A DNA stretch of 64,000 nucleotides. Source: a bacterium. GTDB taxonomy: Bacteria; Patescibacteriota; Minisyncoccia; Phycocordibacterales; Phycocordibacteraceae. The stretch is from assembly GCA_037200965.1 (NCBI GenBank), contig JBBCGK010000001.1:800001-864000 (forward strand). The letters are read 5' to 3'. Numbering within the stretch: position 1 is the stretch's first letter; each line of letters opens with the position of its first letter. This document shows positions 1 to 64,000 of this stretch, piece after piece. A model generated the notes under the pieces. That model was not told the DNA's origin, ran no database searches, and saw nothing but the letters and a program-made list of their open reading frames with translations. The position numbers and the translations under genes were made by a program.

Positions 1-343
1 ACCTCCATGAGTTTCTCCCGCGCTATCTTCTCGCGCTCCTTTCGGCCCATGCCTTCCATTTTGAGCCCGTATGCGACGTTTTCGAGGGCCGTGAGCCAGG
101 GGAAGAGCGCGTAGTTCTGGAATACCATCGCCGGCTTCTTGAAGTCGCGCGCGATCTCGCCTTCGCGTACCGGAATGAGGCCGAGGATGGCGCGAAGCAG
201 GGTCGATTTGCCCGCGCCCGAAGGCCCCGAGATCGAAACAAAGGAGCCCTTCTTCAAGAAGAATGAGATATTCCTGAGGACATCACCGTGCGCGAGGTCG
301 TCGTGGAAGCCGATGCTGACGTCTTTGAGCGCGAGGGTGTTCA
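1..343 (-). CDS. ABC transporter ATP-binding protein, NitT/TauT-like; C-terminal part lies beyond the window edge
   Basis: Manual minus-strand translation from ATG at 343-341 gives MNTLALKDVSIGF...SGPSGAGKSTLLRAILG (Walker A)...MVFQNYALFPWLTALENV. Absent from the ORF track because it leaves the window. Confidence 0.8.
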
Positions 344-345
344 TA

Positions 346-1095
346 TCATTCGCTGTAGTGTTTGGAGCTTTCGGCGAGAAGCGGAGCCCAGATAAGGCGG
401 TTCAGCATGAAGACGAGGACGAGTATCGCGAGCGTTCCGGCGACCGTCGTCTGGCTTATGCCTTCCGTCCCGGCGGTCTTTATGAACGCGCCGAACCCGG
501 TCGTGTCCGCGATGATCTCGGCACCGATGACCGCCTCCCAGCCGATCGCGATGCCGACGATGGAGCCCGTGAGGATGGCGGGGAAAGAGAGCGGGGCGAG
601 ATAGTAGCAGATGCGGCGCCAGCCGTTCGCGCCGAAGATGGTCGCGGCGTCGTTTAAGTCGGCGTGTACGGTGCGTATCGCGGTCAGGGTCGAGAAGAGG
701 ATCGGCCACACGATCGAACTCACGGCGAACAGTATGATCATCTCGTCCGTGAAGCCGAAGAAGTAGATGAAGATGGGGATGAGCGCGAAGGACGGCACAT
801 TCTGGAGGACGTCGAAGAGGGGAAAGAGGAAGTCACTGAAGCGGCTCCAGCCTACAAGGAGCCCAAGCGCCGCCCCGAGCGCGAGCGCTATGACGTACGC
901 GAGCGCGAGGCGGTACGTGGATCGTACGAGCGCTATGGCAAGCGTTGCCCAGTCTACGTTTGCGAAGTATCCGAAGACGCCGAATCCGATCGCGACGACC
1001 GCTATCGCGCCCACGATCGCCCATGCATGCCGGGCGTGCTTCGTGTGCGCCCGGTGTATGGCTTTCGTTGCCGGGTGCGCGAGGCTTCGTATCAT
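346..1095 (-). CDS. ABC transporter permease (binding-protein-dependent inner membrane component, NitT/TauT/SsuC-like)
   Basis: 249 aa with multiple hydrophobic helices and a permease signature region (IAIGWEAVIGAEII). The ATPase follows immediately downstream on the same strand. Confidence 0.8.
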   Translation of the reverse strand: MIRSLAHPATKAIHRAHTKHARHAWAIVGAIAVVAIGFGVFGYFANVDWATLAIALVRSTYRLALAYVIALALGAALGLLVGWSRFSDFLFPLFDVLQNVPSFALIPIFIYFFGFTDEMIILFAVSSIVWPILFSTLTAIRTVHADLNDAATIFGANGWRRICYYLAPLSFPAILTGSIVGIAIGWEAVIGAEIIADTTGFGAFIKTAGTEGISQTTVAGTLAILVLVFMLNRLIWAPLLAESSKHYSE

Positions 1096-1168
1096 ACCTC
1101 CAGTTTACCGCGCTTAAGGTTGAATTACCGCCCGTTTTCCAGTATCGTCACCGAGTGCGGTATCATAT

Positions 1169-1242
1169 TGCCAGATCGTCTAAAGGTAGGACTCGAGACT
1201 CTGAATCTCGCTATCTAGGTTCGAATCCTAGTCTGGCAGCCA
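1169..1242 (+). tRNA. tRNA-Gln (anticodon CUG)
   Basis: 74-nt cloverleaf folded by hand. Acceptor TGCCAGA/TCTGGCA, D-stem GTCT/GGAC, anticodon stem CGAGA/TCTCG with loop CTCTGAA (U33, CUG, A37), T-arm CTAGG-TTCGAAT-CCTAG, discriminator G, encoded CCA. Confidence 0.8.
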
Positions 1243-1398
1243 ATTTGAACTCTAAGCCTCCAGCCTTCAATATGAATGACGGAAAGCTTCAAACGGTTTT
1301 AAAAGGCGGTGCATCAAGGCAGGACTGAAAAGTCTCTAAAAGAAAACTTTAACGTGCACAACCTCCTCGAAAGAGGACGGAAAAGTAAGGGCAAGGCA

Positions 1399-3291
1399 AT
1401 GAAAATGGATATGAACAAACAAAGCTCAAACAATAAAAAAGTACACCTCACCTCCGCCAATCTCTCCGAGGAGAAGCTGTTTGAGCTACGCCGCATCCTT
1501 CCCGAAGCGTTCAGCGAAAACAAGATTGACTGGGAGAAGCTCCGCACCGTTCTTGGTGACGCAGTAGACGCCCATATCGAGAAGTTCGGCTTTACCTGGG
1601 CAGGAAAAAGCAACGCTATCAAGAATGTTTTGATACCAAGCAAAGCCACACTCAACCCCGCTCCCGACGAGAGCGTGAAGTTCGATGAAAGCGAGAATCT
1701 CTTTATCGAAGGCGACAACCTCGAAGTCTTGAAGCTCTTGCAAAAAGCGTACTTCGAGAAGGTGAAGATGATTTATATAGACCCGCCATACAACACGGGC
1801 GGCGACTTCGTGTATAAGGACAACTTTGCCGCACCGCTCGACAACTATCTCAAGCAGACCGGCCAGAAGAACGGCAACGGCGAGCATCTCACAACCAACA
1901 AGGAGACCAACGGCCGCTTCCACAGCGACTGGCTTTCAATGATGTACCCACGCCTCAAGCTCGCGTGGAATCTTTTGCGTGATGATGGAGTGATATTTGT
2001 TTCGATTGACGATAACGAAGTGCATCATTTGCGAATACTAATGAATGAGATTTTTGGTGAGGAAAACTTCATCACTAATTTTGTTTGGCACTCTAGTACA
2101 GGTGGTGGTATCAGAAGCAAGTTTGCAAACCAGTCTCATCAATACGTTCTATGCTATGCAAAGAGTGTAGAAGACGTTGAGATGTTCTATGCGCCTCTTT
2201 CTGAAGATGCGAAGAAGCAATATAAGAAAGAGGATGAAAAAGGAGTCTATCGGGAGAAGGATTTTGCTTGGAAAAACTCATCGTGGGGAGCAAATCAAAA
2301 ATACTTCATCGAGTGTCCTGATGGTGAAAAAGCGAGACCAAAGGACGGGTATCTTTACCGCTTCATCGAACCAACTTTCAAGGAGAGTCTGGCAAATAAT
2401 ATGGTTGTCTTCAAAGAAGCAAGAAATAGTCCACTGGTAAATGAAAAAGGCGAGCAATCAAAATGGAACATCTATATCAAAAAGTATTTAGGTGATGGGA
2501 CAGGTGCTCCTTCATCAGTCATTCCGCGAGATTTAGTAGGAATCAATAATGAAGGCACTACAGAACTCAATGAACTGTTTGGTTCGAGTTTGTTTGAAAG
2601 CCCGAAGAATGTCCGGCTTTTGACATACCTACTCTCGTTAGCAGATAGCGATGATGGCGACATAATCCTCGATTTCTTTGCTGGCTCTGGTAGCACCTCT
2701 CACGCAGTGATGGCTCTGAACCAAAAGGATGGAATCAATAGAAAGTGGATTGTGGTTCAACTTCCAGAAAAGACTGACACGGATAGTGCCGCGTACAAAG
2801 CTGGATACAAAACCATTGCTGAACTTTCTGTAGAACGCATACGTCGCGCCGCGAAAAAGCTGGATGTCCAAGACGGCTTCAAGGTATTTAGACTGGCAGC
2901 ATCAAACTACCCAGAGAATACTTTTGAGTTCGACCCAGACAAGGCCGAGGAAGAGAACAAGGCGGCCTTCGAGGATTATTTGAAGCAAGCAAAGCGCGCC
3001 AAGCTTATTGACGACCTAGACGAGACGAGCGTCATCTACGAAAACATCGTCAAGGAAGGATTCTCGCTCAACTCCAAGATTCAGGAAGGCGTGCCAGGAA
3101 ACAACAAGGTCTACACCATCACCGACGGCGACCGGCAGTTTTCTATCTGCCTCGACCGTTCGATTGATGACACGACCGTAAAGAACATCACGGAGTGGGC
3201 TAAAGGAGCGACCTTTATCTGCTTCGATAATGCGCTCTCTGACAGCCAGAAAGCAAACCTCGGCCTCCACGTGGAGCTGAAAACGATATAA
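1399..3291 (+). CDS. mod: Type III restriction-modification methyltransferase (Mod, N6-adenine beta-class)
   Basis: DPPY motif (IYIDPPYNTGGDF) precedes the FxGxG SAM motif (LDFFAGSGSTSHAV). About 630 aa, directly upstream of res. ATG at 1399 has an AAGG RBS; the ORF is open from 1309. Confidence 0.85.
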   Translation: MKMDMNKQSSNNKKVHLTSANLSEEKLFELRRILPEAFSENKIDWEKLRTVLGDAVDAHIEKFGFTWAGKSNAIKNVLIPSKATLNPAPDESVKFDESENLFIEGDNLEVLKLLQKAYFEKVKMIYIDPPYNTGGDFVYKDNFAAPLDNYLKQTGQKNGNGEHLTTNKETNGRFHSDWLSMMYPRLKLAWNLLRDDGVIFVSIDDNEVHHLRILMNEIFGEENFITNFVWHSSTGGGIRSKFANQSHQYVLCYAKSVEDVEMFYAPLSEDAKKQYKKEDEKGVYREKDFAWKNSSWGANQKYFIECPDGEKARPKDGYLYRFIEPTFKESLANNMVVFKEARNSPLVNEKGEQSKWNIYIKKYLGDGTGAPSSVIPRDLVGINNEGTTELNELFGSSLFESPKNVRLLTYLLSLADSDDGDIILDFFAGSGSTSHAVMALNQKDGINRKWIVVQLPEKTDTDSAAYKAGYKTIAELSVERIRRAAKKLDVQDGFKVFRLAASNYPENTFEFDPDKAEEENKAAFEDYLKQAKRAKLIDDLDETSVIYENIVKEGFSLNSKIQEGVPGNNKVYTITDGDRQFSICLDRSIDDTTVKNITEWAKGATFICFDNALSDSQKANLGLHVELKTI

Positions 3292-3293
3292 CT

Positions 3294-5924
3294 ATGAAGT
3301 TCAAGTTTGACGCAAACCAAGATTTTCAAATAAACGCAGTCAACGCCATCGTTGGCGTCTTTGAAGGTCAGCCGAAGCGTCAAAGTGTGGTAGTAAATGT
3401 GCCCGCACTTTCCGTTTCCGGCTCATTGCCGCTCCAAACTACATACGGCATCTATCCGAACGAGCTGACGCTTTCCGACGAGGAGGTGTTTGCCAACGTC
3501 TGGAAGATTCAAGAGCAAAACAAAATCGGCAATGGCGGCACGGTTGAGGAGTACGACTTTTCTATCGAGATGGAGACGGGTACGGGTAAGACGTATGTGT
3601 ACCTTCGTACCGTCTTTGAACTCAACAAGCAATACGGATGGAAGAAGTTTATCGTTCTCGTGCCGTCCGTCGCCATCCGCGAGGGCGTCATCAAGACGCT
3701 CCAAATCACCAAAGACCACTTCGCCGAGCTGTACGACAACGTGCCGTACCGCTTCTACGAGTACCAGTCCAAGAACATCTCGCAGGTGAAGCGCTTTGCG
3801 GAATCCAGCAACCTGGAGATTATGGTGATGACGGTAGGTGCGTTCAACAAGGACGCGAACGTGCTCTATGCCGCCCGCGACCAGATGCAGGGCGAGCAGC
3901 CTATCAGCTACATCCAGCGCAGCAACCCCGTCCTCATCCTCGACGAGCCGCAGAATATGGAAGGTGAAGCGACGAAGGAGGCGCTCAAGAACTTCAACGC
4001 GCTTGCACGCCTGCGATACTCCGCGACGCATCGCAATCCGTACAACCTCATGTACCAGCTCACGCCGTTCGATGCGTATCAGCTCGGCCTCGTAAAGAAG
4101 ATTGAGGTGTATTCCGTTACGGATGACGACACCGGCATCTCGCGCCCGTCGCTCAACCTCATCTCCGTTGAATCCGGCAAGGCGCTCAAGGCAAAGTTAG
4201 AGGCCATCGTGAAAGATGCCGACGGCGCATTGAAGCGCAAGAAGCTCACCGTCAAACAGAACGACGACCTCGCGCAGAAGACCGGCAACGACGTATACGC
4301 CGGCTATATCGTGGACGAGCTTGACGCCGATGCGCCAGACCTCGGGCAGATTGGTAGGATTCGCTTTCGCAACAACGTGGAGATTCGCCAGGGTGAAGGC
4401 GTAGCAAACAACAACGAGCAAGTGATGCGCGAGCAGATTGAGCAGACCATCCGCCGCCACTTCGAGAAACGCAACCAGCTCCGCGATATGGGCATCAAGG
4501 TGCTCTCCCTCTTTTTCATAGACAAGGTAGACAACTACGTTCAATCAGACGGGTTTATCCGCTCTGCGTTCATAGCCGAGTTCAATCGCCTCAAGAAAGA
4601 CTATGGCGCTGACGGCATGGACGTGGATACCGTCCACAAGGGATATTTCGCCAAGCGCGGCGAGGAGTATTTGGAGCGAGAGTCCAGCATCGCCGAGAAC
4701 CAGGAAGCATACGAGCTGATTATGAAGGACAAGGAGCGCCTGCTTTCCTTCGATGAGCCGACGGAGTTCATCTTCTCGCACTCCGCACTCAAGGAAGGAT
4801 GGGACAACCCAAACATTTTCAATATCTGCACCCTGCGCGAGACCGTTTCAGTCATCCGCAAGCGCCAGGAGATTGGCCGAGGTATGCGCCTCTGCGTCAA
4901 TCAGGACGGAGAGCGTATTTTCTTGCGCAGCGTCAACCTGCTCTCCGTGATTGCAAACGAGAGCTATACGGAATACGTCTCATCGCTCCAGGGCGAATAC
5001 GAGGAGGACGGTATCTACAAGTCTGCGCCGTTGCCGAACAATGCCAAGCGAAAGACCACGGTGAAGCTCAAGAAAGATTTTGATAAGGACACGGACTTTG
5101 CTGGTATCTGGGAACGCATCTCGAAGAAGACCCGCTATGTCGTGCAGGTTGATAGCGAGCGCGTCATCGAAGCGTCCGCAAAGCAGATTGCGAAGCTCCA
5201 TCTCGCAAAGCCCAAGATGCGCGTCGAGCGCGCGGGCGTGAACATCGCGGCCGAAGGCATCACCGCAAACATCGTAGGCACCCGTGCCGAGGATTTGAGC
5301 CAGACCAAACGCACCATTGACCCTATCGAACTCATCAAAAACGAGACCAAGCTGACGCGCCACACGGTCGCGGAGATTTTGGCGAAAGCGGACAATACCG
5401 ACTCCTTCCTCAAGAATCCCGAACGCTTCTGCTTCGAGGCAACGCGCATCATCAAGGCCGAGCTGGTGAAGGATTACGTTTCCCAGATTCGCTATGAGGT
5501 ACTGCCGGAGCAGTATGACCTCAAGCAGTTCGAGGACATCCCGAGCTACAAGGACGCGACGCACAAGGTGAACAACTCCATCTACGACGCCATCGTGTAT
5601 GACTCCGACGTGGAGAAGAACTTTGCCGTCGCCCTCGATGCCGACGAGCGCGTGAAGCTCTTTATCAAGATGCCCAACTGGTTCAAGGTGAACACGCCTA
5701 TCGGCGGCTACAACCCCGACTGGGCAATCGTTACGGCCAAGCGAGACCTCCAGGGCAATGAGGAGAAGGAGCGCGTGTATTTCGTGATTGAGACGAAGGG
5801 CGACATCTCCAACATGCGCGAGAGCGAAGGACAAAAGATTGCTTCCGCCAAAAAGCACTTTGAAGTCATCGAGGTGAACTACAAGGAGGTCGAGAATTAT
5901 GGACAGTTTGCTGAACAACTATGA
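3294..5924 (+). CDS. res: Type III restriction endonuclease Res subunit (SF2 helicase plus C-terminal PD-(D/E)xK nuclease)
   Basis: Walker A METGTGKTYV, DExx-like ILDEPQN, C-terminal VIETKGD nuclease motif. 876 aa, 3 nt after mod. Confidence 0.85.
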   Translation: MKFKFDANQDFQINAVNAIVGVFEGQPKRQSVVVNVPALSVSGSLPLQTTYGIYPNELTLSDEEVFANVWKIQEQNKIGNGGTVEEYDFSIEMETGTGKTYVYLRTVFELNKQYGWKKFIVLVPSVAIREGVIKTLQITKDHFAELYDNVPYRFYEYQSKNISQVKRFAESSNLEIMVMTVGAFNKDANVLYAARDQMQGEQPISYIQRSNPVLILDEPQNMEGEATKEALKNFNALARLRYSATHRNPYNLMYQLTPFDAYQLGLVKKIEVYSVTDDDTGISRPSLNLISVESGKALKAKLEAIVKDADGALKRKKLTVKQNDDLAQKTGNDVYAGYIVDELDADAPDLGQIGRIRFRNNVEIRQGEGVANNNEQVMREQIEQTIRRHFEKRNQLRDMGIKVLSLFFIDKVDNYVQSDGFIRSAFIAEFNRLKKDYGADGMDVDTVHKGYFAKRGEEYLERESSIAENQEAYELIMKDKERLLSFDEPTEFIFSHSALKEGWDNPNIFNICTLRETVSVIRKRQEIGRGMRLCVNQDGERIFLRSVNLLSVIANESYTEYVSSLQGEYEEDGIYKSAPLPNNAKRKTTVKLKKDFDKDTDFAGIWERISKKTRYVVQVDSERVIEASAKQIAKLHLAKPKMRVERAGVNIAAEGITANIVGTRAEDLSQTKRTIDPIELIKNETKLTRHTVAEILAKADNTDSFLKNPERFCFEATRIIKAELVKDYVSQIRYEVLPEQYDLKQFEDIPSYKDATHKVNNSIYDAIVYDSDVEKNFAVALDADERVKLFIKMPNWFKVNTPIGGYNPDWAIVTAKRDLQGNEEKERVYFVIETKGDISNMRESEGQKIASAKKHFEVIEVNYKEVENYGQFAEQL

Positions 5925-6169
5925 ACTTCTATGGAGTCTTTATCGGGATAGACAGATACGCCTCTCCAAGTATCAACATGTTCGTGGACGAAGTGGCGGC
6001 AAACCGGAAGCTCGACACCGACAAGGTTGCGGCGCTCGCTGATGGCCGCACCTACGTTGGCACGGATGCCGTGAGCAACGGGCTGATTGACGGCATCGGC
6101 AGCATCCCCGAAGCGTCCGACTATCTCACTCAACAGATTGGTGAGCAGGCGTCTGTGTGTTGGTACTAA
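5921..6169 (+). pseudogene. Fragment resembling the C-terminal region of signal peptide peptidase SppA (S49); likely gene remnant
   Basis: 82-aa ORF with ...VDEVAANRKLDTDKVAALADGRTYVGTDAVSNGLIDGIGS..., resembling the SppA C-terminal helix region; no catalytic N-terminal part present. Overlaps the res stop and the DUF2726 start. Confidence 0.4.
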
Positions 6170-6699
6170 AAATTATGAACCTCTACGTCATCGCAGCAAT
6201 CATCATCGCCCTCGTCATCGTACTCGCTATACTCAAGGCGGTTGTTGAAGGCAGTGGTGGAGACAAGGAAAAGTCGAAGTACCGCTACACTCGCAAACAG
6301 TTTTTCCTTACCCGCGCCGAGCACGAGTGCTATGACGCCCTCGTTGCAGCGGTTGGCGATAAGTATTACGTCTTCGCGCAGGTACACCTTCCGACCATTC
6401 TCGATAACAAGGTGAAGGGGCAAGATTGGCGTGCCGCGCTTGCGCACGTCAGCCGCAAGTCCGTTGACTTCGTGCTCTGCGACAAGGCATACATTTCGCC
6501 GAAGCTCGCCATTGAGCTGGACGACAAGAGCCACGAGCGACCCGACCGGCAAGAACGGGACCGAGAAGTTGAGCGTATCTTGAGTGATGCAGGACTACCG
6601 CTTCTTCGACTGGAGAATCGCGGGGCGTTCAATACTGCGGAGCTGCTACAGAGGATTGATGATGCAGTGAAAGGTTTTGGTGAAAAAACCTCCTCCTAG
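6157..6699 (+). CDS. DUF2726-like protein (restriction-endonuclease-like fold, N-terminal TM helix)
   Basis: N-terminal hydrophobic helix then FLTRAEHECYDAL...VDFVLCD core typical of DUF2726. Sits at the edge of the RM island. Confidence 0.5.
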   Translation: MLVLKIMNLYVIAAIIIALVIVLAILKAVVEGSGGDKEKSKYRYTRKQFFLTRAEHECYDALVAAVGDKYYVFAQVHLPTILDNKVKGQDWRAALAHVSRKSVDFVLCDKAYISPKLAIELDDKSHERPDRQERDREVERILSDAGLPLLRLENRGAFNTAELLQRIDDAVKGFGEKTSS

Positions 6700-7100
6700 A
6701 GAGGGCATCCCCCGCCGAAAGGTCGGAAGCAAAAAGGAAACTACCACCACCCAGATTCCATATTTTCGTAGAAAACATTGAAGATGCACGGGGTATACCC
6801 CTCTGATGTACCTCTGCGTGTCTTCTGCTACAGAATAAGCACTAGAAAGCACACAGTGCCGGATAAAGGGAACACTGGTAAAGCAAGGCCAGGCGCGCGA
6901 CAGTGCTCCTGGCCTTGTGCGGCAGTGGGGTGGCTATGCGGCTACTACCGAGAGTAATTGCTGCATCTGCTGGAGAGAAACGGTAGGATATGGGAACATC
7001 CAGCCAGTTGATAGTTCGTAGTTCCTCCCTCCAAGCCAGCCAACTTGAGGCAGGTTCGGTAGTCCGAGGTGCATCAAAATCGTCTGTTACAATTTTCGTA

Positions 7101-7634
7101 ATGAAAACCATCCTTGTCATTCGACATTCTCATTGGGATGGGCAAACAGATACTCTCAGCCTGGAAGGTATAGCTGATTGCGAAGCAAAGAAGACCACTC
7201 TTGGATCTTTTACTACAGTTATTGCCTCTCCCTTCAATCGCACGGTAGAAGCGGCTCGGCTCCTAAGTGGTAATGATCCAGTTGTCGATGACCGAGCATC
7301 TATGCTCGCCTTAACACCGGAAGAGGCTGCCTGGCTGAAGGAGGCTCGCAAGAACTCTCCGCTCGGAGTGGCGGGGGTTATTTTCGGTCGACCAGATTTT
7401 CTAGAACCAGTAAAAGTCGCTGGAGAAAAGTGTCTTTCGCTTATAGAAGAGACGCTCGAAAAGTTACCTCTTGATGGGAGAGCACTTATTGTCTCGCATG
7501 ACGGGACTATGGTTGCAGTCGAGAAGTTACTCAAAAATGAACCGTTTTCTGGTCCGTTAGACCATACCTACGGAAACCTTGAAGGATTTGAGGTTGATGC
7601 TAACCTTAAATTCACTAAGCTCGCCTTCACATGA
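7101..7634 (+). CDS. Histidine phosphatase family protein (phosphoglycerate-mutase-like)
   Basis: N-terminal LVIRHSHW (RHG motif), C-terminal SHDG. Start moved to ATG 7101 inside the ORF open from 6990. Confidence 0.6.
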   Translation: MKTILVIRHSHWDGQTDTLSLEGIADCEAKKTTLGSFTTVIASPFNRTVEAARLLSGNDPVVDDRASMLALTPEEAAWLKEARKNSPLGVAGVIFGRPDFLEPVKVAGEKCLSLIEETLEKLPLDGRALIVSHDGTMVAVEKLLKNEPFSGPLDHTYGNLEGFEVDANLKFTKLAFT

Positions 7635-8608
7635 TCGTCCCTGCAAAAGAACTCCTAGATTTTGCCTACAAGAAATTCTCTGTGGGTGCCTATAACATCC
7701 ACAACCTCGAGCAGTTGATGGGACTCCTCTATGGAAGCCAAAAATCAAACGCGCCCTTTATCGTTCAGGCGTACCCGAGCACCCTCAACTACACGGACGC
7801 TAGCATGCTCGAAGCCCTTTTCCATGAGGCAGACAAGCTTTTTCCTGACCTGATTTTTGCCGTCAGTATTGATCATGGCGATGAAGCTACATGTATGAGA
7901 GCTATTGATTCGGGAGCGTACTCACACGTGATGATAGACGCTTCAATGGAAACCTTTGAGAAGAATATCGAGATTACGAAACGTGTCGTCGATCATGCGC
8001 ATTCTCGCGGCGTATCCGTGGAAGGTATGGTAGGAAAACTCGGTGGTCTGGAAAAGCACATGAAAGTTCTCGACGTATCCGAAGTGCAATTGACCACCGT
8101 TGAACAGGCACGAGAGTTTGCGGAGAGAACTGGCTGCGACAGTCTTGCTGTGTCTATCGGTACACTACATGGTGCTAACAAGGCTCCAGACGGCATACCT
8201 CGAAAGGTAGACCTCGATCGTCTCAAGGAAATAGGTGAAGCGCTCGAAGGTACTCCACTTGTTATGCACGGTTCGTCCTGCCTGCCACAGGAGGAAGTAA
8301 GACGGGTAGACGCCGCAGGAGGAAAGCTTGAACGCGTCGGAGGAATGGATGAAACACAGCAAAGTGAGGTACATAAACTTGGAGTTGCTCAGATAAATGT
8401 AAACAGCGATGGCCTTCTTATCTGGACGCGCTCGATCAGAGAATATCTGAGGGACTATCCAGGCGTGATTGATTTACGTGAGTCGGGCAAGGCTTTTATG
8501 CAGGAGTATGCGAGTTTCATAGCTCACAAGAATGATGTGTTCGGCTCATCCGGCAAACTTGATGCGTTGACAGAACACTACGAAACCCCATGGACATTAA
8601 TGAACTAG
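7631..8608 (+). CDS. Class II ketose-bisphosphate aldolase (fructose/tagatose-bisphosphate aldolase family)
   Basis: GAYNIHNLE, SIDHGDE, VMIDASMETFEKNI, GKLGGLE and HGSS motifs in class II FBA order. Confidence 0.8.
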   Translation: MIVPAKELLDFAYKKFSVGAYNIHNLEQLMGLLYGSQKSNAPFIVQAYPSTLNYTDASMLEALFHEADKLFPDLIFAVSIDHGDEATCMRAIDSGAYSHVMIDASMETFEKNIEITKRVVDHAHSRGVSVEGMVGKLGGLEKHMKVLDVSEVQLTTVEQAREFAERTGCDSLAVSIGTLHGANKAPDGIPRKVDLDRLKEIGEALEGTPLVMHGSSCLPQEEVRRVDAAGGKLERVGGMDETQQSEVHKLGVAQINVNSDGLLIWTRSIREYLRDYPGVIDLRESGKAFMQEYASFIAHKNDVFGSSGKLDALTEHYETPWTLMN

Positions 8609-9348
8609 AAAAAATCGATACGACCGTTATCAGCGACCTAATCGTCTCGCGTCTTCCATTGCCACTGCAAACATCACAAAAAGAGAATTTACTCTCGCCC
8701 AAGCCTCAAGCGTTACAAGACGTCATTGCTGATATCGAAAAGATAGAACATGAATGGAAGCTTGATACTGCTGACGAAGGTCACACTTACGGACGTAAGC
8801 ATGCTGGTGAGACTATTCAACTTTGGTCTGTGCCGCCTAAGAGTGCGCAAGTACTGGAGAATCTCGTTGTACTTACGGGCGCTAAGACCATTCTTGAAAT
8901 AGGAACCTCAGCAGGATACGCTGCGCTTTTCTTAGCTCATGGTGCCAAAGCAAATGGCGGACATGTTTATACGATCGAGCTTCTTAAGGAGAAAGCTGAC
9001 CTTGCTCGGGGTAATTTTGATAAGTCTGGCCTTGATAACATCACGCTTATAGAAGATGAGGCGTCAAAAGTCTTGAGCGCTTGGGATAATGGGAAAATAG
9101 ACTTTGTTTTTCTCGATGCCGATAAGGAAAACTACGGAAAATATTTTGACCAACTTGTACCACTTATGAATATTAGTGGTCTTATCGTAGCTGATAACGT
9201 GAATGACTACGGTCACATGATGGAAGATTATTTGCAGAAGGTAAGTGGTACGCATCTTCCAAAGACGAGAACTGATCACAGGGTTAAGAGCTATTACCTA
9301 GCAATGCTTGAAAATGGGTTGATGGTTACTCAGAAGATATCTGAATAG
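8590..9348 (+). CDS. Class I SAM-dependent O-methyltransferase (family 3, caffeoyl-CoA OMT-like)
   Basis: ILEIGTSAGYAALFLA SAM motif and DFVFLDADKENY motif. Confidence 0.75.
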   Translation: MDINELEKIDTTVISDLIVSRLPLPLQTSQKENLLSPKPQALQDVIADIEKIEHEWKLDTADEGHTYGRKHAGETIQLWSVPPKSAQVLENLVVLTGAKTILEIGTSAGYAALFLAHGAKANGGHVYTIELLKEKADLARGNFDKSGLDNITLIEDEASKVLSAWDNGKIDFVFLDADKENYGKYFDQLVPLMNISGLIVADNVNDYGHMMEDYLQKVSGTHLPKTRTDHRVKSYYLAMLENGLMVTQKISE

Positions 9349-9526
9349 TTTTATTATTGAGAATTATTTTACTTTTCAAGCATCCTGAGAAATTAGGTCC
9401 AGAAGTACATATTTGGACTTCTCAAAAGGTAGTTTGGGCTCATATCTGCGACAGCCGACCTCAGCGAGAGCAGGACTAGCGTTCCAACACCGTCCCAGAC
9501 TCCCGCTCGATAAGCTTACTTTCTTC

Positions 9527-10126
9527 ATGGAGAAAATAGAGCAGCTGCGGGATGAGGTGCACAATCTATATGCCCAAAAACTTCCTGGCCGTGCTGACTG
9601 GGCTGACTGGATCTATGATAAGCATGTCGTTCTTGTTGGCAATGAAGCAAGGAAGATAGCCGAAATGTACGGAGGAAGTCCGGAGCTTGCAGAGGCTGCT
9701 GGACTTTTGCACGATGTGGCCGACGCAGTAATGAAGCGGCAGGATCCGAATCATGAAAAGGAAAGCCTGCGTATTGCACGGGAGATGCTGCAGAAGACCG
9801 GATTTGGCGACAAGGAGATAGCCATAGTGGTAGACGATGCGATCGCGAAGCATAGTTGCCATGGAGAGACTCGGCCCGTCTCTGCAGAGGGGAAGGCAAT
9901 GGCAGCGGGAGACGGTGTCGTTCATCTCACAAGTGATTTTTATAAGATTGCCGAGGCGGGGAAACTTGGTCATAAATCACCACGAGAGGTTGCAGAGTGG
10001 GCCCTGCCAAAACTAGAACGCGATTTCACCAATAAGATTGCCTATGATGATTTAAGGGAGGAGATACGGCCAGATTACGAACAACTTAGGAAACACTTTC
10101 AGGATCTAGCCTCGGCCGGGGTGTAG
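9527..10126 (+). CDS. HD-domain phosphohydrolase
   Basis: H...HD motif (LLHDVAD) with downstream metal-binding histidines. ATG 9527 preferred; the ORF is open from a TTG at 9413. Confidence 0.6.
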   Translation: MEKIEQLRDEVHNLYAQKLPGRADWADWIYDKHVVLVGNEARKIAEMYGGSPELAEAAGLLHDVADAVMKRQDPNHEKESLRIAREMLQKTGFGDKEIAIVVDDAIAKHSCHGETRPVSAEGKAMAAGDGVVHLTSDFYKIAEAGKLGHKSPREVAEWALPKLERDFTNKIAYDDLREEIRPDYEQLRKHFQDLASAGV

Positions 10127-10170
10127 AGGTCCAACTTCGTACCGGACAGCCAGCCGACAGTTTCGCCCGC

Positions 10171-11304
10171 TTGCCATCCTGCACAAGTTCAGATACATAT
10201 GGCACTCCTCCTAACTGAGGAGCGATGCGTCAATTCAACATACTGAAGGATACCGAGGGCTGGTTGTATATGCGCGAGCGGAGCATACGCTTCCTGCATA
10301 TGAGGAACAACGACGAGGTGCGGCATCGGGTCAAGGTGCTGGACTTCTGGAAAACGCACGGGGAGCGTGCGGCCAGGGACGCCTTCAGCGTCTCTCGCCG
10401 CACGCTCTTCCGTTGGCAGGCGAAGCTCGACCGCGCGCACGGGAGACTCGACGCGCTCGATCCCAAGTCGACGGCACCGAAGAATCGGAGGAGACGCATC
10501 GTCCTCCCCGAGGTCGAGACGTTCATCCTGAAGGAGCGCGCGGAGCATCCGAGGCTCGGCAAGGCGAAGCTCGCAGCCCTGCTGCGGGAGGACGGGTACC
10601 GGGTATCCGAATCGTATGTCGGGAGGGTCGTCGCGGACCTCAAGAGGAGAGGGCTGCTGCTCCCGCACAAGCCGCTCTCATACTATGCGCGAAGCGGCAC
10701 GTATCGGGAGAAGCCCGTATCGAAGCGCACGAAGCTGCGCAGGCGGCACAAGCGGGGCATGGAGCTCGACACCGTCGTCCGCTTCATCGACGGCGTGAAG
10801 CGGTACGTCCTGACCGCCATCGATGTCGAGAAGAAGTTCGCCTTCGCCGGCGCGTATACCGTCCACTCCTCCGCGTCCGCCGCCGATTTCCTCGCGCGCG
10901 TCATCGCGGTGTGCCCCTTCGACATCACGGAGCTCCAGACCGACAACGGCCCGGAGTTCGCCAAGAACTTCGAGGCGGGGTGCCGCGCCCTCGGCCTCAC
11001 CCACTTCAATACGTTTCCCCGCAGCCCGAAGATGAACGCGTTCGTCGAGCGGTTCAACCGGACGATCTCGGAGGACTGCATCATGCTCAATCGGCCGCTC
11101 CTGCGGGACGACGTCGCGGCATTCAACCTGAAGCTGGTCGACTGGCTGCTCTGGTACAACGCCCGGCGTCCGCACGAGTCCCTGGGACAGGTGCCGCCGC
11201 TCCGGTATATACTCTCCTCATTAACGGCCGAGGAGTGCCAGAGGTACTGGACGCGTACACATCCTTGACAGAATTTAGACCAGGCTGCATTGTGGCGTCG
11301 GCAA
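10171..11304 (+). mobile_element. IS481-family insertion sequence (boundaries tentative)
   Basis: Single rve/DDE transposase ORF. Imperfect inverted repeats TTGCCATCCTGCACAAG (10171-10187) and reverse complement of CTGCATTGTGGCGTCGGCAA (11285-11304) share TTGCC...CACAA cores. Followed by a sharp GC shift. Confidence 0.35.
10225..11268 (+). CDS. IS481-family DDE transposase (N-terminal HTH plus integrase-core rve domain)
   Basis: TAIDVEKK..., LQTDNGPEF, HFNTFPRSPKMNAFVERFNRTI motifs typical of the IS481/IS3 integrase core; 347 aa. Confidence 0.8.
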   Translation: MRQFNILKDTEGWLYMRERSIRFLHMRNNDEVRHRVKVLDFWKTHGERAARDAFSVSRRTLFRWQAKLDRAHGRLDALDPKSTAPKNRRRRIVLPEVETFILKERAEHPRLGKAKLAALLREDGYRVSESYVGRVVADLKRRGLLLPHKPLSYYARSGTYREKPVSKRTKLRRRHKRGMELDTVVRFIDGVKRYVLTAIDVEKKFAFAGAYTVHSSASAADFLARVIAVCPFDITELQTDNGPEFAKNFEAGCRALGLTHFNTFPRSPKMNAFVERFNRTISEDCIMLNRPLLRDDVAAFNLKLVDWLLWYNARRPHESLGQVPPLRYILSSLTAEECQRYWTRTHP

Positions 11305-11355
11305 GCCCTCTTGAGGCCTGTCCCTTGACAGTCGAAAAGAAAGGAGAAATCGAAT

Positions 11356-11616
11356 GTGAAGGACCCCCCTTGTTACAGGGGTATTGTCAGGAACATTCTT
11401 CCTGGCAACGACCCGTACGCCGTCGTTGAATGCGACGGCGTGCCTGACCTCGTTACCGTTTCTCTGGGCGCACAAAGAGGCGTTTGGGAAGACTCAAGCC
11501 TGCCAGTGGTAGGCTCTGCAGTGATCCTCAGCGACGTTCAGTGCGTTCATGGGAAGTGGCGGGCCTACAACGCCCGGTTGTTCAAACCATCAGATGGAAG
11601 AGGAGTCCATGGCTAA
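11356..11616 (+). CDS. Hypothetical small protein (GTG start, strong AAGGAG RBS)
   Basis: 86-aa ORF with AAGGAG 8 nt upstream of GTG; first gene of the high-GC module. Confidence 0.4.
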   Translation: MKDPPCYRGIVRNILPGNDPYAVVECDGVPDLVTVSLGAQRGVWEDSSLPVVGSAVILSDVQCVHGKWRAYNARLFKPSDGRGVHG

Positions 11617-12262
11617 CAAAGGAGTCATGGGGATTCTTGAAAGTATCGGGGCAGTCGAAGTCGTGAATGACGGAGACCCACCCCCACCACCTTCAAGTTT
11701 CCCACCCACCGCAGCGCCAACACCGGTCCTGCAGCCAAGTGTGGCTGTACCGGCTGCCGGCACGGCCGACCAGGGTATGGTCGGTAAAATCCGTGGGGCT
11801 GTCACCAGCCGCACGCATTCGCCTGGATTTGCGATTTTTCTGGCAAATTTCGAGAAGGCAAAACAAGCCTTCCCGAACGACCCTCGAAATGCCGCAGCCG
11901 CAGCGCTTGTCTTTTCTTCGCAGACCTCGCAAGAGATCGGCGCAGAACTGAGTCGCTCTGTGGCGGCATCTCTGGCCGAAGCCGGATCGCAGATCAATGT
12001 CGACATCGCGCAACAGCGCGAGAGGTTGGCAGGCCAGCTCGATGGCGAAGAAAGCAGTCTCGACGGTGAGATTCACCGATTCGAGGCGGATCTCGCCGCC
12101 ATCCAGAAAAAGCTCGACGATGCGAAAGGCGCGAAAGCGCAGATCGCGAGTCGTCGTGCTGATGGCAGGGCAGCCATCGACTCTCGTCTCGCAACGGCAC
12201 TCGCCAGTCTGGCAGTCGTTCGTGACGAGATCGCAACCATCAAATCAATATTGCCGTCGTAA
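11609..12262 (+). CDS. Hypothetical coiled-coil protein with Pro-rich linker
   Basis: MANKGVMGILESIGAVEV..., PPPPPSSFPP linker, C-terminal heptad-like Ala/Gln/Arg-rich region. GGAG RBS; overlaps the upstream gene by 8 nt. Confidence 0.45.
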   Translation: MANKGVMGILESIGAVEVVNDGDPPPPPSSFPPTAAPTPVLQPSVAVPAAGTADQGMVGKIRGAVTSRTHSPGFAIFLANFEKAKQAFPNDPRNAAAAALVFSSQTSQEIGAELSRSVAASLAEAGSQINVDIAQQRERLAGQLDGEESSLDGEIHRFEADLAAIQKKLDDAKGAKAQIASRRADGRAAIDSRLATALASLAVVRDEIATIKSILPS

Positions 12263-12294
12263 CCCGGCGGCTAGGAGAAAAGGATCAAAGGAAA

Positions 12295-13326
12295 ATGGCT
12301 CAACAGTCGAACATGAATGACTTCTTCGACCAGCTCCCGACTCCCCCACGGGAGAAGGCGATACGCTGGGGGTTCTATGCCGGTGTGAGCTTGCTCGCGC
12401 TTGGCGTGGGACTCAAGATCATGCCTCCTGTCAACAATCTGCTCGACATGATGCTTCATGGCGCGTGGACTCTCGGCGAGATCGGTCTGGTCGGCGCCAG
12501 CATCGCAGTCGGCACAGTGGCTTTTACCAGCCTCTGGCCGTCGTACCGTCGCTTCATGGAAAGTGTCGCGCGGCGCACAACCGTCGCGATCTATGGCGAC
12601 GATCCGATCACGCCGCTCCACATGTGGCTCGCGGAAGTGAGCTCGGATTGCGAACAGATCGAAGCAGCGCAAAGTGAAGTCAGCGGCATCATCGAGGAGA
12701 ACAAGAAGGCCGCCTCTGACAATCTGACGCTGCTTGCGCAATCCGATGCCAGGTTTGCTTTCGCGGTACGGAAGCACGGCGAAGAGAGTGACCAAGCCAG
12801 AAACGCCTCCGCGGAATCTGGTGGCTACAAAGATCGGGCCGAAAATGCAGACCGCATCAACGTCCCGCTCATTGAGCTTTATGAACTGCTTGATGAGATC
12901 GCGAAAGCGAATCGTCATGTCGAGCATGAAGCCAAAATCGCCATCGAGACAGCGGAGCAGGAATGGCGTGCCGCCCTCAAGGCAGAGATTGCCATGGGCG
13001 CGGCGACTCGCACTCTCAACAAGCGCAGTGAGCGGTATGTCAACGCCACCCTGGCGTTCGGCATCATCCGCCAGAAGTACGCCGGCAACTTCGGCAAGCT
13101 TCGTTCGCTGCGTCGCCTATCGGAGCAGGCCATCAATTCGGCGGCTCTGGAAGGAGGTGTCAAACTGCAGGAATCGCTTGCCCGCCTCCGTGCGGAAAGC
13201 AAGTCGCTTCTCGGTCACGCCCCCGCGCTTGCCGTCCCGGATTTCTCCGGAAAGGGCAGGCAGAAGGTTCCGGTTCCAGCTGGTTCCGGGCCCGCGTCCC
13301 TTCGTCTGTTCGACGAAGAGAAGTGA
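12295..13326 (+). CDS. Hypothetical membrane protein (2 N-terminal TM helices plus long coiled-coil)
   Basis: Two hydrophobic helices in residues about 20-80, then an extended charged helical region. Confidence 0.5.
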   Translation: MAQQSNMNDFFDQLPTPPREKAIRWGFYAGVSLLALGVGLKIMPPVNNLLDMMLHGAWTLGEIGLVGASIAVGTVAFTSLWPSYRRFMESVARRTTVAIYGDDPITPLHMWLAEVSSDCEQIEAAQSEVSGIIEENKKAASDNLTLLAQSDARFAFAVRKHGEESDQARNASAESGGYKDRAENADRINVPLIELYELLDEIAKANRHVEHEAKIAIETAEQEWRAALKAEIAMGAATRTLNKRSERYVNATLAFGIIRQKYAGNFGKLRSLRRLSEQAINSAALEGGVKLQESLARLRAESKSLLGHAPALAVPDFSGKGRQKVPVPAGSGPASLRLFDEEK

Positions 13327-13369
13327 AATAACGCGTAACTCAGGAAAACAGTAACCAAGGAGAAAAGAA

Positions 13370-14926
13370 GTGGAACACCAGATTACCCTCAAAGGAAGAA
13401 TCTACCTCGGACTCGGAATCGCTGCGCTAGCGGTAATTCTGATCTGGGTCCTTCAGAACTTCATCCCGACCTCGTGGAAGGATGCAGTCACCGAGACAGT
13501 CGCGCCGGGCGGAAGCCCGACGACGCTTTCCAGTGACGGTTCGGACGTGATCAACGTCTGTGTCGTCACCTGGGGTGGCTACGTGGGTGGCGAGTACTTC
13601 AACGGCGGCTTCAAGCCGTCGGAGCAGTCCCGCTACTACAAGCAATACGGCCTGAAGGTCAAGTTCCAGATCATGGACGAGTTCGTTCCCTCGCGGGATG
13701 CGTGGAAGTCCGACAAGTGTCATCTTCTCTGGGCGACCGTCGACGCCTTCACCACGGAGGCGGCGAACCTCCAGAGAGCGGGGTACGACCCCCGGTTTGT
13801 CTTCCAGGCGGACTGGTCGCGCGGCGGCGATGCTATCGTCGTCGGCCCCGGCATCAATTCGATGCGGGACCTGCGTGGCAGGACGATTGCGGTGGCCTAC
13901 GGGACACCGTCACACACGTTCTTGCTGCGCATGCTCGAATCGGCAAACATGCAGAAAGGAGACGTCACCCTTATCGATACCGGAAGCGCTATCGATGCGG
14001 CCAAGGCGTTCCAGACGCGCAGCGCAGATGCGGCTGTGGTCTGGTCTCCGGATGACGTGGCCAGTGTCAGGGCGATTCCTGGCGCCAAGGTCCTCGTCAG
14101 TTCCAAGCAGGCATCGCACATCATCGCCGATGGCTTCTTCGCGAAGGAGGAATACATCGCGGCACACCGTGAACAACTCCAGCACCTCATCGAAGGCTGG
14201 ATGATCGGTGCCGCCGAGATCAACTCCGATCCCGCGGCGAAGCAGAAGGCTGCAACCATCCTGGCCGACGGTCTCAATCTGTCGGTCGACGATGCTCTGG
14301 CAGCCATCAACAACGTCCGGCTCACCACGTTCGGTGACAACCTGGCGTTCTTCGGCCTCGACAGCAGCTATACCGGCATGACTGGTGAACGGCTCTTCCG
14401 CGACAGCGGCGCGCTGTACCAGAAGAACGGGTACGCAAATCTGGTGCCGAGCGTGCCGGACTGGCGTACGGTCATCGACCTGAGCCTGCTGCGTAACATC
14501 AGCCTGACGGGCCCGGAACATGCGGCCGAAAGCACGGTTCGTTTTGCCGTGCCGACGACCGCAGATGTCAAGGCCAATGCCTTCTCGTCGAAGGCGCTGT
14601 CGGTCCAGTTCTCAATCGGGTCCGCAGTGCTGACTGACGAGGCGAAGGCGAACATCGCGACCAACTTCGTGCCGACGGCACAGTCGTTCGCGAATGCGCG
14701 CATTCGTATCGAAGGCAACACCGACAGCACGGGCAGCCGTGCGATCAATGTCGATCTGTCCCGCCGGCGTGCCCAGGCAGTCGCAGACTACCTGGGCAGC
14801 TTCGGTTTCGATCCCAACCGCTTCATCGTGGCGGGGAACGGGCCGGACAAGCCAGCATGTGGTACGAGCGATGCCGGGTGCCTGGCACAGAATCGTCGTA
14901 CCGACTTCGAGCTGCTGAACAACTAG
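13370..14926 (+). CDS. Membrane-anchored ABC substrate-binding protein (NitT/TauT/SsuA-like) fused to a C-terminal OmpA-like peptidoglycan-binding domain
   Basis: N-terminal TM helix; SBP body (VVTWGGY..., TIAVAYGTPSHTFLL); C-terminal NTDSTGSRAINVDLSRRRAQAVADYLG...RRTDFELL OmpA_C-like motif. GTG start with AAGGAG RBS. Confidence 0.65.
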   Translation: MEHQITLKGRIYLGLGIAALAVILIWVLQNFIPTSWKDAVTETVAPGGSPTTLSSDGSDVINVCVVTWGGYVGGEYFNGGFKPSEQSRYYKQYGLKVKFQIMDEFVPSRDAWKSDKCHLLWATVDAFTTEAANLQRAGYDPRFVFQADWSRGGDAIVVGPGINSMRDLRGRTIAVAYGTPSHTFLLRMLESANMQKGDVTLIDTGSAIDAAKAFQTRSADAAVVWSPDDVASVRAIPGAKVLVSSKQASHIIADGFFAKEEYIAAHREQLQHLIEGWMIGAAEINSDPAAKQKAATILADGLNLSVDDALAAINNVRLTTFGDNLAFFGLDSSYTGMTGERLFRDSGALYQKNGYANLVPSVPDWRTVIDLSLLRNISLTGPEHAAESTVRFAVPTTADVKANAFSSKALSVQFSIGSAVLTDEAKANIATNFVPTAQSFANARIRIEGNTDSTGSRAINVDLSRRRAQAVADYLGSFGFDPNRFIVAGNGPDKPACGTSDAGCLAQNRRTDFELLNN

Positions 14927-15004
14927 ACGCAGCTTGAATAGCTTGAGCCTTGGGGGAGGTGGTCGAGAGATCACCTCCCCTTTCTGTTAGAGGAGACAAA
15001 GGGT

Positions 15005-15811
15005 ATGCAAGAGAGGCTGACGAATTTGTTCGAGTTGCGCGGTAACGCGTCGGCTCGGCAAAATACGTTGCTTGGCATCGTGGGAGTGTCCCTCTGGTTG
15101 TTCTCATGGTGGCTCTTCGCCACCCTCGGGATTCTGCCGCGGCAGATTGCTCCCGGACCGTTTGAGGTCCTCGGGGTGGTACCGGACATGCACTTCCATG
15201 ACATGCTTGTGCGCAATGTCTGGTTTAGCTTCGAGATGAATCTCCTGGCGACCTTCATTGCGATCGTGATCAGTGTACCCATGGGGCTGGCGCTGGGCCT
15301 GCTGCCGTTCTTCCGCGGCATGTCCACGCCATTCTTCGTCGGGCTGCGCTTTCTGCCGCTGCCAGTGGCCACGATCCTGTTCATGGCGTGGCTGGGTATC
15401 GGCTACACCATGAAAACGGCCTTCCTCACGGTGGCCATTGCCGTCTATCTGGTGCCAACCGTGATCCAGCGGGTCGACGAAGTGCGTCAAGTCTATGTCG
15501 ACACGGTGCGGACACTCGGCGCGAATGAATGGCAGCTGGTCCGCTACGTCTATCTTCCCGATGTGTTCTCGCGCGTCTGGGACGATATCGTGATCCTGGT
15601 CGGTCTCTCGTGGACCTACATCAGTTTCATCGAGCTCATCAACAAAGGCGAGGGCGGCATCGGCGCGCTGATCTATTCGGCTCAACGCACCCATAGCATG
15701 GAGAAGTACTATGCACTCCTGCTGATCATTATGTTCGTGGCGTTCATCCAGACAGCCATCTTCAAACTGATCGGCCGGGTGCTCTTCCCCTATAAGCGCA
15801 TCGGAGGCTAG
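15005..15811 (+). CDS. ABC transporter permease (NitT/TauT family)
   Basis: Six predicted TM helices, an EAA-like loop, and translational coupling to the ATPase. Confidence 0.8.
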
Positions 15812-15813
15812 CC

Positions 15814-16617
15814 ATGACTGGTGTGGAATTCGTCAACACCGACCTCCCCGATATCATCGAATTGCGGGGGGTTACCCAGCGCTATGGGCAGAGGACGGTT
15901 CTGGACGGACTCAACCTGCTCATTGAAGACAAACCCGATCAGGGCCAGTTCGTAGTCCTGCTCGGCATCTCCGGCTCCGGCAAGTCAACGATCTTCCGCT
16001 ATCTCAATGGTCTGCAGACGCCGACCAGCGGGGCGGTGCTGATCAAGGGCAAGCCGGTGTCAGAGTATGGTGCGGTCAGTACGGTATTCCAGGACTATTC
16101 GTCCTTGCCGTGGCGGACCGTGCTTCAAAACGTCGAACTTCCGCTCGTCTTCAAAAGCGTGAAGAAGAGGGAACGGCGTGAGCGGGCGCTCGAGATAATC
16201 GCCCGTGTGGGACTTAAGGGTCACGAGCATAAATACGCTCGTACCCCGACGCTCTCCGGCGGCCAGCTGCAGCGGGTCGCTATCGCGAGAAGCTTGATTG
16301 CAAATCCGGAGATCATCCTGATGGATGAACCTTTCGGCGCGCTTGACGGCATCACCCGCTTCGAAATGCAGCAGCTGCTCGCTGATCTGTGGAAGACTTC
16401 GCAGTCGACCATCGTCTTCGTCACGCATGACCAGCAAGAAGCGGTCTTCCTGGGCGACGACATCTATGTGCTGGATCCGCGGATCGGCAAGATCGGTTCG
16501 CGTATCCGTGTGGATCTTCCGCTCGTGCGGGACCTTTCCACCAAACGTGACCCGCGCTTCATGCAGCTGGTCACCGAGGTAGATATGGCTCTGATGGAGA
16601 CCAGTCTGCCGCGCTAA
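15814..16617 (+). CDS. ABC transporter ATP-binding protein
   Basis: Walker [10 protein letters not shown], signature [15 protein letters not shown], Walker [12 protein letters not shown]. Confidence 0.85.
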
Positions 16618-16647
16618 GAATTGTTATTTCTACTGCACCTTCAGAAG

Positions 16648-16676
16648 GCGGAGCCGCAAGCTCCGCTTTTCTTTTT
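16648..16676 (+). terminator. Rho-independent terminator after the ABC operon
   Basis: GCGGAGC-cgcaa-GCTCCGC hairpin followed by TTTTCTTTTT. Confidence 0.5.
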
Positions 16677-16882
16677 ATATTGTTCCCTAACTTTCCTGCA
16701 CACAGCCGAGAGGACCTCGTTCCTTGGAGGCGGGTATTGGGGTTTGGGTCCCTGTCGGGCAGCCAAATCATGCGAGGTTGCTGCGCTCGAGACGCGCTGT
16801 TTTTAGCTAATTCGATTTGCCAAATAAAGTAAGAAAAGGTCTGGGAGCTTTTAGTTCTAACAAGAAATGGTAATCCAAACTC

Positions 16883-17212
16883 TTATACGGACAGGAATTT
16901 TGCTATATTAAATTTCTCATTCTGATTAAGCGCTGAGTCCAGGAAAGTAAAGGCTTCGTTATGCTTTATAATCGCCGCTGCAATTACCTTCTGTAATTCA
17001 TTAAGAATTTCTGCTGGCAAGTGTCCAATCTTACGATATTTTTCTAGAAGCTGCTTTTCGCTTACATATGCTCGTGTAGGATTATAAAACCAGCCACGAT
17101 TATCTGTATATTCTATATAATAACAACCACCAGTACTATCCTTTGTCGTGATTATACGGGACTCGCCAAACTCACTTCGAACCACATCTCCTACCAAAAG
17201 TTCTTTCTTCAT
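16883..17212 (-). CDS. Hypothetical protein in AT-rich (about 36% GC) orphan segment
   Basis: 109-aa ORF; strong compositional contrast with flanking 60% GC DNA. Confidence 0.45.
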   Translation of the reverse strand: MKKELLVGDVVRSEFGESRIITTKDSTGGCYYIEYTDNRGWFYNPTRAYVSEKQLLEKYRKIGHLPAEILNELQKVIAAAIIKHNEAFTFLDSALNQNEKFNIAKFLSV

Positions 17213-17411
17213 ATGATTATCTTGATTAGAATTCTATTCCTTTAAATTCTCTTTGCAATGGCTCTGGATAGTGCACGAGACGCGTCGTTTGGATAGTGTA
17301 AATGGAGTCAATCCGACTAAACGGGGCTTAACCATCCACGGTTCTAACACGAGACGGCCAGTCCGTAACTTCTAAGGCCCGTTCACAGTTAGATGTACTA
17401 TAACCGCAACT

Positions 17412-17669
17412 ATGCCTTTCAAATCAAAATGGGGCTCATACCTTGCCTTGGGCGTAACCGCTCTCCTGCTGTCTCGCGGAATGTTTGCCGCTTTCAACGA
17501 TCCTGAGGGCCCGAATCTGCTTATTGTCGTAGGGATGGCAGCGATCATATATTCCTTATCGCTCACGGTATACGCGTTCGGCTCTCCTGCTGCTGATCTC
17601 AAGAAACTCCTGTCAGCGGTTCTTATTCAAATGCTTCTGGTTATAAGTCTCTATGTTCTGTTGGGCTAG
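17412..17669 (+). CDS. Small hypothetical membrane protein (2-3 TM)
   Basis: 85 aa, almost entirely hydrophobic helices. Confidence 0.4.
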   Translation: MPFKSKWGSYLALGVTALLLSRGMFAAFNDPEGPNLLIVVGMAAIIYSLSLTVYAFGSPAADLKKLLSAVLIQMLLVISLYVLLG

Positions 17670-17746
17670 AGTCCTGACATTGTTCCAAACAGCCGCCTAA
17701 GCCATTTCTCCCGCTTACCATGCAACTTACTTTCGAAAGGTTCGAC

Positions 17747-18181
17747 ATGGCAACCGAGGAAAACGAATACCTGGAGCTTATCGACGACAACCTACGCGTC
17801 ATCCGGGGAACGTTCGTACACTTCTTTTTGAGGAACGGCGAGAAAAAGCGGCTCCGGAAGTTCCTGCGAGGCTCCGCGCTGCTCACTATCAAGGTGAATG
17901 GGGAATTGGCTGGATTCATCGCGTACACCCTTATCAACAACGGGTCAACGGCATACATCGAACGGTTCAACCTGAAAGCGCGGTTTAGAGGACAGGGTTT
18001 CGGAACCCGAACGCTTGAATTCGTGGAAACTAAAGCGAGAGAGTCCGGATGCTCAAGACTGGAGCTCGCCGTGCAAGCCAGCAATCCGGCGCTTCGGTTA
18101 TATAAGAGATTCGGCTTTAAGGAAACCGGATTTTTCCGCGGGGTGTGCTGGTGGATATACAATATGAGAAAGGAGCTTTGA
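17747..18181 (+). CDS. GNAT family N-acetyltransferase
   Basis: RFRGQGFGTRTLEFVE acetyl-CoA-binding motif. ATG 17747 has an AAAGG RBS; the ORF is open from 17720. Confidence 0.7.
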   Translation: MATEENEYLELIDDNLRVIRGTFVHFFLRNGEKKRLRKFLRGSALLTIKVNGELAGFIAYTLINNGSTAYIERFNLKARFRGQGFGTRTLEFVETKARESGCSRLELAVQASNPALRLYKRFGFKETGFFRGVCWWIYNMRKEL

Positions 18182-18271
18182 TCAGGCGATCTCACGCTAT
18201 CAGCACCGGAAAACAAAAACAGTGCAGGTCCGGGCTGGACCTGCACTGCTCTGCACTTGCGCGGAGGATGT

Positions 18272-18736
18272 TTACGGTTTGATCATTTCGTACAGTTCCA
18301 TGACTTGCCGATGGCGTTGCGGCGTGCCGTCGTCAAGCAGCAAGCGCGGACCTCTCCATGGGTCTCCGCCACCGTTGTCGAGTTGGATAGCGTTCATCAG
18401 GCCGACTGGCTCAAAGAGCGGCAACACCAAGATCATGCTGCTGCCTCCGAACGGGCTTCCGACCGTGGCTACCGCCATAGGCTGCCACTCCCTGAGAGGA
18501 AAGGGGAACCACCCGATGGCGGTGATATCCAGAAAATGCCGGGTTTTCCAGCCGTTGACGACCGCCTTCACGTCCAGGTATTTCCCGAGCGGAAGCGCGT
18601 TTTCGACAAGCTCCCGATCCGCCGCGGAAGGGTTGGCATGCATTCGTTTGGTGGCTGCGGCAACGGCCTCGCTATGAGCAGCCATCAATTCGTAGGCCCG
18701 CGGGCCGAACGGGTCGGCCGGATATGAAGTTTTCAT
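18272..18736 (-). CDS. Hypothetical protein (possibly DinB/four-helix-bundle-like)
   Basis: 154-aa ORF with good coding signal; no confident motif. Confidence 0.4.
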   Translation of the reverse strand: MKTSYPADPFGPRAYELMAAHSEAVAAATKRMHANPSAADRELVENALPLGKYLDVKAVVNGWKTRHFLDITAIGWFPFPLREWQPMAVATVGSPFGGSSMILVLPLFEPVGLMNAIQLDNGGGDPWRGPRLLLDDGTPQRHRQVMELYEMIKP

Positions 18737-18961
18737 GGGAACAGTTCCTTCTAGGGTGCCGAACCGCAGGATACCTTATTTTATTGCGTAATCAAATTCT
18801 ACCGAGCCCGCTTATGCACCCGCTAAAGACGCATGACGTACTAAAAGGCTATTTGCCGGATTCGATATCCCGAACGGCACCACTTTAACTTTCCTTTAAG
18901 TCGCCCCTGCTATAAGGGAAGGGCCTCTTAAAGACGCCGTTATCCCTAATCCTCCTGGCAC

Positions 18962-19540
18962 ATGGAATCAAAAACGACTCCGGATTTCCGCAGCATATTC
19001 GAATCCCTCCCCGAAAACTATCTCATCCTGCTGCCCGACACGCCCCATTTCACCATCGTCGCGGTAAGCGACGCGTACGCGAAAGCCACAAAGACGGTGC
19101 GCGAGCAGATTCTGGGGAAGGGCCTGTTTGAGGTTTTTCCGGATAATCCGAACGACCCGAAAGCGACCGGCGTCGCGAACCTCACGGCCTCCCTCAACCG
19201 CGTGCTCGTCAACAGGACGATCGATTTCATGGCGATACAGAAATACGACATTCCGCGCCCGGAACGGGGGCCGGGAGTCTTCGAGGAGCGCTATTGGAGT
19301 CCTGATAATTCCCCCATATGCGGCGAGGACGGCTCCGTCACGTATATCATCCATCACGTCACTGACGTCACGGAGCAGGAAATGCTCCTTCGCATGTACG
19401 GAGGGAGCCAGACCGACGGGAAAGAGGCGGGCGCGGGACATATCACGCAGGTGAAGAGGATGGAAAAGATCATGATCGAGCGCGAGGTGAAAATGTCGGA
19501 ACTCAAGAAAGAGATCGAGGCGCTCAAAGGAAAGCAATGA
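18962..19540 (+). CDS. Stand-alone PAS-domain protein with C-terminal coiled-coil
   Basis: PAS-like fold signature in residues about 10-120; overlaps the downstream kinase start by 4 nt (ATGA). Confidence 0.6.
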   Translation: MESKTTPDFRSIFESLPENYLILLPDTPHFTIVAVSDAYAKATKTVREQILGKGLFEVFPDNPNDPKATGVANLTASLNRVLVNRTIDFMAIQKYDIPRPERGPGVFEERYWSPDNSPICGEDGSVTYIIHHVTDVTEQEMLLRMYGGSQTDGKEAGAGHITQVKRMEKIMIEREVKMSELKKEIEALKGKQ

Positions 19541-21051
19541 CGGGGAACGAGCCGCGGATCGACTACCGCTCCCTCTTCGATCATATGATCGAGGGATGCC
19601 AGATCATCGACCCCGGTTTCCGGTATCTCTACGTGAACGAGGCGGTCGCGCGGCAGGGCAGGCACACGAAGGAAGAGCTCGTGGGGCGCACCATGATGGA
19701 AATGTACCCGGGCATCGAACGGACGGAGATGTTCTCGCATTTGCGAACCTGCATGGAGAGGCATACGCCGCAGCGCCTGGAGAACGAGTTCGTGTTTCCC
19801 GACGGAAACAAAGGATGGTTCGCGCTTCTCATAGAGCCGATACCGGAAGGCGCGTTCATCTTTTCCCTGGACATCACTGAACGCAAGCTCATCGAGCACG
19901 ACCTTGAGGACGCGAAAATAGCGGCCCGGAACATCATTGACGATCTCGCGCAGGAAAAAGAGCGGGCGCAAGGAATCGCGGAAGAACTCGAGAAGTTCAA
20001 GCTGGCGGTCGACGGGGTATCGGAACATATCGTCATCACCGACCCCGAAGGGATCATCCTGTTTGCGAACCCCGCAGCGGAACGCATCACCGGATTTACC
20101 CGAGCGGAAATCCTCGGAAAGAAATCGGGGAGCCGAGAGCTCTGGGGAGGGCTCATGGACACCGACTTCTATCGCACCCTCTGGCAGACGATAAAGGTCG
20201 AGAAGAAGACCTTCTCGGGCGAAATCAAAAACCACCGCAAAAGCGGGGAAGAATACGACGCCCACACGGTCATTTCACCTATTCTCGATGACGAAGGCGG
20301 GGTGGAGTTCTTCGTGGCCATCGAGCGGGACATCACGAAGGAGAAGGAGGTCGACAAAGCGAAGAGCGAATTCGTCTCGCTCGCCTCGCATCAGCTCCGG
20401 ACCCCGCTCACGAGCATCAACTGGTACAGCGAGATGCTCCTTGGGGACGAAGTCGCCAAGACCGCCAGGCGGCAGGATGAGTATCTGGCAAAGATCCATG
20501 CGGGAAGCCAGAGGATGGTCGTGCTCGTCGATGCGCTTCTCGACGTATCCCGCATCGAACTCGGGACGCTCCAGACCGAGCTCAAGCCGGTTTCGGTGAC
20601 CGGGCTTCTCGGGGACGTGATCGGCGAGCAGAAGCCCCAGATAGACGCCAAGCGCATCACGGTCGCCACCGATTTCCCCAAGCAGGTGCCCGTCCTTGAG
20701 ACCGATCCGAGCCGCGTCCGCATGATATTCCAAAACCTCCTTTCGAACGGGATAAAATACACTCCCTCCGGCGGACGGATCAGTATTTCGGTGTCTTTGG
20801 AGGATAGCCGCAATGTGCGGGTCGTCTTCTCCGATACCGGATACGGCATACCAAAAAAAGACCAGGACAAGATATTCACGAAAATGTTCCGCGCGGACAA
20901 TATAAAAACGAAGGGCGAGGACGGAACGGGCCTCGGACTCTATATCGTCAAATCGGTGCTTACGGCCCTTGGCGGTTCGGTCAGGTTCGAGTCCGAAGAA
21001 AACAAGGGAACGACCTTTTATGTCACGCTCCCGCTTGCGGTGCGGCAATGA
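19537..21051 (+). CDS. Sensor histidine kinase (two PAS domains, HisKA, HATPase_c)
   Basis: H-box SLASHQLRTPLTSI; N box LLSNGIKYT; G boxes DTGYGIP and GTGLGL. Confidence 0.85.
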   Translation: MTGNEPRIDYRSLFDHMIEGCQIIDPGFRYLYVNEAVARQGRHTKEELVGRTMMEMYPGIERTEMFSHLRTCMERHTPQRLENEFVFPDGNKGWFALLIEPIPEGAFIFSLDITERKLIEHDLEDAKIAARNIIDDLAQEKERAQGIAEELEKFKLAVDGVSEHIVITDPEGIILFANPAAERITGFTRAEILGKKSGSRELWGGLMDTDFYRTLWQTIKVEKKTFSGEIKNHRKSGEEYDAHTVISPILDDEGGVEFFVAIERDITKEKEVDKAKSEFVSLASHQLRTPLTSINWYSEMLLGDEVAKTARRQDEYLAKIHAGSQRMVVLVDALLDVSRIELGTLQTELKPVSVTGLLGDVIGEQKPQIDAKRITVATDFPKQVPVLETDPSRVRMIFQNLLSNGIKYTPSGGRISISVSLEDSRNVRVVFSDTGYGIPKKDQDKIFTKMFRADNIKTKGEDGTGLGLYIVKSVLTALGGSVRFESEENKGTTFYVTLPLAVRQ

Positions 21052-21112
21052 GCCTGGAAGGCATGCCACCAAGAGCCTAAGAAGGCTGCAGCAAGACCGA
21101 ATAAAAAGAAAA

Positions 21113-21132
21113 GGAGGTCATACAAGACCTCC
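21113..21132 (-). terminator. Hairpin terminator for the minus-strand gene at 21118-21564
   Basis: GGAGGTC-atacaa-GACCTCC. On the minus strand it is followed by TTTTCTTTTTATTC and overlaps that gene's stop codon. Confidence 0.4.
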
Positions 21133-21564
21133 AGTTCGCGTTAACAGCCGATTGATCGCTTCGCCCGCGCGCTCTTCGGCATCCGGATCCTCTTCTTCCA
21201 TCCGTTCGTGCTCGAGCAATGCGAGAAAGCCCCTGAACCCGCCTTCCGGGTCACCGGACGTTATGGCTTCTTTAAGCAGGTCGCCGATGTCCCCAACCGA
21301 TTCTTGTCGTCGTTTTTCGCTTTGTACCGCGAACTCGACAATATCGTCCGGGACCTCTGTTTCGCCGACGAGCTGATAGTTCTGCTCCAGATGCTGGATG
21401 GTTGGAATGAAACCTCCATTCACCTGGTAATACCCGTCAGTGCGAAATGCCGCCACAACCCACTTCTCGGCCCCGTTTTTCATGACGAAGACTTGAATAT
21501 GAACTGCCGGAACATAGAGACACCGACGTCCGGTCGCCGTCTCAATCAAGATTTGCGCACGCAT
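21118..21564 (-). CDS. Hypothetical protein
   Basis: 148-aa ORF with an acidic C-terminal tail and its own terminator. Confidence 0.5.
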   Translation of the reverse strand: MRAQILIETATGRRCLYVPAVHIQVFVMKNGAEKWVVAAFRTDGYYQVNGGFIPTIQHLEQNYQLVGETEVPDDIVEFAVQSEKRRQESVGDIGDLLKEAITSGDPEGGFRGFLALLEHERMEEEDPDAEERAGEAINRLLTRTGGLV

Positions 21565-21677
21565 GATGACGCTCCCACAGTTGCCGCCGATCGGACTGTA
21601 TCATATCTAACCCGCTTTAGGCTACCCTGATCCTATTCAAAGTATTTACCGCTCGAGAATCGTGTTACACTTTTAAT

Positions 21678-21968
21678 ATGAAAACAGCTTTGATCGCGCT
21701 TATAGCGCTCGTTATTATCGGAGGCGGCTATTATTGGTATTCTCACGCAACTACCGCCGAAACATCGTACCCTTCGGATGAAAACGGTGCGCCAGCGCAG
21801 GGCAAGCTCAATATCAATGTCGTGTGCGAAGGAGCGCTCGCATACATGACATTCCCCGACGGGGAAAGCGCACAGAAGTTCGTTGCGGAATGCAAGGCGG
21901 GAGAGCATCCGGAAGTCATCGAGCGCTACAAAGCCGAGATGCATCTCGGGGAAGGGGCGGCGATATAA
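21678..21968 (+). CDS. Small exported/anchored hypothetical protein
   Basis: N-terminal signal/TM helix (MKTALIALIALVIIGGG). Confidence 0.4.
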   Translation: MKTALIALIALVIIGGGYYWYSHATTAETSYPSDENGAPAQGKLNINVVCEGALAYMTFPDGESAQKFVAECKAGEHPEVIERYKAEMHLGEGAAI

Positions 21969-22039
21969 CCCGGTGCTATACATACGCGGCTTCTTGGGGC
22001 TGGCCGGCTAGGGTGCGATAAGCGTCCTGTCCCGGTGTT

Positions 22040-22429
22040 ATGCTTATGACCATGAGCACCGACATGCGGATAAACGTGCTCCTGCTCACGTCGTTCGTCC
22101 TCGCCCTCCTGCTTTTGTTGTGGGGCGGTTTCAAGGAGACCGAGACGATGCAGATCGTGAGTCTCGTGACGACCCTTTCCGTCACGATGGCCGGTTTCGG
22201 CATAGTGGCGTTCCAAATCGGGAAGTCATCGAACGAGCTGCGAAGCGATTTCATCGAGACCAGCACCCTGCTTCTTCTGAGCACGCTTTCCGGCTTCTTC
22301 TATCTCGTCTATCCGGACAAGACGGTCTTTTCCTTCAATTTCGGGGAGGCCAGCATATTCATATTCTTTTGGGCGTTCATCCTGTTTCTCATCATTTTAG
22401 TGGACCGGAGATTCAACCTATTAACCTAA
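22040..22429 (+). CDS. Hypothetical integral membrane protein (4 TM)
   Basis: 129 aa, four hydrophobic helices. Confidence 0.4.
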   Translation: MLMTMSTDMRINVLLLTSFVLALLLLLWGGFKETETMQIVSLVTTLSVTMAGFGIVAFQIGKSSNELRSDFIETSTLLLLSTLSGFFYLVYPDKTVFSFNFGEASIFIFFWAFILFLIILVDRRFNLLT

Positions 22430-22441
22430 TTAGCCCCAGGC

Positions 22442-22873
22442 GTGCCGCCGTATATGAAAATAAAGCCGCTGATACCTGCTCTTCTCATATCGGTTATTGC
22501 GATCGGTGCCGGGGTATACGGATACCGCTCGTCTTTGCCGCGCGTGTGGGAAACGCCCACGCCGGTGACTCCTGGAGCGACGGTATCGATTTGGGGCGAA
22601 GGGTTTAGTCCGGACGATAATACGGTCACGATAGGGCGGACCGCCATTCAAGAGTTGCCGTCTCGTCCCGCGGTATTTGGCGGCAAGGAAAGTCCGGAGT
22701 ATGCGAAAGGGTCTGTTATCAGCTTTACGGTACCGTCGTTGCCGGATGGCACCTATGCTCTTTTTGTGACAACCAGCAAAGGCAAAAGCAATACCGAATG
22801 GATAGTTATCGCGGGCGTCCCGCCGCCATCCGTGCTGCCCGGGCAATCGTCTCCGGAAATCCGCGCGGATTGA
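22442..22873 (+). CDS. Exported IPT/TIG-domain protein
   Basis: Signal peptide then ATVSIWGEGF...TVTIG...ISFTVPSLPDGTYALFVTTSKGKSN Ig-like IPT pattern. Confidence 0.5.
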   Translation: MPPYMKIKPLIPALLISVIAIGAGVYGYRSSLPRVWETPTPVTPGATVSIWGEGFSPDDNTVTIGRTAIQELPSRPAVFGGKESPEYAKGSVISFTVPSLPDGTYALFVTTSKGKSNTEWIVIAGVPPPSVLPGQSSPEIRAD

Positions 22874-23064
22874 CGGGGTCATAGCCGATAGCGCCGCGCT
22901 CGCGCTGGTTATGCCCGTGGTTTTGACGATATAAAACACGGAAGTTGAAAAGACGAGATGAATCGGCCCCTTCCGGTTGTCTTGTCCCGGACATTCTCCT
23001 CCTTGGCGCGCGAGCATCGCGCTGGCGGTTTGAGGGGATATGTGTATCGCGTATACTATCCTGC

Positions 23065-23676
23065 ATGGACGCTGTCAGCAGGGTAAACCGCGCATACTAC
23101 GATGCGCATGCCAAGAAATGGTCGGAGTCCCATAACAATTCTTTTTGGCACGAGGAAGCGTTTCGATCGTTCATGCGCTACCTGCCAGCCGGGGCGTCGG
23201 TGCTCGATATCGGCGCGGCGTCCGGCATTCATGTGCCGCTGTTTCTCGGCATGGGCCGGATGCTCAAATATTTCGGTATCGATATCAGCAGGAATTTCCT
23301 CAAAATCGCCAAGCGGCGCTATCCGCAGATGCGGTTCGCATACGGGGACATTTTAGACGCAGAGACGCTTCCAAAAAAGAAATTCGATGCGTTTTGGGCG
23401 GCTGCGGTGCTTCAGCATATTCCGCTTGCGCAGTGGCCGGAAGCGCTCTCCAATATCGAGCGCCATATGACACGCGGCGCTATCGGCTATCTTACGGTTC
23501 CGGAAGAGCGACCGAGCCCGGCCTCGGAAAAAGATCGGCGCTATTTCGAGCTGTTCGATGATAAGAAATTCCGCGCGGTACTTGTACCGAGGAAATGGCG
23601 GATACTCAAGGCAGGGGCAAGGAAAGGAAAGACCGGAGGGGTGGTATGGCGGTGGTATATCGTGAAGCTGCCGTAG
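23065..23676 (+). CDS. Class I SAM-dependent methyltransferase
   Basis: VLDIGAASGIH motif I. ATG 23065 chosen inside the ORF open from 22945. Confidence 0.7.
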   Translation: MDAVSRVNRAYYDAHAKKWSESHNNSFWHEEAFRSFMRYLPAGASVLDIGAASGIHVPLFLGMGRMLKYFGIDISRNFLKIAKRRYPQMRFAYGDILDAETLPKKKFDAFWAAAVLQHIPLAQWPEALSNIERHMTRGAIGYLTVPEERPSPASEKDRRYFELFDDKKFRAVLVPRKWRILKAGARKGKTGGVVWRWYIVKLP

Positions 23677-23712
23677 CCACACGACTGGTCGGATCCGTAC
23701 TACAATCGTAAC

Positions 23713-24273
23713 GTGATAAAAGTCTTTATCGTTCATGGATTTCAAGGAGCGCCCAATAGCGGGTGGAAGCCGTGGCTTATGGAAGAGTGCGCCAAACAAG
23801 GTATCTACGCCTGCGCGCTTTCGATGCCAAGCCCCGGCAGCCCGGTTCCTTCTGAGTGGGTCGAAGAAATCTCCCGACACGTCGATGCAAACAAAAAGGA
23901 CCCGATATACCTTATCGGACACAGCCTCGGCGCCACCGCTATCCTGCGATATCTTGAAACAACAAAAGCAAAGAATATACAGGGTGCAGTCTTTGTTTCC
24001 GCGCCTGTCTTCAAAAGCACAAAGCGAAAGGTGCAAGCTTTCCTTAAAAAACCTTTCGACTACGAAGCTATCAGAGCAAGGGTGCCGAAGATGGTCGTTA
24101 TCCATGGCGATAACGACAAGAGCGTGTCCGCGGACCAGGGAAAGACTTTGGCCAGGGAATTGGGAGCGAAACTGGTGCTTATCAAGAACGGCGGGCACCT
24201 GAACGGCTCCGCAGGCTGGCACAAGCTCCCGCAGTGCCGGGATGCTTTGCTGGGAATGATAAATGGCGGTTAG
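23713..24273 (+). CDS. RBBP9/YdeN-like alpha/beta serine hydrolase
   Basis: VFIVHGFQG, GHSLGA nucleophile elbow, C-terminal His; about 186 aa, typical of the family. Confidence 0.6.
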   Translation: MIKVFIVHGFQGAPNSGWKPWLMEECAKQGIYACALSMPSPGSPVPSEWVEEISRHVDANKKDPIYLIGHSLGATAILRYLETTKAKNIQGAVFVSAPVFKSTKRKVQAFLKKPFDYEAIRARVPKMVVIHGDNDKSVSADQGKTLARELGAKLVLIKNGGHLNGSAGWHKLPQCRDALLGMINGG

Positions 24274-24282
24274 AGGGCTTTT

Positions 24283-24984
24283 ATGCAAAAGAACATTCTC
24301 ATCACCGGCAGGCCAGGGAGCGGGAAGTCGACGCTCCTGCGGAAACTAATCGGTCGTATTCCGGCAAAGGAAGGGTTTGTCACGAACGAAATCCTTGGCG
24401 AACACGGGCGGCTAGGTTTTGAGGTAGAAACCCGTTCCGGAAGCAAGGCGGTCTTGGCGCACATCAATTTCAACACCCCGCGCAAGGTTTCCAAGTATTT
24501 CGTCGATATCGGCAGCCTCGAGTCGATGCTTCCCGCAGTTTCCGACTTCAAGGACGGCGGTATCCTTTATCTAGACGAGATCGGGCAGATGCAGCTTTTT
24601 TCGGAACGCTTCAAAGATCTGGTCTTGCGGTACCTGGACGCCCGGAATACCTGTATCGCTACCCTTTCCTCTGTATTCGAGGATGGCTTTACAGATGCCA
24701 TCAGGAAGCGGGACGACATAGTCCTGGTCGAGATTTCGGCAGCAAACAGGGAAGAGCAGGAGGTGTTTATAACTCAGCTTCTGAAGAAGATCGAAAAAGC
24801 GAGAAAGTACAGTTCCGAACCCGAGCGGTTCACCCGCACGGAATCGGGAATAGAACTGCACTCGGAGCATGGCACGAGAACGCTGGTTCATACGGAAGGA
24901 AAGTGGCACTGCGATTGCGAATTCTTCAAACGATACGGGATCTGCAGCCATGCTATAGCTGCCGGGGAATTTGCTAGGATGTAG
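24283..24984 (+). CDS. THEP1-like P-loop NTPase fused to a C-terminal SWIM-type zinc finger
   Basis: Walker A ITGRPGSGKSTLL, Walker B ILYLDEIG, C-terminal WHCDCEFFKRYGICSHAIA (CxCx(n)CxH). Confidence 0.6.
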   Translation: MQKNILITGRPGSGKSTLLRKLIGRIPAKEGFVTNEILGEHGRLGFEVETRSGSKAVLAHINFNTPRKVSKYFVDIGSLESMLPAVSDFKDGGILYLDEIGQMQLFSERFKDLVLRYLDARNTCIATLSSVFEDGFTDAIRKRDDIVLVEISAANREEQEVFITQLLKKIEKARKYSSEPERFTRTESGIELHSEHGTRTLVHTEGKWHCDCEFFKRYGICSHAIAAGEFARM

Positions 24985-24986
24985 TC

Positions 24987-25442
24987 ATGGACGCGCTCAA
25001 AAAGTTCTTGAAATCACAACGCCTTTTAGCTCTCGCCGTGCACGGTGAAAATGGACCATGGATAGCTAACGTCTATTTTGGCAGCGACGATGTGAACCGC
25101 CTCTACTTCATAAGTTCCGACACCAACATCCACAGTCTGATGATCCTGAAGGATCCGCGTGTGGCGTTCTCGACGGCATGGTTCGATCCCACAAACCACG
25201 GGGATCGAAAAGGGGTACAAGGGAAGGGTGTCTGCCGTCCGGCGAAAAACGACGAAGAAATCGCTGTGGGCGTCCGGTTGCATAACGAGAATTTCCCTGA
25301 GTTTAAGAAGAAAGTTACGACAGACTGGATCCGCACGAACGCAGGGGGCTCCACGGTCTGGGTGGTCGAGCCGAGCTATATGAAATACTGGGATGATGCG
25401 GTGTATGGAGACGACGAAAGCGAGGAATTCGCTATCGGCTAG
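24987..25442 (+). CDS. Pyridoxamine 5'-phosphate oxidase-like FMN-binding split-barrel protein
   Basis: About 150 aa with a general-stress-protein-26-like pattern; first gene of a tightly packed operon. Confidence 0.55.
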   Translation: MDALKKFLKSQRLLALAVHGENGPWIANVYFGSDDVNRLYFISSDTNIHSLMILKDPRVAFSTAWFDPTNHGDRKGVQGKGVCRPAKNDEEIAVGVRLHNENFPEFKKKVTTDWIRTNAGGSTVWVVEPSYMKYWDDAVYGDDESEEFAIG

Positions 25443-25452
25443 TACATAACGG

Positions 25453-26046
25453 ATGGAAACCGAAATAGAAGCCAAGTTCGCGGACATACATACTGAAACG
25501 CTTCGCGCCAGGCTCAAGGAGATCGGCGCGGTTCTTGAATACCCCGAAACGCTGATGCGGCGCAGGAATTTCGACTATCCCGACGGCCGTCTTAATACGA
25601 TCGGCGGGTGGATCCGCATCCGGGATGAGGGGAACAAAGTCACCTTAAGCTATAAGCAGCTTAACGACCGGACGCTCCACGGAACGAAGGAGGTGTCGGT
25701 GGACGTAAGCGATTTTGACAAGGCCGCGGATTTCCTGACTTCGATCGGGCTCGAGGCGAAATCCTATCAAGAGACGAAACGGGAGAAATGGATGTATCAA
25801 GACATGGAAATCACCATCGATACCTGGCCCTGGATTCCGCCGTTCATGGAGCTTGAAGGATCGAGCGAAGAAGCGCTTAAAGATGCCGCAGCCGCACTTG
25901 GTCTCGACTGGTCCCGCGCCATGCACGGAAGCGTTGAGACGGTATATCAGATGCACTACGATTTCCCCGAATCGGAAATCGATGCGTGGGGAAGCATCAC
26001 GTTCGTCCCGGAGCCGGACTGGCTCCTTACACGGAAGAAGGCATAG
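25453..26046 (+). CDS. CYTH-domain protein (class IV adenylyl cyclase / triphosphate tunnel metalloenzyme)
   Basis: N-terminal EIEAKF signature (ExExK) with downstream acidic/basic tunnel residues. Confidence 0.7.
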   Translation: METEIEAKFADIHTETLRARLKEIGAVLEYPETLMRRRNFDYPDGRLNTIGGWIRIRDEGNKVTLSYKQLNDRTLHGTKEVSVDVSDFDKAADFLTSIGLEAKSYQETKREKWMYQDMEITIDTWPWIPPFMELEGSSEEALKDAAAALGLDWSRAMHGSVETVYQMHYDFPESEIDAWGSITFVPEPDWLLTRKKA

Positions 26047-26062
26047 CGAGCTGATCCCCGTC

Positions 26063-26503
26063 ATGATCTATCTTGAGCGGCCGGAAGATTTCAATCCGAA
26101 ATTCGAGATCGGGAGCTGTTTTCTTAAGCGGGACGGAAAGTTCCTCCTGCTGTTGCGGCAGGATCATAAGCCGGAAGGGAATACCTGGGGCGTCCCGGCA
26201 GGGAAGATAGATGCGGGAGAGACTCCTGCGCAGGCCACAGCGAGAGAAATGGCGGAAGAAACGGGATACTCGGCAGCCCCGAAAGACCTGCGGTTTTTCA
26301 GGACAGGATATTCCCGCTTTCCCGAGTACGACTTTATCTATCACATGTTCTTCTTGAATCTGGCACGTGATCACGAAGTAGTGATTGACCCAGCTTCGCA
26401 CAAGGATTTCAGATGGGTAACCCCTGCGGAAGCGTTTGCGATGCCGCTTATCGGGGATCTCGAGGACTATATCAAGCTGTTTTACGAAGCTGATACACTT
26501 TAA
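26063..26503 (+). CDS. NUDIX hydrolase
   Basis: Nudix box GKIDAGETPAQATAREMAEETG. Confidence 0.75.
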   Translation: MIYLERPEDFNPKFEIGSCFLKRDGKFLLLLRQDHKPEGNTWGVPAGKIDAGETPAQATAREMAEETGYSAAPKDLRFFRTGYSRFPEYDFIYHMFFLNLARDHEVVIDPASHKDFRWVTPAEAFAMPLIGDLEDYIKLFYEADTL

Positions 26504-26505
26504 GG

Positions 26506-27024
26506 ATGCTCGGAGTAAAGCGAGGGACGGTAGTATTGGTTCCGCATAATCCGGAGTGGCCCCCGCTGTTCGATAAAGAGAAAAAACTACTTCTTGAAGC
26601 ATTCGGAGACAGAATAAAAGCCATAGAGCATATCGGAAGCACCGCGATTCCCGGTATGCCCGCAAAGCCGATCATAGATATCAATGTGGCCGTCAAATCG
26701 CTTGATGATATCGGTGATTTCATCCAGATACTTCCCGGGCTTGGATATGAATATATTCCGGAGAGACGTTTTGCTGACCGTCAGTTCTTTCCCAAGGGTC
26801 CGCCGGAATATAGAACCCATCATTTGAATCTCGTGGAAATAACCAGCAAGACCGGATGGATGAATGCTCTTGCATTCCGGAACTATCTGCGGAAGAATTC
26901 TTTAGCTAGGGAAGAATATCGGAAACTGAAGGAATCGTTGGCAGACCAGTATGCTGATAATCGTGAGGAGTATACCGAGCGCAAGAGCGCCTTCGTACAT
27001 GAAATACTGAAGAAAGCCCAGTGA
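26506..27024 (+). CDS. GrpB/UPF0157 family protein (nucleotidyltransferase-fold)
   Basis: VLVPHNPEWP...IEHIGSTAIPGMPAKPIIDINV typical of GrpB. Confidence 0.7.
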   Translation: MLGVKRGTVVLVPHNPEWPPLFDKEKKLLLEAFGDRIKAIEHIGSTAIPGMPAKPIIDINVAVKSLDDIGDFIQILPGLGYEYIPERRFADRQFFPKGPPEYRTHHLNLVEITSKTGWMNALAFRNYLRKNSLAREEYRKLKESLADQYADNREEYTERKSAFVHEILKKAQ

Positions 27025-27096
27025 CCGCTATCGGCAACAAAGTCCGAGTCGATAGAGTTTGTTATACTTCAACCATTAGCGGCTAAAACGATCCTT

Positions 27097-27534
27097 ATGG
27101 CGCGGACGAGCACCTATCTCAATTTCACGAACAAGAGCGAAGAGGCGTTTACTTTCTATAAATCAGTCTTCGGCGGCGAATTCACGGGAGGCATACACCG
27201 GATGGGCGATGTCCCGCCGCAGGAAGGCGTCCCGGCGCTTGCGGAGGCCGATAGGAATCTCGTAATGCATATCGAGCTCTCGATACTCGGCGGGCACGTT
27301 CTCATGGGAACCGATGCACCGGAATCGATGGGCTTCAAGCTCGTCGAGGGCAATAACGTGCACGTCAATCTCGAGCCGGATACGAAAGAAGAAGCCGAGC
27401 GACTTTTCACGGCCCTTTCGGAAGGAGGGAAAGTATCGATGCCGCTCCAAATGATGTTCTGGGGCGCGTACTTCGGGTCGTTCTCCGACAAGTACGGAAT
27501 CAACTGGATGGTGAACTATAGCTCAAAGGATTAG
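27097..27534 (+). CDS. VOC/glyoxalase-fold protein (PhnB-like)
   Basis: About 145 aa with YLNF...AFTFYKSVFGG and a C-terminal WMVN pattern typical of PhnB/3-demethylubiquinone-MT-like VOC proteins. Confidence 0.6.
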   Translation: MARTSTYLNFTNKSEEAFTFYKSVFGGEFTGGIHRMGDVPPQEGVPALAEADRNLVMHIELSILGGHVLMGTDAPESMGFKLVEGNNVHVNLEPDTKEEAERLFTALSEGGKVSMPLQMMFWGAYFGSFSDKYGINWMVNYSSKD

Positions 27535-27538
27535 CCCC

Positions 27539-28285
27539 ATGGCCAAGCCGACAACGAATGAGTTTTTCGATCTCAATAAATTTCCGAAGGAGCCTGGCAT
27601 CGTGTATTTCGCGCTCTCGATGCCGCTTCTGAATAACACTCAGAGCCCGCAGAACTGCTACGGCGCGGACGAGCACCTCATATCCAAGATTCAGGTCTCG
27701 AATGTCGGGGCGCAGGTCGTCTATACCGACAGCTTGTATCTCTACAGCGGCGAGCCCGCGATGGAACTGAAGCTCAAGCATCAGAAGCTTATCGAAGAGC
27801 ACAAGCAGGGATGGCTCAACCTCATCAAGAAGAATATTTATATCGTCCCGAGCGGCTTTACTTTCATGACCTGGAGCCAGCTTCTCCTCGACTGCCCGAA
27901 GTTCTCCTCGTACCTTGTCGAATTCCGCCGCATCTTTGAAAATGATGCGCAGCTCCGCGGGTATGTCACGCTCGATATCCAAGGAACCGGAAGGGAAGTG
28001 AATGAATACAGTATCGGCTACATGCTCGAAGAAATACTGACGGATTACCTGGTCGCCAAGGGCCACATGCGTCTCCAGAACGATTACACCAAGGACAAGG
28101 AGCAGTGGATACTCAACTGCTACCACGGAAAACCCCATCGCTCCCATATCTATCTGCACCAGCGGAATTTCTTTAAGCTCGACAATGCGAAGAACGTATA
28201 CCAGAACGCGTGGTATGACCTGGTGGCCAAAAAGCTCTACGAATTCGACCGGCTCGATATTGATACGTTCGACTTCGGGAAGTGA
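27539..28285 (+). CDS. Candidate cyclodipeptide synthase (CDPS)-family protein, NYH-like variant; function provisional
   Basis: 248 aa. Early Ser in ALSMPLLNN, Y161-x3-E165 (GYMLEE), and NCYH (Y195-H196) resembling AlbC LCYH (Y202-H203). Has a paralog at 41487-42221. Confidence is for the family assignment; the gene call itself is strong. Confidence 0.45.
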   Translation: MAKPTTNEFFDLNKFPKEPGIVYFALSMPLLNNTQSPQNCYGADEHLISKIQVSNVGAQVVYTDSLYLYSGEPAMELKLKHQKLIEEHKQGWLNLIKKNIYIVPSGFTFMTWSQLLLDCPKFSSYLVEFRRIFENDAQLRGYVTLDIQGTGREVNEYSIGYMLEEILTDYLVAKGHMRLQNDYTKDKEQWILNCYHGKPHRSHIYLHQRNFFKLDNAKNVYQNAWYDLVAKKLYEFDRLDIDTFDFGK

Positions 28286-28333
28286 GATACTCACCTCATT
28301 GCCTCTTCATTGGCATTTGATATACTAGCCTCG

Positions 28334-28385
28334 TGCCTGTGGGGCGTCAGCCCTATTTCGGCTAATACATAAGCCGAAGGCAGGC
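28334..28385 (+). ncRNA. Structured intergenic RNA element (closing helix enclosing two hairpins); nature unknown
   Basis: TGCCTG...CAGGCA closing helix around GGGC-gtca-GCCC and TTCGGCT-aatacata-AGCCGAA hairpins. Preceded by a candidate sigma70 promoter TTGCCT-16 nt-TATACT at about 28292-28319. Confidence 0.25.
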
Positions 28386-28386
28386 A

Positions 28387-28421
28387 TAGCAAAAATACCG
28401 ACATCAAGTCGGTATTTTTGC
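28387..28421 (+). terminator. Perfect 15-bp stem-loop, likely bidirectional terminator/attenuator
   Basis: AGCAAAAATACCGAC-atcaa-GTCGGTATTTTTGCT followed by ATTT. Confidence 0.45.
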
Positions 28422-28492
28422 TATTTAGTCCGCCTCCGGATCGACTTTCATCGTGCTGAAGAGTTTCATGTCGCGGTATTTGTTCGTCTCCC

Positions 28493-29341
28493 TTGGATGG
28501 CGCATACTACGAGGGAATGAAAACGAAACCCGACGGGCGCGAACTCAAGGGGTGGCGGCTTACGCTGCACCGCGTCATCTTCGAGTCGGATACGCCCGCC
28601 GGACGTTTCTTCGACACGGCGCTCCTGTGGATCATCGTGCTTTCGGTGCTCGTCGTAGTGCTCGACAGCGTCGAATCGTTCCACGCCCCGTTCGGTGCGT
28701 TCTTCCGTTATGCGGAATGGACGTTCACCATCCTCTTTACTATCGAGTACGTGCTTCGCCTTGTCTCGGTGCGCCGCCCCGCGCTCTATGCTACGAGCTT
28801 CTTCGGCATCATCGACCTCCTGGCGATCGTTCCGGCCTATGCCGCGGTACTTATCCCGGGCTTCCAGGCGGCCATGATTCTCCGCGTATTCCGGCTTTTG
28901 AGGGTCTTCCGGATACTGAAGCTCGCGCGGTTCGTCGTCGAGGGCGATACCCTGATGCAGGCGCTTCGCGCGAGCAAGGAGAAGATCGCCATTTTCATTC
29001 TCTTCGTCGCCTTTTCCGTTATATCGATGGGAAGCCTTATGTATCTCGTCGAAGGCCCCGAGCACGGGTTCACGAATATTCCCACGGGCATCTATTGGGC
29101 CATTGTGACGCTTTCGACCGTGGGCTTCGGCGATATAACGCCCGAGACCCCGCTTGGCCAGGCGATCGCGAGCTTCGTGATGCTTCTTGGCTACGGATTT
29201 ATCGCGGTGCCGACCGGGATCGTAACGTCGGAAATGGCGCGGGCAAAACACGGGGTCAACCGGCACGCGTGCGACGACTGCGGGAACACCGCTAATGATC
29301 CCGATGCGAGGTTCTGCAAGGTCTGCGGCGGAGCCTTATAG
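28493..29341 (+). CDS. Voltage-gated-like potassium channel (6TM, S4 Arg ladder, TVGFGD filter) with C-terminal zinc ribbon
   Basis: S4 RVFRLLRVFRILKLAR, selectivity filter TLSTVGFGDITP, C-terminal CDDCG...CKVCGG. TTG at 28493 or ATG at 28517. Confidence 0.75.
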   Translation: MDGAYYEGMKTKPDGRELKGWRLTLHRVIFESDTPAGRFFDTALLWIIVLSVLVVVLDSVESFHAPFGAFFRYAEWTFTILFTIEYVLRLVSVRRPALYATSFFGIIDLLAIVPAYAAVLIPGFQAAMILRVFRLLRVFRILKLARFVVEGDTLMQALRASKEKIAIFILFVAFSVISMGSLMYLVEGPEHGFTNIPTGIYWAIVTLSTVGFGDITPETPLGQAIASFVMLLGYGFIAVPTGIVTSEMARAKHGVNRHACDDCGNTANDPDARFCKVCGGAL

Positions 29342-29430
29342 CTATCCAAGCGCCCAGGGAGCTTATCCCCACCTGAAAGGAAAAACCGCGCTCGCTATAC
29401 TAAAGGGCATAGCCATAACGACGCATCACT

Positions 29431-30039
29431 ATGAGACTGTACTACTCCCCGGGCGCCTGCTCTCTTTCCCCGCATATCGTCGCCCGCGAAGCGGGGCTTC
29501 CGGTCGAACTTGATAAAGTCGATTTTAACGACGGACGGAAAACCGAGGACGGCTCGACGCTCGGGGAGGTGAACCCGAAGGGATATATCCCCGCACTGCG
29601 GCTCGATGACGGTCCGGTCCTTACCGAAGGAGTGGCGATCGTCCAGTACCTCGCCGATCAGGCGCCCGAAAAGAAGCTCATGCCGGAGCGGGGAACCACG
29701 GACTACTATCGCGCGCTCGAATGGCTTACGTTTATAAGCTCGGAGCTCCACAAGGGCTTCAGCCCCCTCTATAACCCCGCGATCGCGGAAGATGCGAAGA
29801 AAGCGGCAATTGAGAAAATCGGGAAGCGCGTAAGCTACGTGGAAGGAATGCTCGCGGGGAAGCAGTACCTTCTCGGAGACTCCTTCATGATTCCCGATGC
29901 CTATCTCTATACGATTCTGCGCTGGGCAAAGCGCTTCGAGATCGACCTGTCGGTATATCCGAACGTTACGGCGTTCATGGAACGGATGAGGGCGCGCCCG
30001 GGAGTTTCCGCGGCGCTTGCGGAAGAGGGCCTCGAATAA
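29431..30039 (+). CDS. Glutathione S-transferase (beta/GstA-like)
   Basis: N-terminal [15 protein letters not shown] thioredoxin-like domain and a C-terminal helical domain. Confidence 0.8.
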
Positions 30040-30040
30040 C

Positions 30041-30529
30041 ATGCAGAAAATCACCCCCTTTCTCTGGTTTAACGATACGGCGGAAGAGGCCGCGAACTTC
30101 TACGTATCCGTATTCAAGAACTCGAAGCTCGGCCGTATTGCCCGCTATCAGGGGAAGGAAGCGGAGCAAGTCTCGGGACGGCCGGAAGGTTCGGTGATGA
30201 CGGTCGGGTTCGAACTTGACGGTCAGGCGTTCACGGCGCTCAACGGCGGCCCCTTTTTCAAGTTTACGGAAGCGATCTCGTTCGTCGTGAACTGCGAAGG
30301 GCAGGAGGAGGTGGACGAGTTCTGGGACAAGCTCTCGGAAGGCGGGGAGAAGGGCCGGTGCGGATGGCTTAAGGATAAGTTCGGCGTATCCTGGCAGATC
30401 GTTCCTGTGGCGCTTGCGAGGCTCATGAGCGATCCTGATCCGGAGAAGTCAAAGCACGTAACGGCGGCGATGCTCCGGATGACCAAGCTCGACGTAGCGA
30501 CGCTTGAAGCGGCGTACGAAGAGGGATAA
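30041..30529 (+). CDS. VOC/PhnB-like protein
   Basis: [23 protein letters not shown]-terminus typical of PhnB-like VOC proteins; second copy of this fold in the window. Confidence 0.6.
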
Positions 30530-30572
30530 CGCTCCGATTTCCCAAAACCGGTTTTTATGCGATTATCCGCCC

Positions 30573-31403
30573 ATGGCTGAAAAGCGCCTGGAATCCGTCC
30601 ATGTCGTCCCGGGATATACCTTCTTCTATTGGGGGTTTACGCTTCCCAAGAAGGACTACGGTTCGTTTACGAAGCACTTCCGCCTCAAAGCCGGAAGCCT
30701 TACCACCCGCATCAGGCTCCTGATCGCGGGCAAGACATATCCCGCCAGGATCCGGCTTACCCGCATCACGACGAAGAACTCGCCGAACCGGGAAGTGGTG
30801 CAGATCTACTATGAGCGCGATTACGACACGCTGAAAGCGCTTCGGAAGTTCTTCATCTACAGCTACGCCTCCACGATCCGCAAGAGCAAGCCCAAGCTCA
30901 AGGAACTCATGGAGCTTGAACACATGGGCGGCGATTTGTTTAAGGTAGTCGCGCTCTCGAAGCAGGAAACGGACTTCGACGCGATGTTCCGTTTTATGGA
31001 GGAGAAGAACCTGTTCGAATTCTGGAGGGACGCGAAGAAGGGCAAGCGCGAATCTTTCTTTCTCGATTTCGCGCGGCACTGGATACCGGCGAAAGATCTC
31101 AGCAAGTATCGCGAGCGCGTGAACGTGATCTACGTCCTCTACAGTGAAAAGGATAAGCACCTGTATGTCGGCAAGGCGAACCGTTTCGGCGCGCGCCTTA
31201 AGGAAGGGCAGGGGCGTATCGGCCTTAAGAGCTGGGACAAGTTCATGTATTTCGAAATCGATCCTAAGTACGCGCACGCGCTCGAGGAAATCGAGGCGTA
31301 TACGATCAGGGTGCTCGCGTCGCTTTTCGACAACGACGTCAGGATGGCACCGCTCGGGCGGAAGGTGGAGCGGCTGGTGAACCGGCAGCTGAGGAGAAAA
31401 TAG
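30573..31403 (+). CDS. Two-domain protein with C-terminal GIY-YIG-like nuclease motif
   Basis: C-terminal VIYVLYSEKDKHLYVGKANRFGARLKEGQ fits GIY...YIG...R...E. N-terminal 180 aa unassigned. Confidence 0.45.
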   Translation: MAEKRLESVHVVPGYTFFYWGFTLPKKDYGSFTKHFRLKAGSLTTRIRLLIAGKTYPARIRLTRITTKNSPNREVVQIYYERDYDTLKALRKFFIYSYASTIRKSKPKLKELMELEHMGGDLFKVVALSKQETDFDAMFRFMEEKNLFEFWRDAKKGKRESFFLDFARHWIPAKDLSKYRERVNVIYVLYSEKDKHLYVGKANRFGARLKEGQGRIGLKSWDKFMYFEIDPKYAHALEEIEAYTIRVLASLFDNDVRMAPLGRKVERLVNRQLRRK

Positions 31404-31467
31404 GGATTCCGTTGTCCACACGTTTTATCGCTTCTTTATCTGCATTTTAAGAGCGGTTCAATGGCGT

Positions 31468-33468
31468 ATGCATATGGTTCCAAGGAACCATATTGCCGTG
31501 GCCATAACTACTTCGCTAAAGACCGGTTTCCTCCTCCTCGTCCTTGCAGGGTTGCTGGTTGCGGGCACGGCGGCGCACGCGGCTCCGCGCGTCTCTCCGT
31601 ACGGACCGGGCGAAACGCTCGCGCCCGACTGCCTTCCGGGCGAGGCGAACTGCAGCGTGCACGTGTCGACGAGCGATATCGCCGAAGGGGCGAATGCTTA
31701 TTACAGCGACGCGCGCGTGCTCTCGTATCTCGATTCTCTCGACGCCAGCCGGTTCTTTTCGACGACCTCGGCCGAGTACCTCCTTTCGCAGGGCGGCAGC
31801 GCCTCGTTCTCAAATGCGAGCATCACGAATGCCACGACGACGAACCTGTTTGCTTCGAACCTGACGCTTGGCACGCTCACGGGGTTTCTGAGGGCGACTG
31901 CGGGGGTGGTTGCGACGGCGCTCGTGAACCTGGCGTCGGACGTAACGGGCATATTGCCGATCGCAAACGGCGGCACGGGCAATCCGGCGGGCGGAACAAC
32001 GAACGGCGTGGAATATTATGACGGCCTCAAACTTACGAACGGATCGGGCTTCGTCTTCGACGGAAGCCATGTCGGCATCGGAACGACGACGCCGGCGTTT
32101 CCGTTCGTGCTTTCTGGAGCAAATTCCTCGACGACGTACCTTGATCCGAGCATCGGGGTTCCTGTCGTCCCGCAGGCGCTCCTTTCGACTTCGTATTCCG
32201 CCCCGGGCACCACCAATTTCGCAAATCTCTTTGTCGACACGACCGAGCGATACACCACCGCACAGGCGGGCGGCACCAACTACGGCATTTACGACAGCGT
32301 TACGATTCCCGCATCCGCGACGGTCGCCCAGCCTTCCATCGCGGCTCTTGGCGTATTTGCGAACCACCGGGGATCGGCGCCGATGTCGACCCTCTACGGC
32401 GCGAATCTGATTGCACGGTCAAGCGGGAGTGCGACGATAGCGAGCATGAACGGCTTTTTAGGATCGGTGCAGATAGCCGGCGGCACGGGCGCAACGTCGA
32501 CGAACGCGTCGGGCGTGACCGGAATCGTCGCGGTCACGTCTCCTTATAGCCGCATCACGAACGCCCAGGCCCTCTCCGCATCGCTTACGCTCGGCAACGC
32601 GAACGCGTCGTTTACGAACGGCTACGGGCTCAAGATCAACGACCTCATCAATACCGGAAGCATTACGAGCACCTACGGCGTCTATGTCGGGGATATAACC
32701 GCAGGCACGCAGACTAACCGGCCGTACTCCTTCTATGCGTTCGACGCGTCCGCGTACAATTATTTTGCCGGCAATACCGGCATCGGTACCTCAAGCCCGG
32801 CAACGGCGCTTGAAGTCGGCGGCGACGTCACCATCGACGCCATACTGAACTGCAACGGCCTTACCCAGGCGGTCGTCACCGACGCGAACGGGAAGCTGCA
32901 GTGCGGCGCGCTTACCCCTTCTGATAAGCGTCTCAAGACCAACATCGAACCGCTTGACGCGGCTTCCGGCCTTTCGCTTATCGAGAAACTCAGGCCGGTT
33001 TCGTACGACTGGAAAGATCCGCGGGTATACGGCAATTCGCCGCAGCTCCAGTACGGCTTCATCGCGCAGGAGGAGCGGGAGGTTGCGCCGAACCTGGTCG
33101 CCACCACGGCGCCGACCGCGCTTACGCCCGGCGAGACTTACGTATTCAATTATTTCGGCCTCATCGCGCCGATCGTAAAGGCTATTCAGGAACTTGACGC
33201 GCGCATCGTTGCGTTCGGAGAATCGTTTTCCTCGGCCGTGGCAACGTTTGGAGCGGTTACGACGCGCGACATAACGGTCGAGCAGGCGCTCTGCATCGGA
33301 AGCACCTGCGTTACGGAAGACGATCTCAAAGCGATTCTGTCGAATAACCGGATGCAGGCGCCGGCGCCTCCCCCGCCGCCCGCAGAGGAATCGGCCCCGG
33401 ATACCGCTTCGCCGGAAGAAGAAAGCGCGGATACGCCAAAGGACAGCGCGGATATCCCCGTTCCATGA
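31468..33468 (+). CDS. Tail-fibre-like secreted protein with C-terminal peptidase-S74 intramolecular chaperone auto-processing domain
   Basis: Signal/TM, long G/T/S/N/A-rich beta-repeat body, then SDKRLKTNIEPLDAASGLSLIEKLRPVSYDWK...GFIAQEEREVAPNLV, ending in a PPPPP/acidic tail. Confidence 0.65.
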   Translation: MHMVPRNHIAVAITTSLKTGFLLLVLAGLLVAGTAAHAAPRVSPYGPGETLAPDCLPGEANCSVHVSTSDIAEGANAYYSDARVLSYLDSLDASRFFSTTSAEYLLSQGGSASFSNASITNATTTNLFASNLTLGTLTGFLRATAGVVATALVNLASDVTGILPIANGGTGNPAGGTTNGVEYYDGLKLTNGSGFVFDGSHVGIGTTTPAFPFVLSGANSSTTYLDPSIGVPVVPQALLSTSYSAPGTTNFANLFVDTTERYTTAQAGGTNYGIYDSVTIPASATVAQPSIAALGVFANHRGSAPMSTLYGANLIARSSGSATIASMNGFLGSVQIAGGTGATSTNASGVTGIVAVTSPYSRITNAQALSASLTLGNANASFTNGYGLKINDLINTGSITSTYGVYVGDITAGTQTNRPYSFYAFDASAYNYFAGNTGIGTSSPATALEVGGDVTIDAILNCNGLTQAVVTDANGKLQCGALTPSDKRLKTNIEPLDAASGLSLIEKLRPVSYDWKDPRVYGNSPQLQYGFIAQEEREVAPNLVATTAPTALTPGETYVFNYFGLIAPIVKAIQELDARIVAFGESFSSAVATFGAVTTRDITVEQALCIGSTCVTEDDLKAILSNNRMQAPAPPPPPAEESAPDTASPEEESADTPKDSADIPVP

Positions 33469-34235
33469 GCTGCGCAAACGCCATGCGGGCGGTTGCCGGG
33501 ATAGCCATTGTCCTCGTTTTATCTCTCGGCGGCACACCCTTCGCGTTTGCCGCCGCCATCGATACGAGCTATCCGTATGCCTGGAGCGAGAATGTGGGAT
33601 GGATAAACTTCGCGCCTCCTTCCGGGGACGTCGAGGTAACCGATACCGGGCTTACCGGCTATGCCTGGAGCGGGAATGACGGCTGGATAAGCCTGCATCC
33701 GTCGGACGAAACCTACGTGCATAACGACGGCGGGGGCAATCTCTCGGGCTACGCGTGGGGAGAAAACCTCGGCTATATCGACTTCGCCGGCGTTTCGATA
33801 GATGCGGACGGTTTCTTCCACGGATACGCGAGCTCGACCGCCGCCGGACGCATCAGTTTTAACTGCGGGAATACCGGTTCCTGCGCCGCCGCTGACTTTA
33901 AGGTGCGTACGTTCTGGAGCACGGATATGGAGGCTGTCCCGCATTCATCCGGACGCGGGGGTTCCCCGTTTTTTCCGAACGCACCCGTTCTTTCTCCGGA
34001 GCGTTCTTCCGGCGCCGCGCTTACGGCGTATGGCCCGGTGTCCGGTTCGTTAGCCAGTGCGACGCCCCGTTTTGCCGAAGGAGGGACACGGCTCGCGCCG
34101 CAAACGCTCTTCGATATCGGCGTTCTTCCGCTCGTTTCTTCCCCGTCGTTCATCATTCCGGCATTCGCGCTCGGCGGCATCGCGCTCGCGTTTTTCTTTT
34201 TTGCTTTGCGGCGTTCCCGAAAGCGGGAGTCGTAG
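33465..34235 (+). CDS. Repeat-containing surface protein with C-terminal TM anchor and basic tail
   Basis: Three ~38-aa repeats with core GYAW(S/G)xNxGWI(N/S)(F/L); C-terminus hydrophobic then RRSRKRES. Start overlaps the upstream stop (ATGA). Confidence 0.5.
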   Translation: MSCANAMRAVAGIAIVLVLSLGGTPFAFAAAIDTSYPYAWSENVGWINFAPPSGDVEVTDTGLTGYAWSGNDGWISLHPSDETYVHNDGGGNLSGYAWGENLGYIDFAGVSIDADGFFHGYASSTAAGRISFNCGNTGSCAAADFKVRTFWSTDMEAVPHSSGRGGSPFFPNAPVLSPERSSGAALTAYGPVSGSLASATPRFAEGGTRLAPQTLFDIGVLPLVSSPSFIIPAFALGGIALAFFFFALRRSRKRES

Positions 34236-34544
34236 CGCGGGATTTTTCTGCCTCGATTTAAATCGGCGGTATTTCATATCATGGAGCTACGTTAAATTCC
34301 GTGTTGGTCAAAATACGCAAAAAAGCTTGAGGTATCGAGCCCTTTTGCCTGTTTTGAACGCGAATATACAAACACTTGTTTAATTGGCGGGAAAAACGTA
34401 TTTTTCAAGAACCTCTCCGGGAGCAACGGACCTGTTCCGGCTCGTATGTACGGGCTGGAATTTTCGCATTTAAAGGAATACCGCTTTCTCCGGTACGGAA
34501 AGATACCAACACGAATGGTTACTTAACTCAATCTTCTTATCCTT

Positions 34545-35519
34545 ATGAAGCATTGCCCGTATTGCCAGCATTCCGTTCAGCGCTGGGGTCATACCGAGAG
34601 CGGCGCGAGCCGTTTCTTCTGCCCGTCCTGCCGGAGGACGATAACCCGGAGGAAGCGCAAGGACGTGCGCGAGCGGCATTTACGCCATGAGCTCGACTTG
34701 TGGCTCGGGGGCAAGGACAACCTCAGGGAGATCAGTGAGAAGCGGCACGAGACGCGGCAGACGTTTTGGAAGCACATGCGCCCGCTCCTCAGTTTTCCGT
34801 TCGAGCCCGCGATACCCCGCGATCCGGTCCATACGCTCATCCTCGACGCGACGTACATCCACGGGAACGAGCTCTGCGCTTTGGTGGCGATCGACGAGAA
34901 CGACCGCATTTTCTGGCGTTTCGCGCCGCATGAGTCGTATACGGAGTGGTATGAATTCCTGAAGCTCTTTCCGCGGCCCAAAATCCTCGTCATGGACGGG
35001 CAAAAGGGACTCTTTCTCGCCGCAAGAAGCCTGTGGCCGCTGGTTCCGATACAGCGCTGCCAGTTCCACGTCATCGCCTTCTGCACACAATACACCGGCC
35101 GCCGTCCCAAGGACGACGCGTCCCGGTCCGTCCTCGACCTCCTCTATGAGCTCAAATACGCGAAGACTCCCGAGAGCCGCGACCAATGGATACGGCAGTA
35201 CAAGAAATGGGAGAGCAAATACGACCTCTTCCTCTATGCCCGCGGAAACTCCGGCGGGTACCGGTATCCGAAGCTCAGGAGTATCCGCTACGTCATCCGC
35301 AAGGCGCTGCCGAACCTCTTCACCTTCATCGATCACCCCGGGACCCCGAACACCACGAACCTCGTCGAGGGATGGGTGAACGCGGCGGTTGCTGAGGCGA
35401 TACGGCGGCACCGGGGAATCAAGGACTATGAGAAGAAGGTGCTCGTGTCGATCATCCTCACGCATCTCGTGCGCGGGGGCGACGGGAAGGTGAAGAAGTC
35501 TTTTTACGATTCGCTGTAA
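34545..35519 (+). CDS. IS1595-family (ISXO2-like) DDE transposase with N-terminal zinc ribbon
   Basis: CPYC...CPSC zinc ribbon; DDE residues in LILDATY, LVMDGQKG; C-terminal TNLVEGWVNAAVAEAIRRHRG matches the IS1595 NxxEgxW...R motif. Confidence 0.65.
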   Translation: MKHCPYCQHSVQRWGHTESGASRFFCPSCRRTITRRKRKDVRERHLRHELDLWLGGKDNLREISEKRHETRQTFWKHMRPLLSFPFEPAIPRDPVHTLILDATYIHGNELCALVAIDENDRIFWRFAPHESYTEWYEFLKLFPRPKILVMDGQKGLFLAARSLWPLVPIQRCQFHVIAFCTQYTGRRPKDDASRSVLDLLYELKYAKTPESRDQWIRQYKKWESKYDLFLYARGNSGGYRYPKLRSIRYVIRKALPNLFTFIDHPGTPNTTNLVEGWVNAAVAEAIRRHRGIKDYEKKVLVSIILTHLVRGGDGKVKKSFYDSL

Positions 35520-35543
35520 CCGTTTTTTGGTATACTTTGGCGG

Positions 35544-36314
35544 ATGCTCAAAGGACCGCCGCTCGACAAGATATGTCTCGACTTGAAGGGGGTGGATCGG
35601 TCCGGCTATCCTTTTTCGCTCCCTATTTTGGAGAATACGGAAGAAATATTCTTTCCCTCGCAAGTCACGTTCTTTGTGGGCGAGAACGGTACCGGCAAGT
35701 CCACAATTCTCGAGGCGATAGCTGTCATAGCTGGATTCGGGCCGGAAGGGGGAAGCAGGAATATTCATTTCAGCTCCTCCGAGGAACGTTTCCACGATGA
35801 TGCAAGGAAACTCGCCGCGCGCATGCGGCCTTCCTGGAGGAAAAAGCCCGCAGACGGAAACGGGTACTTCTTTCGGGCGGAGAGTTTCTTCAGCTTGGCC
35901 AATCATATCGACACGATCGCCCGTGAAGGCGGACAGGGGCCGGGGGCAGCATATGCGCCGTACGGAGGAAAGTCGCTCCATGAGCAGTCGCACGGCGAGA
36001 GCTTCCTCTCGTTCTTCATTAACCGGATACGTTCAGGCGGGTTTTTCGTCTTTGACGAACCGGAAGCCGCGTTATCTCCGCAGCGCCAGCTTTCGCTCCT
36101 GACAATCATTCACGATCTCTGCGAGGATCCCGATTCGCAATTCGTCATCGCGACTCACTCACCGATCTTGCTTGCGTATCCAGGCGCCACGATTTATTCG
36201 TGCGACAGCGGATCGCTCAGGCAAGTCGGTTATAAGGAAACGAGCCACTACGAGATCACCAGGGAATTTCTGGATAATCCCGAGCGGTATTTCGCGCAAT
36301 TGTTTAAGAAATAA
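35544..36314 (+). CDS. AAA/ABC-like stand-alone ATPase (AAA_21-like)
   Basis: Walker A GENGTGKST, Walker B FVFDEPEAALSP, ATHSP motif. Confidence 0.65.
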   Translation: MLKGPPLDKICLDLKGVDRSGYPFSLPILENTEEIFFPSQVTFFVGENGTGKSTILEAIAVIAGFGPEGGSRNIHFSSSEERFHDDARKLAARMRPSWRKKPADGNGYFFRAESFFSLANHIDTIAREGGQGPGAAYAPYGGKSLHEQSHGESFLSFFINRIRSGGFFVFDEPEAALSPQRQLSLLTIIHDLCEDPDSQFVIATHSPILLAYPGATIYSCDSGSLRQVGYKETSHYEITREFLDNPERYFAQLFKK

Positions 36315-36378
36315 CGAATTCGACTTTTCGGATACCGCATGGCATCCTGCGCTCGGGAAACAGTCCGGGGAGGACGCC

Positions 36379-36801
36379 ATGAAGCTTGCAAAAAGCGTTG
36401 TGGCGGCCTACCACAATGCATTCAATATCAAGTTTGCGCTGCCGTCAGCCGTTTGTAACGGCGCGATCGTGCTTGCGATCAACTGGCCGCATGGATCGAG
36501 CGAAGCCGCGTACGCGGGCCTGTGGCAGGCCTTCGCGTCGTTCTTCTCGACGGGTTTTACGGCGCGCGTCGTCCAGCACTTCTCGCCGATACAATCGCCG
36601 CTACCCGCGTACGCCTTGGGAAGCCTGATTCCCGCGGCGCTTACGTTCGGGATGAGCTTTGCCGCCCATTCCTATAACGGCACTAACGATCCGGTACTAA
36701 GCTCTTTGCCGGCAACGGCGATCAGCCTGGTCACGAGCGTCGGAACGAACTGGCTCACGCGCCGCGGATATCTGCTTCCGGGCAACTATCCGGAATCTTG
36801 A
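36379..36801 (+). CDS. Hypothetical membrane/exported protein
   Basis: 141 aa from ATG 36379 (GGGGAGG RBS). The longer ORF from 36172 overlaps the ATPase and is trimmed. Confidence 0.4.
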   Translation: MKLAKSVVAAYHNAFNIKFALPSAVCNGAIVLAINWPHGSSEAAYAGLWQAFASFFSTGFTARVVQHFSPIQSPLPAYALGSLIPAALTFGMSFAAHSYNGTNDPVLSSLPATAISLVTSVGTNWLTRRGYLLPGNYPES

Positions 36802-36811
36802 AGGTCGATCA

Positions 36812-36837
36812 CCCCGCCGGGCCAAAATCCGGCGGGG
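36812..36837 (+). terminator. GC-rich hairpin terminator
   Basis: CCCCGCCGG-gccaaaat-CCGGCGGGG followed by a T-rich stretch. Confidence 0.45.
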
Positions 36838-36885
36838 CATCAGTATATTTTATGCAGGACAGGTTGTATACGTTAAACTGCCTAA

Positions 36886-37410
36886 ATGGAAACCCCGGAA
36901 GCCATTCGCGAATTCGGTATCAAGCGGGAGAACGAAGAACGCCGGGACGGCGGGTGCGGCGTTGTCTTTGACCCCGCGACCCAGCGATACGCTATCGGCA
37001 AGCGGGATATGGACGGGCTGTTTCTTCTGTTTTCCGGCGGCGTTGCGGACGATGAGGATATGGAACAGGGCGTCCTGCGAGAAGTGAGGGAAGAGAGCGG
37101 CCTTCATGATTTTCTGTACGTGGAGAAGATCGCCGAAGCTTTTACGCACTATCACAACAAAGCCAAGAACGTGAACCGGGTTGCCAAGGCCACCTGCTTT
37201 CTCGTTATTCTGAGGAGTTCCGATCTCATACCGACGCAGCTTGAAGCGCATGAGCAGTTCTCGCTCGCGTGGGTTACGACCGAAGATATCCTTTCGAACT
37301 GGCGGGAGCGCAACCAAGACCAGGGTCTCGATCACTGGGTATGGTTCCTCGAAAAGTCAGTCGCACGCGCGATCGAGCTTGGGTACGACACCTCCCGTTC
37401 CGTTGCGTGA
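36886..37410 (+). CDS. NUDIX hydrolase
   Basis: Nudix box GGVADDEDMEQGVLREVREESGL. Confidence 0.7.
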   Translation: METPEAIREFGIKRENEERRDGGCGVVFDPATQRYAIGKRDMDGLFLLFSGGVADDEDMEQGVLREVREESGLHDFLYVEKIAEAFTHYHNKAKNVNRVAKATCFLVILRSSDLIPTQLEAHEQFSLAWVTTEDILSNWRERNQDQGLDHWVWFLEKSVARAIELGYDTSRSVA

Positions 37411-37527
37411 AGAAAGCCGGTAGTTGCGCGTTATTTCGTTCACCGCCGGTTCACGGCGCGTTTCATACCATACGGGCCGGTGCGGTGTCTCAGTACCGAG
37501 ACGCACCGCATGCGATTAGCAGTCTAA

Positions 37528-38763
37528 TTGCACGAACCTATGCACACCATTGCAGCAAAACTCGGAGCGATGGCGATTGCGCCGTTCATGCTGTTCTCCG
37601 CACACGCGCAGACGCAGCATGCGCCGCCCAAGACGCCCGCGCCCGAACATCCTAAGCCCGAGCTCTCCTGCACGACGCTCGAGCACAATCTTTCCTTCGG
37701 CTCCAGGGACTCGAACACCGACGGGGAAGTGAGCGAACTGCAGGCGTTCCTTCGGGCCGACGGCTATCTGAAGGCCGCCGTCTCGGGGACGTATGGCGCG
37801 GCGACCGCGCGCGCCGTGGCGAGCTTCCAGCGCGACGAGCATATCGCCGCGACCGGCTCCGCGGGTCCTAAGACGCGCGCCGCGATCGAGTCGGCAAGCT
37901 GCGGCGAAGCGTCCGCGGACCTCTCGATCTCCGGGATCGACGCGCCGACCGCCCTTGCGATAGGCGCGGAAGGTACGTGGATCGTGAACGTCGATCAGAA
38001 GGGCGACGGCAATCTCCGCTACTCGGTCAAATGGGGCGACGAGGGCAAGGCGAGGATGATGGCGCTTTCCGCTTCGGAAGAGACCTCTTCTTCCGCGACA
38101 TTCACCCACGCCTATGACAGCGCGGGTACGTACGCGCCCGAGTTCACCGTGACCGACGAGAGCGGCCATACGGCCACCAAAGTCGCGGCTACGGTGACGG
38201 TCGGAAGCGAAGCGGCGGCAGCGCACATCGCGTCGATCGCTCCGAAGTACGGGTATGCGGGAGCAACCGCGACCCTTACGGGCACCGGCTTCCTCGCGGA
38301 TAGCAAGGTGAGCTTCGGCGGCACCGATGCGGAGAACGTCACGGTCATAAGCGACACGTCCGTGACCTTTACCGTCCCGGCGGTCGACCCCGGCACCTAC
38401 GACGTCGCCCTTACGAACGGGAACGGCACGAGCAACGCGGTTTCCTTCAAAGTAATCGCGAAGCCCGCGGCCAAGCTCTCGATCTCGGGAATCGACGCTC
38501 CGGTGAAGCTCTCGGTTGATCAGGAGGGGACGTGGACGGTCCATGCGGATACGAACACGTCCGGCAGCCTCCACTACAGCGTGACATGGGGCGACGAAGG
38601 GGCCATGCGCTCGATGCTTGCGTCGAAGGGTACGGTTCAGACTTCCTCGACCTTCACCCACAGCTACGCGAAGGCGGGGACGTATGCCCCGAAGTTCACG
38701 GTTTCTGACGACAGCGGCAAGAGCGCGTCCGTAAGCGCGACGGTCGTCGTCCGAGCGAAGTAA
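37528..38763 (+). CDS. Secreted peptidoglycan-binding protein with PKD-like and IPT/TIG repeats
   Basis: Signal peptide; PG_binding_1-like GEVSELQAFLRADGY...ARAVASFQRDE; two LSISGIDAP...YSV(K/T)WGDEG repeats; IPT segment ATLTGTGF...VTFTVPAVDPGTYDVALTN. Confidence 0.65.
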   Translation: MHEPMHTIAAKLGAMAIAPFMLFSAHAQTQHAPPKTPAPEHPKPELSCTTLEHNLSFGSRDSNTDGEVSELQAFLRADGYLKAAVSGTYGAATARAVASFQRDEHIAATGSAGPKTRAAIESASCGEASADLSISGIDAPTALAIGAEGTWIVNVDQKGDGNLRYSVKWGDEGKARMMALSASEETSSSATFTHAYDSAGTYAPEFTVTDESGHTATKVAATVTVGSEAAAAHIASIAPKYGYAGATATLTGTGFLADSKVSFGGTDAENVTVISDTSVTFTVPAVDPGTYDVALTNGNGTSNAVSFKVIAKPAAKLSISGIDAPVKLSVDQEGTWTVHADTNTSGSLHYSVTWGDEGAMRSMLASKGTVQTSSTFTHSYAKAGTYAPKFTVSDDSGKSASVSATVVVRAK

Positions 38764-38782
38764 GTTCTTAGTGTTCTTTAAA

Positions 38783-38823
38783 GCGGAAACCCCGCGCGGC
38801 CCCTGGCCGCGCGGGGTTTCCGC
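38783..38823 (+). terminator. Perfect 19-bp GC-rich hairpin (3-nt loop), likely factor-independent terminator
   Basis: GCGGAAACCCCGCGCGGCC-cct-GGCCGCGCGGGGTTTCCGC immediately after the stop at 38763. Confidence 0.45.
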
Positions 38824-38855
38824 TGCGCATAAAGGCCATAGAGTAGAATGGCGGG

Positions 38856-39218
38856 ATGGACAGCTTTGCATTTGGCGACAGCCCGGCAATGGCCGATGAA
38901 CTCCTCGGTCTCGTACTAAGCGGCAAGAAGACCGCTACGGCCTGGGCTGCAAGCCAGGGAATCAAAGGGACGGAAGTAGGAAAGCGCGAAGTTATTAAGG
39001 ATGGCGCGGGAAGAGAGCGCGTGATTATTGAAACCACGGAGATCGTACCCCGTCCATTCTCTGAGGTCGACGCGAGCTTCGCGCGCGATGAAGGCGAAGG
39101 TGACCTGTCCCTCGCGTATTGGCGGCAGGCGCACAAGAGATACTTCACCCGCGAAGGCACGTATGCGGATGATATGGAGGTGTATTGCCAGCGTTTCCGC
39201 ATCGTGGAGGTTTTGTAG
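38856..39218 (+). CDS. ASCH-domain protein
   Basis: 120 aa with a PUA-like ASCH pattern (ELLGLVLSGKKTATAW...). Confidence 0.55.
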   Translation: MDSFAFGDSPAMADELLGLVLSGKKTATAWAASQGIKGTEVGKREVIKDGAGRERVIIETTEIVPRPFSEVDASFARDEGEGDLSLAYWRQAHKRYFTREGTYADDMEVYCQRFRIVEVL

Positions 39219-39238
39219 GGGAAGGTTATACTTATCCC

Positions 39239-39646
39239 ATGGCCGAGGCATTCAACCATCAGGCGCTTGGTTTGAGCAAAGACCGCCCGCTGGTCTATAC
39301 GGCGATGTCCAAGCATCTTTTCTATTACCGCATGTTCATTTCGAAATATGTTCTCGAGAACGGTGCCGTCCCGCTCAATCCTTTCATGGTGTTCGATTAT
39401 TTTTTGCTTGATGCCGTCGACCGCGACCTTGTCCGGGAGGGGAATAACAATCTCGTAAAAAGATGCGACGAGTTTTGGGTCTTTGGGGCCGTGAGCAACG
39501 GCGTTCTCGCGGAAATCAAGATCGCCCGCGCGAAAGGGAAACCCGTCAAGTATTTCAAGATAGAAAAGCCGCACAAAATCGTGCCGGTCGAGAAAGAACA
39601 GGTAGAACTCGAAGCGGATATAGAAGCATTCAGGTCAGAATTGTAG
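39239..39646 (+). CDS. Hypothetical protein
   Basis: 135 aa from ATG 39239; good coding signal but no motif. Confidence 0.4.
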   Translation: MAEAFNHQALGLSKDRPLVYTAMSKHLFYYRMFISKYVLENGAVPLNPFMVFDYFLLDAVDRDLVREGNNNLVKRCDEFWVFGAVSNGVLAEIKIARAKGKPVKYFKIEKPHKIVPVEKEQVELEADIEAFRSEL

Positions 39647-39653
39647 CCGCGCC

Positions 39654-40067
39654 ATGGGTACCATTACTTTCACGGTCTCCCTCAAAGAGGTACGACCATC
39701 GGATCTCTCCGGATTTTTCGTCGGCTGGCAGACTCCGCCTTCACCGGAAAAGTTCCTGCGGTTGCTGACCAACAGCGAATACCGGGTACTGGCGCTCGAC
39801 GGCGAGAAAGTCGTCGGTTTCATCACCGCCATAACGGACAAGACACTTGCCGCATACATCCCGTTTCTCGAAGTACTGCCTGAATATCAAGGCAGAGGAA
39901 TAGGGCAGAAACTCGTAAAACAAATGCTCGATCTTCTAAGCGAGTATTACATGGTTGATCTGCTCTGTGATGCGGAACTCCAGCCTTTTTACGAGAAGCT
40001 CGGCATGAAAAAGACGGCAGGGATGATGGTACGGAATTATGCAAAACAGAGCGGCTTGGATATATAA
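39654..40067 (+). CDS. GNAT family N-acetyltransferase
   Basis: EYQGRGIGQKLVKQM acetyl-CoA motif. Confidence 0.7.
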   Translation: MGTITFTVSLKEVRPSDLSGFFVGWQTPPSPEKFLRLLTNSEYRVLALDGEKVVGFITAITDKTLAAYIPFLEVLPEYQGRGIGQKLVKQMLDLLSEYYMVDLLCDAELQPFYEKLGMKKTAGMMVRNYAKQSGLDI

Positions 40068-40095
40068 AACCCGAGAAGATCCGTCTTCCTGTCCT

Positions 40096-40527
40096 TTATA
40101 GGGCCGCTTTAATTGTGCCAGCAATCTCAACCAACTCTTCGTCAGGACTTTTAGCGCGGCTTCCGGGACGATACAGGAAGACCCGCGGATCGTACCGATG
40201 AATACCCGCATCACCTTCTGTGCGGGGAACGACGTGAAGATGGAAATGAGGAACCGCCTGGCCGCCCATTTCTCCGTGATTCCATGCAAAGTTAAACCCC
40301 TTCGCGTCAAAGACTTTTTCCAGTGCCGTCTGCAGCTTATTCCTAAGATCCTCGATTGCCAGCTGTTCGTATGAAGTCAGCTCCCCATAATATTCAACGT
40401 GGCGTTTGGGAGAAACGAGGAGATGGCCGGGAGTAATCGGCAGGTTCGTCGGAAAAGCAAATGCGAGTTCGTTTTCAACCACGATCTGTTTCTGGATTTC
40501 GGGATTTTCACAAAATACGCAGCTCAT
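40096..40527 (-). CDS. HIT family hydrolase
   Basis: Histidine triad HFHLHVVPR plus an N-terminal C-x-x-C. Confidence 0.75.
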   Translation of the reverse strand: MSCVFCENPEIQKQIVVENELAFAFPTNLPITPGHLLVSPKRHVEYYGELTSYEQLAIEDLRNKLQTALEKVFDAKGFNFAWNHGEMGGQAVPHFHLHVVPRTEGDAGIHRYDPRVFLYRPGSRAKSPDEELVEIAGTIKAAL

Positions 40528-40611
40528 GCAGGGAGTATACAGTAAACGATCCCGACGCTCTGCTCCGGATTATGTATCTGCAGCGGCTGTCTTGGTATAA
40601 AATGTCCTTCT

Positions 40612-41286
40612 ATGCAGTTGTCGGAATTGCAGGGAAATCTATATCGAGATACGTATCTTTTCGATCCGGTATCGTACGGAAGGATATTCGCATTCGTGGA
40701 TTTCGCGAATGTCCGGCACTGGGCAAAGAGTTTTTGGCCTATAGAGAACAGGCTCTTCCTCCAAAAGGAGATTGATATCAGCAAGGTGGGGAAAGTCATA
40801 GACACTGTTAAGCCAAGCAGAAAGTTCTTCTACTATGGATACCACCGGGAACATCCCGAGCTCTCTGCACAGCATGAATTAAATAAGAAGCATCGGAAAT
40901 CGTGGTACCGTATAGCTAAAGCACAGGACTGCGGGTTCTCCACACGCCAGAAAGAGATAAAGGAGATCAACGATTTCGACGAGGACGGAAAATTCGTCGG
41001 CGTGCGTAGGAAGTGCAATTTCGATATCGAGATGGCTATGGACATGCTGCGACATGTCGAGCAATACGATACGGTATTCCTACGGTCCGGCGACAGCGAC
41101 TTCCATAAGCTTCTTCTCTATCTGAAGGAAAAGAAAAAGAAGCAGGTCATTACGGTTTGCGCACGGGACTTCGTAAGCAAGGAGGTGGATGAGTGTTCTG
41201 ATCTTTTCATTCCCGCAGATCCATTCAAGGATATTCTCGAGTATGTAAAAGACACCTCCCCCGGCTTGCGCCAGGGGAGGGCATAA
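40612..41286 (+). CDS. NYN-domain (LabA-like PIN) protein
   Basis: FAFVDFANV N-terminal Asp and LRSGDSDFHKLL central Asp cluster typical of NYN/LabA. Confidence 0.6.
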   Translation: MQLSELQGNLYRDTYLFDPVSYGRIFAFVDFANVRHWAKSFWPIENRLFLQKEIDISKVGKVIDTVKPSRKFFYYGYHREHPELSAQHELNKKHRKSWYRIAKAQDCGFSTRQKEIKEINDFDEDGKFVGVRRKCNFDIEMAMDMLRHVEQYDTVFLRSGDSDFHKLLLYLKEKKKKQVITVCARDFVSKEVDECSDLFIPADPFKDILEYVKDTSPGLRQGRA

Positions 41287-41486
41287 ATACGATCCTAATT
41301 ACCTCTAGGTAAGGATAGCTTGCGCTATAGGCAACAGTATACACTGATAGCAGTGTATAGGCAACTTTTCCACATGCCGCACCACGGCAAAGAACAAGGC
41401 TAAAAACAGGAACTGCAGACCGTTCACCGTTTCTTTAATGTCGCTTTACGACGTCAGAGTAAAGCAGGTCGTAGTAAGATAATTCT

Positions 41487-42221
41487 ATGTCCGAGCAGAC
41501 ATATTTCGATATCAACAAATTCCCCAAGGATTGGGGGATCATCGTGTTTCCGATCTCGATGAGCCGGATCGGAAACGCGCAGTCGCCGCAGGCCTGCATC
41601 GACGCGATGCGTTTTTTCCTGGATAAGATGACGGCGAACAGGGTAGGGGCGAATTTTATCTATTCCGAAGGCCTCTATATGAACTTCGAGCGCGACGCGT
41701 TCGAGACCAAGAACCGGTTCGCGAATACCGCGGTATCGCATATGGGCGGCGTGAGGAATCTCTTTCTCAAGAGCAGCAGGGAGCTGCAGATCGATTCCGC
41801 GCTGTCCTTCGAATCCTGGTTCCAGATGTATCTCTCGTACAAGGATTTTTTCAGCGCGTTCAAGAGCGTGCGAAAACTCTATGAGGACGACGCGGACTTC
41901 CGGAACTACGTCGCTTCGGACGCGAAGGCGGCAGGCAAGGAACTCACGGAAGAGCAGCTGAGTTTCTATCTCGAGGAACATACGTTTGCCTACCTTCTTA
42001 TGAACCGCCAGCTCCGGCTGCGCAATGATTTCGTGAACGACCGGGAACAATGGGTTCTTCTGGCATATCCCGGCATGCCGCTCCTCGGGCAGGTTTATCT
42101 GGTACAAAAAGATCCGCTCGGCATTAACGATGATTCGAACCCGTATAAGGGACAGTACAATCTCGAGAAGAAAGTGTTCATTCCATACCTCAAGGTCGAT
42201 CTGGAGAATCCGAATCTATAG
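41487..42221 (+). CDS. Candidate CDPS-family protein, XYP-like variant; paralog of 27539-28285
   Basis: 244 aa with the same N-terminus (F/YFD(L/I)NKFPK..., SM...N.QSP), (F/Y)xLEE, and LLAYP at the position of the Tyr-Pro pair of XYP CDPSs. About 30% identity to the upstream paralog. Confidence 0.45.
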   Translation: MSEQTYFDINKFPKDWGIIVFPISMSRIGNAQSPQACIDAMRFFLDKMTANRVGANFIYSEGLYMNFERDAFETKNRFANTAVSHMGGVRNLFLKSSRELQIDSALSFESWFQMYLSYKDFFSAFKSVRKLYEDDADFRNYVASDAKAAGKELTEEQLSFYLEEHTFAYLLMNRQLRLRNDFVNDREQWVLLAYPGMPLLGQVYLVQKDPLGINDDSNPYKGQYNLEKKVFIPYLKVDLENPNL

Positions 42222-42296
42222 CATCTCCCCTCTTAATCCTTTCTACACCCACCCCGTGGAAATGTATAAGCATTATCAGCCTAACCATCCGGAGAA

Positions 42297-42488
42297 ATGG
42301 CACGGTACGGAAAGAAAGCGCAGAGCAAGAAGCGCGCGATGCACGAGATGAAGCGCGGGAAACTGAAGTCGGGAAAAAGCGGCAAGAAAGTCACGAGCCG
42401 TAAGCAGGCGATAGCCATAGGACTTTCCGAAGCCCGGAAAGCGGGCGGCAAGGTGCCGCGCAAACGGGCCCGGAAATCAGGGAAGTAG
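42297..42488 (+). CDS. Small Lys/Arg-rich protein
   Basis: 63 aa, highly basic; widely conserved small-protein type. Confidence 0.45.
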   Translation: MARYGKKAQSKKRAMHEMKRGKLKSGKSGKKVTSRKQAIAIGLSEARKAGGKVPRKRARKSGK

Positions 42489-42521
42489 AAGGGCGGCCCA
42501 GCCCGGGGTATACTGCTTGGC

Positions 42522-43103
42522 ATGAAACCAACAATCGTCGTGCCAATCGCAGTCCTAGGAGTCCTTATCGTCATCGGAGCCGCCGCCCTTATCTTCATCC
42601 CTGCGGCCCACGCTCCGGTGCCCGAAGCCGCAACGACAACGTCCGCTGCGGGAACAGCTACTTCGACTCCTCTTCCTGCCGCGCAGGCTCCCGCTCCGAT
42701 GGTGCCGCTTAAGGCTACGAATGTAAGCAACGAGACGGTCTGGCGCGAGTTTACGGGACTAGGCTGGACGCTTCCGTTCTCTTTCCAGCCCTCATGGGCG
42801 GTCGCGGCCGACAAAAACCAGAACAGCATGGTGACGCAGGTAAGGCTCGCCGCAAGCGATACCAGCATTCTCATCAGCAAGAACCAACGCATCGGCATGC
42901 CTTCGAAGGTCGCGTTCTCGACCTCGACGCGCTCCATTGCCGGACAGAACGTAACGGTGACGCGCTTCGACAACCCGAATCCGAAGTACGCGTACTACCT
43001 GTACTTCGACGTTCCGGTCGGCACCGACACGTATTATTTCTCCCTCGACAGCGCGACGACTTCGATGAAGGTCGCGAACGACTTCATCAGTCTTATCAAA
43101 TAA
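42522..43103 (+). CDS. Secreted hypothetical protein
   Basis: Signal/TM helix then a mixed beta-rich domain. Confidence 0.45.
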   Translation: MKPTIVVPIAVLGVLIVIGAAALIFIPAAHAPVPEAATTTSAAGTATSTPLPAAQAPAPMVPLKATNVSNETVWREFTGLGWTLPFSFQPSWAVAADKNQNSMVTQVRLAASDTSILISKNQRIGMPSKVAFSTSTRSIAGQNVTVTRFDNPNPKYAYYLYFDVPVGTDTYYFSLDSATTSMKVANDFISLIK

Positions 43104-43104
43104 G

Positions 43105-43338
43105 ATGGCTACGGAAGAATTCAAGGTAAGCGGGGAGGAACTCATCAGGAAAGTGAAGGAGCTTATCAAAGCCGGGAACGCCAGGCGCATTATCATCAAG
43201 AACGAGAAGGGAAAGACGGTGATCGAGATTCCCCTTACGGTCGGCGCCGTCGGCGCGCTCATAGCTCCCGCGCTCGCGGCCGTGGGTGCTATCGCAGCCC
43301 TTGTCACCAAATGCACGATCGTCGTTGAACGGCGGTAA
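43105..43338 (+). CDS. DUF4342-like small protein
   Basis: EEL(I)RKVKELIKAGNARRIIIKNEKGKTVIEIPLTVGAVGAL pattern. Confidence 0.5.
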   Translation: MATEEFKVSGEELIRKVKELIKAGNARRIIIKNEKGKTVIEIPLTVGAVGALIAPALAAVGAIAALVTKCTIVVERR

Positions 43339-43347
43339 ACAAAGCGG

Positions 43348-43935
43348 TTGATGAAGAGAATCGCGTACATCATTCCGGGGTACGGCGAATCTCACACAAG
43401 GCAACGCGGGTATGATGCTCTCGCCGAGATGTTCAAGGCGAAGGGAATTGTGCCCGTACATATAGAAATCGATTGGCACGGGAAGAAGCCATCCCGGTTC
43501 GGCGAATACGCCAAACAATTTCTGCAGCAGTACGAAAAGCCGCGGCAGACCGAAACATACATACTTGGCTTCTCGTTCGGGGCGATTATCGCGCTTATAA
43601 GCGCGAAGCAGGCGAAACCGACGAATCTTATCTTATGCTCGCCTTCTCCCTTTTTCACGGAAGATATGAAAACCTTCAAGCCCGCTTTGCGTAAATGGTG
43701 GAAAGAAAACTTCGTCGAAAGCGACTATTCATTCGACGCAATTGCCCCGATGATACGACAGAAGACCTATGTGATAGTGGGTGATAAGGAGGACGTCGAA
43801 TGCGGGAAGCGGGCGAGAGCTGCCAAGCGAAACATCAGGAACAGCCAGCTCGTAACTGCCAAAGGGGCGAAACACAATATAAGCCAGAAAGAGTACCTGG
43901 CAGCGGTTTGGAAGGTCGTCTCAAAACTGCGATGA
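43348..43935 (+). CDS. Alpha/beta hydrolase-fold protein
   Basis: GFSFGA nucleophile-elbow-like motif; 195 aa. Confidence 0.5.
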   Translation: MMKRIAYIIPGYGESHTRQRGYDALAEMFKAKGIVPVHIEIDWHGKKPSRFGEYAKQFLQQYEKPRQTETYILGFSFGAIIALISAKQAKPTNLILCSPSPFFTEDMKTFKPALRKWWKENFVESDYSFDAIAPMIRQKTYVIVGDKEDVECGKRARAAKRNIRNSQLVTAKGAKHNISQKEYLAAVWKVVSKLR

Positions 43936-44297
43936 AAACCTACAAAGCCATCTCGCTCAAGCAGCCGTTCGCGAACTGGGTCGCGGAAGGGAAGAAAACG
44001 ATCGAGACGAGGAAGTGGAATACGAAATACCGGGGCGACCTGGTAATTTGTTCTTCAAAAAAGCCCGCTATCGATCCGGCGGGCTATGCGCTTTGCCTCG
44101 TCGAGCTCTACGACACGTGGCCGATGCGCAAGGAAGACGAGACGGGCGCCTGCTGCAAGCTCTACGACGGCGCATACGCCTGGCTCATCCGGAATGTCCG
44201 GCCCATACATCCGCCGGTGCCCGTAAAAGGGCAGCTGAGTATCTTCGACTTCGAGCTTCCCCTGGGGTATGATGGAGTAAATAAAAACCCGGTTTAG
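43932..44297 (+). CDS. ASCH-domain protein
   Basis: KAISLKQPFANWVAEGKKTIETR N-terminus typical of ASCH; ATGA overlap with the upstream gene. Confidence 0.5.
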   Translation: MKTYKAISLKQPFANWVAEGKKTIETRKWNTKYRGDLVICSSKKPAIDPAGYALCLVELYDTWPMRKEDETGACCKLYDGAYAWLIRNVRPIHPPVPVKGQLSIFDFELPLGYDGVNKNPV

Positions 44298-44299
44298 CT

Positions 44300-44656
44300 A
44301 TGCCGTCTCTCAGAACTCCCGAAGTAGTCGCCAAATATCTTGCGCATCGGGAAAGCCGCAAAGGCAGTGATTCGTGCGAGCTATGCGAGAAGCTCGCGAC
44401 CAAAGAGTTTACCTATTGGAAAGTTGTTGAAAACGACTTCCCTTACGGACAGATCGCCAAGACGCACCATATGCTCGTGCCGCTCAGGCATACGACAGAA
44501 GACGGTCTCACCGACAGCGAGCTGGCGGAACAGAAGCTTATCAAACGCGGATTCGTGAACGAGGGATACGACTGGATCATCGAAGCGACGCACAAGAACA
44601 GGTCGATCCCGTCGCATTTCCATCTGCACCTTATCGTCCAGAAAGAATCCGCATGA
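44300..44656 (+). CDS. HIT-like protein
   Basis: C-terminal HFHLHLIV histidine triad and an N-terminal CELCE. Confidence 0.55.
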   Translation: MPSLRTPEVVAKYLAHRESRKGSDSCELCEKLATKEFTYWKVVENDFPYGQIAKTHHMLVPLRHTTEDGLTDSELAEQKLIKRGFVNEGYDWIIEATHKNRSIPSHFHLHLIVQKESA

Positions 44657-45270
44657 CCAAGCCGAAAGCCGTAATCTATGACAACGACGGCATGCTTATG
44701 CACGGAGGCCGTTTCAGCGAACAGTATTCAAGAGAGTTCGGCGTTGATCTCGCCGTGATGTCCCGATTTTTCGAGACCTCCTTCAAGCTATGTCTCATAG
44801 GGAAAGCGGATTTAAGGGAAGAACTAGCAAAGGTACTTGAGGACTGGGAATGGAAAGGAACGGCCGATGAACTTATGCGTTACTGGTTTTCTATCGGCGA
44901 TACGCTATACGAAGATACGCATGCGTCTGTCGGCAAACTCAAGGAACAAGGCGTGGTCGTATGTCTTGCGACGAACCAGGAGAAGTATCGACTTCAATAT
45001 CTAACGAAGAAGTTTTCATACGATTCGCTATTTGACGAAATATTCTCCTCATCCGAACTCGGAGCGCTTAAGCATAGCGAGGAAGGACTGGAGAAGATAT
45101 CCCGGAAACTAAAGGAGGCGCATTCCATCGCCGACAGGGGCGAGGTTATGTACTGGGATGACCGGGAAAGCCAAATCAAGAACCTTGGTGAGGGAGGGTT
45201 CAATGCGCAGCTTTATACAGACTATCCCGCTTTCAGAAAGACGCTGGAAGAATACGGGCTTCGATTGTAG
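44653..45270 (+). CDS. HAD-superfamily hydrolase
   Basis: Motif I VIYDNDGML (DxDG). Confidence 0.7.
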   Translation: MTKPKAVIYDNDGMLMHGGRFSEQYSREFGVDLAVMSRFFETSFKLCLIGKADLREELAKVLEDWEWKGTADELMRYWFSIGDTLYEDTHASVGKLKEQGVVVCLATNQEKYRLQYLTKKFSYDSLFDEIFSSSELGALKHSEEGLEKISRKLKEAHSIADRGEVMYWDDRESQIKNLGEGGFNAQLYTDYPAFRKTLEEYGLRL

Positions 45271-45303
45271 TCCACCGTTTTCATTTCTTGCTACAATACC
45301 CGT

Positions 45304-46689
45304 ATGGAAGACATCAAGGAGAAGTGCGGCGTCTTCGGGGTCTATGGCAGAGGACTCGAGGCCGCACGCCTTACCTTCTTCGGCCTCTTCGCGCTTCAGC
45401 ACCGCGGACAGGAAAGTTCGGGAATAACGGTTTCCGGCGGCGAGCGCCTCTTCTCGCACAAGGGCATGGGGCTCGTGATGCAGGTATTCGCGGAGAAGGA
45501 TATCGAGAATCTTGCGGGGCATGCGGCCATAGGCCATAACCGGTATTCGACGACGGGCGGGTCGCTTCCGGAGCATATCCAGCCGTTCGTGGTGCGCTCG
45601 GGTACGCTCGCACTCGCGCATAACGGCAACCTTCCGTCGACGAAGGCGCTTGAGGAGTTCCTCGCGAGCCGCGGAAAGAATGCCGCGGGCTTTTCCGATT
45701 CGAAGCTCATCATCGAGGCGATATCGGTATATATGGACGACGGGCTTTCCGTCGAGGATGCGATAGCGAAGACGTATCCCTTGATGACGGGCGCTTTTTC
45801 GATTGTTATCCTTACGCCCGACAAGTTGATCGCGCTTCGGGACAGCTACGGCATCCGCCCGCTCTCGCTTGCCCGCCTCAACGGCGGGTTTCTCGTCGCG
45901 TCGGAAACGTGCGCTTTTAATCCGATGGGCGCGGTCTTCGAGCGCGACGTGCGCCCGGGGGAAATGCTGGTGATAAGCGAAGCGGGGCTTATGAGCCGCC
46001 AGCTTGCGGAAGGGAAGGAACAGCTCGACGCGTTCGAATTCGTCTACTTCTCCCGCACCGACAGCGTGCTTATGGGCCGGTCGGTATACGAAGCGCGGCG
46101 GCGCTTCGGTGAAATACTCGCGCGAGAGGCGGACATCGAGGTCGATATCGTCGTGCCCATCCCCGAAACGGGAATTCCGGTCGCCGCGGGTTATGCCGCC
46201 GCGGCAGGCATCACGTATGAGCCCGCGCTCGCTAAAAGCCGCTATATCCAGCGCACGTTCATCGCGCCCGACCAGCATCTGCGCGAGCAGGGCGTGAAGA
46301 TGAAGCTGTCGGCGGTCGCTGATGCGATCAGGGGGAAGCGTGTCGCGATCGCCGACGACTCCATCGTGCGCGGCACGACCTCGAAGCAAATCGTCGCGAT
46401 GCTTTTTGAGGCCGGGGCGAAGGAGGTGCACTTCCTCGTCTCGTCGCCCCCGGTCCGTTTCCCTGATTTCTATGGCATCGATACCCCCAGGCAGGACAAG
46501 CTTCTCGCGGCGAACCATTCGATAGAGGAGATGCGGGAGTATCTTGGCGCGACGTCGCTCCATTTCCTCTCGGTCGGAGGGCTTATCGAAGGCATCGGTC
46601 TCCCGCGGGAAAGTCTCTGCCTCTCCTGCTTTACGGGCGAGTATCCCATAGACCTCGGGGAGAGAGCGGGCGAAGTGTCGTATCGGTAA
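45304..46689 (+). CDS. purF: Amidophosphoribosyltransferase (glutamine PRPP amidotransferase)
   Basis: N-terminal M-CGVFGVYG (Ntn Cys), Gn-AT domain, PRTase motif VAIADDSIVRGTT. Confidence 0.9.
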   Translation: MEDIKEKCGVFGVYGRGLEAARLTFFGLFALQHRGQESSGITVSGGERLFSHKGMGLVMQVFAEKDIENLAGHAAIGHNRYSTTGGSLPEHIQPFVVRSGTLALAHNGNLPSTKALEEFLASRGKNAAGFSDSKLIIEAISVYMDDGLSVEDAIAKTYPLMTGAFSIVILTPDKLIALRDSYGIRPLSLARLNGGFLVASETCAFNPMGAVFERDVRPGEMLVISEAGLMSRQLAEGKEQLDAFEFVYFSRTDSVLMGRSVYEARRRFGEILAREADIEVDIVVPIPETGIPVAAGYAAAAGITYEPALAKSRYIQRTFIAPDQHLREQGVKMKLSAVADAIRGKRVAIADDSIVRGTTSKQIVAMLFEAGAKEVHFLVSSPPVRFPDFYGIDTPRQDKLLAANHSIEEMREYLGATSLHFLSVGGLIEGIGLPRESLCLSCFTGEYPIDLGERAGEVSYR

Positions 46690-46700
46690 AGCCTGAAAGG

Positions 46701-47819
46701 TTGTATCCTGTACGCATGGCTGGCGCGAAGAAATCTCAAGGCGTAACCAAGACGCGGGCAATCTCTATTTTGGGAGGCGTGCTGTGCCTCGTGCTGATCT
46801 ATATCCTCGGCTTCAGCAATTTCCACGGGGTCGAATACAACAAGGCGGACGCGGAAGGGAGGCATGCGACGACGACCGCGGCAACGCCCAAGGCGCCCGC
46901 ATTGCCGCCTCTCGATAAGGCCGCATATGATAAGAAACTCCTTTCGCTCGCCAACCGTCCCGTACTTGCAACCACGACCGCGAGCACCACGACCAACTAT
47001 CTTTGGCCCGTGACGGCCGCGTACCCGAATCCGGGAGCGATTCTGCCGTTTAAGCGCATCGTCGCCTATTACGGCAACTTCTATTCGAAAGGCATGGGCG
47101 TGCTTGGCGAGTATCCGCTTGACCAGGTCGCGGCGAAGCTCCGGGCCGCGGTCGCCGAGTGGCAGGTGGCTGATCCGGCGACTCCCGTCGTGCCCGCGAT
47201 CGACTATATCGCCATTACGGCACAGGCAAGTCCCGGCGCGGACGGCAAATACCGCTTCCGGATGCCCGACAGCCAGATACAGATCGCGCTCGACCTCGCA
47301 AGCCAGGTGAACGGCATCGTATTCCTCGATCTTCAGGTGGGCCTGAGTTCGCTTCCGGTCGAGCTGCCGCTCATCGAGAAATACCTCAAGATGCCGCAAG
47401 TGCATCTCGCGCTCGATCCGGAGTTCGCGATGCATAACGGCGCGAAGCCCGGCACGGTCGTCGGCACCATGAGCGCGAGCGATATCAACTATGCCGCGGA
47501 CTATCTCGCGAAGCTCGTGCGCGAGAACAATCTTCCGCCCAAGGTCCTCGTTATCCATCGCTTCACGCACGACATGGTGACCGGATACAAGTCCATCAAG
47601 CCTTTGCCTGAGGTGCAGATGGTGATGGATATGGACGGATGGGGCTCCCCGGCAAAGAAGATCGGCACGTATACGCGCGTCATCGCTCCGGAGCCCGTCC
47701 AGTTCACCGGATTCAAAATTTTCTATAAGAACGACCTGAAACCGCCCTCGACCCGCATCATGACGCCTGCGGAACTCCTGAAGCTTTCTCCGCAGCCGTC
47801 GTACATCCAATACCAGTAA
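46701..47819 (+). CDS. Membrane-anchored hypothetical protein
   Basis: N-terminal TM helix, 372 aa; no confident motif. Confidence 0.5.
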   Translation: MYPVRMAGAKKSQGVTKTRAISILGGVLCLVLIYILGFSNFHGVEYNKADAEGRHATTTAATPKAPALPPLDKAAYDKKLLSLANRPVLATTTASTTTNYLWPVTAAYPNPGAILPFKRIVAYYGNFYSKGMGVLGEYPLDQVAAKLRAAVAEWQVADPATPVVPAIDYIAITAQASPGADGKYRFRMPDSQIQIALDLASQVNGIVFLDLQVGLSSLPVELPLIEKYLKMPQVHLALDPEFAMHNGAKPGTVVGTMSASDINYAADYLAKLVRENNLPPKVLVIHRFTHDMVTGYKSIKPLPEVQMVMDMDGWGSPAKKIGTYTRVIAPEPVQFTGFKIFYKNDLKPPSTRIMTPAELLKLSPQPSYIQYQ

Positions 47820-47889
47820 GTTTCTGGATACGAGGAAAGAACCCTCCACAACTTGCCCAATAAGAAAGCTCCGTCCATACTAAATATGC

Positions 47890-48354
47890 ATGGAAAGTCG
47901 GCAATCGGTTACCGTCCTTAGCTTCGCACTGAACGGGATTCGCGAGCGGATTAAGGCGTGGAAGAACAACGGCGGAGAACCGGACTCGCTTGAATGGAAA
48001 ATCGTTAATGCAAGCCTTGCCACGACAGATCTCGGTTCGGTTATCGGTTCGGTACTTCCTTGTATTTCCATCGCTCTTATCCGGGTCACTGGAAATATCG
48101 CACCGCATAAACACCTGCTTTCCAACTCCGCGGGAGTGTTGCTCGGCGAGGCCGAAGGTTTCAGTTTTCCGCCCGATCCTATTGAAACCTTGCTTGATGA
48201 CGGCTGGCACTCAGTGCATGTGGGGGATCTGTTGGTTCTTACGGCGGGCAGCCCTCATGGGTTCCGAGGCGTCTTGTCTGCGCCTCTGTTCGCGCTTTTT
48301 CTCGATAGTCCGCCGATCGACGATGCTACCGATCATATTTTAGTGGAGATATGA
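47890..48354 (+). CDS. Cupin-like protein
   Basis: Two His-containing motifs (IAPHKH...HGF) spaced as in cupins. Confidence 0.4.
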   Translation: MESRQSVTVLSFALNGIRERIKAWKNNGGEPDSLEWKIVNASLATTDLGSVIGSVLPCISIALIRVTGNIAPHKHLLSNSAGVLLGEAEGFSFPPDPIETLLDDGWHSVHVGDLLVLTAGSPHGFRGVLSAPLFALFLDSPPIDDATDHILVEI

Positions 48355-49076
48355 GCAATGATACATTCCCACTTGCGTATCAATCAGAGGAAGCAAACCG
48401 CTATTTTGAATTCGAAAAGCAACAGCATCCGGCGGATACGTTTATAGCGGATGCGCTGCGCGGTATTGGTATTCACGGTCACAAGATACTCGATTACGGA
48501 TGCGGTTCCGGTCTTATGGTACCGCCGCTACTTAAACTCGGAGCTTCGCAAGTGATCGGGTGCGACCCGAGTGCAGCCATGATACGCGAGGCAAACCGCC
48601 GATTTGCCGGTGCTTCTGCCATGTCCGCTATGACTCGTTTCGATCTTCTCACGGGATTGCCACTACCATACCCGAGTTCAAGTTTCGACGGCGTGCTGCT
48701 CCGTTTCGTACTTCATTACATACCCGATACCCAATCCGCTTTCAGGGAGTTTGCCCGGATATTGAAGCCGAACGGATGGGTGGTGGCCGTTTCGAGCGAT
48801 GTGTCCCTAAAGCCTGGGAGGGAGTACCTCGCAAATACAATGATGCCGCTTATCTTTCAGGATATGTTGACGGTACGGACGCTGATAAAGCAGGGAAAAG
48901 AAATCACCGAGAGCGCCGGGAATGCGGGGCTCGAAATCGAACGGTACGAGCGTATTTCCGACGCGACTCTCGCCTCGGTCGATACGACGTACGAACATGC
49001 GCGCGAAATTGAGCAATTCAGCACCGGCTTGCTGGTCGCACGAAAACCATTGGATAAGCGCAAACCTACGGTCTAG
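48351..49076 (+). CDS. Class I SAM-dependent methyltransferase
   Basis: ILDYGCGSGL motif I and LKPNGWVV motif. Confidence 0.7.
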   Translation: MSNDTFPLAYQSEEANRYFEFEKQQHPADTFIADALRGIGIHGHKILDYGCGSGLMVPPLLKLGASQVIGCDPSAAMIREANRRFAGASAMSAMTRFDLLTGLPLPYPSSSFDGVLLRFVLHYIPDTQSAFREFARILKPNGWVVAVSSDVSLKPGREYLANTMMPLIFQDMLTVRTLIKQGKEITESAGNAGLEIERYERISDATLASVDTTYEHAREIEQFSTGLLVARKPLDKRKPTV

Positions 49077-49096
49077 CCAGAGAGTCGCTATCTGCT

Positions 49097-49819
49097 ATGC
49101 TTCGGGCCATGGCTGCCCGCAAACGTCCCGGTACCATAAGCTTTCTCCTCGCGGTTCTTGCGGCGGGCGTTACGCTCACCGGCGTCTATTTCGCCCTCGC
49201 TCCGGCTATCGTCCCGAACCCGGATCTTCGCGCGACCGTGATACCGACGGGCGTGCTCGCAAGAACCAACAGCGACCGCGCCGCAAACGGCCTTCCGGCG
49301 CTCCGGGGAAACTATCTGCTTGATAAAGCGGCGCAGATGAAGGCCGACGACATGGCGGAGCGCGGCTATTTCGCGCACATAAGCCCCGACGGGCAGAGCC
49401 CGCTCTACTGGCTCGACAAGGTCGGATACCAATACCTGAACGTGGGCGAGAACCTGGGGCGTAACTATCCGGACGCGCGGGCGCTTGAAACCGGCTGGAT
49501 GAATTCTCCGGAGCACCGGGAGAACGTGCTCCGGCCCGAATTCACCGAAGCGGGCGTCGGGACCGCAAGCGGCATGTACAAAGGGGAAATGACGACATTC
49601 GCCGTCGAGATATTCGCGACGCCGCTTCCTTCCGCCAAGGGAAACTCTTCGGGTAGCGGTACTGAAGTTGTTCCCATTCCCGACCTTATTTCGTCCAAGC
49701 CGCTCGCCTCGACAAGCGACGAAGACGCGCTCTACCGTGCGACGCTCGGCGCGCTCATCCTCGATCTCAAGCGCCAGATAGCGGAATTGGTCGCGCGCCT
49801 TGCGCTTAAGCCGGGCTAG
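49097..49819 (+). CDS. CAP/SCP-domain secreted protein (YkwD-like)
   Basis: Signal/TM; RANSDRAANGLPALRGNYLLDKAAQMKADDMAERGYFAH...NPDARALETGWMNSPEHRENVL. Confidence 0.65.
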   Translation: MLRAMAARKRPGTISFLLAVLAAGVTLTGVYFALAPAIVPNPDLRATVIPTGVLARTNSDRAANGLPALRGNYLLDKAAQMKADDMAERGYFAHISPDGQSPLYWLDKVGYQYLNVGENLGRNYPDARALETGWMNSPEHRENVLRPEFTEAGVGTASGMYKGEMTTFAVEIFATPLPSAKGNSSGSGTEVVPIPDLISSKPLASTSDEDALYRATLGALILDLKRQIAELVARLALKPG

Positions 49820-49838
49820 GCCTGCTATTATTGCCGGT

Positions 49839-50099
49839 ATGAATCCCGACGTAGCCGAGGAAGGTATCGAGCACTTGGAGCGGATCGAAACGGAACTCGA
49901 GGAAATAAGGAAGCGCACGGGCGGCACGACCCGCGCGTTCGTAAACGGATTGTTTCAGGGCGGCGGGGCGATCATCGGCGGCGTTCTCGCGATACTCCTC
50001 ATCGGCGCTATCCTCGCGTTTCTCGGGCTCATTCCGGGTCTGGGGGATGTCGCCGCATACATCCATTCCGCGGTCGAAGAGCTGCGTTACGCGCGATGA
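49839..50099 (+). CDS. Small membrane protein
   Basis: 86 aa, Gly-rich TM segment. Confidence 0.35.
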   Translation: MNPDVAEEGIEHLERIETELEEIRKRTGGTTRAFVNGLFQGGGAIIGGVLAILLIGAILAFLGLIPGLGDVAAYIHSAVEELRYAR

Positions 50100-50371
50100 C
50101 GGCAGGGAAGCGAATCGTTCGCGCTTCGCGCCATCACGTCTATATCCTCGAGTGCGCCGACGGGACGCTCTACACAGGAAGCACGAGCGACCTTGTCCGA
50201 AGGCTTCGGGAGCATAATCACGCCAAATCAGGGGCGCATTATACGAAGATCAGGAGGCCTGTCGTGCTCCGTTATGCCGAATCCGCAAAGACGCTCGGGG
50301 AGGCAAGAAGCCGGGAAGCCGCTCTTAAGCGCCTTACGAGGCAGGAGAAGCTCGCGCTTATCGGGAAATAA
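50096..50371 (+). CDS. GIY-YIG nuclease family small protein (UPF0213-like)
   Basis: HVYILECADGTLYTGSTSDLVRRLREHN, a textbook GIY-YIG core. Confidence 0.75.
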   Translation: MTAGKRIVRASRHHVYILECADGTLYTGSTSDLVRRLREHNHAKSGAHYTKIRRPVVLRYAESAKTLGEARSREAALKRLTRQEKLALIGK

Positions 50372-50383
50372 GTCCGGGTACAT

Positions 50384-51219
50384 TCAAGAAGTAATTGCAC
50401 CACCTCCGAAGAGTGCTAATGGTGTCTTGTACCCGAACCGCTTTCTCGGCCGCTCGTTCAGAGCCAGCTCAATCTCCCGTATCCGTGCCTCCGATACTGT
50501 TGCGAAGTCCGTGCCTTTGGGCAGGTACCATCGTATCAAGCCATTGACGTTCTCATTCGCCCCACGCTCCGATGATGTGTATGGGTGAGCGAAATACACC
50601 TGTACGCTTCTGCCGTCTTGCGGGGTATCTTCTCAATCGCCACGTACCCGCTCTTGCGCTCAAGCAGGGTGACCAAGGCAACCGATGATGCACGCGAGAC
50701 GATGAGGTCGCCCTCCCAGTCGCCAAGACGACTTCGGCGATCCACTGCCTTCGGACGTGCCTCGATCGAGCGTTTGTGTGGGTTCGGGAGACGCTGATGC
50801 TTCCTGAAGCCCTTCCGGTGCCTCGTTTTGTGGCGGCGTTTGAGAAGCGAGCGCAGGTCCTCGCCACCATTCTTCCATTCATCGTATACAAACTGGTATA
50901 TCGTCTCGTGCGACACGCCGCCCACGGTGCCAGCGACTTGTTCGGGCGACCACCCACGCCTCAAGCCAGCGGCAATCTTTTCTCGAAGACCGGCAGTTCG
51001 TATGCGCCCCTGTGTCTCGTGTCGTTTCGACTGTGCTCTCGCCTCCGCAAGCCGGGGCGTATATCGCCGCACTAACGCGGGCATGTTCTTGTTCACCTCG
51101 CGCGACACTGAGGACGGAGACCGTCCAAGGCTCTGGGCGATGGCCCGAATTGACCGCTTCTCCCAGAGTCCTTGCTGTATTTGCTCACGCTCTTCAATAC
51201 CGAAATGCCTGTGTGCCAT
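50384..51219 (-). pseudogene. IS30-family transposase, decayed (frameshift plus internal deletion)
   Basis: N-terminal HTH and DWEGDLI (first catalytic D) in ORF 50536-51219. C-terminal HPY..ERG.NEN.NGL (catalytic E region) in ORF 50384-50599 in another frame. The central DNG.EF segment is missing. Confidence 0.7.
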
Positions 51220-51282
51220 GCCGCTAGATTAGCGGAAGTGTTGCGTTTACTTGTTGAACTCAGGCGGTGCTAAAATTGCGCA

Positions 51283-52092
51283 ATGCGCAATTTCTGCTTT
51301 ACCGACTCCAGCGGGATATTGAGAAGCGATCGTTTCTTCGGAACCGGTCTTTTGGTGGTAAAGAACGTAGGGGACTTGGGCGACAAGCTCTATAAGAACA
51401 GCCAGCCGGCGAAGGCTCTCGCCAAGGAAGGAAAAAACCGACAGATCGAGCAGCTGCTTGCCGCCGGGAACAAAGACGAGGTCATACGGATGCTGCGGGG
51501 CAATTATCGTTTCGAGATGAAATTCGACAATGTCGGGAACCCTGCCCTGGCCCCGTATTACGACGGCATGGTTGACATCTTCTTTTCCGATTCCGACAAC
51601 CGCTTCTCCGCGATGGTCGTTGACCGCCAGAACCCCCGTTTTGACCACGGCGGCATGGAAGACTCGTGGGAAACCTATACGAAATACATCGCCATGCTGG
51701 TGGTGCGGGAAATGAGTCACATGCCGGACGACGAAATCTGCCTCGTTGTCGACGAGATAACCAAGCCCCGCACGAAGGCCTTGTCTTTGGAGGATGCTAT
51801 TTTGAGCAAAATTAGGGAAGAGACCGCGACCGTCGAGGGCCTCGATTTCGACAAGGTATTCGGTGCGCTTACCATCGAGTCGCATTCGAATCTCCCCATG
51901 CAGCTGTGCGATGTTCTTATGGGAGCCGTCATGTACGAGTACAAGAAGAAAAACGGTTTGAACAGTGTTCGGACAGAGGCGAGGAAAGAGCCGCTCGTGC
52001 GAAAAATACGCGCCGCGCTCGGCGAGCCGACCTTGGCGAAGGAATTCACCGCCAACTCAACGGCATACTTCAACGTTTTCGAGTGCGTATAG
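51283..52092 (+). CDS. DUF3800-like hypothetical protein
   Basis: N-terminal FCFTDSSG resembles the DUF3800 DESG motif; 269 aa. Confidence 0.35.
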   Translation: MRNFCFTDSSGILRSDRFFGTGLLVVKNVGDLGDKLYKNSQPAKALAKEGKNRQIEQLLAAGNKDEVIRMLRGNYRFEMKFDNVGNPALAPYYDGMVDIFFSDSDNRFSAMVVDRQNPRFDHGGMEDSWETYTKYIAMLVVREMSHMPDDEICLVVDEITKPRTKALSLEDAILSKIREETATVEGLDFDKVFGALTIESHSNLPMQLCDVLMGAVMYEYKKKNGLNSVRTEARKEPLVRKIRAALGEPTLAKEFTANSTAYFNVFECV

Positions 52093-52307
52093 GAAAAAAG
52101 GAAAACGGCCCGCACGAGGCGGACCGCTTCCCTTCATGGGTCATCGACAAGAAACCGACACCCACTACTTTTGCCAGTCTATACCAGGCCGCGTGACGGG
52201 TCAATGAATATGAAGATTATACGGCCTACCTAAGCCATGCACTTTTCCCCTGCATGCATCGGTTTCCGAACGAAAAAGCAAAAAATACGGGTTGCTTGAC
52301 ATGACTG

Positions 52308-52357
52308 CCACATGGGAGTACGCTTGCCGTAATTACGGCAAGCGTACTCCCATGTGG
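52308..52357 (+). repeat. Perfect 50-bp palindrome (25-bp arms, no spacer)
   Basis: CCACATGGGAGTACGCTTGCCGTAA|TTACGGCAAGCGTACTCCCATGTGG equals its reverse complement. TTGACA lies at 52296-52301 upstream and TATAAT at 52369-52374 downstream. Confidence 0.9.
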
Positions 52358-52428
52358 CTTATATGTGTTATAATACATCTCTGCCGCCCGAGTTCCGAGA
52401 TGCCTTGCCGAGTTGGTATACTGACAGC

Positions 52429-53145
52429 ATGCAAGACCAACCACATTTCGGCATCGTTATCGCGATCTGCGCGGGCATCGCCGCGCTCGCCGTCCTCTTT
52501 TACGTCTGGAATGCGGGACAACCGGAAAACCCTCTCATTCCGCCACTTTCCCCTGAAGCTACGTCGACGGACGGCGTAGCTAGTACCACTTCCGAAGTCC
52601 CCGTGTATGCGCCGGAACCCGCCGCCGACCCGGTGCATGCATACGGAAGCGTGACGATCTCGCTCGGGCAGGTCGCCCGTTTCGCCGACCTCTACATCAG
52701 TCCGCTTTCGATCGAAGAGGACAGCCGCTGTCCCAAAGGGGTACAGTGCATTCAGGCGGGAACGGTACGGGTACAGCTTGAGATCGGAAGCGGACTTGGC
52801 AAGAGCACTCAAGTCACAAAGCTTGGGGATTCCGTTACTACCGAAGCCGAAACTATCACGTTCGTTGCGGCGAATCCCGAGCCTGTCGCGGGCATTACGG
52901 TCGCCCCTGCCGACTACCGCTTTACGTTCACGGTCACGAAGCGCCCGCCTGCCGCCGCGGGCGGCCCGTGCTTTGTCGGCGGTTGCTCGTCGCAGATCTG
53001 CAGCGACGAACCGGGCGCGATCTCCACGTGCGAATACCGCGACGCGTACGCCTGCTATAAGACGGCACGCTGCGAGCGGCAGCCGGGAGGCCAGTGCGGA
53101 TGGACGCAGACGCCGGAACTCGCCGCGTGCCTTGCGTCGTCATAG
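52429..53145 (+). CDS. Cys-rich exported hypothetical protein
   Basis: N-terminal TM/signal, C-terminal CFVGGCSSQICSDE...CEYRDAYACYKTARCERQPGGQCGW. Confidence 0.5.
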   Translation: MQDQPHFGIVIAICAGIAALAVLFYVWNAGQPENPLIPPLSPEATSTDGVASTTSEVPVYAPEPAADPVHAYGSVTISLGQVARFADLYISPLSIEEDSRCPKGVQCIQAGTVRVQLEIGSGLGKSTQVTKLGDSVTTEAETITFVAANPEPVAGITVAPADYRFTFTVTKRPPAAAGGPCFVGGCSSQICSDEPGAISTCEYRDAYACYKTARCERQPGGQCGWTQTPELAACLASS

Positions 53146-53164
53146 CCCGAGCCAAGGTATTCCA

Positions 53165-53683
53165 ATGAGCACTAACATTGTATGGGTTGACGAAAATGAT
53201 GCCGTTCTTGGGGAAACCACAAGGGAAAAGGCCCATGCCGAAGGCCTCCTGCACCGTATCGCGGTCACCTATCTTGTAAATGCTGAAGGGGAGATCCTGG
53301 TGAATGAACGGGCTGACGATGGGCGTTTCGACCATTCATCAGCGGGTCATGTCGATGCGGGCGAAAGCTATGTTGAGACGGCCCGCAGAGAGCTGAAAGA
53401 GGAACTCGGAATTGACGGTATTGATATAAAGGAGATCGGCGGTTCCATATCTCAAGATTTGATAAACGATCCGGGTCAGCCGTTCATGAACGCCCGGCAT
53501 ATATTCAAAGTATTTCTCGGAGTCCTGCTCCGGCCGGATTTGATCCGGATTGATCCTGATGAAGTAAAAAGCGTATTTTGGGCTGATCCGAATAAAGTTA
53601 TGGAAGATATGCGTAGTAATCCTTCAAGATATGCCGGAGGCTTTAAGAGCTCCCTGCCCGTATACCTGGATTCTCAAGGATAA
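53165..53683 (+). CDS. NUDIX hydrolase
   Basis: Nudix box GHVDAGESYVETARRELKEELGI. Confidence 0.7.
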   Translation: MSTNIVWVDENDAVLGETTREKAHAEGLLHRIAVTYLVNAEGEILVNERADDGRFDHSSAGHVDAGESYVETARRELKEELGIDGIDIKEIGGSISQDLINDPGQPFMNARHIFKVFLGVLLRPDLIRIDPDEVKSVFWADPNKVMEDMRSNPSRYAGGFKSSLPVYLDSQG

Positions 53684-53687
53684 ACAC

Positions 53688-54158
53688 ATGAAAGAAAAGA
53701 AATTCATTCCGAGAAAGGGCCAAACGGACTTTACGAACATCCGCTATACGCCGGTTATCAATTGCGCCGTCCGCTATAAAGGCAGGATACTGCTCGTGAA
53801 GCGGGGTGCCGGAATGCGGTTGTATCCCGGGTATTGGAACGGGGTATCGGGGTTTCTCGATGACAAGAAGGAGCTTAAGGATAAGGTGCGCGAAGAACTC
53901 CGGGAGGAGCTTGGCCTTACGAAGAAGCAGATTGTTTCCATGAAGCTCGGCACGCTCCTGTATCAGGATGCTCCGAAGTATAAGAAGACGTGGCTCGTGC
54001 TCCCGGTATTGGTGGCTATAAATACTGACAAGGTGCGGCTTGACTGGGAGGGGGAAGAATACGGCTGGTTCAAGCCTTCCGGGATCAAGAAGCTCAGGCT
54101 TCTGCCGGGATTTAAGGAAACGCTTGAGAGCGCCCGTAAAGCCAGATACATCGTATAA
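53688..54158 (+). CDS. NUDIX hydrolase (tandem paralog)
   Basis: Nudix box GFLDDKKELKDKVREELREELGL; 4 nt after the previous NUDIX. Confidence 0.7.
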   Translation: MKEKKFIPRKGQTDFTNIRYTPVINCAVRYKGRILLVKRGAGMRLYPGYWNGVSGFLDDKKELKDKVREELREELGLTKKQIVSMKLGTLLYQDAPKYKKTWLVLPVLVAINTDKVRLDWEGEEYGWFKPSGIKKLRLLPGFKETLESARKARYIV

Positions 54159-54234
54159 ATGAAGGACGATATCCTGGAAAAGTGCAGGAGATTACGCGCG
54201 GCCTATGTAGAAGGCGGTCTTGGCCAGACCATAA

Positions 54235-54894
54235 ATGCCGGAGGATACACATCCGCAATTTGATGTCCCCGAGATAAGGCTTGCGTACTTTACGCTTCCC
54301 ATGGCGCTCAACTATCAGCGTGATAGTTATAAGTTATGGGAAGCTGCGCTAAAGACGCATGAAGATGCGCAGACCAGTTTCGTTTTTAATCTTTCGGAGG
54401 TATCCAAACGATCGGAAGAAGAGCTCAGAAAAGCTCTTGTAGCCCACAAGCTTGCCTTGCAGCCGAATAAGCATATCCGGACTTGGAGGACGATCACAGA
54501 TACTGTTAATCGCGAATGGGGTTCGTTTGAAGCCCTCATGCAAGCCTCAGGCGGTGATTTTCTTACGCTTAGGCACCTGGTTCAAGTCGCTCATAAACAG
54601 GGGTTTCCGTACCTCTCCGGTCCCAAAATCTTTAACTACTGGTCCTTTATTTTGAGTACTTACGGCGGCATACGTCTTAAAAATCGGCAACATATCAGTA
54701 TCGCCCCAGACACGCATATCACTCAATGCTCAATTCGATTGGGAGTTATTTCTCCTGAAGAAGCGGAGACACTATCAAAAGAAGTGATTTCTGAAAGATG
54801 GCATGATTTGCTTTCTGGAAGTGATATCGACGCTATCGACATGCATCCCCCTCTTTGGTTTTGGAGTAGAAACGGCTTCATATACCGTTTATAG
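54235..54894 (+). CDS. Hypothetical protein (possibly HhH DNA-glycosylase-like)
   Basis: 219 aa; weak resemblance to an HhH-GPD-type helix-hairpin-helix region. Confidence 0.35.
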   Translation: MPEDTHPQFDVPEIRLAYFTLPMALNYQRDSYKLWEAALKTHEDAQTSFVFNLSEVSKRSEEELRKALVAHKLALQPNKHIRTWRTITDTVNREWGSFEALMQASGGDFLTLRHLVQVAHKQGFPYLSGPKIFNYWSFILSTYGGIRLKNRQHISIAPDTHITQCSIRLGVISPEEAETLSKEVISERWHDLLSGSDIDAIDMHPPLWFWSRNGFIYRL

Positions 54895-54917
54895 CCCTGA
54901 TGCTATAGTTTTTATAT

Positions 54918-55556
54918 ATGAACATCACGAAACTCGGGCACGCGTGCCTGGTAGTCGAAGAGAGCGGGGTGCGGGTCCTCGTCGATCCCGGAAGCTTCAC
55001 GACGGAACAAAACGAACTTTCCGGACTCGATGCGGTCGTGATAACGCACGAGCATCAGGATCATCTTAATATCGCGTCGCTCAAGAAAGTCATAGACAAT
55101 AATCCCGATATAGTCATCATCGCGAACGCTTCGATCGGTGCTGTGCTCGAGAAAGAAGGAATTGCCTATGCCAGGGTAGGCGACGGAGAAAAGATCGAAG
55201 TGAAAGGGCTGGCTATCACCGGTTCCGGCAAGGATCATGCGACCATCTGCGACGGCTTCGGCCTTGTCGAGAATACCGGCTATTTCATCGGCAGCCGCTT
55301 CTTCTATCCGGGCGATGCGTTTCATAATCCGGGCATACCGGTCGGGGTGCTCGCGCTTCCGGTCGCGGGCCCGTGGATGAAAATCAGCGAAGCGGTCGAC
55401 TATGTGAAAGCGGTACGCCCCGAAGTCTGCTTTCCGGTACATGACGGCATGTATAAGTCCGGCTTTAACATCGCCGATCGTATCGGCGAAGCACTCGTTA
55501 CGCCTCTTGGCATCGATTATGTGCCGATGAAGGACGGCGAGAACAGGGAATTCTGA
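54918..55556 (+). CDS. MBL-fold metallo-hydrolase
   Basis: VVITHEHQDHL (HxHxDH) motif. Confidence 0.75.
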   Translation: MNITKLGHACLVVEESGVRVLVDPGSFTTEQNELSGLDAVVITHEHQDHLNIASLKKVIDNNPDIVIIANASIGAVLEKEGIAYARVGDGEKIEVKGLAITGSGKDHATICDGFGLVENTGYFIGSRFFYPGDAFHNPGIPVGVLALPVAGPWMKISEAVDYVKAVRPEVCFPVHDGMYKSGFNIADRIGEALVTPLGIDYVPMKDGENREF

Positions 55557-56257
55557 TGAAAGCAGCCGTACACCGGGCTGACAGCAGGGGTGGCGCGGAT
55601 CACGGCTGGCTCAAGACCCGTCACAGCTTCAGTTTCGCGAACTGGCACGATCCGGAGCGCGACGGTTTCGGCGCGCTCCGGGTGTTGAACGACGATGTCA
55701 TCGCGCCCCACCAGGGCTTCGGTGCCCATCCGCACCGGGATTTCGAGATCGTTACGATTGTCACGCGCGGCGCGGTTACGCACGAGGACGGCCTCGGCAC
55801 GCGCGCGAAAGTCGCCGCGGGAGAGGTGCAGGTGATGAGCGCGGGAACCGGCGTCGTGCACTCCGAAAAGAACGAGGAAGACGAACCGCTCGAGCTTTTC
55901 CAGCTTTGGATCGTTCCTAAGGAGCGGGGAGTCGCCCCGCGCTATGACCGGAAGAGGTTTGACGAAGCCAGCCGGAAGAACGCGCTCCAGCTTCTGGTCT
56001 CCGACACCGGGGAAGACGGCTCGCTCATGATCCGTCAGGATGCGCGGATATATCTGGCCGACCTTGCCGCGGGAGCGGAAATTCCGTATCAGCTGCCACC
56101 CGGGCGCGGGGCGTATGTATTCGTAGTCGAAGGCGAAGTGAAAATCGGAGAAGTCCTGCTCAAGCGCCGCGACGCCCTTGCCGTTTCGGATAGTTCCTCC
56201 TTCTCCATAACGCCTGTCACGGCCGCAAACATCCTTGTCATCGACGTGCCGGTATGA
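55556..56257 (+). CDS. Pirin family protein
   Basis: HGWLKTRHSFSFANW...GFGAHPHRDFEIVT pirin N-terminal cupin motifs. Confidence 0.8.
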   Translation: MKAAVHRADSRGGADHGWLKTRHSFSFANWHDPERDGFGALRVLNDDVIAPHQGFGAHPHRDFEIVTIVTRGAVTHEDGLGTRAKVAAGEVQVMSAGTGVVHSEKNEEDEPLELFQLWIVPKERGVAPRYDRKRFDEASRKNALQLLVSDTGEDGSLMIRQDARIYLADLAAGAEIPYQLPPGRGAYVFVVEGEVKIGEVLLKRRDALAVSDSSSFSITPVTAANILVIDVPV

Positions 56258-57504
56258 ACGGCGCGCATGACGTGATCGTCGTCGGGGGCGGAGCGTCGGG
56301 GATGATGGCCGCCGCGGTCGCGGCAAGGCGCGGCAAGCGCGTGCTTCTTCTCGAGAAGAACGCGCGGCTCGGGGAGAAGCTTTCGATATCGGGCGGCGGC
56401 CGCTGCAATATCACGAACGCGGAGTTCGATACGCGCGCGTTTCTTGCCCGCTACGGCGCCGCCGCGGATTTTCTCCATTCCGCCTTCGCGCAGTTTGGCG
56501 TGCAGGACACTTTTGATTTTTTCGAGGACCTCGGTCTTCCGCTCAAAGTCGAGGCCGGGAAGCGCGCGTTTCCGGCAAGCGAGCGCGCCACGGACGTCGT
56601 GCGCGCGCTCATCGAAGCGCTTCGCGCGGGCAGGGCCGAGGTTCGCACGGGCACGGCCGTCGGGCAGATCATCGCGAAGGACGGACGTATCGAAACGATT
56701 ATTGCGGGAGGGACAGAGTATCGCGCGGCTTCCTATGTTTTCTCGACCGGCGGCGTCTCGCATCCGGAGACCGGTTCGACGGGCGACGGTTTCGGATGGC
56801 TCCGGGAACTCGGGCATGCCGTAGCGGAGCCGACGCCGACCATCGTCCCTTTGGCCACCAAAGAAACGTGGGGGCGGGAGCTTTCCGGCGTCTCGATCGA
56901 CGGCGTGAAAATCGCGTTCGAGCGCGAGGCGTTCCCGGGAGAAAAGCCCAAGCGCTTCTCAAGGGAAGGAAGGGTGCTTTTCACGCATTTCGGCATCTCG
57001 GGTCCGACCGTGCTTAACGCGGCGGGGAAAGTGGCGGATCTTCTCCATGAGGGCGCGGTATCCGCGAGGATCGATCTCTATCCGGCGCTCGATGCCGGGC
57101 ATCTCGACCGGGAGATCACGGGCAGATTCGACGCGAACAAGAACAAATCGGCGCGAAACGCGCTCAAGGAATTCCTTCCGCCGGGCACCCCGCAGGTATT
57201 TTTGAAGCTTGCGGGCCTTGACCCGGAAAAGAAGGCGCACAGCGTGACGCGGGACGAGCGCCGGGCGCTCGCAAATCTCCTTAAATCCCTTCCGCTTACC
57301 ATCGCCGGGCTCATGGGATTCGAACGCGCCGTGGTCGCCGACGGCGGCGTTCCGCTTGTCGAAATCGATATGCGTACCATGCGTTCGAAGAAGACCGGGA
57401 ACCTTTTCGTCACCGGCGATCTTTTGAATATTGAGAGGCCTTCAGGCGGCTATTCGCTCCAGCTGTGCTGGACCACCGGGTACGTGGCGGGGAGCGCGGT
57501 ATAA
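56254..57504 (+). CDS. HI0933/BaiN-like FAD-dependent oxidoreductase
   Basis: DVIVVGGGASGMMAAAVAARRGKRVLLLEKN...ISGGGRCNITN. Confidence 0.8.
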   Translation: MNGAHDVIVVGGGASGMMAAAVAARRGKRVLLLEKNARLGEKLSISGGGRCNITNAEFDTRAFLARYGAAADFLHSAFAQFGVQDTFDFFEDLGLPLKVEAGKRAFPASERATDVVRALIEALRAGRAEVRTGTAVGQIIAKDGRIETIIAGGTEYRAASYVFSTGGVSHPETGSTGDGFGWLRELGHAVAEPTPTIVPLATKETWGRELSGVSIDGVKIAFEREAFPGEKPKRFSREGRVLFTHFGISGPTVLNAAGKVADLLHEGAVSARIDLYPALDAGHLDREITGRFDANKNKSARNALKEFLPPGTPQVFLKLAGLDPEKKAHSVTRDERRALANLLKSLPLTIAGLMGFERAVVADGGVPLVEIDMRTMRSKKTGNLFVTGDLLNIERPSGGYSLQLCWTTGYVAGSAV

Positions 57505-57511
57505 TCGGTCT

Positions 57512-58114
57512 ATGAAAAGGACCTGTATCGTGCTGTTTCTTCCTGCTCTGTTTGTTGTCGCAGCCGTCTCAAGCCCGCTTGCCGCCTCGGCCCACGTATT
57601 CAAGGAGGACGGGGCGATCGGAGCGCTCATGTATACCGACCTCGGCCATACGCCCCCCGCGGGCGTGCCGGTGAAATTCTTCCTCCAGTTCCGGGATTCG
57701 CAGGTACCGCTCCAGCTGCAGCACGATTACGAATTCACCATATCCTTTACGGATTCGGATAACGCTTCGAGCACGGTGCCGTCCGACGATTTCCGCTACG
57801 TCGCCGCAACCGAACTCGACTTCTATCATACGTTCCCCGGAAAAGGAGAATACACGCTGACCGTCTCGGGCGCGCCGCTTGCCGAAGGGCTTGCCCCTTT
57901 CACGCTTCGCTACGATCTTCCCGTTGCGGAGGCGGGGGAAGCCGTAGCGGATGATTCCCACGAAGGCATGGATAGCATGCACCACGACCACAGCCTGTTT
58001 GGCGAGCATGCCGTACACTTCATCCTCTTCGGGGGCGTTATCGTCCTCGTCGTATTCCTCATCGCCCGCGATCTGTGGCGCAGGCGGCGGGAGCCCGGAA
58101 AGCATACGGACTAG
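57512..58114 (+). CDS. Exported protein with C-terminal TM anchor and His-rich segment
   Basis: Signal peptide, DSHEGMDSMHHDHSLFGEH, C-terminal TM plus RRRRE tail. Confidence 0.45.
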   Translation: MKRTCIVLFLPALFVVAAVSSPLAASAHVFKEDGAIGALMYTDLGHTPPAGVPVKFFLQFRDSQVPLQLQHDYEFTISFTDSDNASSTVPSDDFRYVAATELDFYHTFPGKGEYTLTVSGAPLAEGLAPFTLRYDLPVAEAGEAVADDSHEGMDSMHHDHSLFGEHAVHFILFGGVIVLVVFLIARDLWRRRREPGKHTD

Positions 58115-58123
58115 AATGTTAGA

Positions 58124-59875
58124 GTGAAACCCATGCAGCTGTTTGCCAAAAAAGAAAAGCCTGTACATACGAGTTTCGGCCCGCCATATGCCGTGCTCAA
58201 TCTCTCCAAAGTCGGTCTGCGGTATTTCCGTTTCATGATCAAGTCGTCTCACGCTTCGAGGGATCGGCTCGTGCAGAAGTTCATAGACCATCCGAACGTC
58301 GGCTGGATATTCTCTGCGGAGGGCTGGTTCAATCTCGCCGTGGGCGTTTGGGCAAAGGACAATGCGGAAATCAACGATATCAGTTCCTCGATTCGCGCAA
58401 CGTTGAATCCGGGCGACGAGATTGTGTACCAATCCGAGCTCACGAGCCTCTACGGCTTCGGGAACCGGCCAGTCGCGGGAGAGGTCCGCGCGATGGCCAT
58501 AGTCGATGCCGTTTATACTCCGGTCGATCTCGACCATCTTACATTTGATTATCTTAAACTTGTCGCGCTCGACAGTTCGCTCCCGGAACGTGATGCCGCA
58601 GAAATCCTTGGAATAACGGAGGAAGCACTAACGCGGTTGCGAAGTGAGCTCGAGGCCGCGGGTGTCATAGTCGGGTACCAGGACCGGCTCAACTACACGG
58701 GTACGTATTACAAAGTATTCATCGATACGCTCCGTGCCAAGACGCCCGATGCGGTCCAGAAGCTTACCGATCGGCTCTGGGGAGATATGCGGTGCATTTA
58801 CATAGAACGCGCCAACGGAAAATACGATTTCGAATTCGAACTTGTGCTTGAGCACAAGGCGGCTATATGGGAATATGTCAGGGATTTTCCGGAGCACAAA
58901 ATAGCGGTCCTGACGAAGAACTTGTATACCAATCTCTACCCGCTCAATAAAATCGCGAACTTGCGGGAGATTAAGGATTCGATTCTCGCGCAAAGTGGAA
59001 GCGTTATCGATCTGCGCAACTCGAAACTCTGGTATCTGAATCCGAGAGGCGCGAACGCATATCTGAACATATATGAAAACAGGAACTATTTCGAGGCGAT
59101 GGAAAAGAGCGAACTCGATCTGTTCAGCGATATAACCGCTCATATCCGGGAGAAAAGCGGTGCGGAAAGCTACAGCCTCATAGACATCGGCAGCGGGGAC
59201 GGGCTCAAGGCAAGAATTTTCATAGAAAAGCTCGGAGAAGAAAAGATAAAAGCCTATTATCCGGTCGATATACAACCGATCGAACTTGCGGCCGCCCTTA
59301 AGTCGCATGCGGCCGGCGCATACGCGAAACATCCGGTGCTTCTGGATATCGAAAATCTATCGGCACGGTTTCCCTTAAAGCTTCACCCCGGCGAAGGACA
59401 GATAACCATTTTCCTTGGCGGCACATATGGAAACTTCAAGAACGAACGGATCAACGCGTATCTGAAACCGCTATTGCGCGATCCGTCTGCCGTGGTGCTC
59501 GTTTCGATGCCGATTGTGTCCGGGAAAACCGATGCCGATATGATCGAACTCTATTCGGGGAAACAGATGGAAGATATGGCCTTTGGTCCTCTGCTCCAGA
59601 TAGGCTTCGCGCTTGGCGACTTCGAGGCGAATCCGGCGCATCCCGATCTGCGCATACAGCCGGTCGTCGAGGATTCCAGGCTTGTTACCACATTTACCCT
59701 TAAAAACGATAAGATAATTCTTGGAAAGCGTTTTGATAAAGGGACTGTTTTCAAGATGACCACTTCGTGGAAGCCGACGCTTGAGGAAGTTCGTGCCGCG
59801 CTCGAACGTGATTTTGTTATCGAGAAGATGTTCCACAACAGCGAGATGTCCATTTCCATTATTAGGGCAAAATGA
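58124..59875 (+). CDS. Fusion protein: RAM-like domain + Lrp/AsnC (HTH+RAM) + EgtD-like SAM methyltransferase (Methyltransf_33)
   Basis: HTH LKLVALDSSLPERDAAEILGITEEALTRL; RAM YYKVFIDTLRAK...YDFEFELVLE; C-terminal LIDIGSGDGLKARIF...YYPVDIQPIEL...ITIFLGGTYGNFKNE matching EgtD G-x-G-x-G, YxPiDIS and FLGSTIGNF motifs. GTG 58124 or ATG 58133. Confidence 0.6.
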   Translation: MKPMQLFAKKEKPVHTSFGPPYAVLNLSKVGLRYFRFMIKSSHASRDRLVQKFIDHPNVGWIFSAEGWFNLAVGVWAKDNAEINDISSSIRATLNPGDEIVYQSELTSLYGFGNRPVAGEVRAMAIVDAVYTPVDLDHLTFDYLKLVALDSSLPERDAAEILGITEEALTRLRSELEAAGVIVGYQDRLNYTGTYYKVFIDTLRAKTPDAVQKLTDRLWGDMRCIYIERANGKYDFEFELVLEHKAAIWEYVRDFPEHKIAVLTKNLYTNLYPLNKIANLREIKDSILAQSGSVIDLRNSKLWYLNPRGANAYLNIYENRNYFEAMEKSELDLFSDITAHIREKSGAESYSLIDIGSGDGLKARIFIEKLGEEKIKAYYPVDIQPIELAAALKSHAAGAYAKHPVLLDIENLSARFPLKLHPGEGQITIFLGGTYGNFKNERINAYLKPLLRDPSAVVLVSMPIVSGKTDADMIELYSGKQMEDMAFGPLLQIGFALGDFEANPAHPDLRIQPVVEDSRLVTTFTLKNDKIILGKRFDKGTVFKMTTSWKPTLEEVRAALERDFVIEKMFHNSEMSISIIRAK

Positions 59876-60993
59876 GCAATTCAGCAGTACACGACCACAT
59901 CATCATCGGCGCCGGAATAGCCGGACTCTCGGCCGCGTACCACTTCGCCAAAGACGGCCATTCCGTCGTCGTGCTCGAGGCGACTGACGGCAAGAGCGGC
60001 GCGAGCTTCGCCTCGACCGCGGAAATGAATCATGATCCGGACGCGAAGTGGGAGAAGGTCGTGGAGCGGTTCGGCATTGAAGGCGCGCGGGAAGTCTGGG
60101 AACTGTCCGACTTCGCCATGGAGAAGCTCGCGGATTTCGCGCACCGCCCCGGAGAAGAGCATTTCGGCACCGAGCGGCTTCCCGCGCACCTGTTCTCGTA
60201 CAAAGACGGAGACGCGGGCATGCTTCGCGGCAAGTACGAGTTTTATAAGAGCATCGGCGCGAACGCAGAATTTACGGAAAACGGAAGCGCCCTCCATGAA
60301 AGCTTCAAAGCCGTCCTTACGATCAGGGACGAAGGCGCAACTAACAATCAGATGATACTCAAGGAACTCGCGCACGGCATGCGGGAATTGGGAGGAGAAA
60401 TCCACCATCACCGCCGCGCAGTCCGTATCGAAGAAAGCGCAGACGCCGTGCGTGTTGAGACCGAAAGCGGCGAACTTGTTTCCGGAAGAAGCGTACTTAT
60501 CGCCACGGGCGACGGCCGCGGGCTCGTACCCAAGGATCTTCTCATAGGGCGCATCCGCACGTTCGTCATCGCCTATGAAAAGCATGGTATGCGGGATATT
60601 TTCCGCGACTCGCTCATGTGGGATACCGACGAGCCGTTCCACTATGTCCGTCCCTTCGACCACACGCGGTTATGGGTGGGCGGGGAAGATGCGGATGAAA
60701 GCGCATACGACCCGAAAGACGAAAAAGAAAAGTATGCCGCGCTCGAGGACTATTCCAAAAACGTTCTGCATGTCGACGATGCATACAAACGGGACGGGCA
60801 GTGGAGCGGCGTCTTCTTCCCGAGCGATCGCGGCCTTCCGTATATCGGCGAGGTGCCGGGCAGCCGGATACGGCTGAGCCTCGGCTTCGGGGGCTCCGGC
60901 ATCCTCACGAGCTTCATCTCCGGCTATCTGCATGCCGCATGGCTTCGGGGCGAACTCCCCGAATACCGGCGGCTGTTTGCGGTGGGGTGGTAA
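59872..60993 (+). CDS. FAD-dependent oxidoreductase (DAO / sarcosine-oxidase-like)
   Basis: N-terminal HIIIGAGIAGLSAAYHFAKDGHSVVVLEA dinucleotide-binding motif; 373 aa; ATGA overlap with the upstream gene. Confidence 0.75.
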   Translation: MSNSAVHDHIIIGAGIAGLSAAYHFAKDGHSVVVLEATDGKSGASFASTAEMNHDPDAKWEKVVERFGIEGAREVWELSDFAMEKLADFAHRPGEEHFGTERLPAHLFSYKDGDAGMLRGKYEFYKSIGANAEFTENGSALHESFKAVLTIRDEGATNNQMILKELAHGMRELGGEIHHHRRAVRIEESADAVRVETESGELVSGRSVLIATGDGRGLVPKDLLIGRIRTFVIAYEKHGMRDIFRDSLMWDTDEPFHYVRPFDHTRLWVGGEDADESAYDPKDEKEKYAALEDYSKNVLHVDDAYKRDGQWSGVFFPSDRGLPYIGEVPGSRIRLSLGFGGSGILTSFISGYLHAAWLRGELPEYRRLFAVGW

Positions 60994-61036
60994 TACGGGA
61001 AAACTTCCCGGGCACGGCGTGCCCGGGAAGTCAGCG

Positions 61037-61570
61037 CTATACGTCGCGCACCTTGCGGACGATAGGTATGCGGACGCGAAGCATGCTTTCGCCTCGATTG
61101 CCGTATTTCACCCGAAACCCCTGCACGCCGTCGGTAAAGGTCTTGGCGTAGATGCCCATCGCGTTGAAGTTGAGCGTATACGCCCATACGACCAGGGTGA
61201 CGTGGCTCTCGATGCGCGTGTTCGTTTCTTGCGTCCACGCGATCACTTCGCGCAGACTTGCTTCGGTAAGCTTCGGGCCGAGCTTTTGGCCTTGGAACCG
61301 AGGGTCGATGCCGATCTGCTCGAGCTCGACGGCGGGTTCGGCCCGATGAAAACCGCCATGCGTTTGCCATCCCGCGTATCCGGCAACTTCGCCGTCGATT
61401 TCGATGACGAAATACTGATACAGCGGGAAGGACTTGAACCAACACGTCGCCCATTGGAGAGCGCCATCCGGCAAGTCCCGGTCGCCAAGGAATACGCCCG
61501 CATTGATCGCCGCTATACGTGGCAAGTCTTTTTCTTCGGCCCTGCGGACCGTTGCCTGTTGTTCACTCAC
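61037..61570 (-). CDS. GNAT family N-acetyltransferase
   Basis: IDPRFQGQKLGPKLTEASL acetyl-CoA motif. Confidence 0.7.
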   Translation of the reverse strand: MSEQQATVRRAEEKDLPRIAAINAGVFLGDRDLPDGALQWATCWFKSFPLYQYFVIEIDGEVAGYAGWQTHGGFHRAEPAVELEQIGIDPRFQGQKLGPKLTEASLREVIAWTQETNTRIESHVTLVVWAYTLNFNAMGIYAKTFTDGVQGFRVKYGNRGESMLRVRIPIVRKVRDV

Positions 61571-61632
61571 GCTCTCTGCTCCTATAAGGTTCGCCCCATC
61601 ACTGAGAACTTGTTTCCCGTATGCGAAGTTGC

Positions 61633-62337
61633 TTATCCAATCCCTAATGCTTTCAAAAATCCCTTGAGCGGCGGACCCTCGATCGGTCGGAACGCCCCGG
61701 ACGGGAGGCTCCCGAGTGCGATGTTCATCACCTTGGTGCGTTTGAGTTCGACCGTGTCGTTATGGAGCATCGAGACCATCCGGCGTATCTGGTGCTTCTT
61801 GCCTTCGGTGAGGGTGACGGCGAAGGCCTTTTCGCCAAGCAGCTTCACCTTTGCGGGCTTGGTCACATAGCCGTCTTCGAGTTCGACGCCTTTCTCCATG
61901 TGCTCCTTAAAGCTGGGCCGCAGCTTGTCGCGCGTCTTCACGACATATTCTTTCTCGTGGTCGTGATCGGGATTCAGCAGCCGATCGGTCACGCGCCCGT
62001 CGTTCGTGAGGATGATGAGGCCGTGCGAAGCCTTATCAAGACGGCCCACGGGGAAGACATCCGCAAGCTCGGGGAAGCTGCTCAAGGCGCCTTTTATGTC
62101 TTCTTCGTCTTCTTCCTGCGGCGAGTGGGTAATGACGCCCTTGGGCTTATGGTACGCGAAATATTTGTATTCCTTGGGCTTGTGGCCCGAGCGGAGTTCT
62201 ACTTTGTCGCCCTCCTCCACCTTGTCGCCAAGCACGGCGATGCGGTCGTTGAGGAGCACCTTCTTGGCTTCGATAAGCTCGTCGGCACCGCGCCTTGTCG
62301 CGTGGCCCTGGCGGGCGAGGTATTTATTGATGCGCAT
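61633..62337 (-). CDS. Pseudouridine synthase (RsuA/RluB family) with N-terminal S4 domain
   Basis: MRINKYLARQGHATRRGADELI S4 domain; catalytic GRLDKASHGLIILTNDG. Confidence 0.8.
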   Translation of the reverse strand: MRINKYLARQGHATRRGADELIEAKKVLLNDRIAVLGDKVEEGDKVELRSGHKPKEYKYFAYHKPKGVITHSPQEEDEEDIKGALSSFPELADVFPVGRLDKASHGLIILTNDGRVTDRLLNPDHDHEKEYVVKTRDKLRPSFKEHMEKGVELEDGYVTKPAKVKLLGEKAFAVTLTEGKKHQIRRMVSMLHNDTVELKRTKVMNIALGSLPSGAFRPIEGPPLKGFLKALGIG

Positions 62338-62439
62338 CGGGTATTCGGACGCGCTTTCTTTTTTCGGTGGCGGTTTTATCCCTTGACTATACCATGACTC
62401 TAATGGTATATCTAGCGCGGGTTGTTTCAGGAGTCAGAT

Positions 62440-62703
62440 ATGTCTAAGACGCTGAATGAGCATATGGATGAAGTCTTTCCACATGCTGGTGGCTTTGACC
62501 ACCTCCAAAACTACATCACACGATGGGCGCAGACGCTTCCGGAAAATGGACGAGGCGGTGAAGGGAAGTTCCCGCCCGCCGCGGCCGAAAAAATCGACCA
62601 AGTCTTCGCTCTTCTTGAGGGCGACGAACTTGCTCGGGCTCTGCTCGCCCACTACCTCAAATTCGCCCAACTGAATGCCCCTGCTTATCTTTTTCTGTGC
62701 TAA
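62440..62703 (+). CDS. Hypothetical small protein
   Basis: 88 aa from ATG 62440 with AGGAG RBS. Confidence 0.35.
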   Translation: MSKTLNEHMDEVFPHAGGFDHLQNYITRWAQTLPENGRGGEGKFPPAAAEKIDQVFALLEGDELARALLAHYLKFAQLNAPAYLFLC

Positions 62704-62721
62704 CGCGCCAGAGAACAAGGC

Positions 62722-62756
62722 CGACCCTGATTAATACTCAGGGTCGTTTTGTTTTG
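62722..62756 (+). terminator. Rho-independent terminator
   Basis: CGACCCTGA-ttaatac-TCAGGGTCG followed by TTTTGTTTTG. Confidence 0.55.
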
Positions 62757-62801
62757 CCCATACTCGCGAAATGCTCGTCCGACTGATAAGGTAACCGAAT
62801 C

Positions 62802-64000
62802 ATGGCGCGCGAAGAAACCGTCGTCCGGTTCGAAGACGTTTCGTTTGAATACGGGCACAACAAGCCGATCCTCGAGGAGGTGAATTTCGGCGTGCGCACG
62901 GGTATGAAGGTCGCGGTAATGGGCCAGAACGGCGCGGGGAAGACGACGCTCTTCGAACTTATCGCGGGCACCAAGTCGCCCGAGAGCGGACGCGTGCTCC
63001 TTTCTTCCGGCGCCACCATCGCCACCGCGAAGCAGGTGATACCGCGCGGGGACCTTGATCTTAGCGTCCGCGCCTTTTTCGAGAAGTGCTTCCCGAAGAA
63101 GGTATACGACATCGACCCCAAGATTGAGACCGTACTTGATGCCGTAGGCCTCAAGGCGCCGCTTGACCGCACTCTTCGCACGTTTTCCGGCGGCCAGCAG
63201 GCGAGACTCCTCCTTGCTTACGCGCTTATCCAAAGCCCCGACATCCTCCTTCTTGACGAGCCCACGAACAATCTCGACGCGGGCGGAATCAGGCACCTGA
63301 CGGAGTTCCTCACCGGATACCCGAAGACCGTGGTCGTGATCTCGCACGACGCGGAGTTCCTCAACGCCTTCACCGAAGGCGTCCTCTATCTCGACGCGTA
63401 CACGCGGAAGGTCGAGCAGTATTTCGGAAACTATAACGACGTACAGCGGGACATCGAGGCCCGCATCGAGCGCGAGAACCGCAAGAACGCGCTGCTCGCC
63501 AAGGAAATACAGGCGAACAAGGACAAGGCGAACTTCTTCGCGCAGAAAGGAGGCAAGATGCGGCTTGTCGCGAAGAAGATGCGGAACCTCGTCGAGGAGA
63601 TGGAGGAAGAGAAAGTCGATGTGCGAAAGGAAGACAAGACTATCCGGCCCTTCACCATTCCCGCCCAGCAGGGTCTTACCGGGGAGATTCTCAACATCAG
63701 TTCCTTCATGCGCACGAAGAATCATAAGGCGGTGAAGCACAAGGCGCGGGTGATTCTCTCCCGCGGCCAGCATCTTCTCGTTAAAGCCCCGAACGGGTAC
63801 GGGAAGACGACGCTTCTTGAAGCGATCGCGTCGGGGAAGGCGGAAGGAGCGAATGTGCAGGAAGGAGTGAAGATCGGCTATTATCGGCAGGATTTCTCGA
63901 CGCTCAATTTCGAACACACCGCATACGAGTCGCTTATGAAAGGAATGGGCCAGCCGGATGAGCAGAAGCTCCGGGCCGTCGCCGCAGGCTTTCTCATTAC
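62802..64000 (+). CDS. ABC-F family ATPase (Uup/EttA-like); C-terminus beyond the window
   Basis: Manual plus-strand translation: Walker A GQNGAGKTT; signature FSGGQQARLLLA; Walker B ILLLDEPTNNLD; coiled-coil linker; second Walker A APNGYGKTT. The track shows only an antisense artefact here. Confidence 0.8.
   Translation, partial: MAREETVVRFEDVSFEYGHNKPILEEVNFGVRTGMKVAVMGQNGAGKTTLFELIAGTKSPESGRVLLSSGATIATAKQVIPRGDLDLSVRAFFEKCFPKKVYDIDPKIETVLDAVGLKAPLDRTLRTFSGGQQARLLLAYALIQSPDILLLDEPTNNLDAGGIRHLTEFLTGYPKTVVVISHDAEFLNAFTEGVLYLDAYTRKVEQYFGNYNDVQRDIEARIERENRKNALLAKEIQANKDKANFFAQKGGKMRLVAKKMRNLVEEMEEEKVDVRKEDKTIRPFTIPAQQGLTGEILNISSFMRTKNHKAVKHKARVILSRGQHLLVKAPNGYGKTTLLEAIASGKAEGANVQEGVKIGYYRQDFSTLNFEHTAYESLMKGMGQPDEQKLRAVAAGFLI

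Follow-up and report, generated by a model that had tools for sequence, protein, structure and literature searches.

A probable defence island of mosaic structure next to tRNA-Gln in a Kaiserbacteria-like member of the Patescibacteria, with an apparently intact Type III restriction-modification operon and the stump of a lost cassette

Introduction

Type III restriction-modification systems such as EcoP15I and EcoP1I are organized as a mod gene followed by res in one operon. Their Mod is a beta-class methyltransferase with a central variable target-recognition domain (TRD), and their Res combines SF2 ATPase motifs with a C-terminal PD-(D/E)xK nuclease. Defence islands and tRNA-adjacent variable regions present clustered defence genes, atypical composition, IS elements, decay products and shuffled modules. 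To our knowledge, such islands are less well described in the roughly 1-Mb genomes of Patescibacteria. Further described proteins that bear on the present locus are the S49 peptidase SppA, the nucleases Vsr, DUF559 and I-Bth0305I, and Ppl, which is reportedly a single-gene anti-phage PHP-ATPase (Gao et al. 2020).

Here, we analyse the window, a stretch of 64 kb from a Kaiserbacteria-like member of the Patescibacteria, with emphasis on the region that starts at a tRNA-Gln gene (Table 1). This region shares all the above traits of defence islands and differs from them in having neither an integrase nor an att repeat, and in its host, whose genome is of roughly 1 Mb (960-kb contig). As defence islands go, it is ordinary, of a known sort and has undergone much recombination. 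Our favoured explanation, which we consider probable, is that of an accessory and mosaic island in which an intact Type III operon and the stump of a lost cassette have been brought together by repeated homologous exchange.

Table 1. Features of the tRNA-Gln-adjacent region (positions in the window)
Feature	Position	Strand	Remarks
tRNA-Gln(CTG)	1169-1242	+	ARAGORN; Rfam tRNA 60.6 bits; CCA encoded
Spacer between tRNA-Gln and mod	1243-1398	+	156 nt; not homologous to what precedes mod in relatives
mod (Type III)	1399-3291	+	predicted beta-class N6-adenine DNA methyltransferase, 630 aa
Mod target-recognition domain (TRD)	2074-2658	+	aa about 226-420; lowest GC in the region
res (Type III)	3294-5924	+	876 aa; SF2 helicase-like ATPase and C-terminal PD-(D/E)xK endonuclease (predicted)
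Recombination breakpoint (approximate)	5650-5700		inside the 3' end of res; sliding-window identity
82-aa ORF	5921-6169	+	putative pseudogene remnant; overlaps res stop in ATGA
DUF2726 gene	6175-6699	+	174 aa from ATG; GTG at 6157 also possible
Conserved non-coding region	6700-7100	+	78% identical to L036
Non-coding block 1	6781-6859		contains palindrome GGGGTATACCCC
Non-coding block 2 (core)	6942-7076		~135-nt element
Four co-oriented genes	7101-10126	+	foreign codon usage; Pfam, NCBIfam
Histidine-phosphatase-like gene	7101-7634	+	
Divergent class II ketose-bisphosphate aldolase	7631-8608	+	
SAM O-methyltransferase	8590-9348	+	
HD-domain hydrolase	9413-10126	+	
IS481-family insertion sequence	10187-11270	+	right edge of the low-GC stretch

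Results and discussion

Genomic setting

The original prediction, made from the DNA alone, had described a restriction island adjacent to tRNA-Gln, and both ARAGORN and Rfam recover this gene, the sole tRNA gene that ARAGORN reports within the 64-kb window. The variable region is bounded by it on the left, and synteny breaks at this point. To its left, the permease, ATPase, CTP synthase, FtsX/E and RF2 genes are syntenic in 20+ relatives; to its right, synteny with relatives was looked for and none was found. The island genes were found at the corresponding locus in none of 24 related Patescibacteria genomes (L003-L026), which supports the view that the segment is accessory. These genomes are distant, with permeases only 51-73% identical at the amino acid level and tRNA-side regions that all differ, so that a true empty site was not seen. 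The comparison suggested along with the original prediction thus confirms the absence of the genes and stops short of an empty site. Similarity to L036, L037 and L062 in blastn begins at 1398-1405, that is, at the start codon of mod, and close homologues of res occur in unrelated gene contexts. Contigs of the Logan collection end at 1242, 5867 and 10208, one of them (L002, from the same sample) exactly at base 1242. We set aside the idea that these ends betray co-existing variants, since k-mers shared with other genomes of the sample would produce the same breaks.

Base composition and extent

GC falls 3' of tRNA-Gln, as originally predicted, from 0.59-0.62 on the left to 0.47-0.50 at 1200-2000 and 0.40 at 2000-2600. 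The island had been taken to end at 6699, which does not hold: the low-GC stretch reaches ~10190, through four metabolic-type genes up to an IS481-family element. GC at third codon positions (GC3) is 0.72-0.82 in native genes, 0.76 in res and 0.70 in the S49 stump described below. It is 0.385 in the TRD of mod, 0.66 and 0.61 in the parts of mod that flank it, and 0.40-0.50 in the genes at 7101-10126, which are clearly atypical like the TRD. GC2 is very low in both mod and res (0.32-0.33), and the GC drop is due in part to amino-acid composition rather than to foreign codon usage. As the GC3 of res is near-native, the mod-res core may have resided here for long instead of having arrived recently. 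At least three compositional layers make up the mosaic of the island.

The Type III operon

Mod matches Pfam N6_N4_Mtase (2.6e-33), PADLOC MTase_III (594.6 bits across aa 13-625) and, among PDB chains, 6k0w_B (1e-68) and the Mod subunit of EcoP15I (4zcf_A, 1.3e-63). The motif DPPY (aa 128-131) precedes FFAGSG (aa 426-431) with the TRD in between, which is the beta-class order; in the Mod alignment (A8), D128, P129, P130, Y131, F426, F427, G429 and S430 are invariant and the stretch between them is variable. The TRD could not be aligned to those of seven relatives whose flanking Mod parts are 60-96% identical, and it appears to be unique to this allele, being unlike any allele compared. A search of mod for simple-sequence repeats, as a sign of phase variation, found none.

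The res gene follows immediately (mod stop at 3291, res start at 3294), so that the two form one operon. Res matches Pfam ResIII, DEAD and RE_endonuc, PADLOC REase_III (797 bits) and the Res subunit of EcoP15I (4zcf_C, 1.9e-55). Its length is in line with that of its homologues (865-891 aa), and it retains every column invariant across 18 of them, including GTGKT (96-100), DEPQ (217-220), QEIGRGMR (525-532), PD (808-809) and ExK (ETK, 833-835). These data support a Type III pair that is complete and looks intact. A complete pair, with DPPY in a beta-class Mod and helicase and PD-ExK motifs in Res, is what had been predicted; the inactivating mutations named as evidence to the contrary find no counterpart in the invariant columns and length of Res or in the DPPY and FxGxG motifs of Mod.

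Both EcoP15I subunits match in sequence, with two differences on the Res side: the window protein is ~100 aa shorter (876 versus 970), and the phmmer match spans residues 56-579, the nuclease end being recognized by Pfam RE_endonuc instead. We infer the activity of Mod and Res from this homology. Mod would place a methyl group on N6 of a single adenine within a short, asymmetric site, probably set by its own unique TRD. The Mod-Res complex would use ATP to begin sliding on DNA from unmethylated sites, and the PD-(D/E)xK domain would cut when given two such sites in inverse orientation. Since cutting would need unmethylated sites, incoming phage DNA would be cut and host DNA spared.

The stump of a lost cassette

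The 82-aa ORF that follows res is called 'S49 family peptidase' by annotation pipelines. It matches Pfam Peptidase_S49 over profile positions 96-150 of 154 only. In alignments, its residues 19-82 invariably fall on the very C-terminus (the last ~64 residues) of S49 proteins of 270-300 aa, where they correspond to the C-terminal helices of the S49 domain, as in SppA. Residues 1-18 align to no S49 protein (codons 1-19 lie at 5921-5977). In contrast to SppA, about a quarter of the protein is left, without the N-terminal membrane segment and without the catalytic Ser region; a full-length S49 relative aligns with the SppA structures of B. subtilis and E. coli. When 5.8 billion proteins were searched by words, the stump matched only itself. 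Copies of 82 aa are all identical and from the same organism; among 1.84 billion cluster representatives, which were scanned in full, the other short matches extend over residues 19-82 alone and resemble truncated gene calls.

The metagenomic relative L036, whose Res is 90% identical to that of the window, carries the full genes in the order mod, res, a 1027-aa TrlF/Ppl-like ATPase, a 271-aa membrane S49 peptidase and DUF2726, and L037 has the same order. Window positions 1405-5924 align to 2-4584 of L036, and 5981-6859 to 8288-9190. Between these blocks, ~3.7 kb of L036 are missing from the window, with 52-56 nt in their place. The stump corresponds to residues ~207-271 of the L036 S49 protein, whose Ser motif GASAAYW, read from the sequence around residue 130, lies upstream of the retained part. 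The gene after res in L036, L037, L061 and L062 is TrlF (NF045780, 651 bits), and the L036-type gene also matches Ppl (PADLOC, 2.5e-21; NCBIfam Ppl_antiphage, 6.8e-29). The likeness to Ppl and TrlF thus belongs to the relatives: this PHP-ATPase gene of ~1000 aa is absent from the window, where its position is marked only by a 56-nt scar at 5925-5980. Literature searches for TrlF returned matches only to unrelated uses of the abbreviation.

The original prediction had interpreted the SppA-like C-terminal fragment at the res stop as a recombination scar, and the L036 comparison, with its full genes, bears this out. The ORF is, by all appearances, a deletion or recombination scar and a pseudogene remnant rather than a peptidase, which explains its puzzling annotation. 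As the comparison shows, a larger cassette once stood downstream of res. Deletion or illegitimate recombination took out the DNA from the res stop up to S49 codon ~207, leaving an in-frame stump that begins at the ATGA overlap, and the DUF2726 gene came through intact. The 19 orphan codons (MNFYGVFIGIDRYASPSIN) have no match in ~125 loci compared by tblastn and motif search, resemble no N-terminus of the genes after res in relatives, TrlF included, and give no Pfam match even at E <= 10. The peptide may resemble the first strand of caspase-like domains. With these codons and the 52-56 nt unmatched, the immediate ancestor need not have had exactly the gene order of L036.

DUF2726 and the conserved region behind it

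The protein encoded after the stump belongs to DUF2726 (PF10881; 6.9e-30, 103.8 bits versus a curated cut-off of 24.7). It is predicted to start with a membrane helix, followed by a disordered linker and a PD-(D/E)xK nuclease domain of Vsr-like type with a restriction-endonuclease-like alpha/beta core and conserved acidic and His residues. The AlphaFold model shows the hydrophobic N-terminal helix, in agreement with the nuclease-fold protein with a transmembrane helix foreseen originally, and the best structural matches include the homing endonuclease I-Bth0305I. In contrast to Vsr, DUF559 and I-Bth0305I, DUF2726 has the membrane helix and linker and lacks both an association with C5-cytosine methyltransferases and an intron context. 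PADLOC has no model for it, and no characterized member was found in the searchable literature.

Its close homologues number more than a thousand. DUF2726 comes last in operons where Type III Res, OLD, Shedu, GmrSD, Schlafen, PD-(D/E)xK and TrlF genes precede it; in L111, L118 and L121 its immediate neighbour is a ResIII gene, and in L036, L044, L045 and L074 it is preceded by S49 genes. This recurrent last place in defence operons offers a concrete hypothesis on its function. DUF2726 may be a membrane-tethered, Vsr-like DNA nuclease that serves as an extra, co-transcribed defence effector, which is the weakest step of our reading. A phage origin was considered and rejected: in IMG/VR, Res obtained one match only (66%), and no close relative of DUF2726 was found among the viral contigs.

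The region 3' of DUF2726 is conserved and non-coding, every reading frame being broken by indels. With nhmmer, its core was detected strongly in nine loci and weakly in 3-4, always on the same strand as DUF2726 and 0.1-4.7 kb downstream of it. Folding of the single sequence gave z = -3.2 on both strands, which is hence not discriminating, and RNAalifold (4-7 sequences) gave a weak energy and no covariation term. We rejected a known RNA (no Rfam match at E <= 1), a dead copy of the 196-aa gene found 3' of DUF2726 in L046-L048 and L124-L128 (for which the window gave no tblastn match) and sequence preceding a conserved host gene (the genes that come after the region are not shared). One could speculate that DUF2726 and the ~135-nt element form an undescribed 'end-cap' module of Patescibacteria defence islands, either as a nuclease partner of Type III systems or as a landmark pair driving slot swaps, an idea that we find improbable. 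The partner version is suggested by the recurrence of the Mod-Res-DUF2726 order with a variable slot between res and DUF2726; if the module did drive swaps, the window would be a snapshot of the slot after cargo loss. The recurrent layout of mod, res, a variable gene and DUF2726, together with the conserved non-coding element, deserves attention.

Assembly of the island and alternative explanations

The mod-res core is 87-97% identical to that of L034, where the gene context is unrelated. Near 5650-5700, identity to L034 falls from 0.90-0.93 to 0.65-0.69 and that to L036/L037 rises to 0.85-0.89, these being the closest relatives from there on. From sliding-window identity, blastn and the GC3 layers, the cassette is a recombination mosaic. 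The island would have been put together through repeated homologous exchange among Patescibacteria, and not in one integrase event, from an L034-like mod-res core, a swapped TRD, an L036-like tail that begins inside res, a separately acquired block of four genes and an IS481 element at the edge. Patescibacteria defence cassettes would thus be rebuilt by homologous exchange, as illustrated by the TRD swap in mod, the breakpoint in the 3' end of res and the loss of cargo.

A classical genomic island could be proposed instead, inserted by an integrase at the 3' end of tRNA-Gln, between the permease and a binding-protein gene, with later loss of the integrase. The change in GC and the loss of synteny do begin exactly at the tRNA 3' end, L038 carries a tyrosine integrase 2.5 kb upstream of a homologous mod-res pair, and several assemblies, one of them from the same sample, break at tRNA-Gln, although k-mers common to co-occurring genomes lead one to expect such breaks at a tRNA gene in any case. 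We nevertheless consider this scenario decidedly unlikely. The lack of an integrase, already remarked upon in the original prediction, extends to all ORFs between 1243 and 11270, none of which matches Phage_integrase or Resolvase; the only candidate is the DDE transposase of the IS481 element, with its rve domain. The direct repeat of the tRNA 3' end expected further right is not there: 25-mers and 19-mers of this end, with <=3 mismatches, match only the tRNA itself in the 64 kb, and no other relevant direct repeat was found. The predicted insertion between permease and binding-protein gene finds no support either, as tRNA-Gln lies directly beside the permease in the island-less relatives L015, L019 and L020 too, and the window's binding-protein gene (13370-14926) has no homologue within 10 kb in any relative; the tRNA-permease junction is thus ancestral. 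Moreover, the pieces of the island differ in their closest relative and in GC3. A GC drop beside a tRNA gene therefore need not mean integrase-mediated insertion. Nor does it need to mean acquisition at all, if the segment were ancestral DNA whose low GC stems from proteins rich in Lys, Asn and Ile. The near-native GC3 of res and of the stump and the low GC2 of mod and res, by which total GC drops with no need of a foreign origin, would fit, and Patescibacteria commonly carry Type III systems of this family. The GC3 of the TRD and of the genes at 7101-10126, far from native values, the absence of the genes from the locus in 24 relatives and the presence of DNA 88-97% identical to mod-res in the unrelated context of L034 make this very unlikely.

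At the level of single genes, the 82-aa ORF might be a working small protein, for instance a stand-alone S49 C-terminal domain that partners DUF2726 and is kept by translational coupling to res. Its frame is open, it begins in the ATGA shared with res, 5 nt separate its end from the DUF2726 ATG, and S49 genes precede DUF2726 in the four loci mentioned above. With the Ser-motif part and membrane segment gone, residues 1-18 unrelated to S49 and no 82-aa homologue in either protein collection except the identical copies, we find this barely credible. More weight goes to the view, still unlikely, that DUF2726 is no defence effector and is instead a selfish, homing-endonuclease-like gene or a marker of cassette-exchange hotspots, reaching operon 3' ends by spreading on its own. 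Its identity is 66-86% between copies whose gene contexts differ greatly, with one match from a MAG labelled Burkholderiaceae, and similarity between contexts starts about 8 nt before its ATG. The structural match to I-Bth0305I, the large serine recombinases that adjoin it in L046, L047 and L124, and the mobile-element neighbourhoods and multiple transfers noted previously (PMC3424549) point the same way. Against this, one would not expect a membrane anchor in a homing endonuclease; in nearly all cases the gene shares its orientation with defence genes and is tightly packed against them; and viral contigs hold no close relative. We thus retain the defence island assembled by homologous exchange as the explanation of the locus.

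The right part of the low-GC stretch

Homology to L036 stops before the block of four genes. The original prediction had overlooked these 3.5 kb of the island, up to the IS481 element, as well as the mosaic structure. The transposase of this element, with an rve 'integrase core', is encoded at 10225-11268. It matches NCBIfam transpos_IS481 (1.3e-49) with 169 bits, below the curated cut-off of 224, and also Pfam rve, rve_3 and HTH_32. On reading the sequence, no obvious target-site duplication was seen around the element. Imperfect 17-nt inverted repeats lie at 10194-10210 and 11230-11246, and the Logan contig L042 stops at 10208, consistent with repeated DNA from there.

The restriction-modification system and the truncated peptidase gene

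3' of the tRNA-Gln gene, this CPR genome has an ordinary defence island, with an apparently functional Type III restriction-modification (R-M) system, the remnant of a lost ATPase-peptidase module and a surviving gene for a putative nuclease of the DUF2726 family, as well as a block of four genes acquired separately and an IS481 element.

Features of the island and its borders (window coordinates)
Feature	Position	Strand	Evidence or remark
tRNA-Gln(CTG)	1169-1242	+	ARAGORN, sole tRNA in the window; Rfam 60.6 bits
Mod	1399-3291		N6_N4_Mtase 2.6e-33; PADLOC MTase_III 595 bits
Target-recognition domain (TRD) of Mod	2074-2658
Res	3294-5924		ResIII and RE_endonuc; PADLOC REase_III 797 bits
82-aa stump ORF	5921-6169		Peptidase_S49 profile, positions 96-150 of 154 only
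DUF2726 protein	6157/6175-6699		family match 6.9e-30
Conserved element	6700-7100; block 6781-6859; core 6942-7076		3' of DUF2726; conservation in L036, nhmmer
Four co-oriented genes	7101-10126		histidine-phosphatase-like, class II aldolase, O-methyltransferase, HD hydrolase
IS481-family element	10187-11270		edge of low-GC stretch; imperfect 17-nt inverted repeats; GC3 0.87
IS481 transposase	10225-11268

The predicted Mod and Res genes are both present and belong to the families originally claimed. The two solved subunits of EcoP15I are matched directly, Mod aligning with 4zcf_A (1.3e-63) and Res with 4zcf_C (1.9e-55). Full-length homologues of Res (865-891 aa) number in the thousands, many of them in Patescibacteria, and the best are 94% and 90% identical. 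Both genes look intact. Res retains all columns invariant among 18 homologues, with Walker A GTGKT (96-100), DEPQ (217-220), QEIGRGMR (525-532) and the nuclease motif PD...ETK (808-809/833-835), while in Mod, DPPY (128-131) precedes FFAGSG (426-431) in the beta-class order and the N- and C-terminal parts are conserved. No simple repeats of the kind linked to phase variation were found in mod. Judged from its sequence, the system is apparently functional. By homology to EcoP15I, for which this is established knowledge, Mod would hemi-methylate an asymmetric site, and the Mod-Res complex, triggered by ATP, would slide and then cut DNA carrying two inversely oriented unmethylated sites.

The small ORF overlapping the end of res was originally read as a fragment of the C-terminus of the signal peptide peptidase SppA and as a possible recombination scar, and both ideas are borne out. 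Two of the closest carriers of homologous mod-res, the metagenomic loci L036 and L037 (Res 90% identical), have a full cassette, in which mod and res are followed by genes for an ATPase (1027 aa), an S49 peptidase (271 aa) and a DUF2726 protein (182 aa). The ATPase belongs to the AAA-like TrlF family (NF045780, 651 bits, cut-off 350) and is related to the anti-phage protein Ppl, and the S49 protein aligns with the SppA structures of B. subtilis and E. coli, including the Ser motif. At the DNA level, window positions 1405-5924 correspond to 2-4584 of L036 and positions 5981-6859 to 8288-9190. From these paired blocks, the window lacks about 3.7 kb of the L036 cassette and has 56 nt instead. At the end of res, the two sequences resemble each other as far as the ATGA start/stop overlap, and S49 similarity restarts at 'ATGTTCGTGGACGAAGTGGC'. 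When 1.84 billion representative proteins were scanned exhaustively with HMMER, stump residues 19-82 always aligned to the extreme C-terminus of S49 proteins of 270-300 aa (best match 75% identity, to residues 211-274 of a protein of 274 aa), and residues 1-18 were never aligned. The only further copies of 82 aa are identical and come from other assemblies of the same organism. As a truncated domain cannot be ancestral, the window arrangement is derived; it is a deletion or illegitimate-recombination scar in which the frame happens to have stayed open. The 19 N-terminal codons of the stump match nothing in the fetched loci and are unlike the N-terminus of TrlF, so that in the immediate ancestor res may have been followed by a different gene than in L036. 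On the L036 contig, the cassette is followed at 9534-12330 by an apparent ABC-three-component system (MC6 and an AAA_23/DUF2326 protein), so that two or three defence systems are stacked there.

Mosaic composition and borders of the island

Codon usage differs between the modules. Third-position GC (GC3) is 0.72-0.82 in native genes, 0.76 in res, 0.70 in the stump and 0.64 in the DUF2726 gene; within mod it is 0.66 in the N-terminal part, 0.61 in the C-terminal part and 0.385 in the TRD. In mod and res, the fall in overall GC is due in large part to the amino acids encoded (GC2 0.32-0.33). In a sliding-window comparison, L034, another close carrier, in which mod-res lies among unrelated genes (Pirin, META, LRR), is 83-97% identical to the window at about 1550-2070 and 2900-5650. 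The TRD resembles none of the relatives compared. From about 5650-5700 onwards, identity to L034 falls to 0.65-0.69 and L036 and L037 become the closest loci (0.85-0.89). The neighbours of further close res homologues include a DpnI-like gene (L039), an NYN gene (L040) and, in L038, a tyrosine integrase with a cyclase-like/PycTM/NfeD-S49 set. The picture is that of a mosaic cassette rather than a single insert, with repeated homologous exchange of modules among Patescibacteria. The L038 set (9711-12554, 3' of mod-res, with the integrase upstream) encodes a cyclase-like protein of 271 aa, a 239-aa protein, a PycTM effector and an NfeD/S49 protein. The set looks like a Pycsar system, and in it S49-type proteins are linked with this R-M family a second time and independently.

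The original prediction placed the island between the tRNA-Gln gene and position 6699 and saw signs of insertion into an ABC operon. ARAGORN and Rfam agree on the tRNA gene, and the GC profile shows the drop 3' of it, from 0.59-0.62 on its left to 0.47-0.50 directly after and 0.40 at 2000-2600. The right end, however, lies further on, as the low-GC stretch continues to about 10190, where it abuts the IS481-family element. The permease protein (346-1095) is encoded in identical form on NCBI contig JBBCBH010010897.1 (960,259 bp, GCA_037975565.1), of which about 319.3-383.3 kb correspond to the window. The relatives retrieved through the permease, at 51-73% amino-acid identity, come from MAGs with labels such as Candidatus Kaiserbacteria, Paceibacterota or Nomurabacteria; the host is therefore one of the Patescibacteria (CPR), but these loci are too distant for an empty-site test. 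More than 20 of them are syntenic with the left flank (permease, ATPase, CTP synthase, FtsX, FtsE and RF2), and none shares genes on the right side of the tRNA; Mod, Res, DUF2726 and the genes that follow were absent within 10 kb of the permease in all of L003-L026. Other accessory genes occupy the tRNA side there, among them genes for a HAD hydrolase, an AI-2E transporter, a LexA-S24-DNA methylase fusion and, in a patch of GC 0.36-0.42, an AAA_21/AAA_15 ATPase. Since the left genes are syntenic, nothing is common on the right and the relatives' genes there differ, the tRNA-Gln gene is a synteny breakpoint and the start of a variable zone. The fusion, a 570-aa protein (L010, 3673-5385), joins a LexA DNA-binding domain, an S24 peptidase and an N6/N4 DNA methyltransferase, and lies in a low-GC patch near the tRNA-Gln of that related genome.

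As originally noted, the island segment has no integrase. The tRNA 3' end does not recur anywhere in the 64 kb, even with up to three mismatches allowed; an integrase-mediated insertion into the tRNA gene is not supported. The same holds for a split ABC operon, because the tRNA-Gln gene lies directly beside the permease also in L015, L019 and L020, and in none of the relatives does a homologue of the binding protein that the window encodes (13370-14926) lie close to the permease. This binding protein, of NMT1 type, carries a C-terminal OmpA-like domain, an unusual fusion. The Logan contigs L002, L042 and L043, independent short-read assemblies of two sequencing runs from this or a different sample, have ends exactly at 1242 (tRNA 3' end) and at 10208 (left end of the IS) and a start at 5867, which is 54 nt upstream of the stump ORF. 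These positions coincide with the inferred module borders. They may point to co-existing alleles or merely to k-mers common to other genomes of the sample, and as shared k-mers could cause the same breaks, we take them only as hints. The break at 10208 suggests that copies of the IS481 element exist elsewhere; the window contains no second copy, and the element has no obvious target-site duplication. In codon usage, the four genes preceding it are the most foreign of the region (GC3 0.40-0.50, against 0.87 in the transposase). They could be a small cluster for handling sugar phosphates or modifying metabolites, and their class II aldolase is divergent, scoring under every NCBIfam equivalog cut-off.

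DUF2726 and the conserved element downstream

The gene after the stump encodes a DUF2726 protein, as predicted. The family is large (1152 matches), and the best 120 of these are 66-86% identical, nearly all 165-184 aa long, and include Niyogibacteria, Giovannonibacteria, Azambacteria and a MAG labelled Burkholderiaceae. Among the invariant residues are E55, H56, E57, H77, D104, E120, D122, D123 and H126. No PADLOC model covers the protein, and IMG/VR holds no close relative. We prefer to see it as a putative membrane-tethered nuclease, an extra defence effector co-transcribed with the preceding gene. A selfish, homing-type gene is a serious rival. In 80 metagenomic loci that carry close relatives, the directly upstream gene varies. 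It encodes an S49 peptidase in L044, L045 and L074, a TrlF ATPase in L061 and L062 (the latter in the order mod-res-TrlF-DUF2726), and, after mod-res, an OLD-family ATPase (L065, L067) or a nucleotidyltransferase (L052). Elsewhere it encodes Schlafen/AlbA_2, Shedu SduA, GmrSD, PD-(D/E)xK nucleases or an SMC-like ATPase, another ResIII protein whose gene abuts DUF2726 (L111, L118, L121), large serine recombinases (L046, L047, L124) and, once, alanyl-tRNA synthetase. A Type III-like mod/res pair lies upstream in about 8 of the 27 loci having 8 kb of upstream sequence, and similarity between contexts starts about 8 nt before the ATG.

Two further placements were noticed. In a sub-branch (L046-L048, L124-L128), DUF2726 overlaps a conserved 196-aa ORF (e.g. 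L124, 8488-9078) that matches no Pfam family, is 88-100% identical between loci and is absent from the window. In L050 (locus position 8001), DUF2726 starts about 45 nt after an apparent tRNA 3' end (GGTTCGAATCCCTCCCTCTCCGCA), read from the sequence, which would be another tRNA-adjacent placement.

The 400 nt of non-coding DNA after the DUF2726 gene are 78% identical to L036, a conservation as strong as in the coding DNA, and the homology ends before the next genes. The core contains two boxes, GCATCTG.TGGAGAGAAACGGTAGGATATGGGAA and AGTTCGTAG.TCCTCCC.CCAAGCCAGCC. With nhmmer, copies were found strongly in nine metagenomic loci and weakly in three or four. All share the strand of DUF2726 and lie 0.1-4.7 kb downstream of it, in some loci with intervening genes. 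The element has no Rfam match, the few sequences compared give no covariation support, and the loci have no downstream gene in common. The recurring layout of Type III R-M, variable slot, DUF2726 and conserved element is the one lead that could go further. Every reading frame of the element is broken by indels in relatives, and the first 37 codons of the phosphatase-like gene, as a 214-aa ORF (6990-7634), overlap it. The ATG at 6990 is therefore probably not the start of this gene; a start at the ATG at 7101 (MKTILVIRHSHW) agrees better with the family.

Follow-up and report, generated by a model that had tools for sequence, protein, structure and literature searches.

The six plus-strand ORFs a to f, which lie with tight spacing at positions 11356–16617 of the 64,000-nucleotide stretch of DNA analysed here (the window), rather probably constitute one operon, a-b-c-d-e-f, of a widespread family of envelope modules, in which an ABC importer would be coupled to a membrane assembly formed by proteins c and b. 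The locus belongs to a kind of operon already described by Ravi et al. 2024 (mSystems, PMC11237479), and the operon family was found in hundreds of bacterial species as well as in giant phages. The module comprises six genes in the lineage of the window and five in most others (Table 1).

Table 1. Features of the module and its upstream neighbour (positions in the window)
Feature	Position	Strand	Description
IS481-like transposase	10225-11268	+	rve and HTH_32 domains; transpos_IS481 169 bits vs cut-off 224
Gene a	11356-11616	+	86 aa; GTG start, AAAGGAG 5′ of the start; 8-nt overlap with b
Gene b	11609-12262 (ORF opens 11549)	+	217 aa, predicted cytoplasmic
Gene c	12295-13326	+	343 aa, membrane-anchored, PspA/Vipp1-like (ESCRT-III superfamily; weak assignment)
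c hydrophobic hairpin, aa about 25-81	12367-12537	+	two predicted TM helices
c PspA/Vipp1-like helical domain, aa 103-306	12601-13212	+	opens at near-invariant D103-P104
Gene d	13370-14926	+	518 aa; TM anchor, NMT1/SsuA/TauA-type binding domain, C-terminal OmpA-like domain
d signal-anchor TM helix, aa 11-29	13400-13456	+	N-terminus inside; hydropathy 2.33, K/R only on the N-terminal side
d substrate-binding domain, aa about 60-390	13547-14539	+	type 2 periplasmic binding fold, NitT/TauT class
d OmpA-like (Pal/MotB-type) peptidoglycan-binding domain, aa 411-513	14600-14908	+	Pfam OmpA (PF00691)
Hairpin between d and e	14952-14981	+	GC-rich, 13 bp, then U-rich tract
Gene e	15005-15811	+	ABC permease, TauC/SsuC-like; BPD_transp_1 match
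Gene f	15814-16617	+	ABC ATPase, TauB/SsuB-like; ABC_tran match
Intrinsic-terminator-like hairpin and T run	about 16644-16680	+	11 bp; operon end, 3′ of f

The ORF listing of the window bore out the gene positions and close spacing given in the first-pass annotation, the gap between e and f being only 2 nt, and the start of b was placed at MANKG, as in the gene calls of the identical record. The terminator proposed for the end of the module was also found, as a hairpin with a T run 3′ of f. A further hairpin between d and e has a predicted folding energy of −32.5 kcal/mol (z −2.7), and equivalents of different sequence occur in all four other Patescibacteria-type loci tested; it probably acts as an attenuator within the operon or stabilises the mRNA.

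Protein d carries Pfam NMT1 (aa 161–289, E 4.7e-10, 40.2 bits vs cut-off 20.5) and Pfam OmpA (E 6.4e-15, 55.7 bits vs cut-off 27.2) in one ORF with a TM anchor, confirming the proposed fusion of a substrate-binding protein to an OmpA-like domain. The binding domain matched the PDB profiles of SsuA (2x26), TauA (6ssy) and NrtA, scored below the cut-offs of TIGR03427 (aa 66–301, 84 bits vs 333.9) and SsuA_fam (67.5 bits), and has more than 40 invariant columns, including W68, Y71, W121, W149, W225 and W277. The C-terminal domain matched OmpA-family C-domains in the PDB at E values of 1e-23 to 1e-21, and its N-T-D...R motif (N450, T451, D452 and R467) is invariant among 22 sequences; D452 and R467 are presumably the residues that bind the peptide stem, judged by the Pal and AbOmpA structures. 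The domain thus resembles the anchors of Pal (Tol-Pal), MotB/PomB, YiaD and TssL in its strong match and its retained peptidoglycan-binding residues, whereas in d the anchor is joined to a solute-binding domain and not to a lipoprotein, stator plug or beta-barrel. More than 2,600 full-length homologues of the same length contain both domains, which excludes the sequencing artefact that the first-pass annotation had considered. Mean column identity is 59% among 22 sequences from several phyla, the fusion holds 50% identity across phyla, and some homologues bear the NCBI name 'phosphate ABC transporter substrate-binding/OmpA family protein'. The fusion is widespread, its architecture already named by NCBI, and not rare.

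The assignments of e as permease and f as ATPase were upheld by matches to BPD_transp_1 (E 8e-12) and ABC_tran (E 3.9e-28), respectively. Six TM helices are predicted for e, and an EAA-like motif of the coupling loop can be read from its translation; that of f retains Walker A (GISGSGKST), the signature (LSGGQ), Walker B (ILMDEP) and the H-loop. These intact importer features argue that transport, as predicted, is real. No equivalog-level match to TauABC, SsuABC, NrtABC or the urea-carboxylase-associated transporter was obtained, the best NCBIfam scores lying far below the cut-offs (e vs TauC, 74 bits vs 342; f vs TauB, 194.9 bits vs 357), so that annotation rules exclude taurine, sulfonate and nitrate as substrate. 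The locus shares with the NitT/TauT importers TauABC, SsuABC and NrtABCD an NMT1/SsuA-type binding protein, a six-TM EAA permease and a TauB-like ATPase; it differs from them in the TM anchor and OmpA-like domain of its binding protein and in having two or three extra conserved genes. The earlier view of the layout as non-standard for an importer was supported. Topology prediction assigned the helical domain of c and the whole of b to the cytoplasm and both the binding and the OmpA-like domain of d to the outside, so that parts of the module lie in cytoplasm, membrane and wall, consistent with the envelope-spanning character suggested earlier. The idea of a tethering system held for the OmpA-like part of d only.

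Protein c had been described as a two-TM coiled-coil membrane protein, and a hydrophobic hairpin was indeed found at its N-terminus, with long helices after it, while its resemblance to PspA/Vipp1 (ESCRT-III superfamily) had been missed. Hydropathy placed a TM helix at aa 63–81, with four K/R among the next 15 residues by positive-inside count, and the structural model has helices at 18–42 and 61–100. The first TM helix lies just under the hydropathy threshold used, and c may have a single TM helix. Since K/R flank the hairpin on both sides, both ends of c are predicted to be cytoplasmic. The long helical hairpin at aa 105–237 was modelled with a pLDDT of 75–92, within a whole-protein model of low confidence (pLDDT 58). 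In a profile search against the PDB, Vipp1 was the best match (E 3.3e-4; c 102–235 on Vipp1 23–151, the alignment beginning at 'DP'), with generic coiled coils close behind (E 2e-3). PspA_IM30 (PF04012) was matched in a single register by 13 of 80 members of the c family (best E 4.3e-7), its positions 20–23 aligning to the 'DP' point in four relatives, and the relatives scored 16.8–25.8 bits, under the curated threshold of 33.9. Vipp1 ranked first in three independent comparisons of c, in the same register, and Vipp1 and PspA are its best structural and profile matches. The c of the window itself had no Pfam match, NCBIfam returned no PspA model for c but only SMC/Rad50-type coiled-coil noise, and hhalign of the c profile with the single E. 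coli PspA sequence was negative (probability 3%).

The likeness is weak but consistent, and suggests that c may be a divergent, membrane-anchored relative of PspA/Vipp1 in the ESCRT-III superfamily, with a TM hairpin that perhaps stands in for the usual N-terminal amphipathic helix. Its modelled helical hairpin core, starting from an (E)DP motif, resembles that of PspA, Vipp1 (IM30) and LiaH, and the domain is predicted to lie in the cytoplasm next to the membrane. Unlike those proteins, c is anchored by a TM hairpin instead of an amphipathic helix or PspBC/LiaI partners, scores under the family thresholds, lacks PspF/PspBC or LiaFSR partners and is linked to a transporter.

The family of b lies directly 5′ of c in almost all loci. 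As the earlier description of a Pro-linker coiled-coil protein implied, b consists of a short conserved N-terminal motif, a Pro-rich disordered linker (about aa 1–52), three short helices and a helix of about 108 residues (AF2 pLDDT 75 overall, 93–98 over aa 130–210). Only generic coiled-coil matches were obtained and no relatives of b were recognisable; a PspA signal was found neither in Pfam (0/52 members) nor by PDB profile search, Foldseek or hhalign, and b and c showed no detectable relationship. The product of gene a had no Pfam, PHROG or PDB match. This gene is confined to Patescibacteria-type loci (13 ORFs found), and eight aligned sequences share invariant W44, W68-R69-A70 and A73-R74.

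Of 80 genome loci, which came from Patescibacteria, Bacteroidota, Spirochaetota and others, about 70 showed the order b-c-d-e-f, as did 55 of 62 IMG/VR viral loci; the viral carriers include Lak megaphages, and Lak-A1 has b-c-d-e-f. Counted over the window and 90 loci, some of them duplicates, 50 of the 91 sources had b-c-d-e-f and nine had a-b-c-d-e-f, most of the others being cut by contig ends. The upstream genes are thus conserved with the transporter, and this synteny across phyla and viruses contradicts the case, allowed for in the first-pass annotation, that they are nowhere kept together. An AAA+ ATPase (AAA and AAA_lid_6, 634 aa) follows f in 22 Bacteroidota loci; tblastn with the Aquimarina protein found no match in the 64-kb window, the Patescibacteria loci or the phage loci.

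The operon published in the comparative-genomics paper of Ravi et al. (2024) combines PspA, TM-Snf7, an AAA+ ATPase, an ABC transporter and a PBPB+OmpA binding protein, in the order PspA, PBPB+OmpA, permease, ATPase, TM-Snf7, AAA+AAA; it was presented from a single example (OGG56892.1, Candidatus Handelsmanbacteria), without experiments, and read as linking membrane remodelling to solute transport. The window locus shares its layout of a PBPB+OmpA protein, a permease, an ABC ATPase and a membrane-anchored, divergent Snf7/PspA-like protein, the last by the weak assignment of c and by comparison with the published description. Both contain further coiled-coil proteins, and the AAA+ ATPase recurs in the 22 Bacteroidota loci of the family. 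The two differ in order, which here is a, b, c (TM plus PspA-like), PBPB+OmpA, permease, ATPase, and the window has no AAA+ ATPase and an extra gene a. Its b has no recognisable PspA character, so that no separate soluble PspA gene was recognised in the operon. In the literature searched, no description was found of the form lacking the AAA+ ATPase or of the occurrence in phages. The Bacteroidota form, in which an AAA+ ATPase accompanies an ESCRT-III-superfamily-like protein, recalls archaeal and eukaryotic ESCRT-III with Vps4 (CdvB/CdvC); its ATPase, absent from the window, differs from Vps4 in its AAA and AAA_lid_6 make-up and long N-terminal region, and no MIT domain was recognised in it.

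On the reading we favour, c, aided by the coiled-coil b, would assemble at the cytoplasmic side of the membrane in the manner of PspA/Vipp1 polymers, and this assembly would stabilise or reshape the membrane; d, e and f would together form a functional ABC importer (type I, NitT/TauT class) that takes up a small solute. Protein d would be held at the membrane by its N-terminal helix and fixed to peptidoglycan by its OmpA-like domain, and this double anchoring would therefore place the transporter and the c/b assembly where the membrane is joined to the wall. The hairpin 3′ of d may raise the abundance of a, b, c and d above that of the permease and ATPase, which would fit an excess of binding protein and of polymer-forming b and c. 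The AAA+ ATPase encoded downstream in Bacteroidota would probably remodel the c/b assembly, as Vps4 does with ESCRT-III. Overall, the module may serve to maintain the envelope or to protect against stress, with the uptake of a solute coupled to this role.

It is unlikely, without being far-fetched, that the module is an ordinary nutrient importer whose wall anchor, useful where lipoprotein anchoring is unused, only keeps the binding protein near the cell, and in which b and c are accessory or regulatory scaffolds that remodel no membrane, the PspA likeness being coiled-coil noise. The transporter parts are complete and canonical, the very strong conservation of the binding domain is what a specific ligand pocket would lead one to expect, a hairpin 3′ of the binding-protein gene is common among importer operons, and the PspA scores of c are below thresholds. 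However, the pairing of b and c with d-e-f persists in no fewer than five phyla and also in phages, whereas all other neighbours change, Vipp1 came first three times over in one register, and a dedicated AAA+ ATPase has been added to the operon in Bacteroidota.

A bolder reading, which we consider rather improbable, takes b-c-d-e-f as a self-contained, ESCRT-III-like envelope-remodelling machine of Patescibacteria, Bacteroidota and giant phages, in which the wall-tethered ABC part is an anchor and an energy supply or stress sensor and not a nutrient pump; if so, its use to huge phages would lie in preserving or remodelling the host membrane over long infections. Slightly less credible still is that the ABC 'importer' imports nothing and turns ATP into mechanical work, like FtsEX or LolCDE, the unit being an ESCRT-like envelope-remodelling or division machine that drives assembly or disassembly of the c/b polymer in forms lacking the AAA+ ATPase, or pulls on the wall through the tethered d. 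A solute receptor that diffuses would not be expected to be fixed both to membrane and to wall, as d is; the Patescibacteria and phage forms have no AAA+ protein, although polymers of the ESCRT-III type as a rule depend on an ATPase; and for giant phages, manipulation of the envelope is a likelier benefit than a single additional nutrient. Against this, e and f belong to the type I importers, with an EAA loop, and not to the mechanotransmission type of MacB/FtsX, and the binding domain retains the ligand-binding NMT1/SsuA pattern.

The first-pass annotation had also treated the region as a single acquired block of about 63% GC that included the IS481 element. GC content was determined to be 59.0% for 11356–16617 and 59.7% for 10200–16617, vs 55.4% for the whole window, and only the transposase reaches 63.7%. 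The module genes (GC 0.58–0.61, GC3 0.57–0.79) lie within about 1–1.5 sd of the 68 ORFs of the window (GC 0.556 ± 0.047, GC3 0.64 ± 0.10), and several other stretches of the window are as GC-rich; composition is therefore no marker of a single acquired block. The element is absent from an 82%-identical relative, in which the flanks of the module differ from those in the window, and from all other loci compared. The search for a target-site duplication around the block found none, and the sole convincing inverted repeat (17 nt, 10194–10210/11230–11246), beyond which the transposase ORF extends by 22 nt, falls inside the IS region. At 1.3–6.7 kb the window carries Type III methylase and Res genes and a DUF2726 gene, and of the separate minus-strand transporter claimed at the far left of the window, the permease was confirmed at 346–1095. 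PADLOC models gave no match for a, b, c or e, only the MotB/OmpA part of ZorB for d and only generic ABC/AAA for f. The IS481-like element is a mere neighbour, and the link of the module to it is largely refuted: that the block arrived with the element, perhaps as an anti-phage or phage-derived exclusion system, is very improbable, since the directly adjacent transposase, the nearby restriction-modification and DUF2726 genes, the differing flanks and the phage carriers are set against an element found in none of the relatives, the missing duplication, a composition ordinary for the window, merely generic OmpA and ABC domains in PADLOC, and housekeeping genes as neighbours of the module in other genomes.

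PspA/Vipp1/ESCRT-III proteins are general cellular machinery for membrane repair and remodelling. By joining a PspA/Vipp1-like protein, on a weak assignment, to an ATP-driven transporter and the cell wall, the operon family bears on how the bacterial versions are recruited and powered. The window locus is a typical member of this widespread system, neither a one-off fusion nor IS cargo; cultivable carriers such as Aquimarina, Tenacibaculum and Lacihabitans make the function testable. That the module is kept both in the very small genomes of Patescibacteria and in the largest known phages argues for an important, portable envelope function.

The open reading frames of the module in the first-pass annotation were recovered on the plus strand as described: the IS481-like transposase, the small protein a, proteins b and c, the fusion protein d, the permease e and the ATPase f. 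Pfam and NCBIfam upheld the domains of the transposase, d, e and f. The terminator placed at the module end and the minus-strand permease at the far left of the window were likewise found, the latter being unrelated to the context of the module. Also in the window, at 1309-6699, are the two genes of a Type III restriction-modification system and, after them, a DUF2726 nuclease-like gene.

Coordinates of features in the window and in compared loci
Locus	Feature	Position	Strand	Length	Match or remark
Window	Second permease, left edge	346-1095	-		BPD_transp_1, E 9e-23
Window	N6_N4 methylase	1309-3291			Type III restriction-modification
Window	Res helicase-endonuclease	3294-5924			Type III restriction-modification
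Window	DUF2726 nuclease-like gene	6157-6699
Window	Low-GC stretch	~8500-9500			43-46% GC
Window	Inverted repeat	10194-10210 / 11230-11246
Window	IS481-like transposase	10225-11268	+		ORF list; rve/rve_3/HTH_32 (Pfam/NCBIfam)
Window	a	11356-11616	+	86 aa	ORF list; no family match in Pfam/NCBIfam
Window	b	ORF from 11549; start called in record, 11609	+	217 aa	No family match in Pfam/NCBIfam
Window	c	12295-13326	+	343 aa	ORF list; no family match in Pfam/NCBIfam
Window	d	13370-14926	+	518 aa	NMT1 and OmpA in same protein (Pfam/NCBIfam)
Window	GC-rich hairpin, then U tract	14952-14981			Between d and e
Window	e	15005-15811	+	268 aa	BPD_transp_1
Window	f	15814-16617	+	267 aa	ABC_tran
Window	Low-GC stretch	~16600-17600			43-46% GC
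Window	Terminator-like hairpin with T run	16644-16670			3' of f
L003	d-e hairpin	11567-11637
L009	d-e hairpin	9564-9652
L011	d-e hairpin	7549-7690
L012	d-e hairpin	7426-7488
L021	Multi-TM protein	3836-4348		170 aa	Before b
L057 (Aquimarina sp. LLG6339-5)	AAA+ ATPase	9996-11900			Downstream of f
L092 (MK250016.1, Prevotella phage Lak-A1, 354477-369886)	b	4358-5053
L092	c	5256-6320
L092	d	6830-8419
L092	e	8938-9774
L092	f	9780-10724

As judged from protein searches, the fusion in d is real and common, not rare. More than 2,600 significant proteins were retrieved with d, and the best 120 of them were all about 500-550 aa long and all carried the OmpA domain, nearly all together with an NMT1-type binding domain. 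An identical protein is encoded in GCA_037975565.1 (contig JBBCBH010010897.1). Among named relatives, the nearest belong to Patescibacteria: Paceibacteria (61% and 56% identity), Minisyncoccia and Saccharibacteria. Proteins from Bacteroidota, from Spirochaetia and from several classes of Patescibacteria are still about 50% identical; some relatives are named by NCBI as 'phosphate ABC transporter substrate-binding/OmpA family protein'. Profile searches placed the binding domain nearest SsuA, TauA and NrtA; for the C-terminal domain, the nearest were the C-domains of OmpA, Pal and MotB. An alignment of 22 sequences across Bacteroidota, Spirochaetia and Patescibacteria classes had a mean column identity of 59%, with dozens of invariant binding-domain residues, many of them aromatic (W68, Y71, Y76, W121, W149, W225 and W277), and an invariant N-T-D...R peptidoglycan-binding motif in the OmpA-like domain.

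Gene tables were compared for a soil relative of 82% identity, for one MAG each from Bacteroidales and Minisyncoccia, and for a 164-kb contig. All four had in common a gene run encoding proteins of ~213 aa and ~343 aa, the fusion protein, the permease and the ATPase; their remaining neighbours were unrelated, and none included an IS. When one genome per species was scanned, at least 554 species were found to encode a relative; the best 80 loci were kept, and profiles of a to f were searched against all of their ORFs. The order b-c-d-e-f or a-b-c-d-e-f was found in the great majority, most exceptions being contigs that end inside the operon. On this gene-order evidence the upstream genes are part of the unit, and the first-pass annotation was right about the conservation of the module. 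The module is carried, among others, by Patescibacteria and by many Bacteroidota, including the cultured Aquimarina, Tenacibaculum finnmarkense and Lacihabitans, as well as by Turneriella, Fibrobacter and Caldithrix, by Thiotrichaceae and by a MAG of Geobacter. Gene a was limited to Patescibacteria-type loci, where the alignment showed a conserved small protein, and a search for its relatives detected none. A complete Patescibacteria-type a-b-c-d-e-f was also seen in a MAG labelled Nanoarchaeota archaeon (L025, JAUSIT010000016.1), reflecting either a binning error or transfer.

The sole widely recurring neighbour outside b-f was a 634-aa AAA+ ATPase (AAA plus AAA_lid_6, with a long N-terminal region), encoded directly downstream of f in 22 Bacteroidota loci from Flavobacteriia, Cytophagia and Bacteroidales, and absent from the window, the Patescibacteria loci and the phage versions. 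Besides this ATPase, the only neighbours that recur near b-f are two lineage-specific small membrane proteins. Five Bacteroidota loci (L021, L031, L034, L037 and L053) had no recognisable c and encoded a longer b-like protein of 265-271 aa directly upstream of d; they may constitute an operon sub-variant; in L021, a multi-TM protein is encoded slightly further upstream.

A likely PspA/ESCRT-III connection of c was missed in the first-pass annotation. Word-based searches with c matched only close relatives, and a full profile search by HMMER delineated a family of 283 clusters at 50% identity, nearly all of 320-350 aa and matching end to end. The AlphaFold model of c, built from 11 sequences, was poor overall (pLDDT 58) and contained, at aa 105-237, a confidently modelled long hairpin of helices (pLDDT 75-92), preceded by hydrophobic helices and followed by two shorter ones. 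Foldseek of c against the PDB placed Vipp1 in the top five places (E 4e-3 to 2e-2, ~19% identity, ~220 columns), and the four best matches of an 80-member c profile against PDB sequences were also Vipp1 (E 3.3e-4 to 6.6e-4), the alignment beginning exactly at a near-invariant Asp-Pro that faces the (E)DP opening Vipp1 helix 1. PspA_IM30 was the Pfam family most often matched among the 80 members (13/80, best E 4.3e-7). In four relatives checked singly, this match always started from profile positions 20-23, facing the same Asp-Pro motif, with scores of 16.8-25.8 bits, under the 33.9-bit threshold. The c of the window had no Pfam match, and NCBIfam searches of the 80 members gave only SMC/Rad50-type coiled-coil noise. 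An hhalign comparison of c with one E. coli PspA sequence was negative, such a single-sequence template being a weak test; the PspA matches in plasmid records provided no diverse profile, as 441 of 462 shared 90-95% identity with the E. coli protein and almost all came from enterobacteria. Together, the profile and model matches indicate with moderate confidence that c belongs, as a divergent protein, to the PspA/Vipp1/ESCRT-III superfamily; its helical domain is predicted from hydropathy and the positive-inside rule to be cytoplasmic, behind a TM hairpin.

Protein b, modelled from four sequences, has at its N-terminus a short conserved motif with the consensus LKNLKSLF; a disordered linker follows, then a small conserved helical domain with the consensus NNLxGFDYLEF, and finally a very long helix. 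Only generic coiled-coil matches were obtained with b; no relation to PspA was detectable, leaving its assignment as a PspA without support, and a paralogous origin of b and c was rejected (hhalign probability 27%).

The operon was also found in phages. A full-length PHROGs family matched d (phrog_25518, E 1.6e-44), while none was found for a, b or c. With tblastn, matches to d of 37-39% identity were detected in 15 genomes of Lak megaphages, and b, c, d, e and f were all present, in order, in Lak-A1. A scan of IMG/VR revealed d in 62 loci, with the full b-c-d-e-f set in 55 and an AAA+ gene in none of the 62. The carrier contigs were very long, with a median of 145 kb and a maximum of 519 kb; 42 measure at least 100 kb and 16 at least 200 kb, and one of them is the 164-kb contig of the gene-table comparison. 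Some of the IMG/VR contigs may be fragments of Patescibacteria wrongly called as viral. The Lak genomes are curated. The module was not mentioned in the accessible Lak papers, and no paper reporting it in huge phages was found.

These comparisons show which parts the module has, what topology is predicted for them and that their linkage is conserved. The first-pass annotation was right about the oddity of the module. Permease e has six TM helices and an EAA-type loop, and ATPase f has every motif intact; we infer from these sequences that d, e and f would form a working type I importer, whose substrate is not assignable because all equivalog scores of the importer proteins were far under their cut-offs. 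In the proposed mechanism, the N-terminal helix would hold d to the membrane and the OmpA-like domain would hold it to peptidoglycan, while c and b would form a PspA/Vipp1-like assembly beneath the membrane at the site of d, which in Bacteroidota the AAA+ ATPase would remodel. Between d and e, all five Patescibacteria-type loci tested have a strong GC-rich hairpin and, after it, a U tract, with unrelated sequences. The hairpin probably acts as an attenuator within the operon or stabilises the mRNA, and suggests that more of a-d than of e-f is produced. A plain importer with accessory proteins is the chief rival explanation; more boldly, the ABC unit could work mechanically and not as a pump.

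The first-pass annotation was wrong about a link of the module to the upstream IS481-like element. The GC content, earlier put at about 63% and taken as a sign of an acquired block, was wrong in degree, since the module measured 59.0%, positions 10200-16617 59.7%, the transposase alone 63.7% and the whole window 55.4%. The GC and GC3 of the module genes lay inside ~1-1.5 standard deviations of the 68 ORFs of the window, several other regions were equally GC-rich, and the low-GC stretches on both sides of the IS and module region depart further from what is usual in the window than the module does. Acquisition inferred from composition was therefore rejected, module GC and GC3 being unremarkable. 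The transposase scored 169 bits on the NCBIfam IS481 model, below the 224-bit equivalog cut-off, and the ends of the element were not clear-cut. Two Logan contigs break off here: one carrying the same operon ends next to the right repeat arm, at about window position 11230, and the other within the transposase gene, at about 11057; these break points suggest that the element is present in multiple copies in the genome. As the IS was absent from every relative's locus compared, no target-site duplication was seen around the element or block, and the composition is ordinary, the module as IS481 cargo is essentially excluded. A defence system was also rejected, PADLOC giving no specific match.

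A related operon has been described from Candidatus Handelsmanbacteria, in the order PspA, PBPB+OmpA, permease, ABC ATPase, TM+Snf7 and inactive-AAA+AAA, and membrane remodelling linked with solute transport was suggested for it (Ravi et al., 2024; PMC11237479). The present family is the same kind of system, although its gene order differs, b is not recognisably PspA, and the forms in the window, Patescibacteria and phages are without the AAA+ ATPase. A literature search for experimental work on the d fusion yielded nothing beyond that study. The locus is a true and typical representative of an operon family that is widespread and known from computational work, with no experimental study found. 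The system is already in the literature; its function, its AAA+-less form and its presence in huge phages can be tested.

Follow-up and report, generated by a model that had tools for sequence, protein, structure and literature searches.

The window analysed here, a 64,000-nucleotide stretch of DNA from a bacterium of the Patescibacteriota, contains a run of genes that all lie on the plus strand, are separated by intergenic gaps of 2-72 nt, and end in a gene annotated only as 'hypothetical protein' (Table 1). A reading made from the sequence alone (hereafter the sequence-only reading) had described a tightly packed PNPOx-CYTH-NUDIX-GrpB-VOC run followed by a 248-aa protein resembling tRNA-dependent cyclodipeptide synthases (CDPSs). 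Pfam confirms the run and joins to it, on the upstream side, an NTPase_1 gene, and the ATG-initiated open reading frame of the CDPS-like protein is present on the plus strand as described. The gene that opens the run encodes a THEP1-like P-loop NTPase with a weak C-terminal match to the SWIM zinc finger (E 0.003). An antisense ORF of 264 aa (27500-28294, minus strand) spans the whole CDPS-like gene and exceeds its length, and naive longest-ORF calling selects the wrong strand at this place; it is a shadow ORF, as the evidence from homology and fold belongs entirely to the plus strand.

Table 1. Features of the gene run, of the CDPS-like gene and of its 3' region (positions in the window)
Feature	Position	Strand	Remarks
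NTPase_1 gene	24283-24984	+	Pfam E 4.8e-31; 2 nt upstream of the PNPOx-like gene
PNPOx-like gene (PNPOx_N)	24987-25442	+	Pfam E 2e-6
CYTH gene	25453-26046	+	Pfam E 5e-12
NUDIX gene	26069-26503	+	Pfam E 1.7e-19
GrpB gene	26506-27024	+	Pfam E 8.7e-48
PhnB-like VOC gene	27097-27534	+	Pfam E 3e-8; stop 4 nt before the CDPS-like start
Shine-Dalgarno-like AAGGA	27526-27530	+	8 nt 5' of the ATG; read from the sequence
CDPS-like gene	27539-28285	+	248 aa, ATG start; annotated only as 'hypothetical protein'
S27 codon	27617-27619	+	Predicted acyl-enzyme nucleophile; corresponds to AlbC S37 and Rgry S29
Y161-M-L-E164-E165 codons	28019-28033	+	[Y/F]-x-L-E-E motif in helix 156-173; corresponds to AlbC Y178...E182 and Rgry Y181-F-L-E-E185
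Codons of residues 174-189	28058-28105	+	Insertion and loop particular to the family, after the catalytic helix and before the Tyr strand
Y195-H196-G197-K198-P199 codons	28121-28135	+	Predicted catalytic/cyclisation Tyr and Y-[P/H]-G-K; corresponds to AlbC Y202-H203 and Rgry Y202-P-G-K
Hairpin	28386-28424	+	Perfect 17-bp stem, U-rich 3' side; about 100 nt after the stop codon

The strong stem-loop that the sequence-only reading had placed after the run was also recovered. The 155 nt from 28286 to 28440 fold with -64.2 kcal/mol (z = -7.3), a stability reached by none of 200 shuffled sequences, and the perfect 17-bp hairpin within them is likely the intrinsic terminator of the gene run, although a simple terminator scan did not pick it up and only RNA folding showed it. 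Between the stop codon and this hairpin, positions 28328-28385 form a branched, strongly structured RNA-like element. An Rfam scan of the window returned one tRNA only and left the structured 3' region unmatched; the element at 28286-28440 may act as a small RNA or in regulation, or may simply consist of compound terminators. The GC content is 0.49-0.56 across 24.5-28.7 kb versus 0.58-0.62 downstream. The next gene (28493-29341) encodes an ion channel of the voltage-gated type (Ion_trans, E 1e-30) whose short zinc-ribbon-like C-terminal tail contains a C-x2-C...C-x2-C pattern with weak DZR and Zn-ribbon matches, and a few genes downstream, at 30017-30529, a second PhnB-like VOC paralogue is suggested by eye from its N-terminal sequence.

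The CDPS-like protein is invisible to current annotation, with no match in Pfam, NCBIfam, PHROGs or PADLOC. It is 100% identical to the database protein P0001, and its mate in the 90%-identity cluster, P0346 (NCBI MEJ0054012.1), is labelled 'hypothetical protein'. Homologues form 76 clusters at 39-100% identity to it, all of them 'hypothetical' and devoid of Pfam domains, and an exhaustive profile search found 223 clusters at 50% identity. Judged from these sequences, the protein exceeds what chance would give and represents a real but unannotated family. According to an approximate count from record titles, in which some MAG labels are possibly unreliable, relatives occur in 76 species-level genomes, distributed over CPR/Patescibacteria (about 34 genomes), DPANN archaea (about 19), other or unclassified archaea (about 4), unclassified bacteria (about 8) and other phyla (about 11). 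One Paceibacterota MAG, DASZOX01, carries two family paralogues on different contigs (L047 and L065), and in the 525-aa protein P0077 the CDPS-like domain (residues 282-524) is preceded by about 280 unannotated N-terminal residues, which contain a faint hint of a wHTH (E 0.049).

Relationship to CDPSs emerges when the whole family is used as the query. A profile of 86 family sequences (A4), searched against all PDB sequences, had as its top match 5mlp_A, the CDPS of Rickettsiella grylli (Rgry-CDPS), with an E-value of 1.1e-5 over nearly the full length, followed by 5ocd_A (Fdum-CDPS, E 0.009), and CDPSs were the only significant matches. In the HMMER alignment with 5mlp, whose chain numbering is offset by one residue, the family segments l-S-m, n-F-i-L-E-E and i-c-Y-p-G-k fall on G-I-S-M, N-Y-F-L-E-E and I-T-Y-P-G-K, the aligned sites being Rgry S29, Y181, E185 and Y202; the DYLIEE segment of Fdum-CDPS was likewise aligned to the family motif [Y/F]-x-L-E-E, and the insertion at residues 174-189 falls on gaps in 5mlp. 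Comparison of A4 with 15 Rgry-type CDPSs by hhalign gave a probability of 96.8% (E 2.7e-10, 187 columns) in the same register, with Q-S and T-D-x-L motifs common to both sides. In the protein itself the motifs read ALS27MPLLNN, GY161MLE164E165 and NCY195H196. The assignment of S27, Y161, E165 and Y195 made from the sequence alone is correct, since the HMMER and hhalign alignments to Rgry-type CDPSs share one register.

Towards the NYH-type CDPSs the signal is fainter. In hhalign, a diverse family profile aligned with 112 NYH-type CDPSs at a probability of 60% (E 8.4e-5, core residues 54-145), and Y195 is aligned to both Rgry Y202 and AlbC Y202. In an ungapped profile-profile scan the segment I-G-Y-M-L-E-E-I-L scored best at AlbC L-N-Y178-V-L-A-E182-A-P (14 of 500 column shuffles reached the score). 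The best place for the stretch around Y195 was Y202 (25 of 500), and the match of the Ser stretch by itself was non-significant (259 of 500). The MAC alignment of that hhalign comparison placed Y170 and K174 on AlbC Y178 and E182; this register was rejected, as positions 170 and 174 are variable across 136 family members while E165 is invariant, and as the ungapped scan and both XYP alignments (HMMER and hhalign) all give Y161 and E165.

Other searches were silent. With the close-homologue profile A1, hmmsearch against the PDB, like phmmer, returned chance matches only (for example a dCTP deaminase at E 0.06), and hhalign against four NYH CDPSs gave a probability of 1%. The Pfam CDPS profile PF16715 did not match the protein even at E-values up to 1, and matched one of the 86 family members at 20.2 bits, under the gathering cut-off of 27. 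This mismatch carries little weight, because the validated Rgry-CDPS fails the threshold too. Rgry-CDPS itself scores 17.9 bits, and its relatives P0347-P0361 score 17.9-19 bits or are unmatched. The sequence-only reading had named PF16715 and the solved CDPS structures as places where the resemblance should appear; it failed to appear in the former and did so in the latter, since structure searches rank CDPSs first.

The structure model shows a compact, class-I-aaRS-like Rossmann fold specific to CDPSs, and in both structure searches CDPSs were ranked above every aaRS, even at identities of only 10-17% to the solved CDPSs and TM-scores of 0.48-0.65. In this model S27 stands at the C-terminal end of strand 20-26, Y195 is the last residue of strand 190-195, and the inserted segment 174-189 is modelled at pLDDT 95-96. 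The family alignment converges on the same sites: S27 is Ser in 133 of 134 members, E164 is Glu in 134 of 136, and both E165 and Y195 are invariant (136/136 each). Position 161 is Tyr in 66 members and Phe in 69, and its hydroxyl is hence not universal, while position 196 is Pro (62), His (52) or Asn (8) among 136 members and is followed by G197 in 125 of 136. Together these data establish the CDPS fold of the protein, its homology to CDPSs, and the conservation and register of the four predicted catalytic residues.

Beyond this set, Q35, Y62, L66, Y67, H88 and Y226 are at least 90% conserved, and a conserved N-terminal motif, N-x-F-x-D-x-N-x-x-P, is family-specific. About 60 residues, among them the insertion 174-189 and the N-terminal N-x-F-x-D-x-N motif, lack an equivalent in CDPSs. 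From the predicted cyclisation Tyr onwards, the sequence is Y-P-G-K-P in most genome-derived members and Y-[H/P/Q]-G-K-P-H in the subclade of the protein studied here. Conservation this high for a CDPS clade, taken with the reduced genomes of its carriers, could indicate a different and more constrained role.

Gene neighbourhoods were compared by clustering all ORFs in 7-kb flanks at about 75 homologue loci, among which no universal partner gene was found. Among 81 immediate neighbours examined with Pfam, the most frequent recurrences are GNAT (6), FAD-linked oxidase (5) and SET (3), followed by aldolase (3) and a few pairs. In the clustering, GNAT genes overlap the start of the CDPS-like gene in 8 DPANN loci, and at five DPANN loci (L016, L018, L021, L023 and L030) a GNAT of about 145-155 aa lies directly upstream at distances of +2 to -31 nt, an arrangement that suggests translational coupling of the two genes in Nano-, Woese- and Pacearchaeota. 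SET-domain genes lie directly downstream in 3-5 loci; a separate SET gene of about 155 aa is found within about 1.5 kb at L019, L032, L049, L053 and L062 (several CPR and one Pacearchaeota), often 2-4 nt away or overlapping, and P0122 and P0126 are C-terminal SET-domain fusions of family members. Fusion and adjacency together look like a Rosetta-stone-type link. An FAD-linked oxidase of about 560 aa (FAD_binding_4 and FAD-oxidase_C) lies directly downstream at L038, L050, L064, L067 and L070, in Nomurabacteria, Saccharibacteria and Paceibacterota, often with a fructose-bisphosphate aldolase upstream.

CDPS loci typically, though not by definition, carry adjacent tailoring enzymes. Beside the CDPS-like gene of the window there is none of the typical ones (cyclodipeptide oxidase, P450, methyl- or prenyl-transferases), and the view that this is no classic CDPS-plus-tailoring cluster therefore stands. 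Judging by the spacing, the gene probably shares its transcript with unrelated genes for small enzymes, as a result of genome compaction and not as part of a biosynthetic cluster.

Our preferred reading, to which we give a probability of about 0.6, is that the product of the gene is a tRNA-dependent cyclodipeptide synthase from a hitherto unannotated clade, placed with the XYP enzymes of the family. Its use of aminoacyl-tRNAs, a ping-pong chemistry and a cyclodipeptide product are proposed by homology to AlbC and Rgry-CDPS, following the established CDPS mechanism (PMC7566563). The first aminoacyl-tRNA would transfer its aminoacyl group to Ser27, forming an acyl-enzyme, while Tyr161 and Glu165 would anchor the bound amino acid; Glu165 would then serve as the base for the attack of the second aminoacyl-tRNA, yielding a dipeptidyl-enzyme, and Tyr195 would promote the intramolecular cyclisation that releases the diketopiperazine. 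Against this reading stand the identity of 10-17% with TM-scores of 0.48-0.65, the roughly 60 residues foreign to CDPSs, the missing PF16715 match (of little weight, as said), the Lys lost from the basic K-phi-X-F tRNA-binding motif in the hhalign alignment, the absence of typical tailoring genes nearby, and the unusual conservation of a family that sits in reduced genomes.

Transferring the pocket positions of AlbC (PMC5816076) through the motif anchors yields Y23, A25, T168, D169 and N193 as candidates for the P1 pocket and G197, P199 and H200 as candidates for P2. The predicted pocket columns differ between clades while the catalytic columns are fixed: in the subclade of the protein studied here the predicted pocket is polar (D169, N193, H200), and in the majority clade it is hydrophobic (F169, W/F193, L200), which suggests, as far as such predicted pockets allow, that the two clades use different amino-acid pairs. 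A Lys-containing product, considered from the acidic D169 and the SET and GNAT partners, was rejected, as all SET- and GNAT-linked members have F169; these members all belong to the hydrophobic-pocket clade and none to the subclade of the protein studied here.

The fold and the catalytic residues would equally fit an aminoacyl-tRNA-dependent transferase that keeps the Ser acyl-enzyme and then either releases a linear product or hands its aminoacyl or dipeptidyl moiety to a different acceptor, be it an amine, a small molecule or a protein. Such an enzyme could account for a family conservation well above that of typical CDPS clades, with extra residues at or above 90% conservation, for the family-specific insertion beside the active-site strand, for the lack of a classic tailoring context, and for the links of some members to amine-modifying enzymes, namely SET fusions, SET genes downstream in CPR and GNAT genes upstream in DPANN. 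These links, however, concern only about 15 of the roughly 75 loci, all in the hydrophobic-pocket clade, and SET and GNAT proteins could equally tailor a cyclodipeptide. Against the transferase also stands the invariant cyclisation Tyr195, for which a non-cyclising enzyme has no obvious need, although this argument is softened by the contribution of that Tyr to earlier steps as well. On balance we regard the transferase as unlikely.

A wider proposal concerns the role of the family. It would be a cross-domain conserved enzyme of episymbiotic CPR and DPANN, distinct from an ordinary secondary-metabolite CDPS, which might divert aminoacyl-tRNAs, host-derived or its own, to a fixed diketopiperazine that signals to the host or to another acceptor, in part with fused or coupled SET and GNAT partners; we offer this as speculation and consider it rather improbable.

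The sequence-only reading had gone on to propose that the CDPS-like gene provides the final step in a CYTH-NUDIX-GrpB-VOC(-PNPOx) operon dedicated to an undescribed nucleotide- or aminoacyl-linked small molecule. The tight same-strand packing, down to 4 nt before the CDPS-like start, the single strong hairpin after the run and the slightly lower GC content across it agree with such an operon, but compact genomes normally contain long stretches of small, unrelated genes on one strand. Among the roughly 75 homologue loci, NUDIX and VOC each occur once, and CYTH, GrpB and PNPOx are absent from all of them. The neighbours are entirely different even beside relatives of 68-73% identity (L008-L011), and they differ completely at three more loci with precomputed Pfam annotation. 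With neighbourhoods not conserved, the pathway proposal is unsupported and we hold it to be very improbable; the neighbouring run says nothing about the product of the CDPS-like gene. Just as hard to credit is a protein that shares only the class-I aaRS/HUP-type Rossmann scaffold and serves nucleotide binding, ATP-dependent ligation or a non-catalytic role, given the rank of CDPSs in both structure searches, the restriction of significant PDB sequence matches to CDPSs, the missing HIGH and KMSKS ATP-binding motifs and a set of family-invariant residues that is exactly the CDPS catalytic set.

As a cyclodipeptide synthase clade, the family enlarges the known CDPSs by at least 220 sequence clusters (50% identity) and carries them further into CPR bacteria and DPANN archaea, groups usually considered host-dependent and of little biosynthetic capacity. 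A conserved enzyme drawing on aminoacyl-tRNAs could bear on symbiont-host chemistry, and the predicted pocket variants, polar and hydrophobic, may offer new options for enzymatic diketopiperazine synthesis. Current annotation misses the clade, the members being 'hypothetical' throughout and without a Pfam or NCBIfam match, and tools relying on the Pfam CDPS profile are expected to miss it as well; PF16715 under-detects part of the XYP subfamily, even the validated Rgry-CDPS.

Among known CDPSs, for which a January 2026 review gives NYH and XYP as the only subfamilies, the nearest relatives of the family, by sequence and by structure, are of the XYP type and not of the AlbC/NYH type, and the family is probably a clade new to annotation on the XYP side. 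The distances were calibrated by searching the PDB with an Rgry-type profile, which found Cglo-CDPS (E 1.5e-37), Fdum-CDPS (E 1.4e-15), Nbra-CDPS (E 9e-11) and BcmA (E 1.6e-6) and left the NYH CDPSs AlbC, YvmC and Rv2275 undetected; the family is therefore about as far from Rgry-CDPS as accepted XYP clades are from one another, and closer to it than XYP is to NYH. The CDPS reading made from the sequence alone is thus supported, with the correction that the affinity is of the XYP type and that the divergence, which that reading had called deep-branching, stays within the normal range of the family. A literature search for CDPS-like families in CPR or DPANN did not find this clade described, and the only characterised CDPS from these groups that it returned, ParcuCDPS (Parcubacteria bacterium RAAC4_OD1_1, PDB 7QAU/7QB8), is a CPR enzyme unrelated to the clade: it has 12% identity to the protein, lies outside the family and is undetected by the family profile even at E-values up to 10.

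The XYP CDPSs Rgry-CDPS (5MLP) and Fdum-CDPS (5OCD) share about 15% identity with the protein and have Y-P where it has Y195-H196; the spacing from Glu to Tyr is 17 in Rgry-CDPS and 30, through a 13-residue insertion, between E165 and Y195. In XYP CDPSs, the basic strand motifs K-phi-X-F (beta2) and L(R/K)FKK (beta7) bind the tRNA acceptor stem (PMC7566563). The K-A-K-F of Rgry-CDPS aligns in hhalign with T-N-E-F, which retains the Phe but not the Lys, and the C-terminal hairpin of the protein (..A-K-K-L-Y..) lies outside the aligned region. The NYH CDPSs (AlbC 3OQV/4Q24, Rv2275 2X9Q and YvmC 3OQH) show a much weaker profile similarity and a Glu-to-Tyr spacing of 20 in 111 of 112 sequences, against 30 here. 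As the sequence-only reading had noted, AlbC G35 is lost, with A25 at its position, and insertions are present, of two residues after the Ser and of 10-13 residues before the YH pair; the former blurs the equivalent of N40, so that of the NYH signature (N40/Y202/H203) the protein has Y195-H196, and the candidate for the Asn, N32, is Asn in only 40 of 136 members. The catalytic domains of class Ic aaRSs (TyrRS, TrpRS) carry HIGH and KMSKS motifs and are joined by an anticodon-binding domain, all of which are missing from the protein, which is half the size of these enzymes and whose conserved residues are those of the CDPS set and not of the aaRS set.
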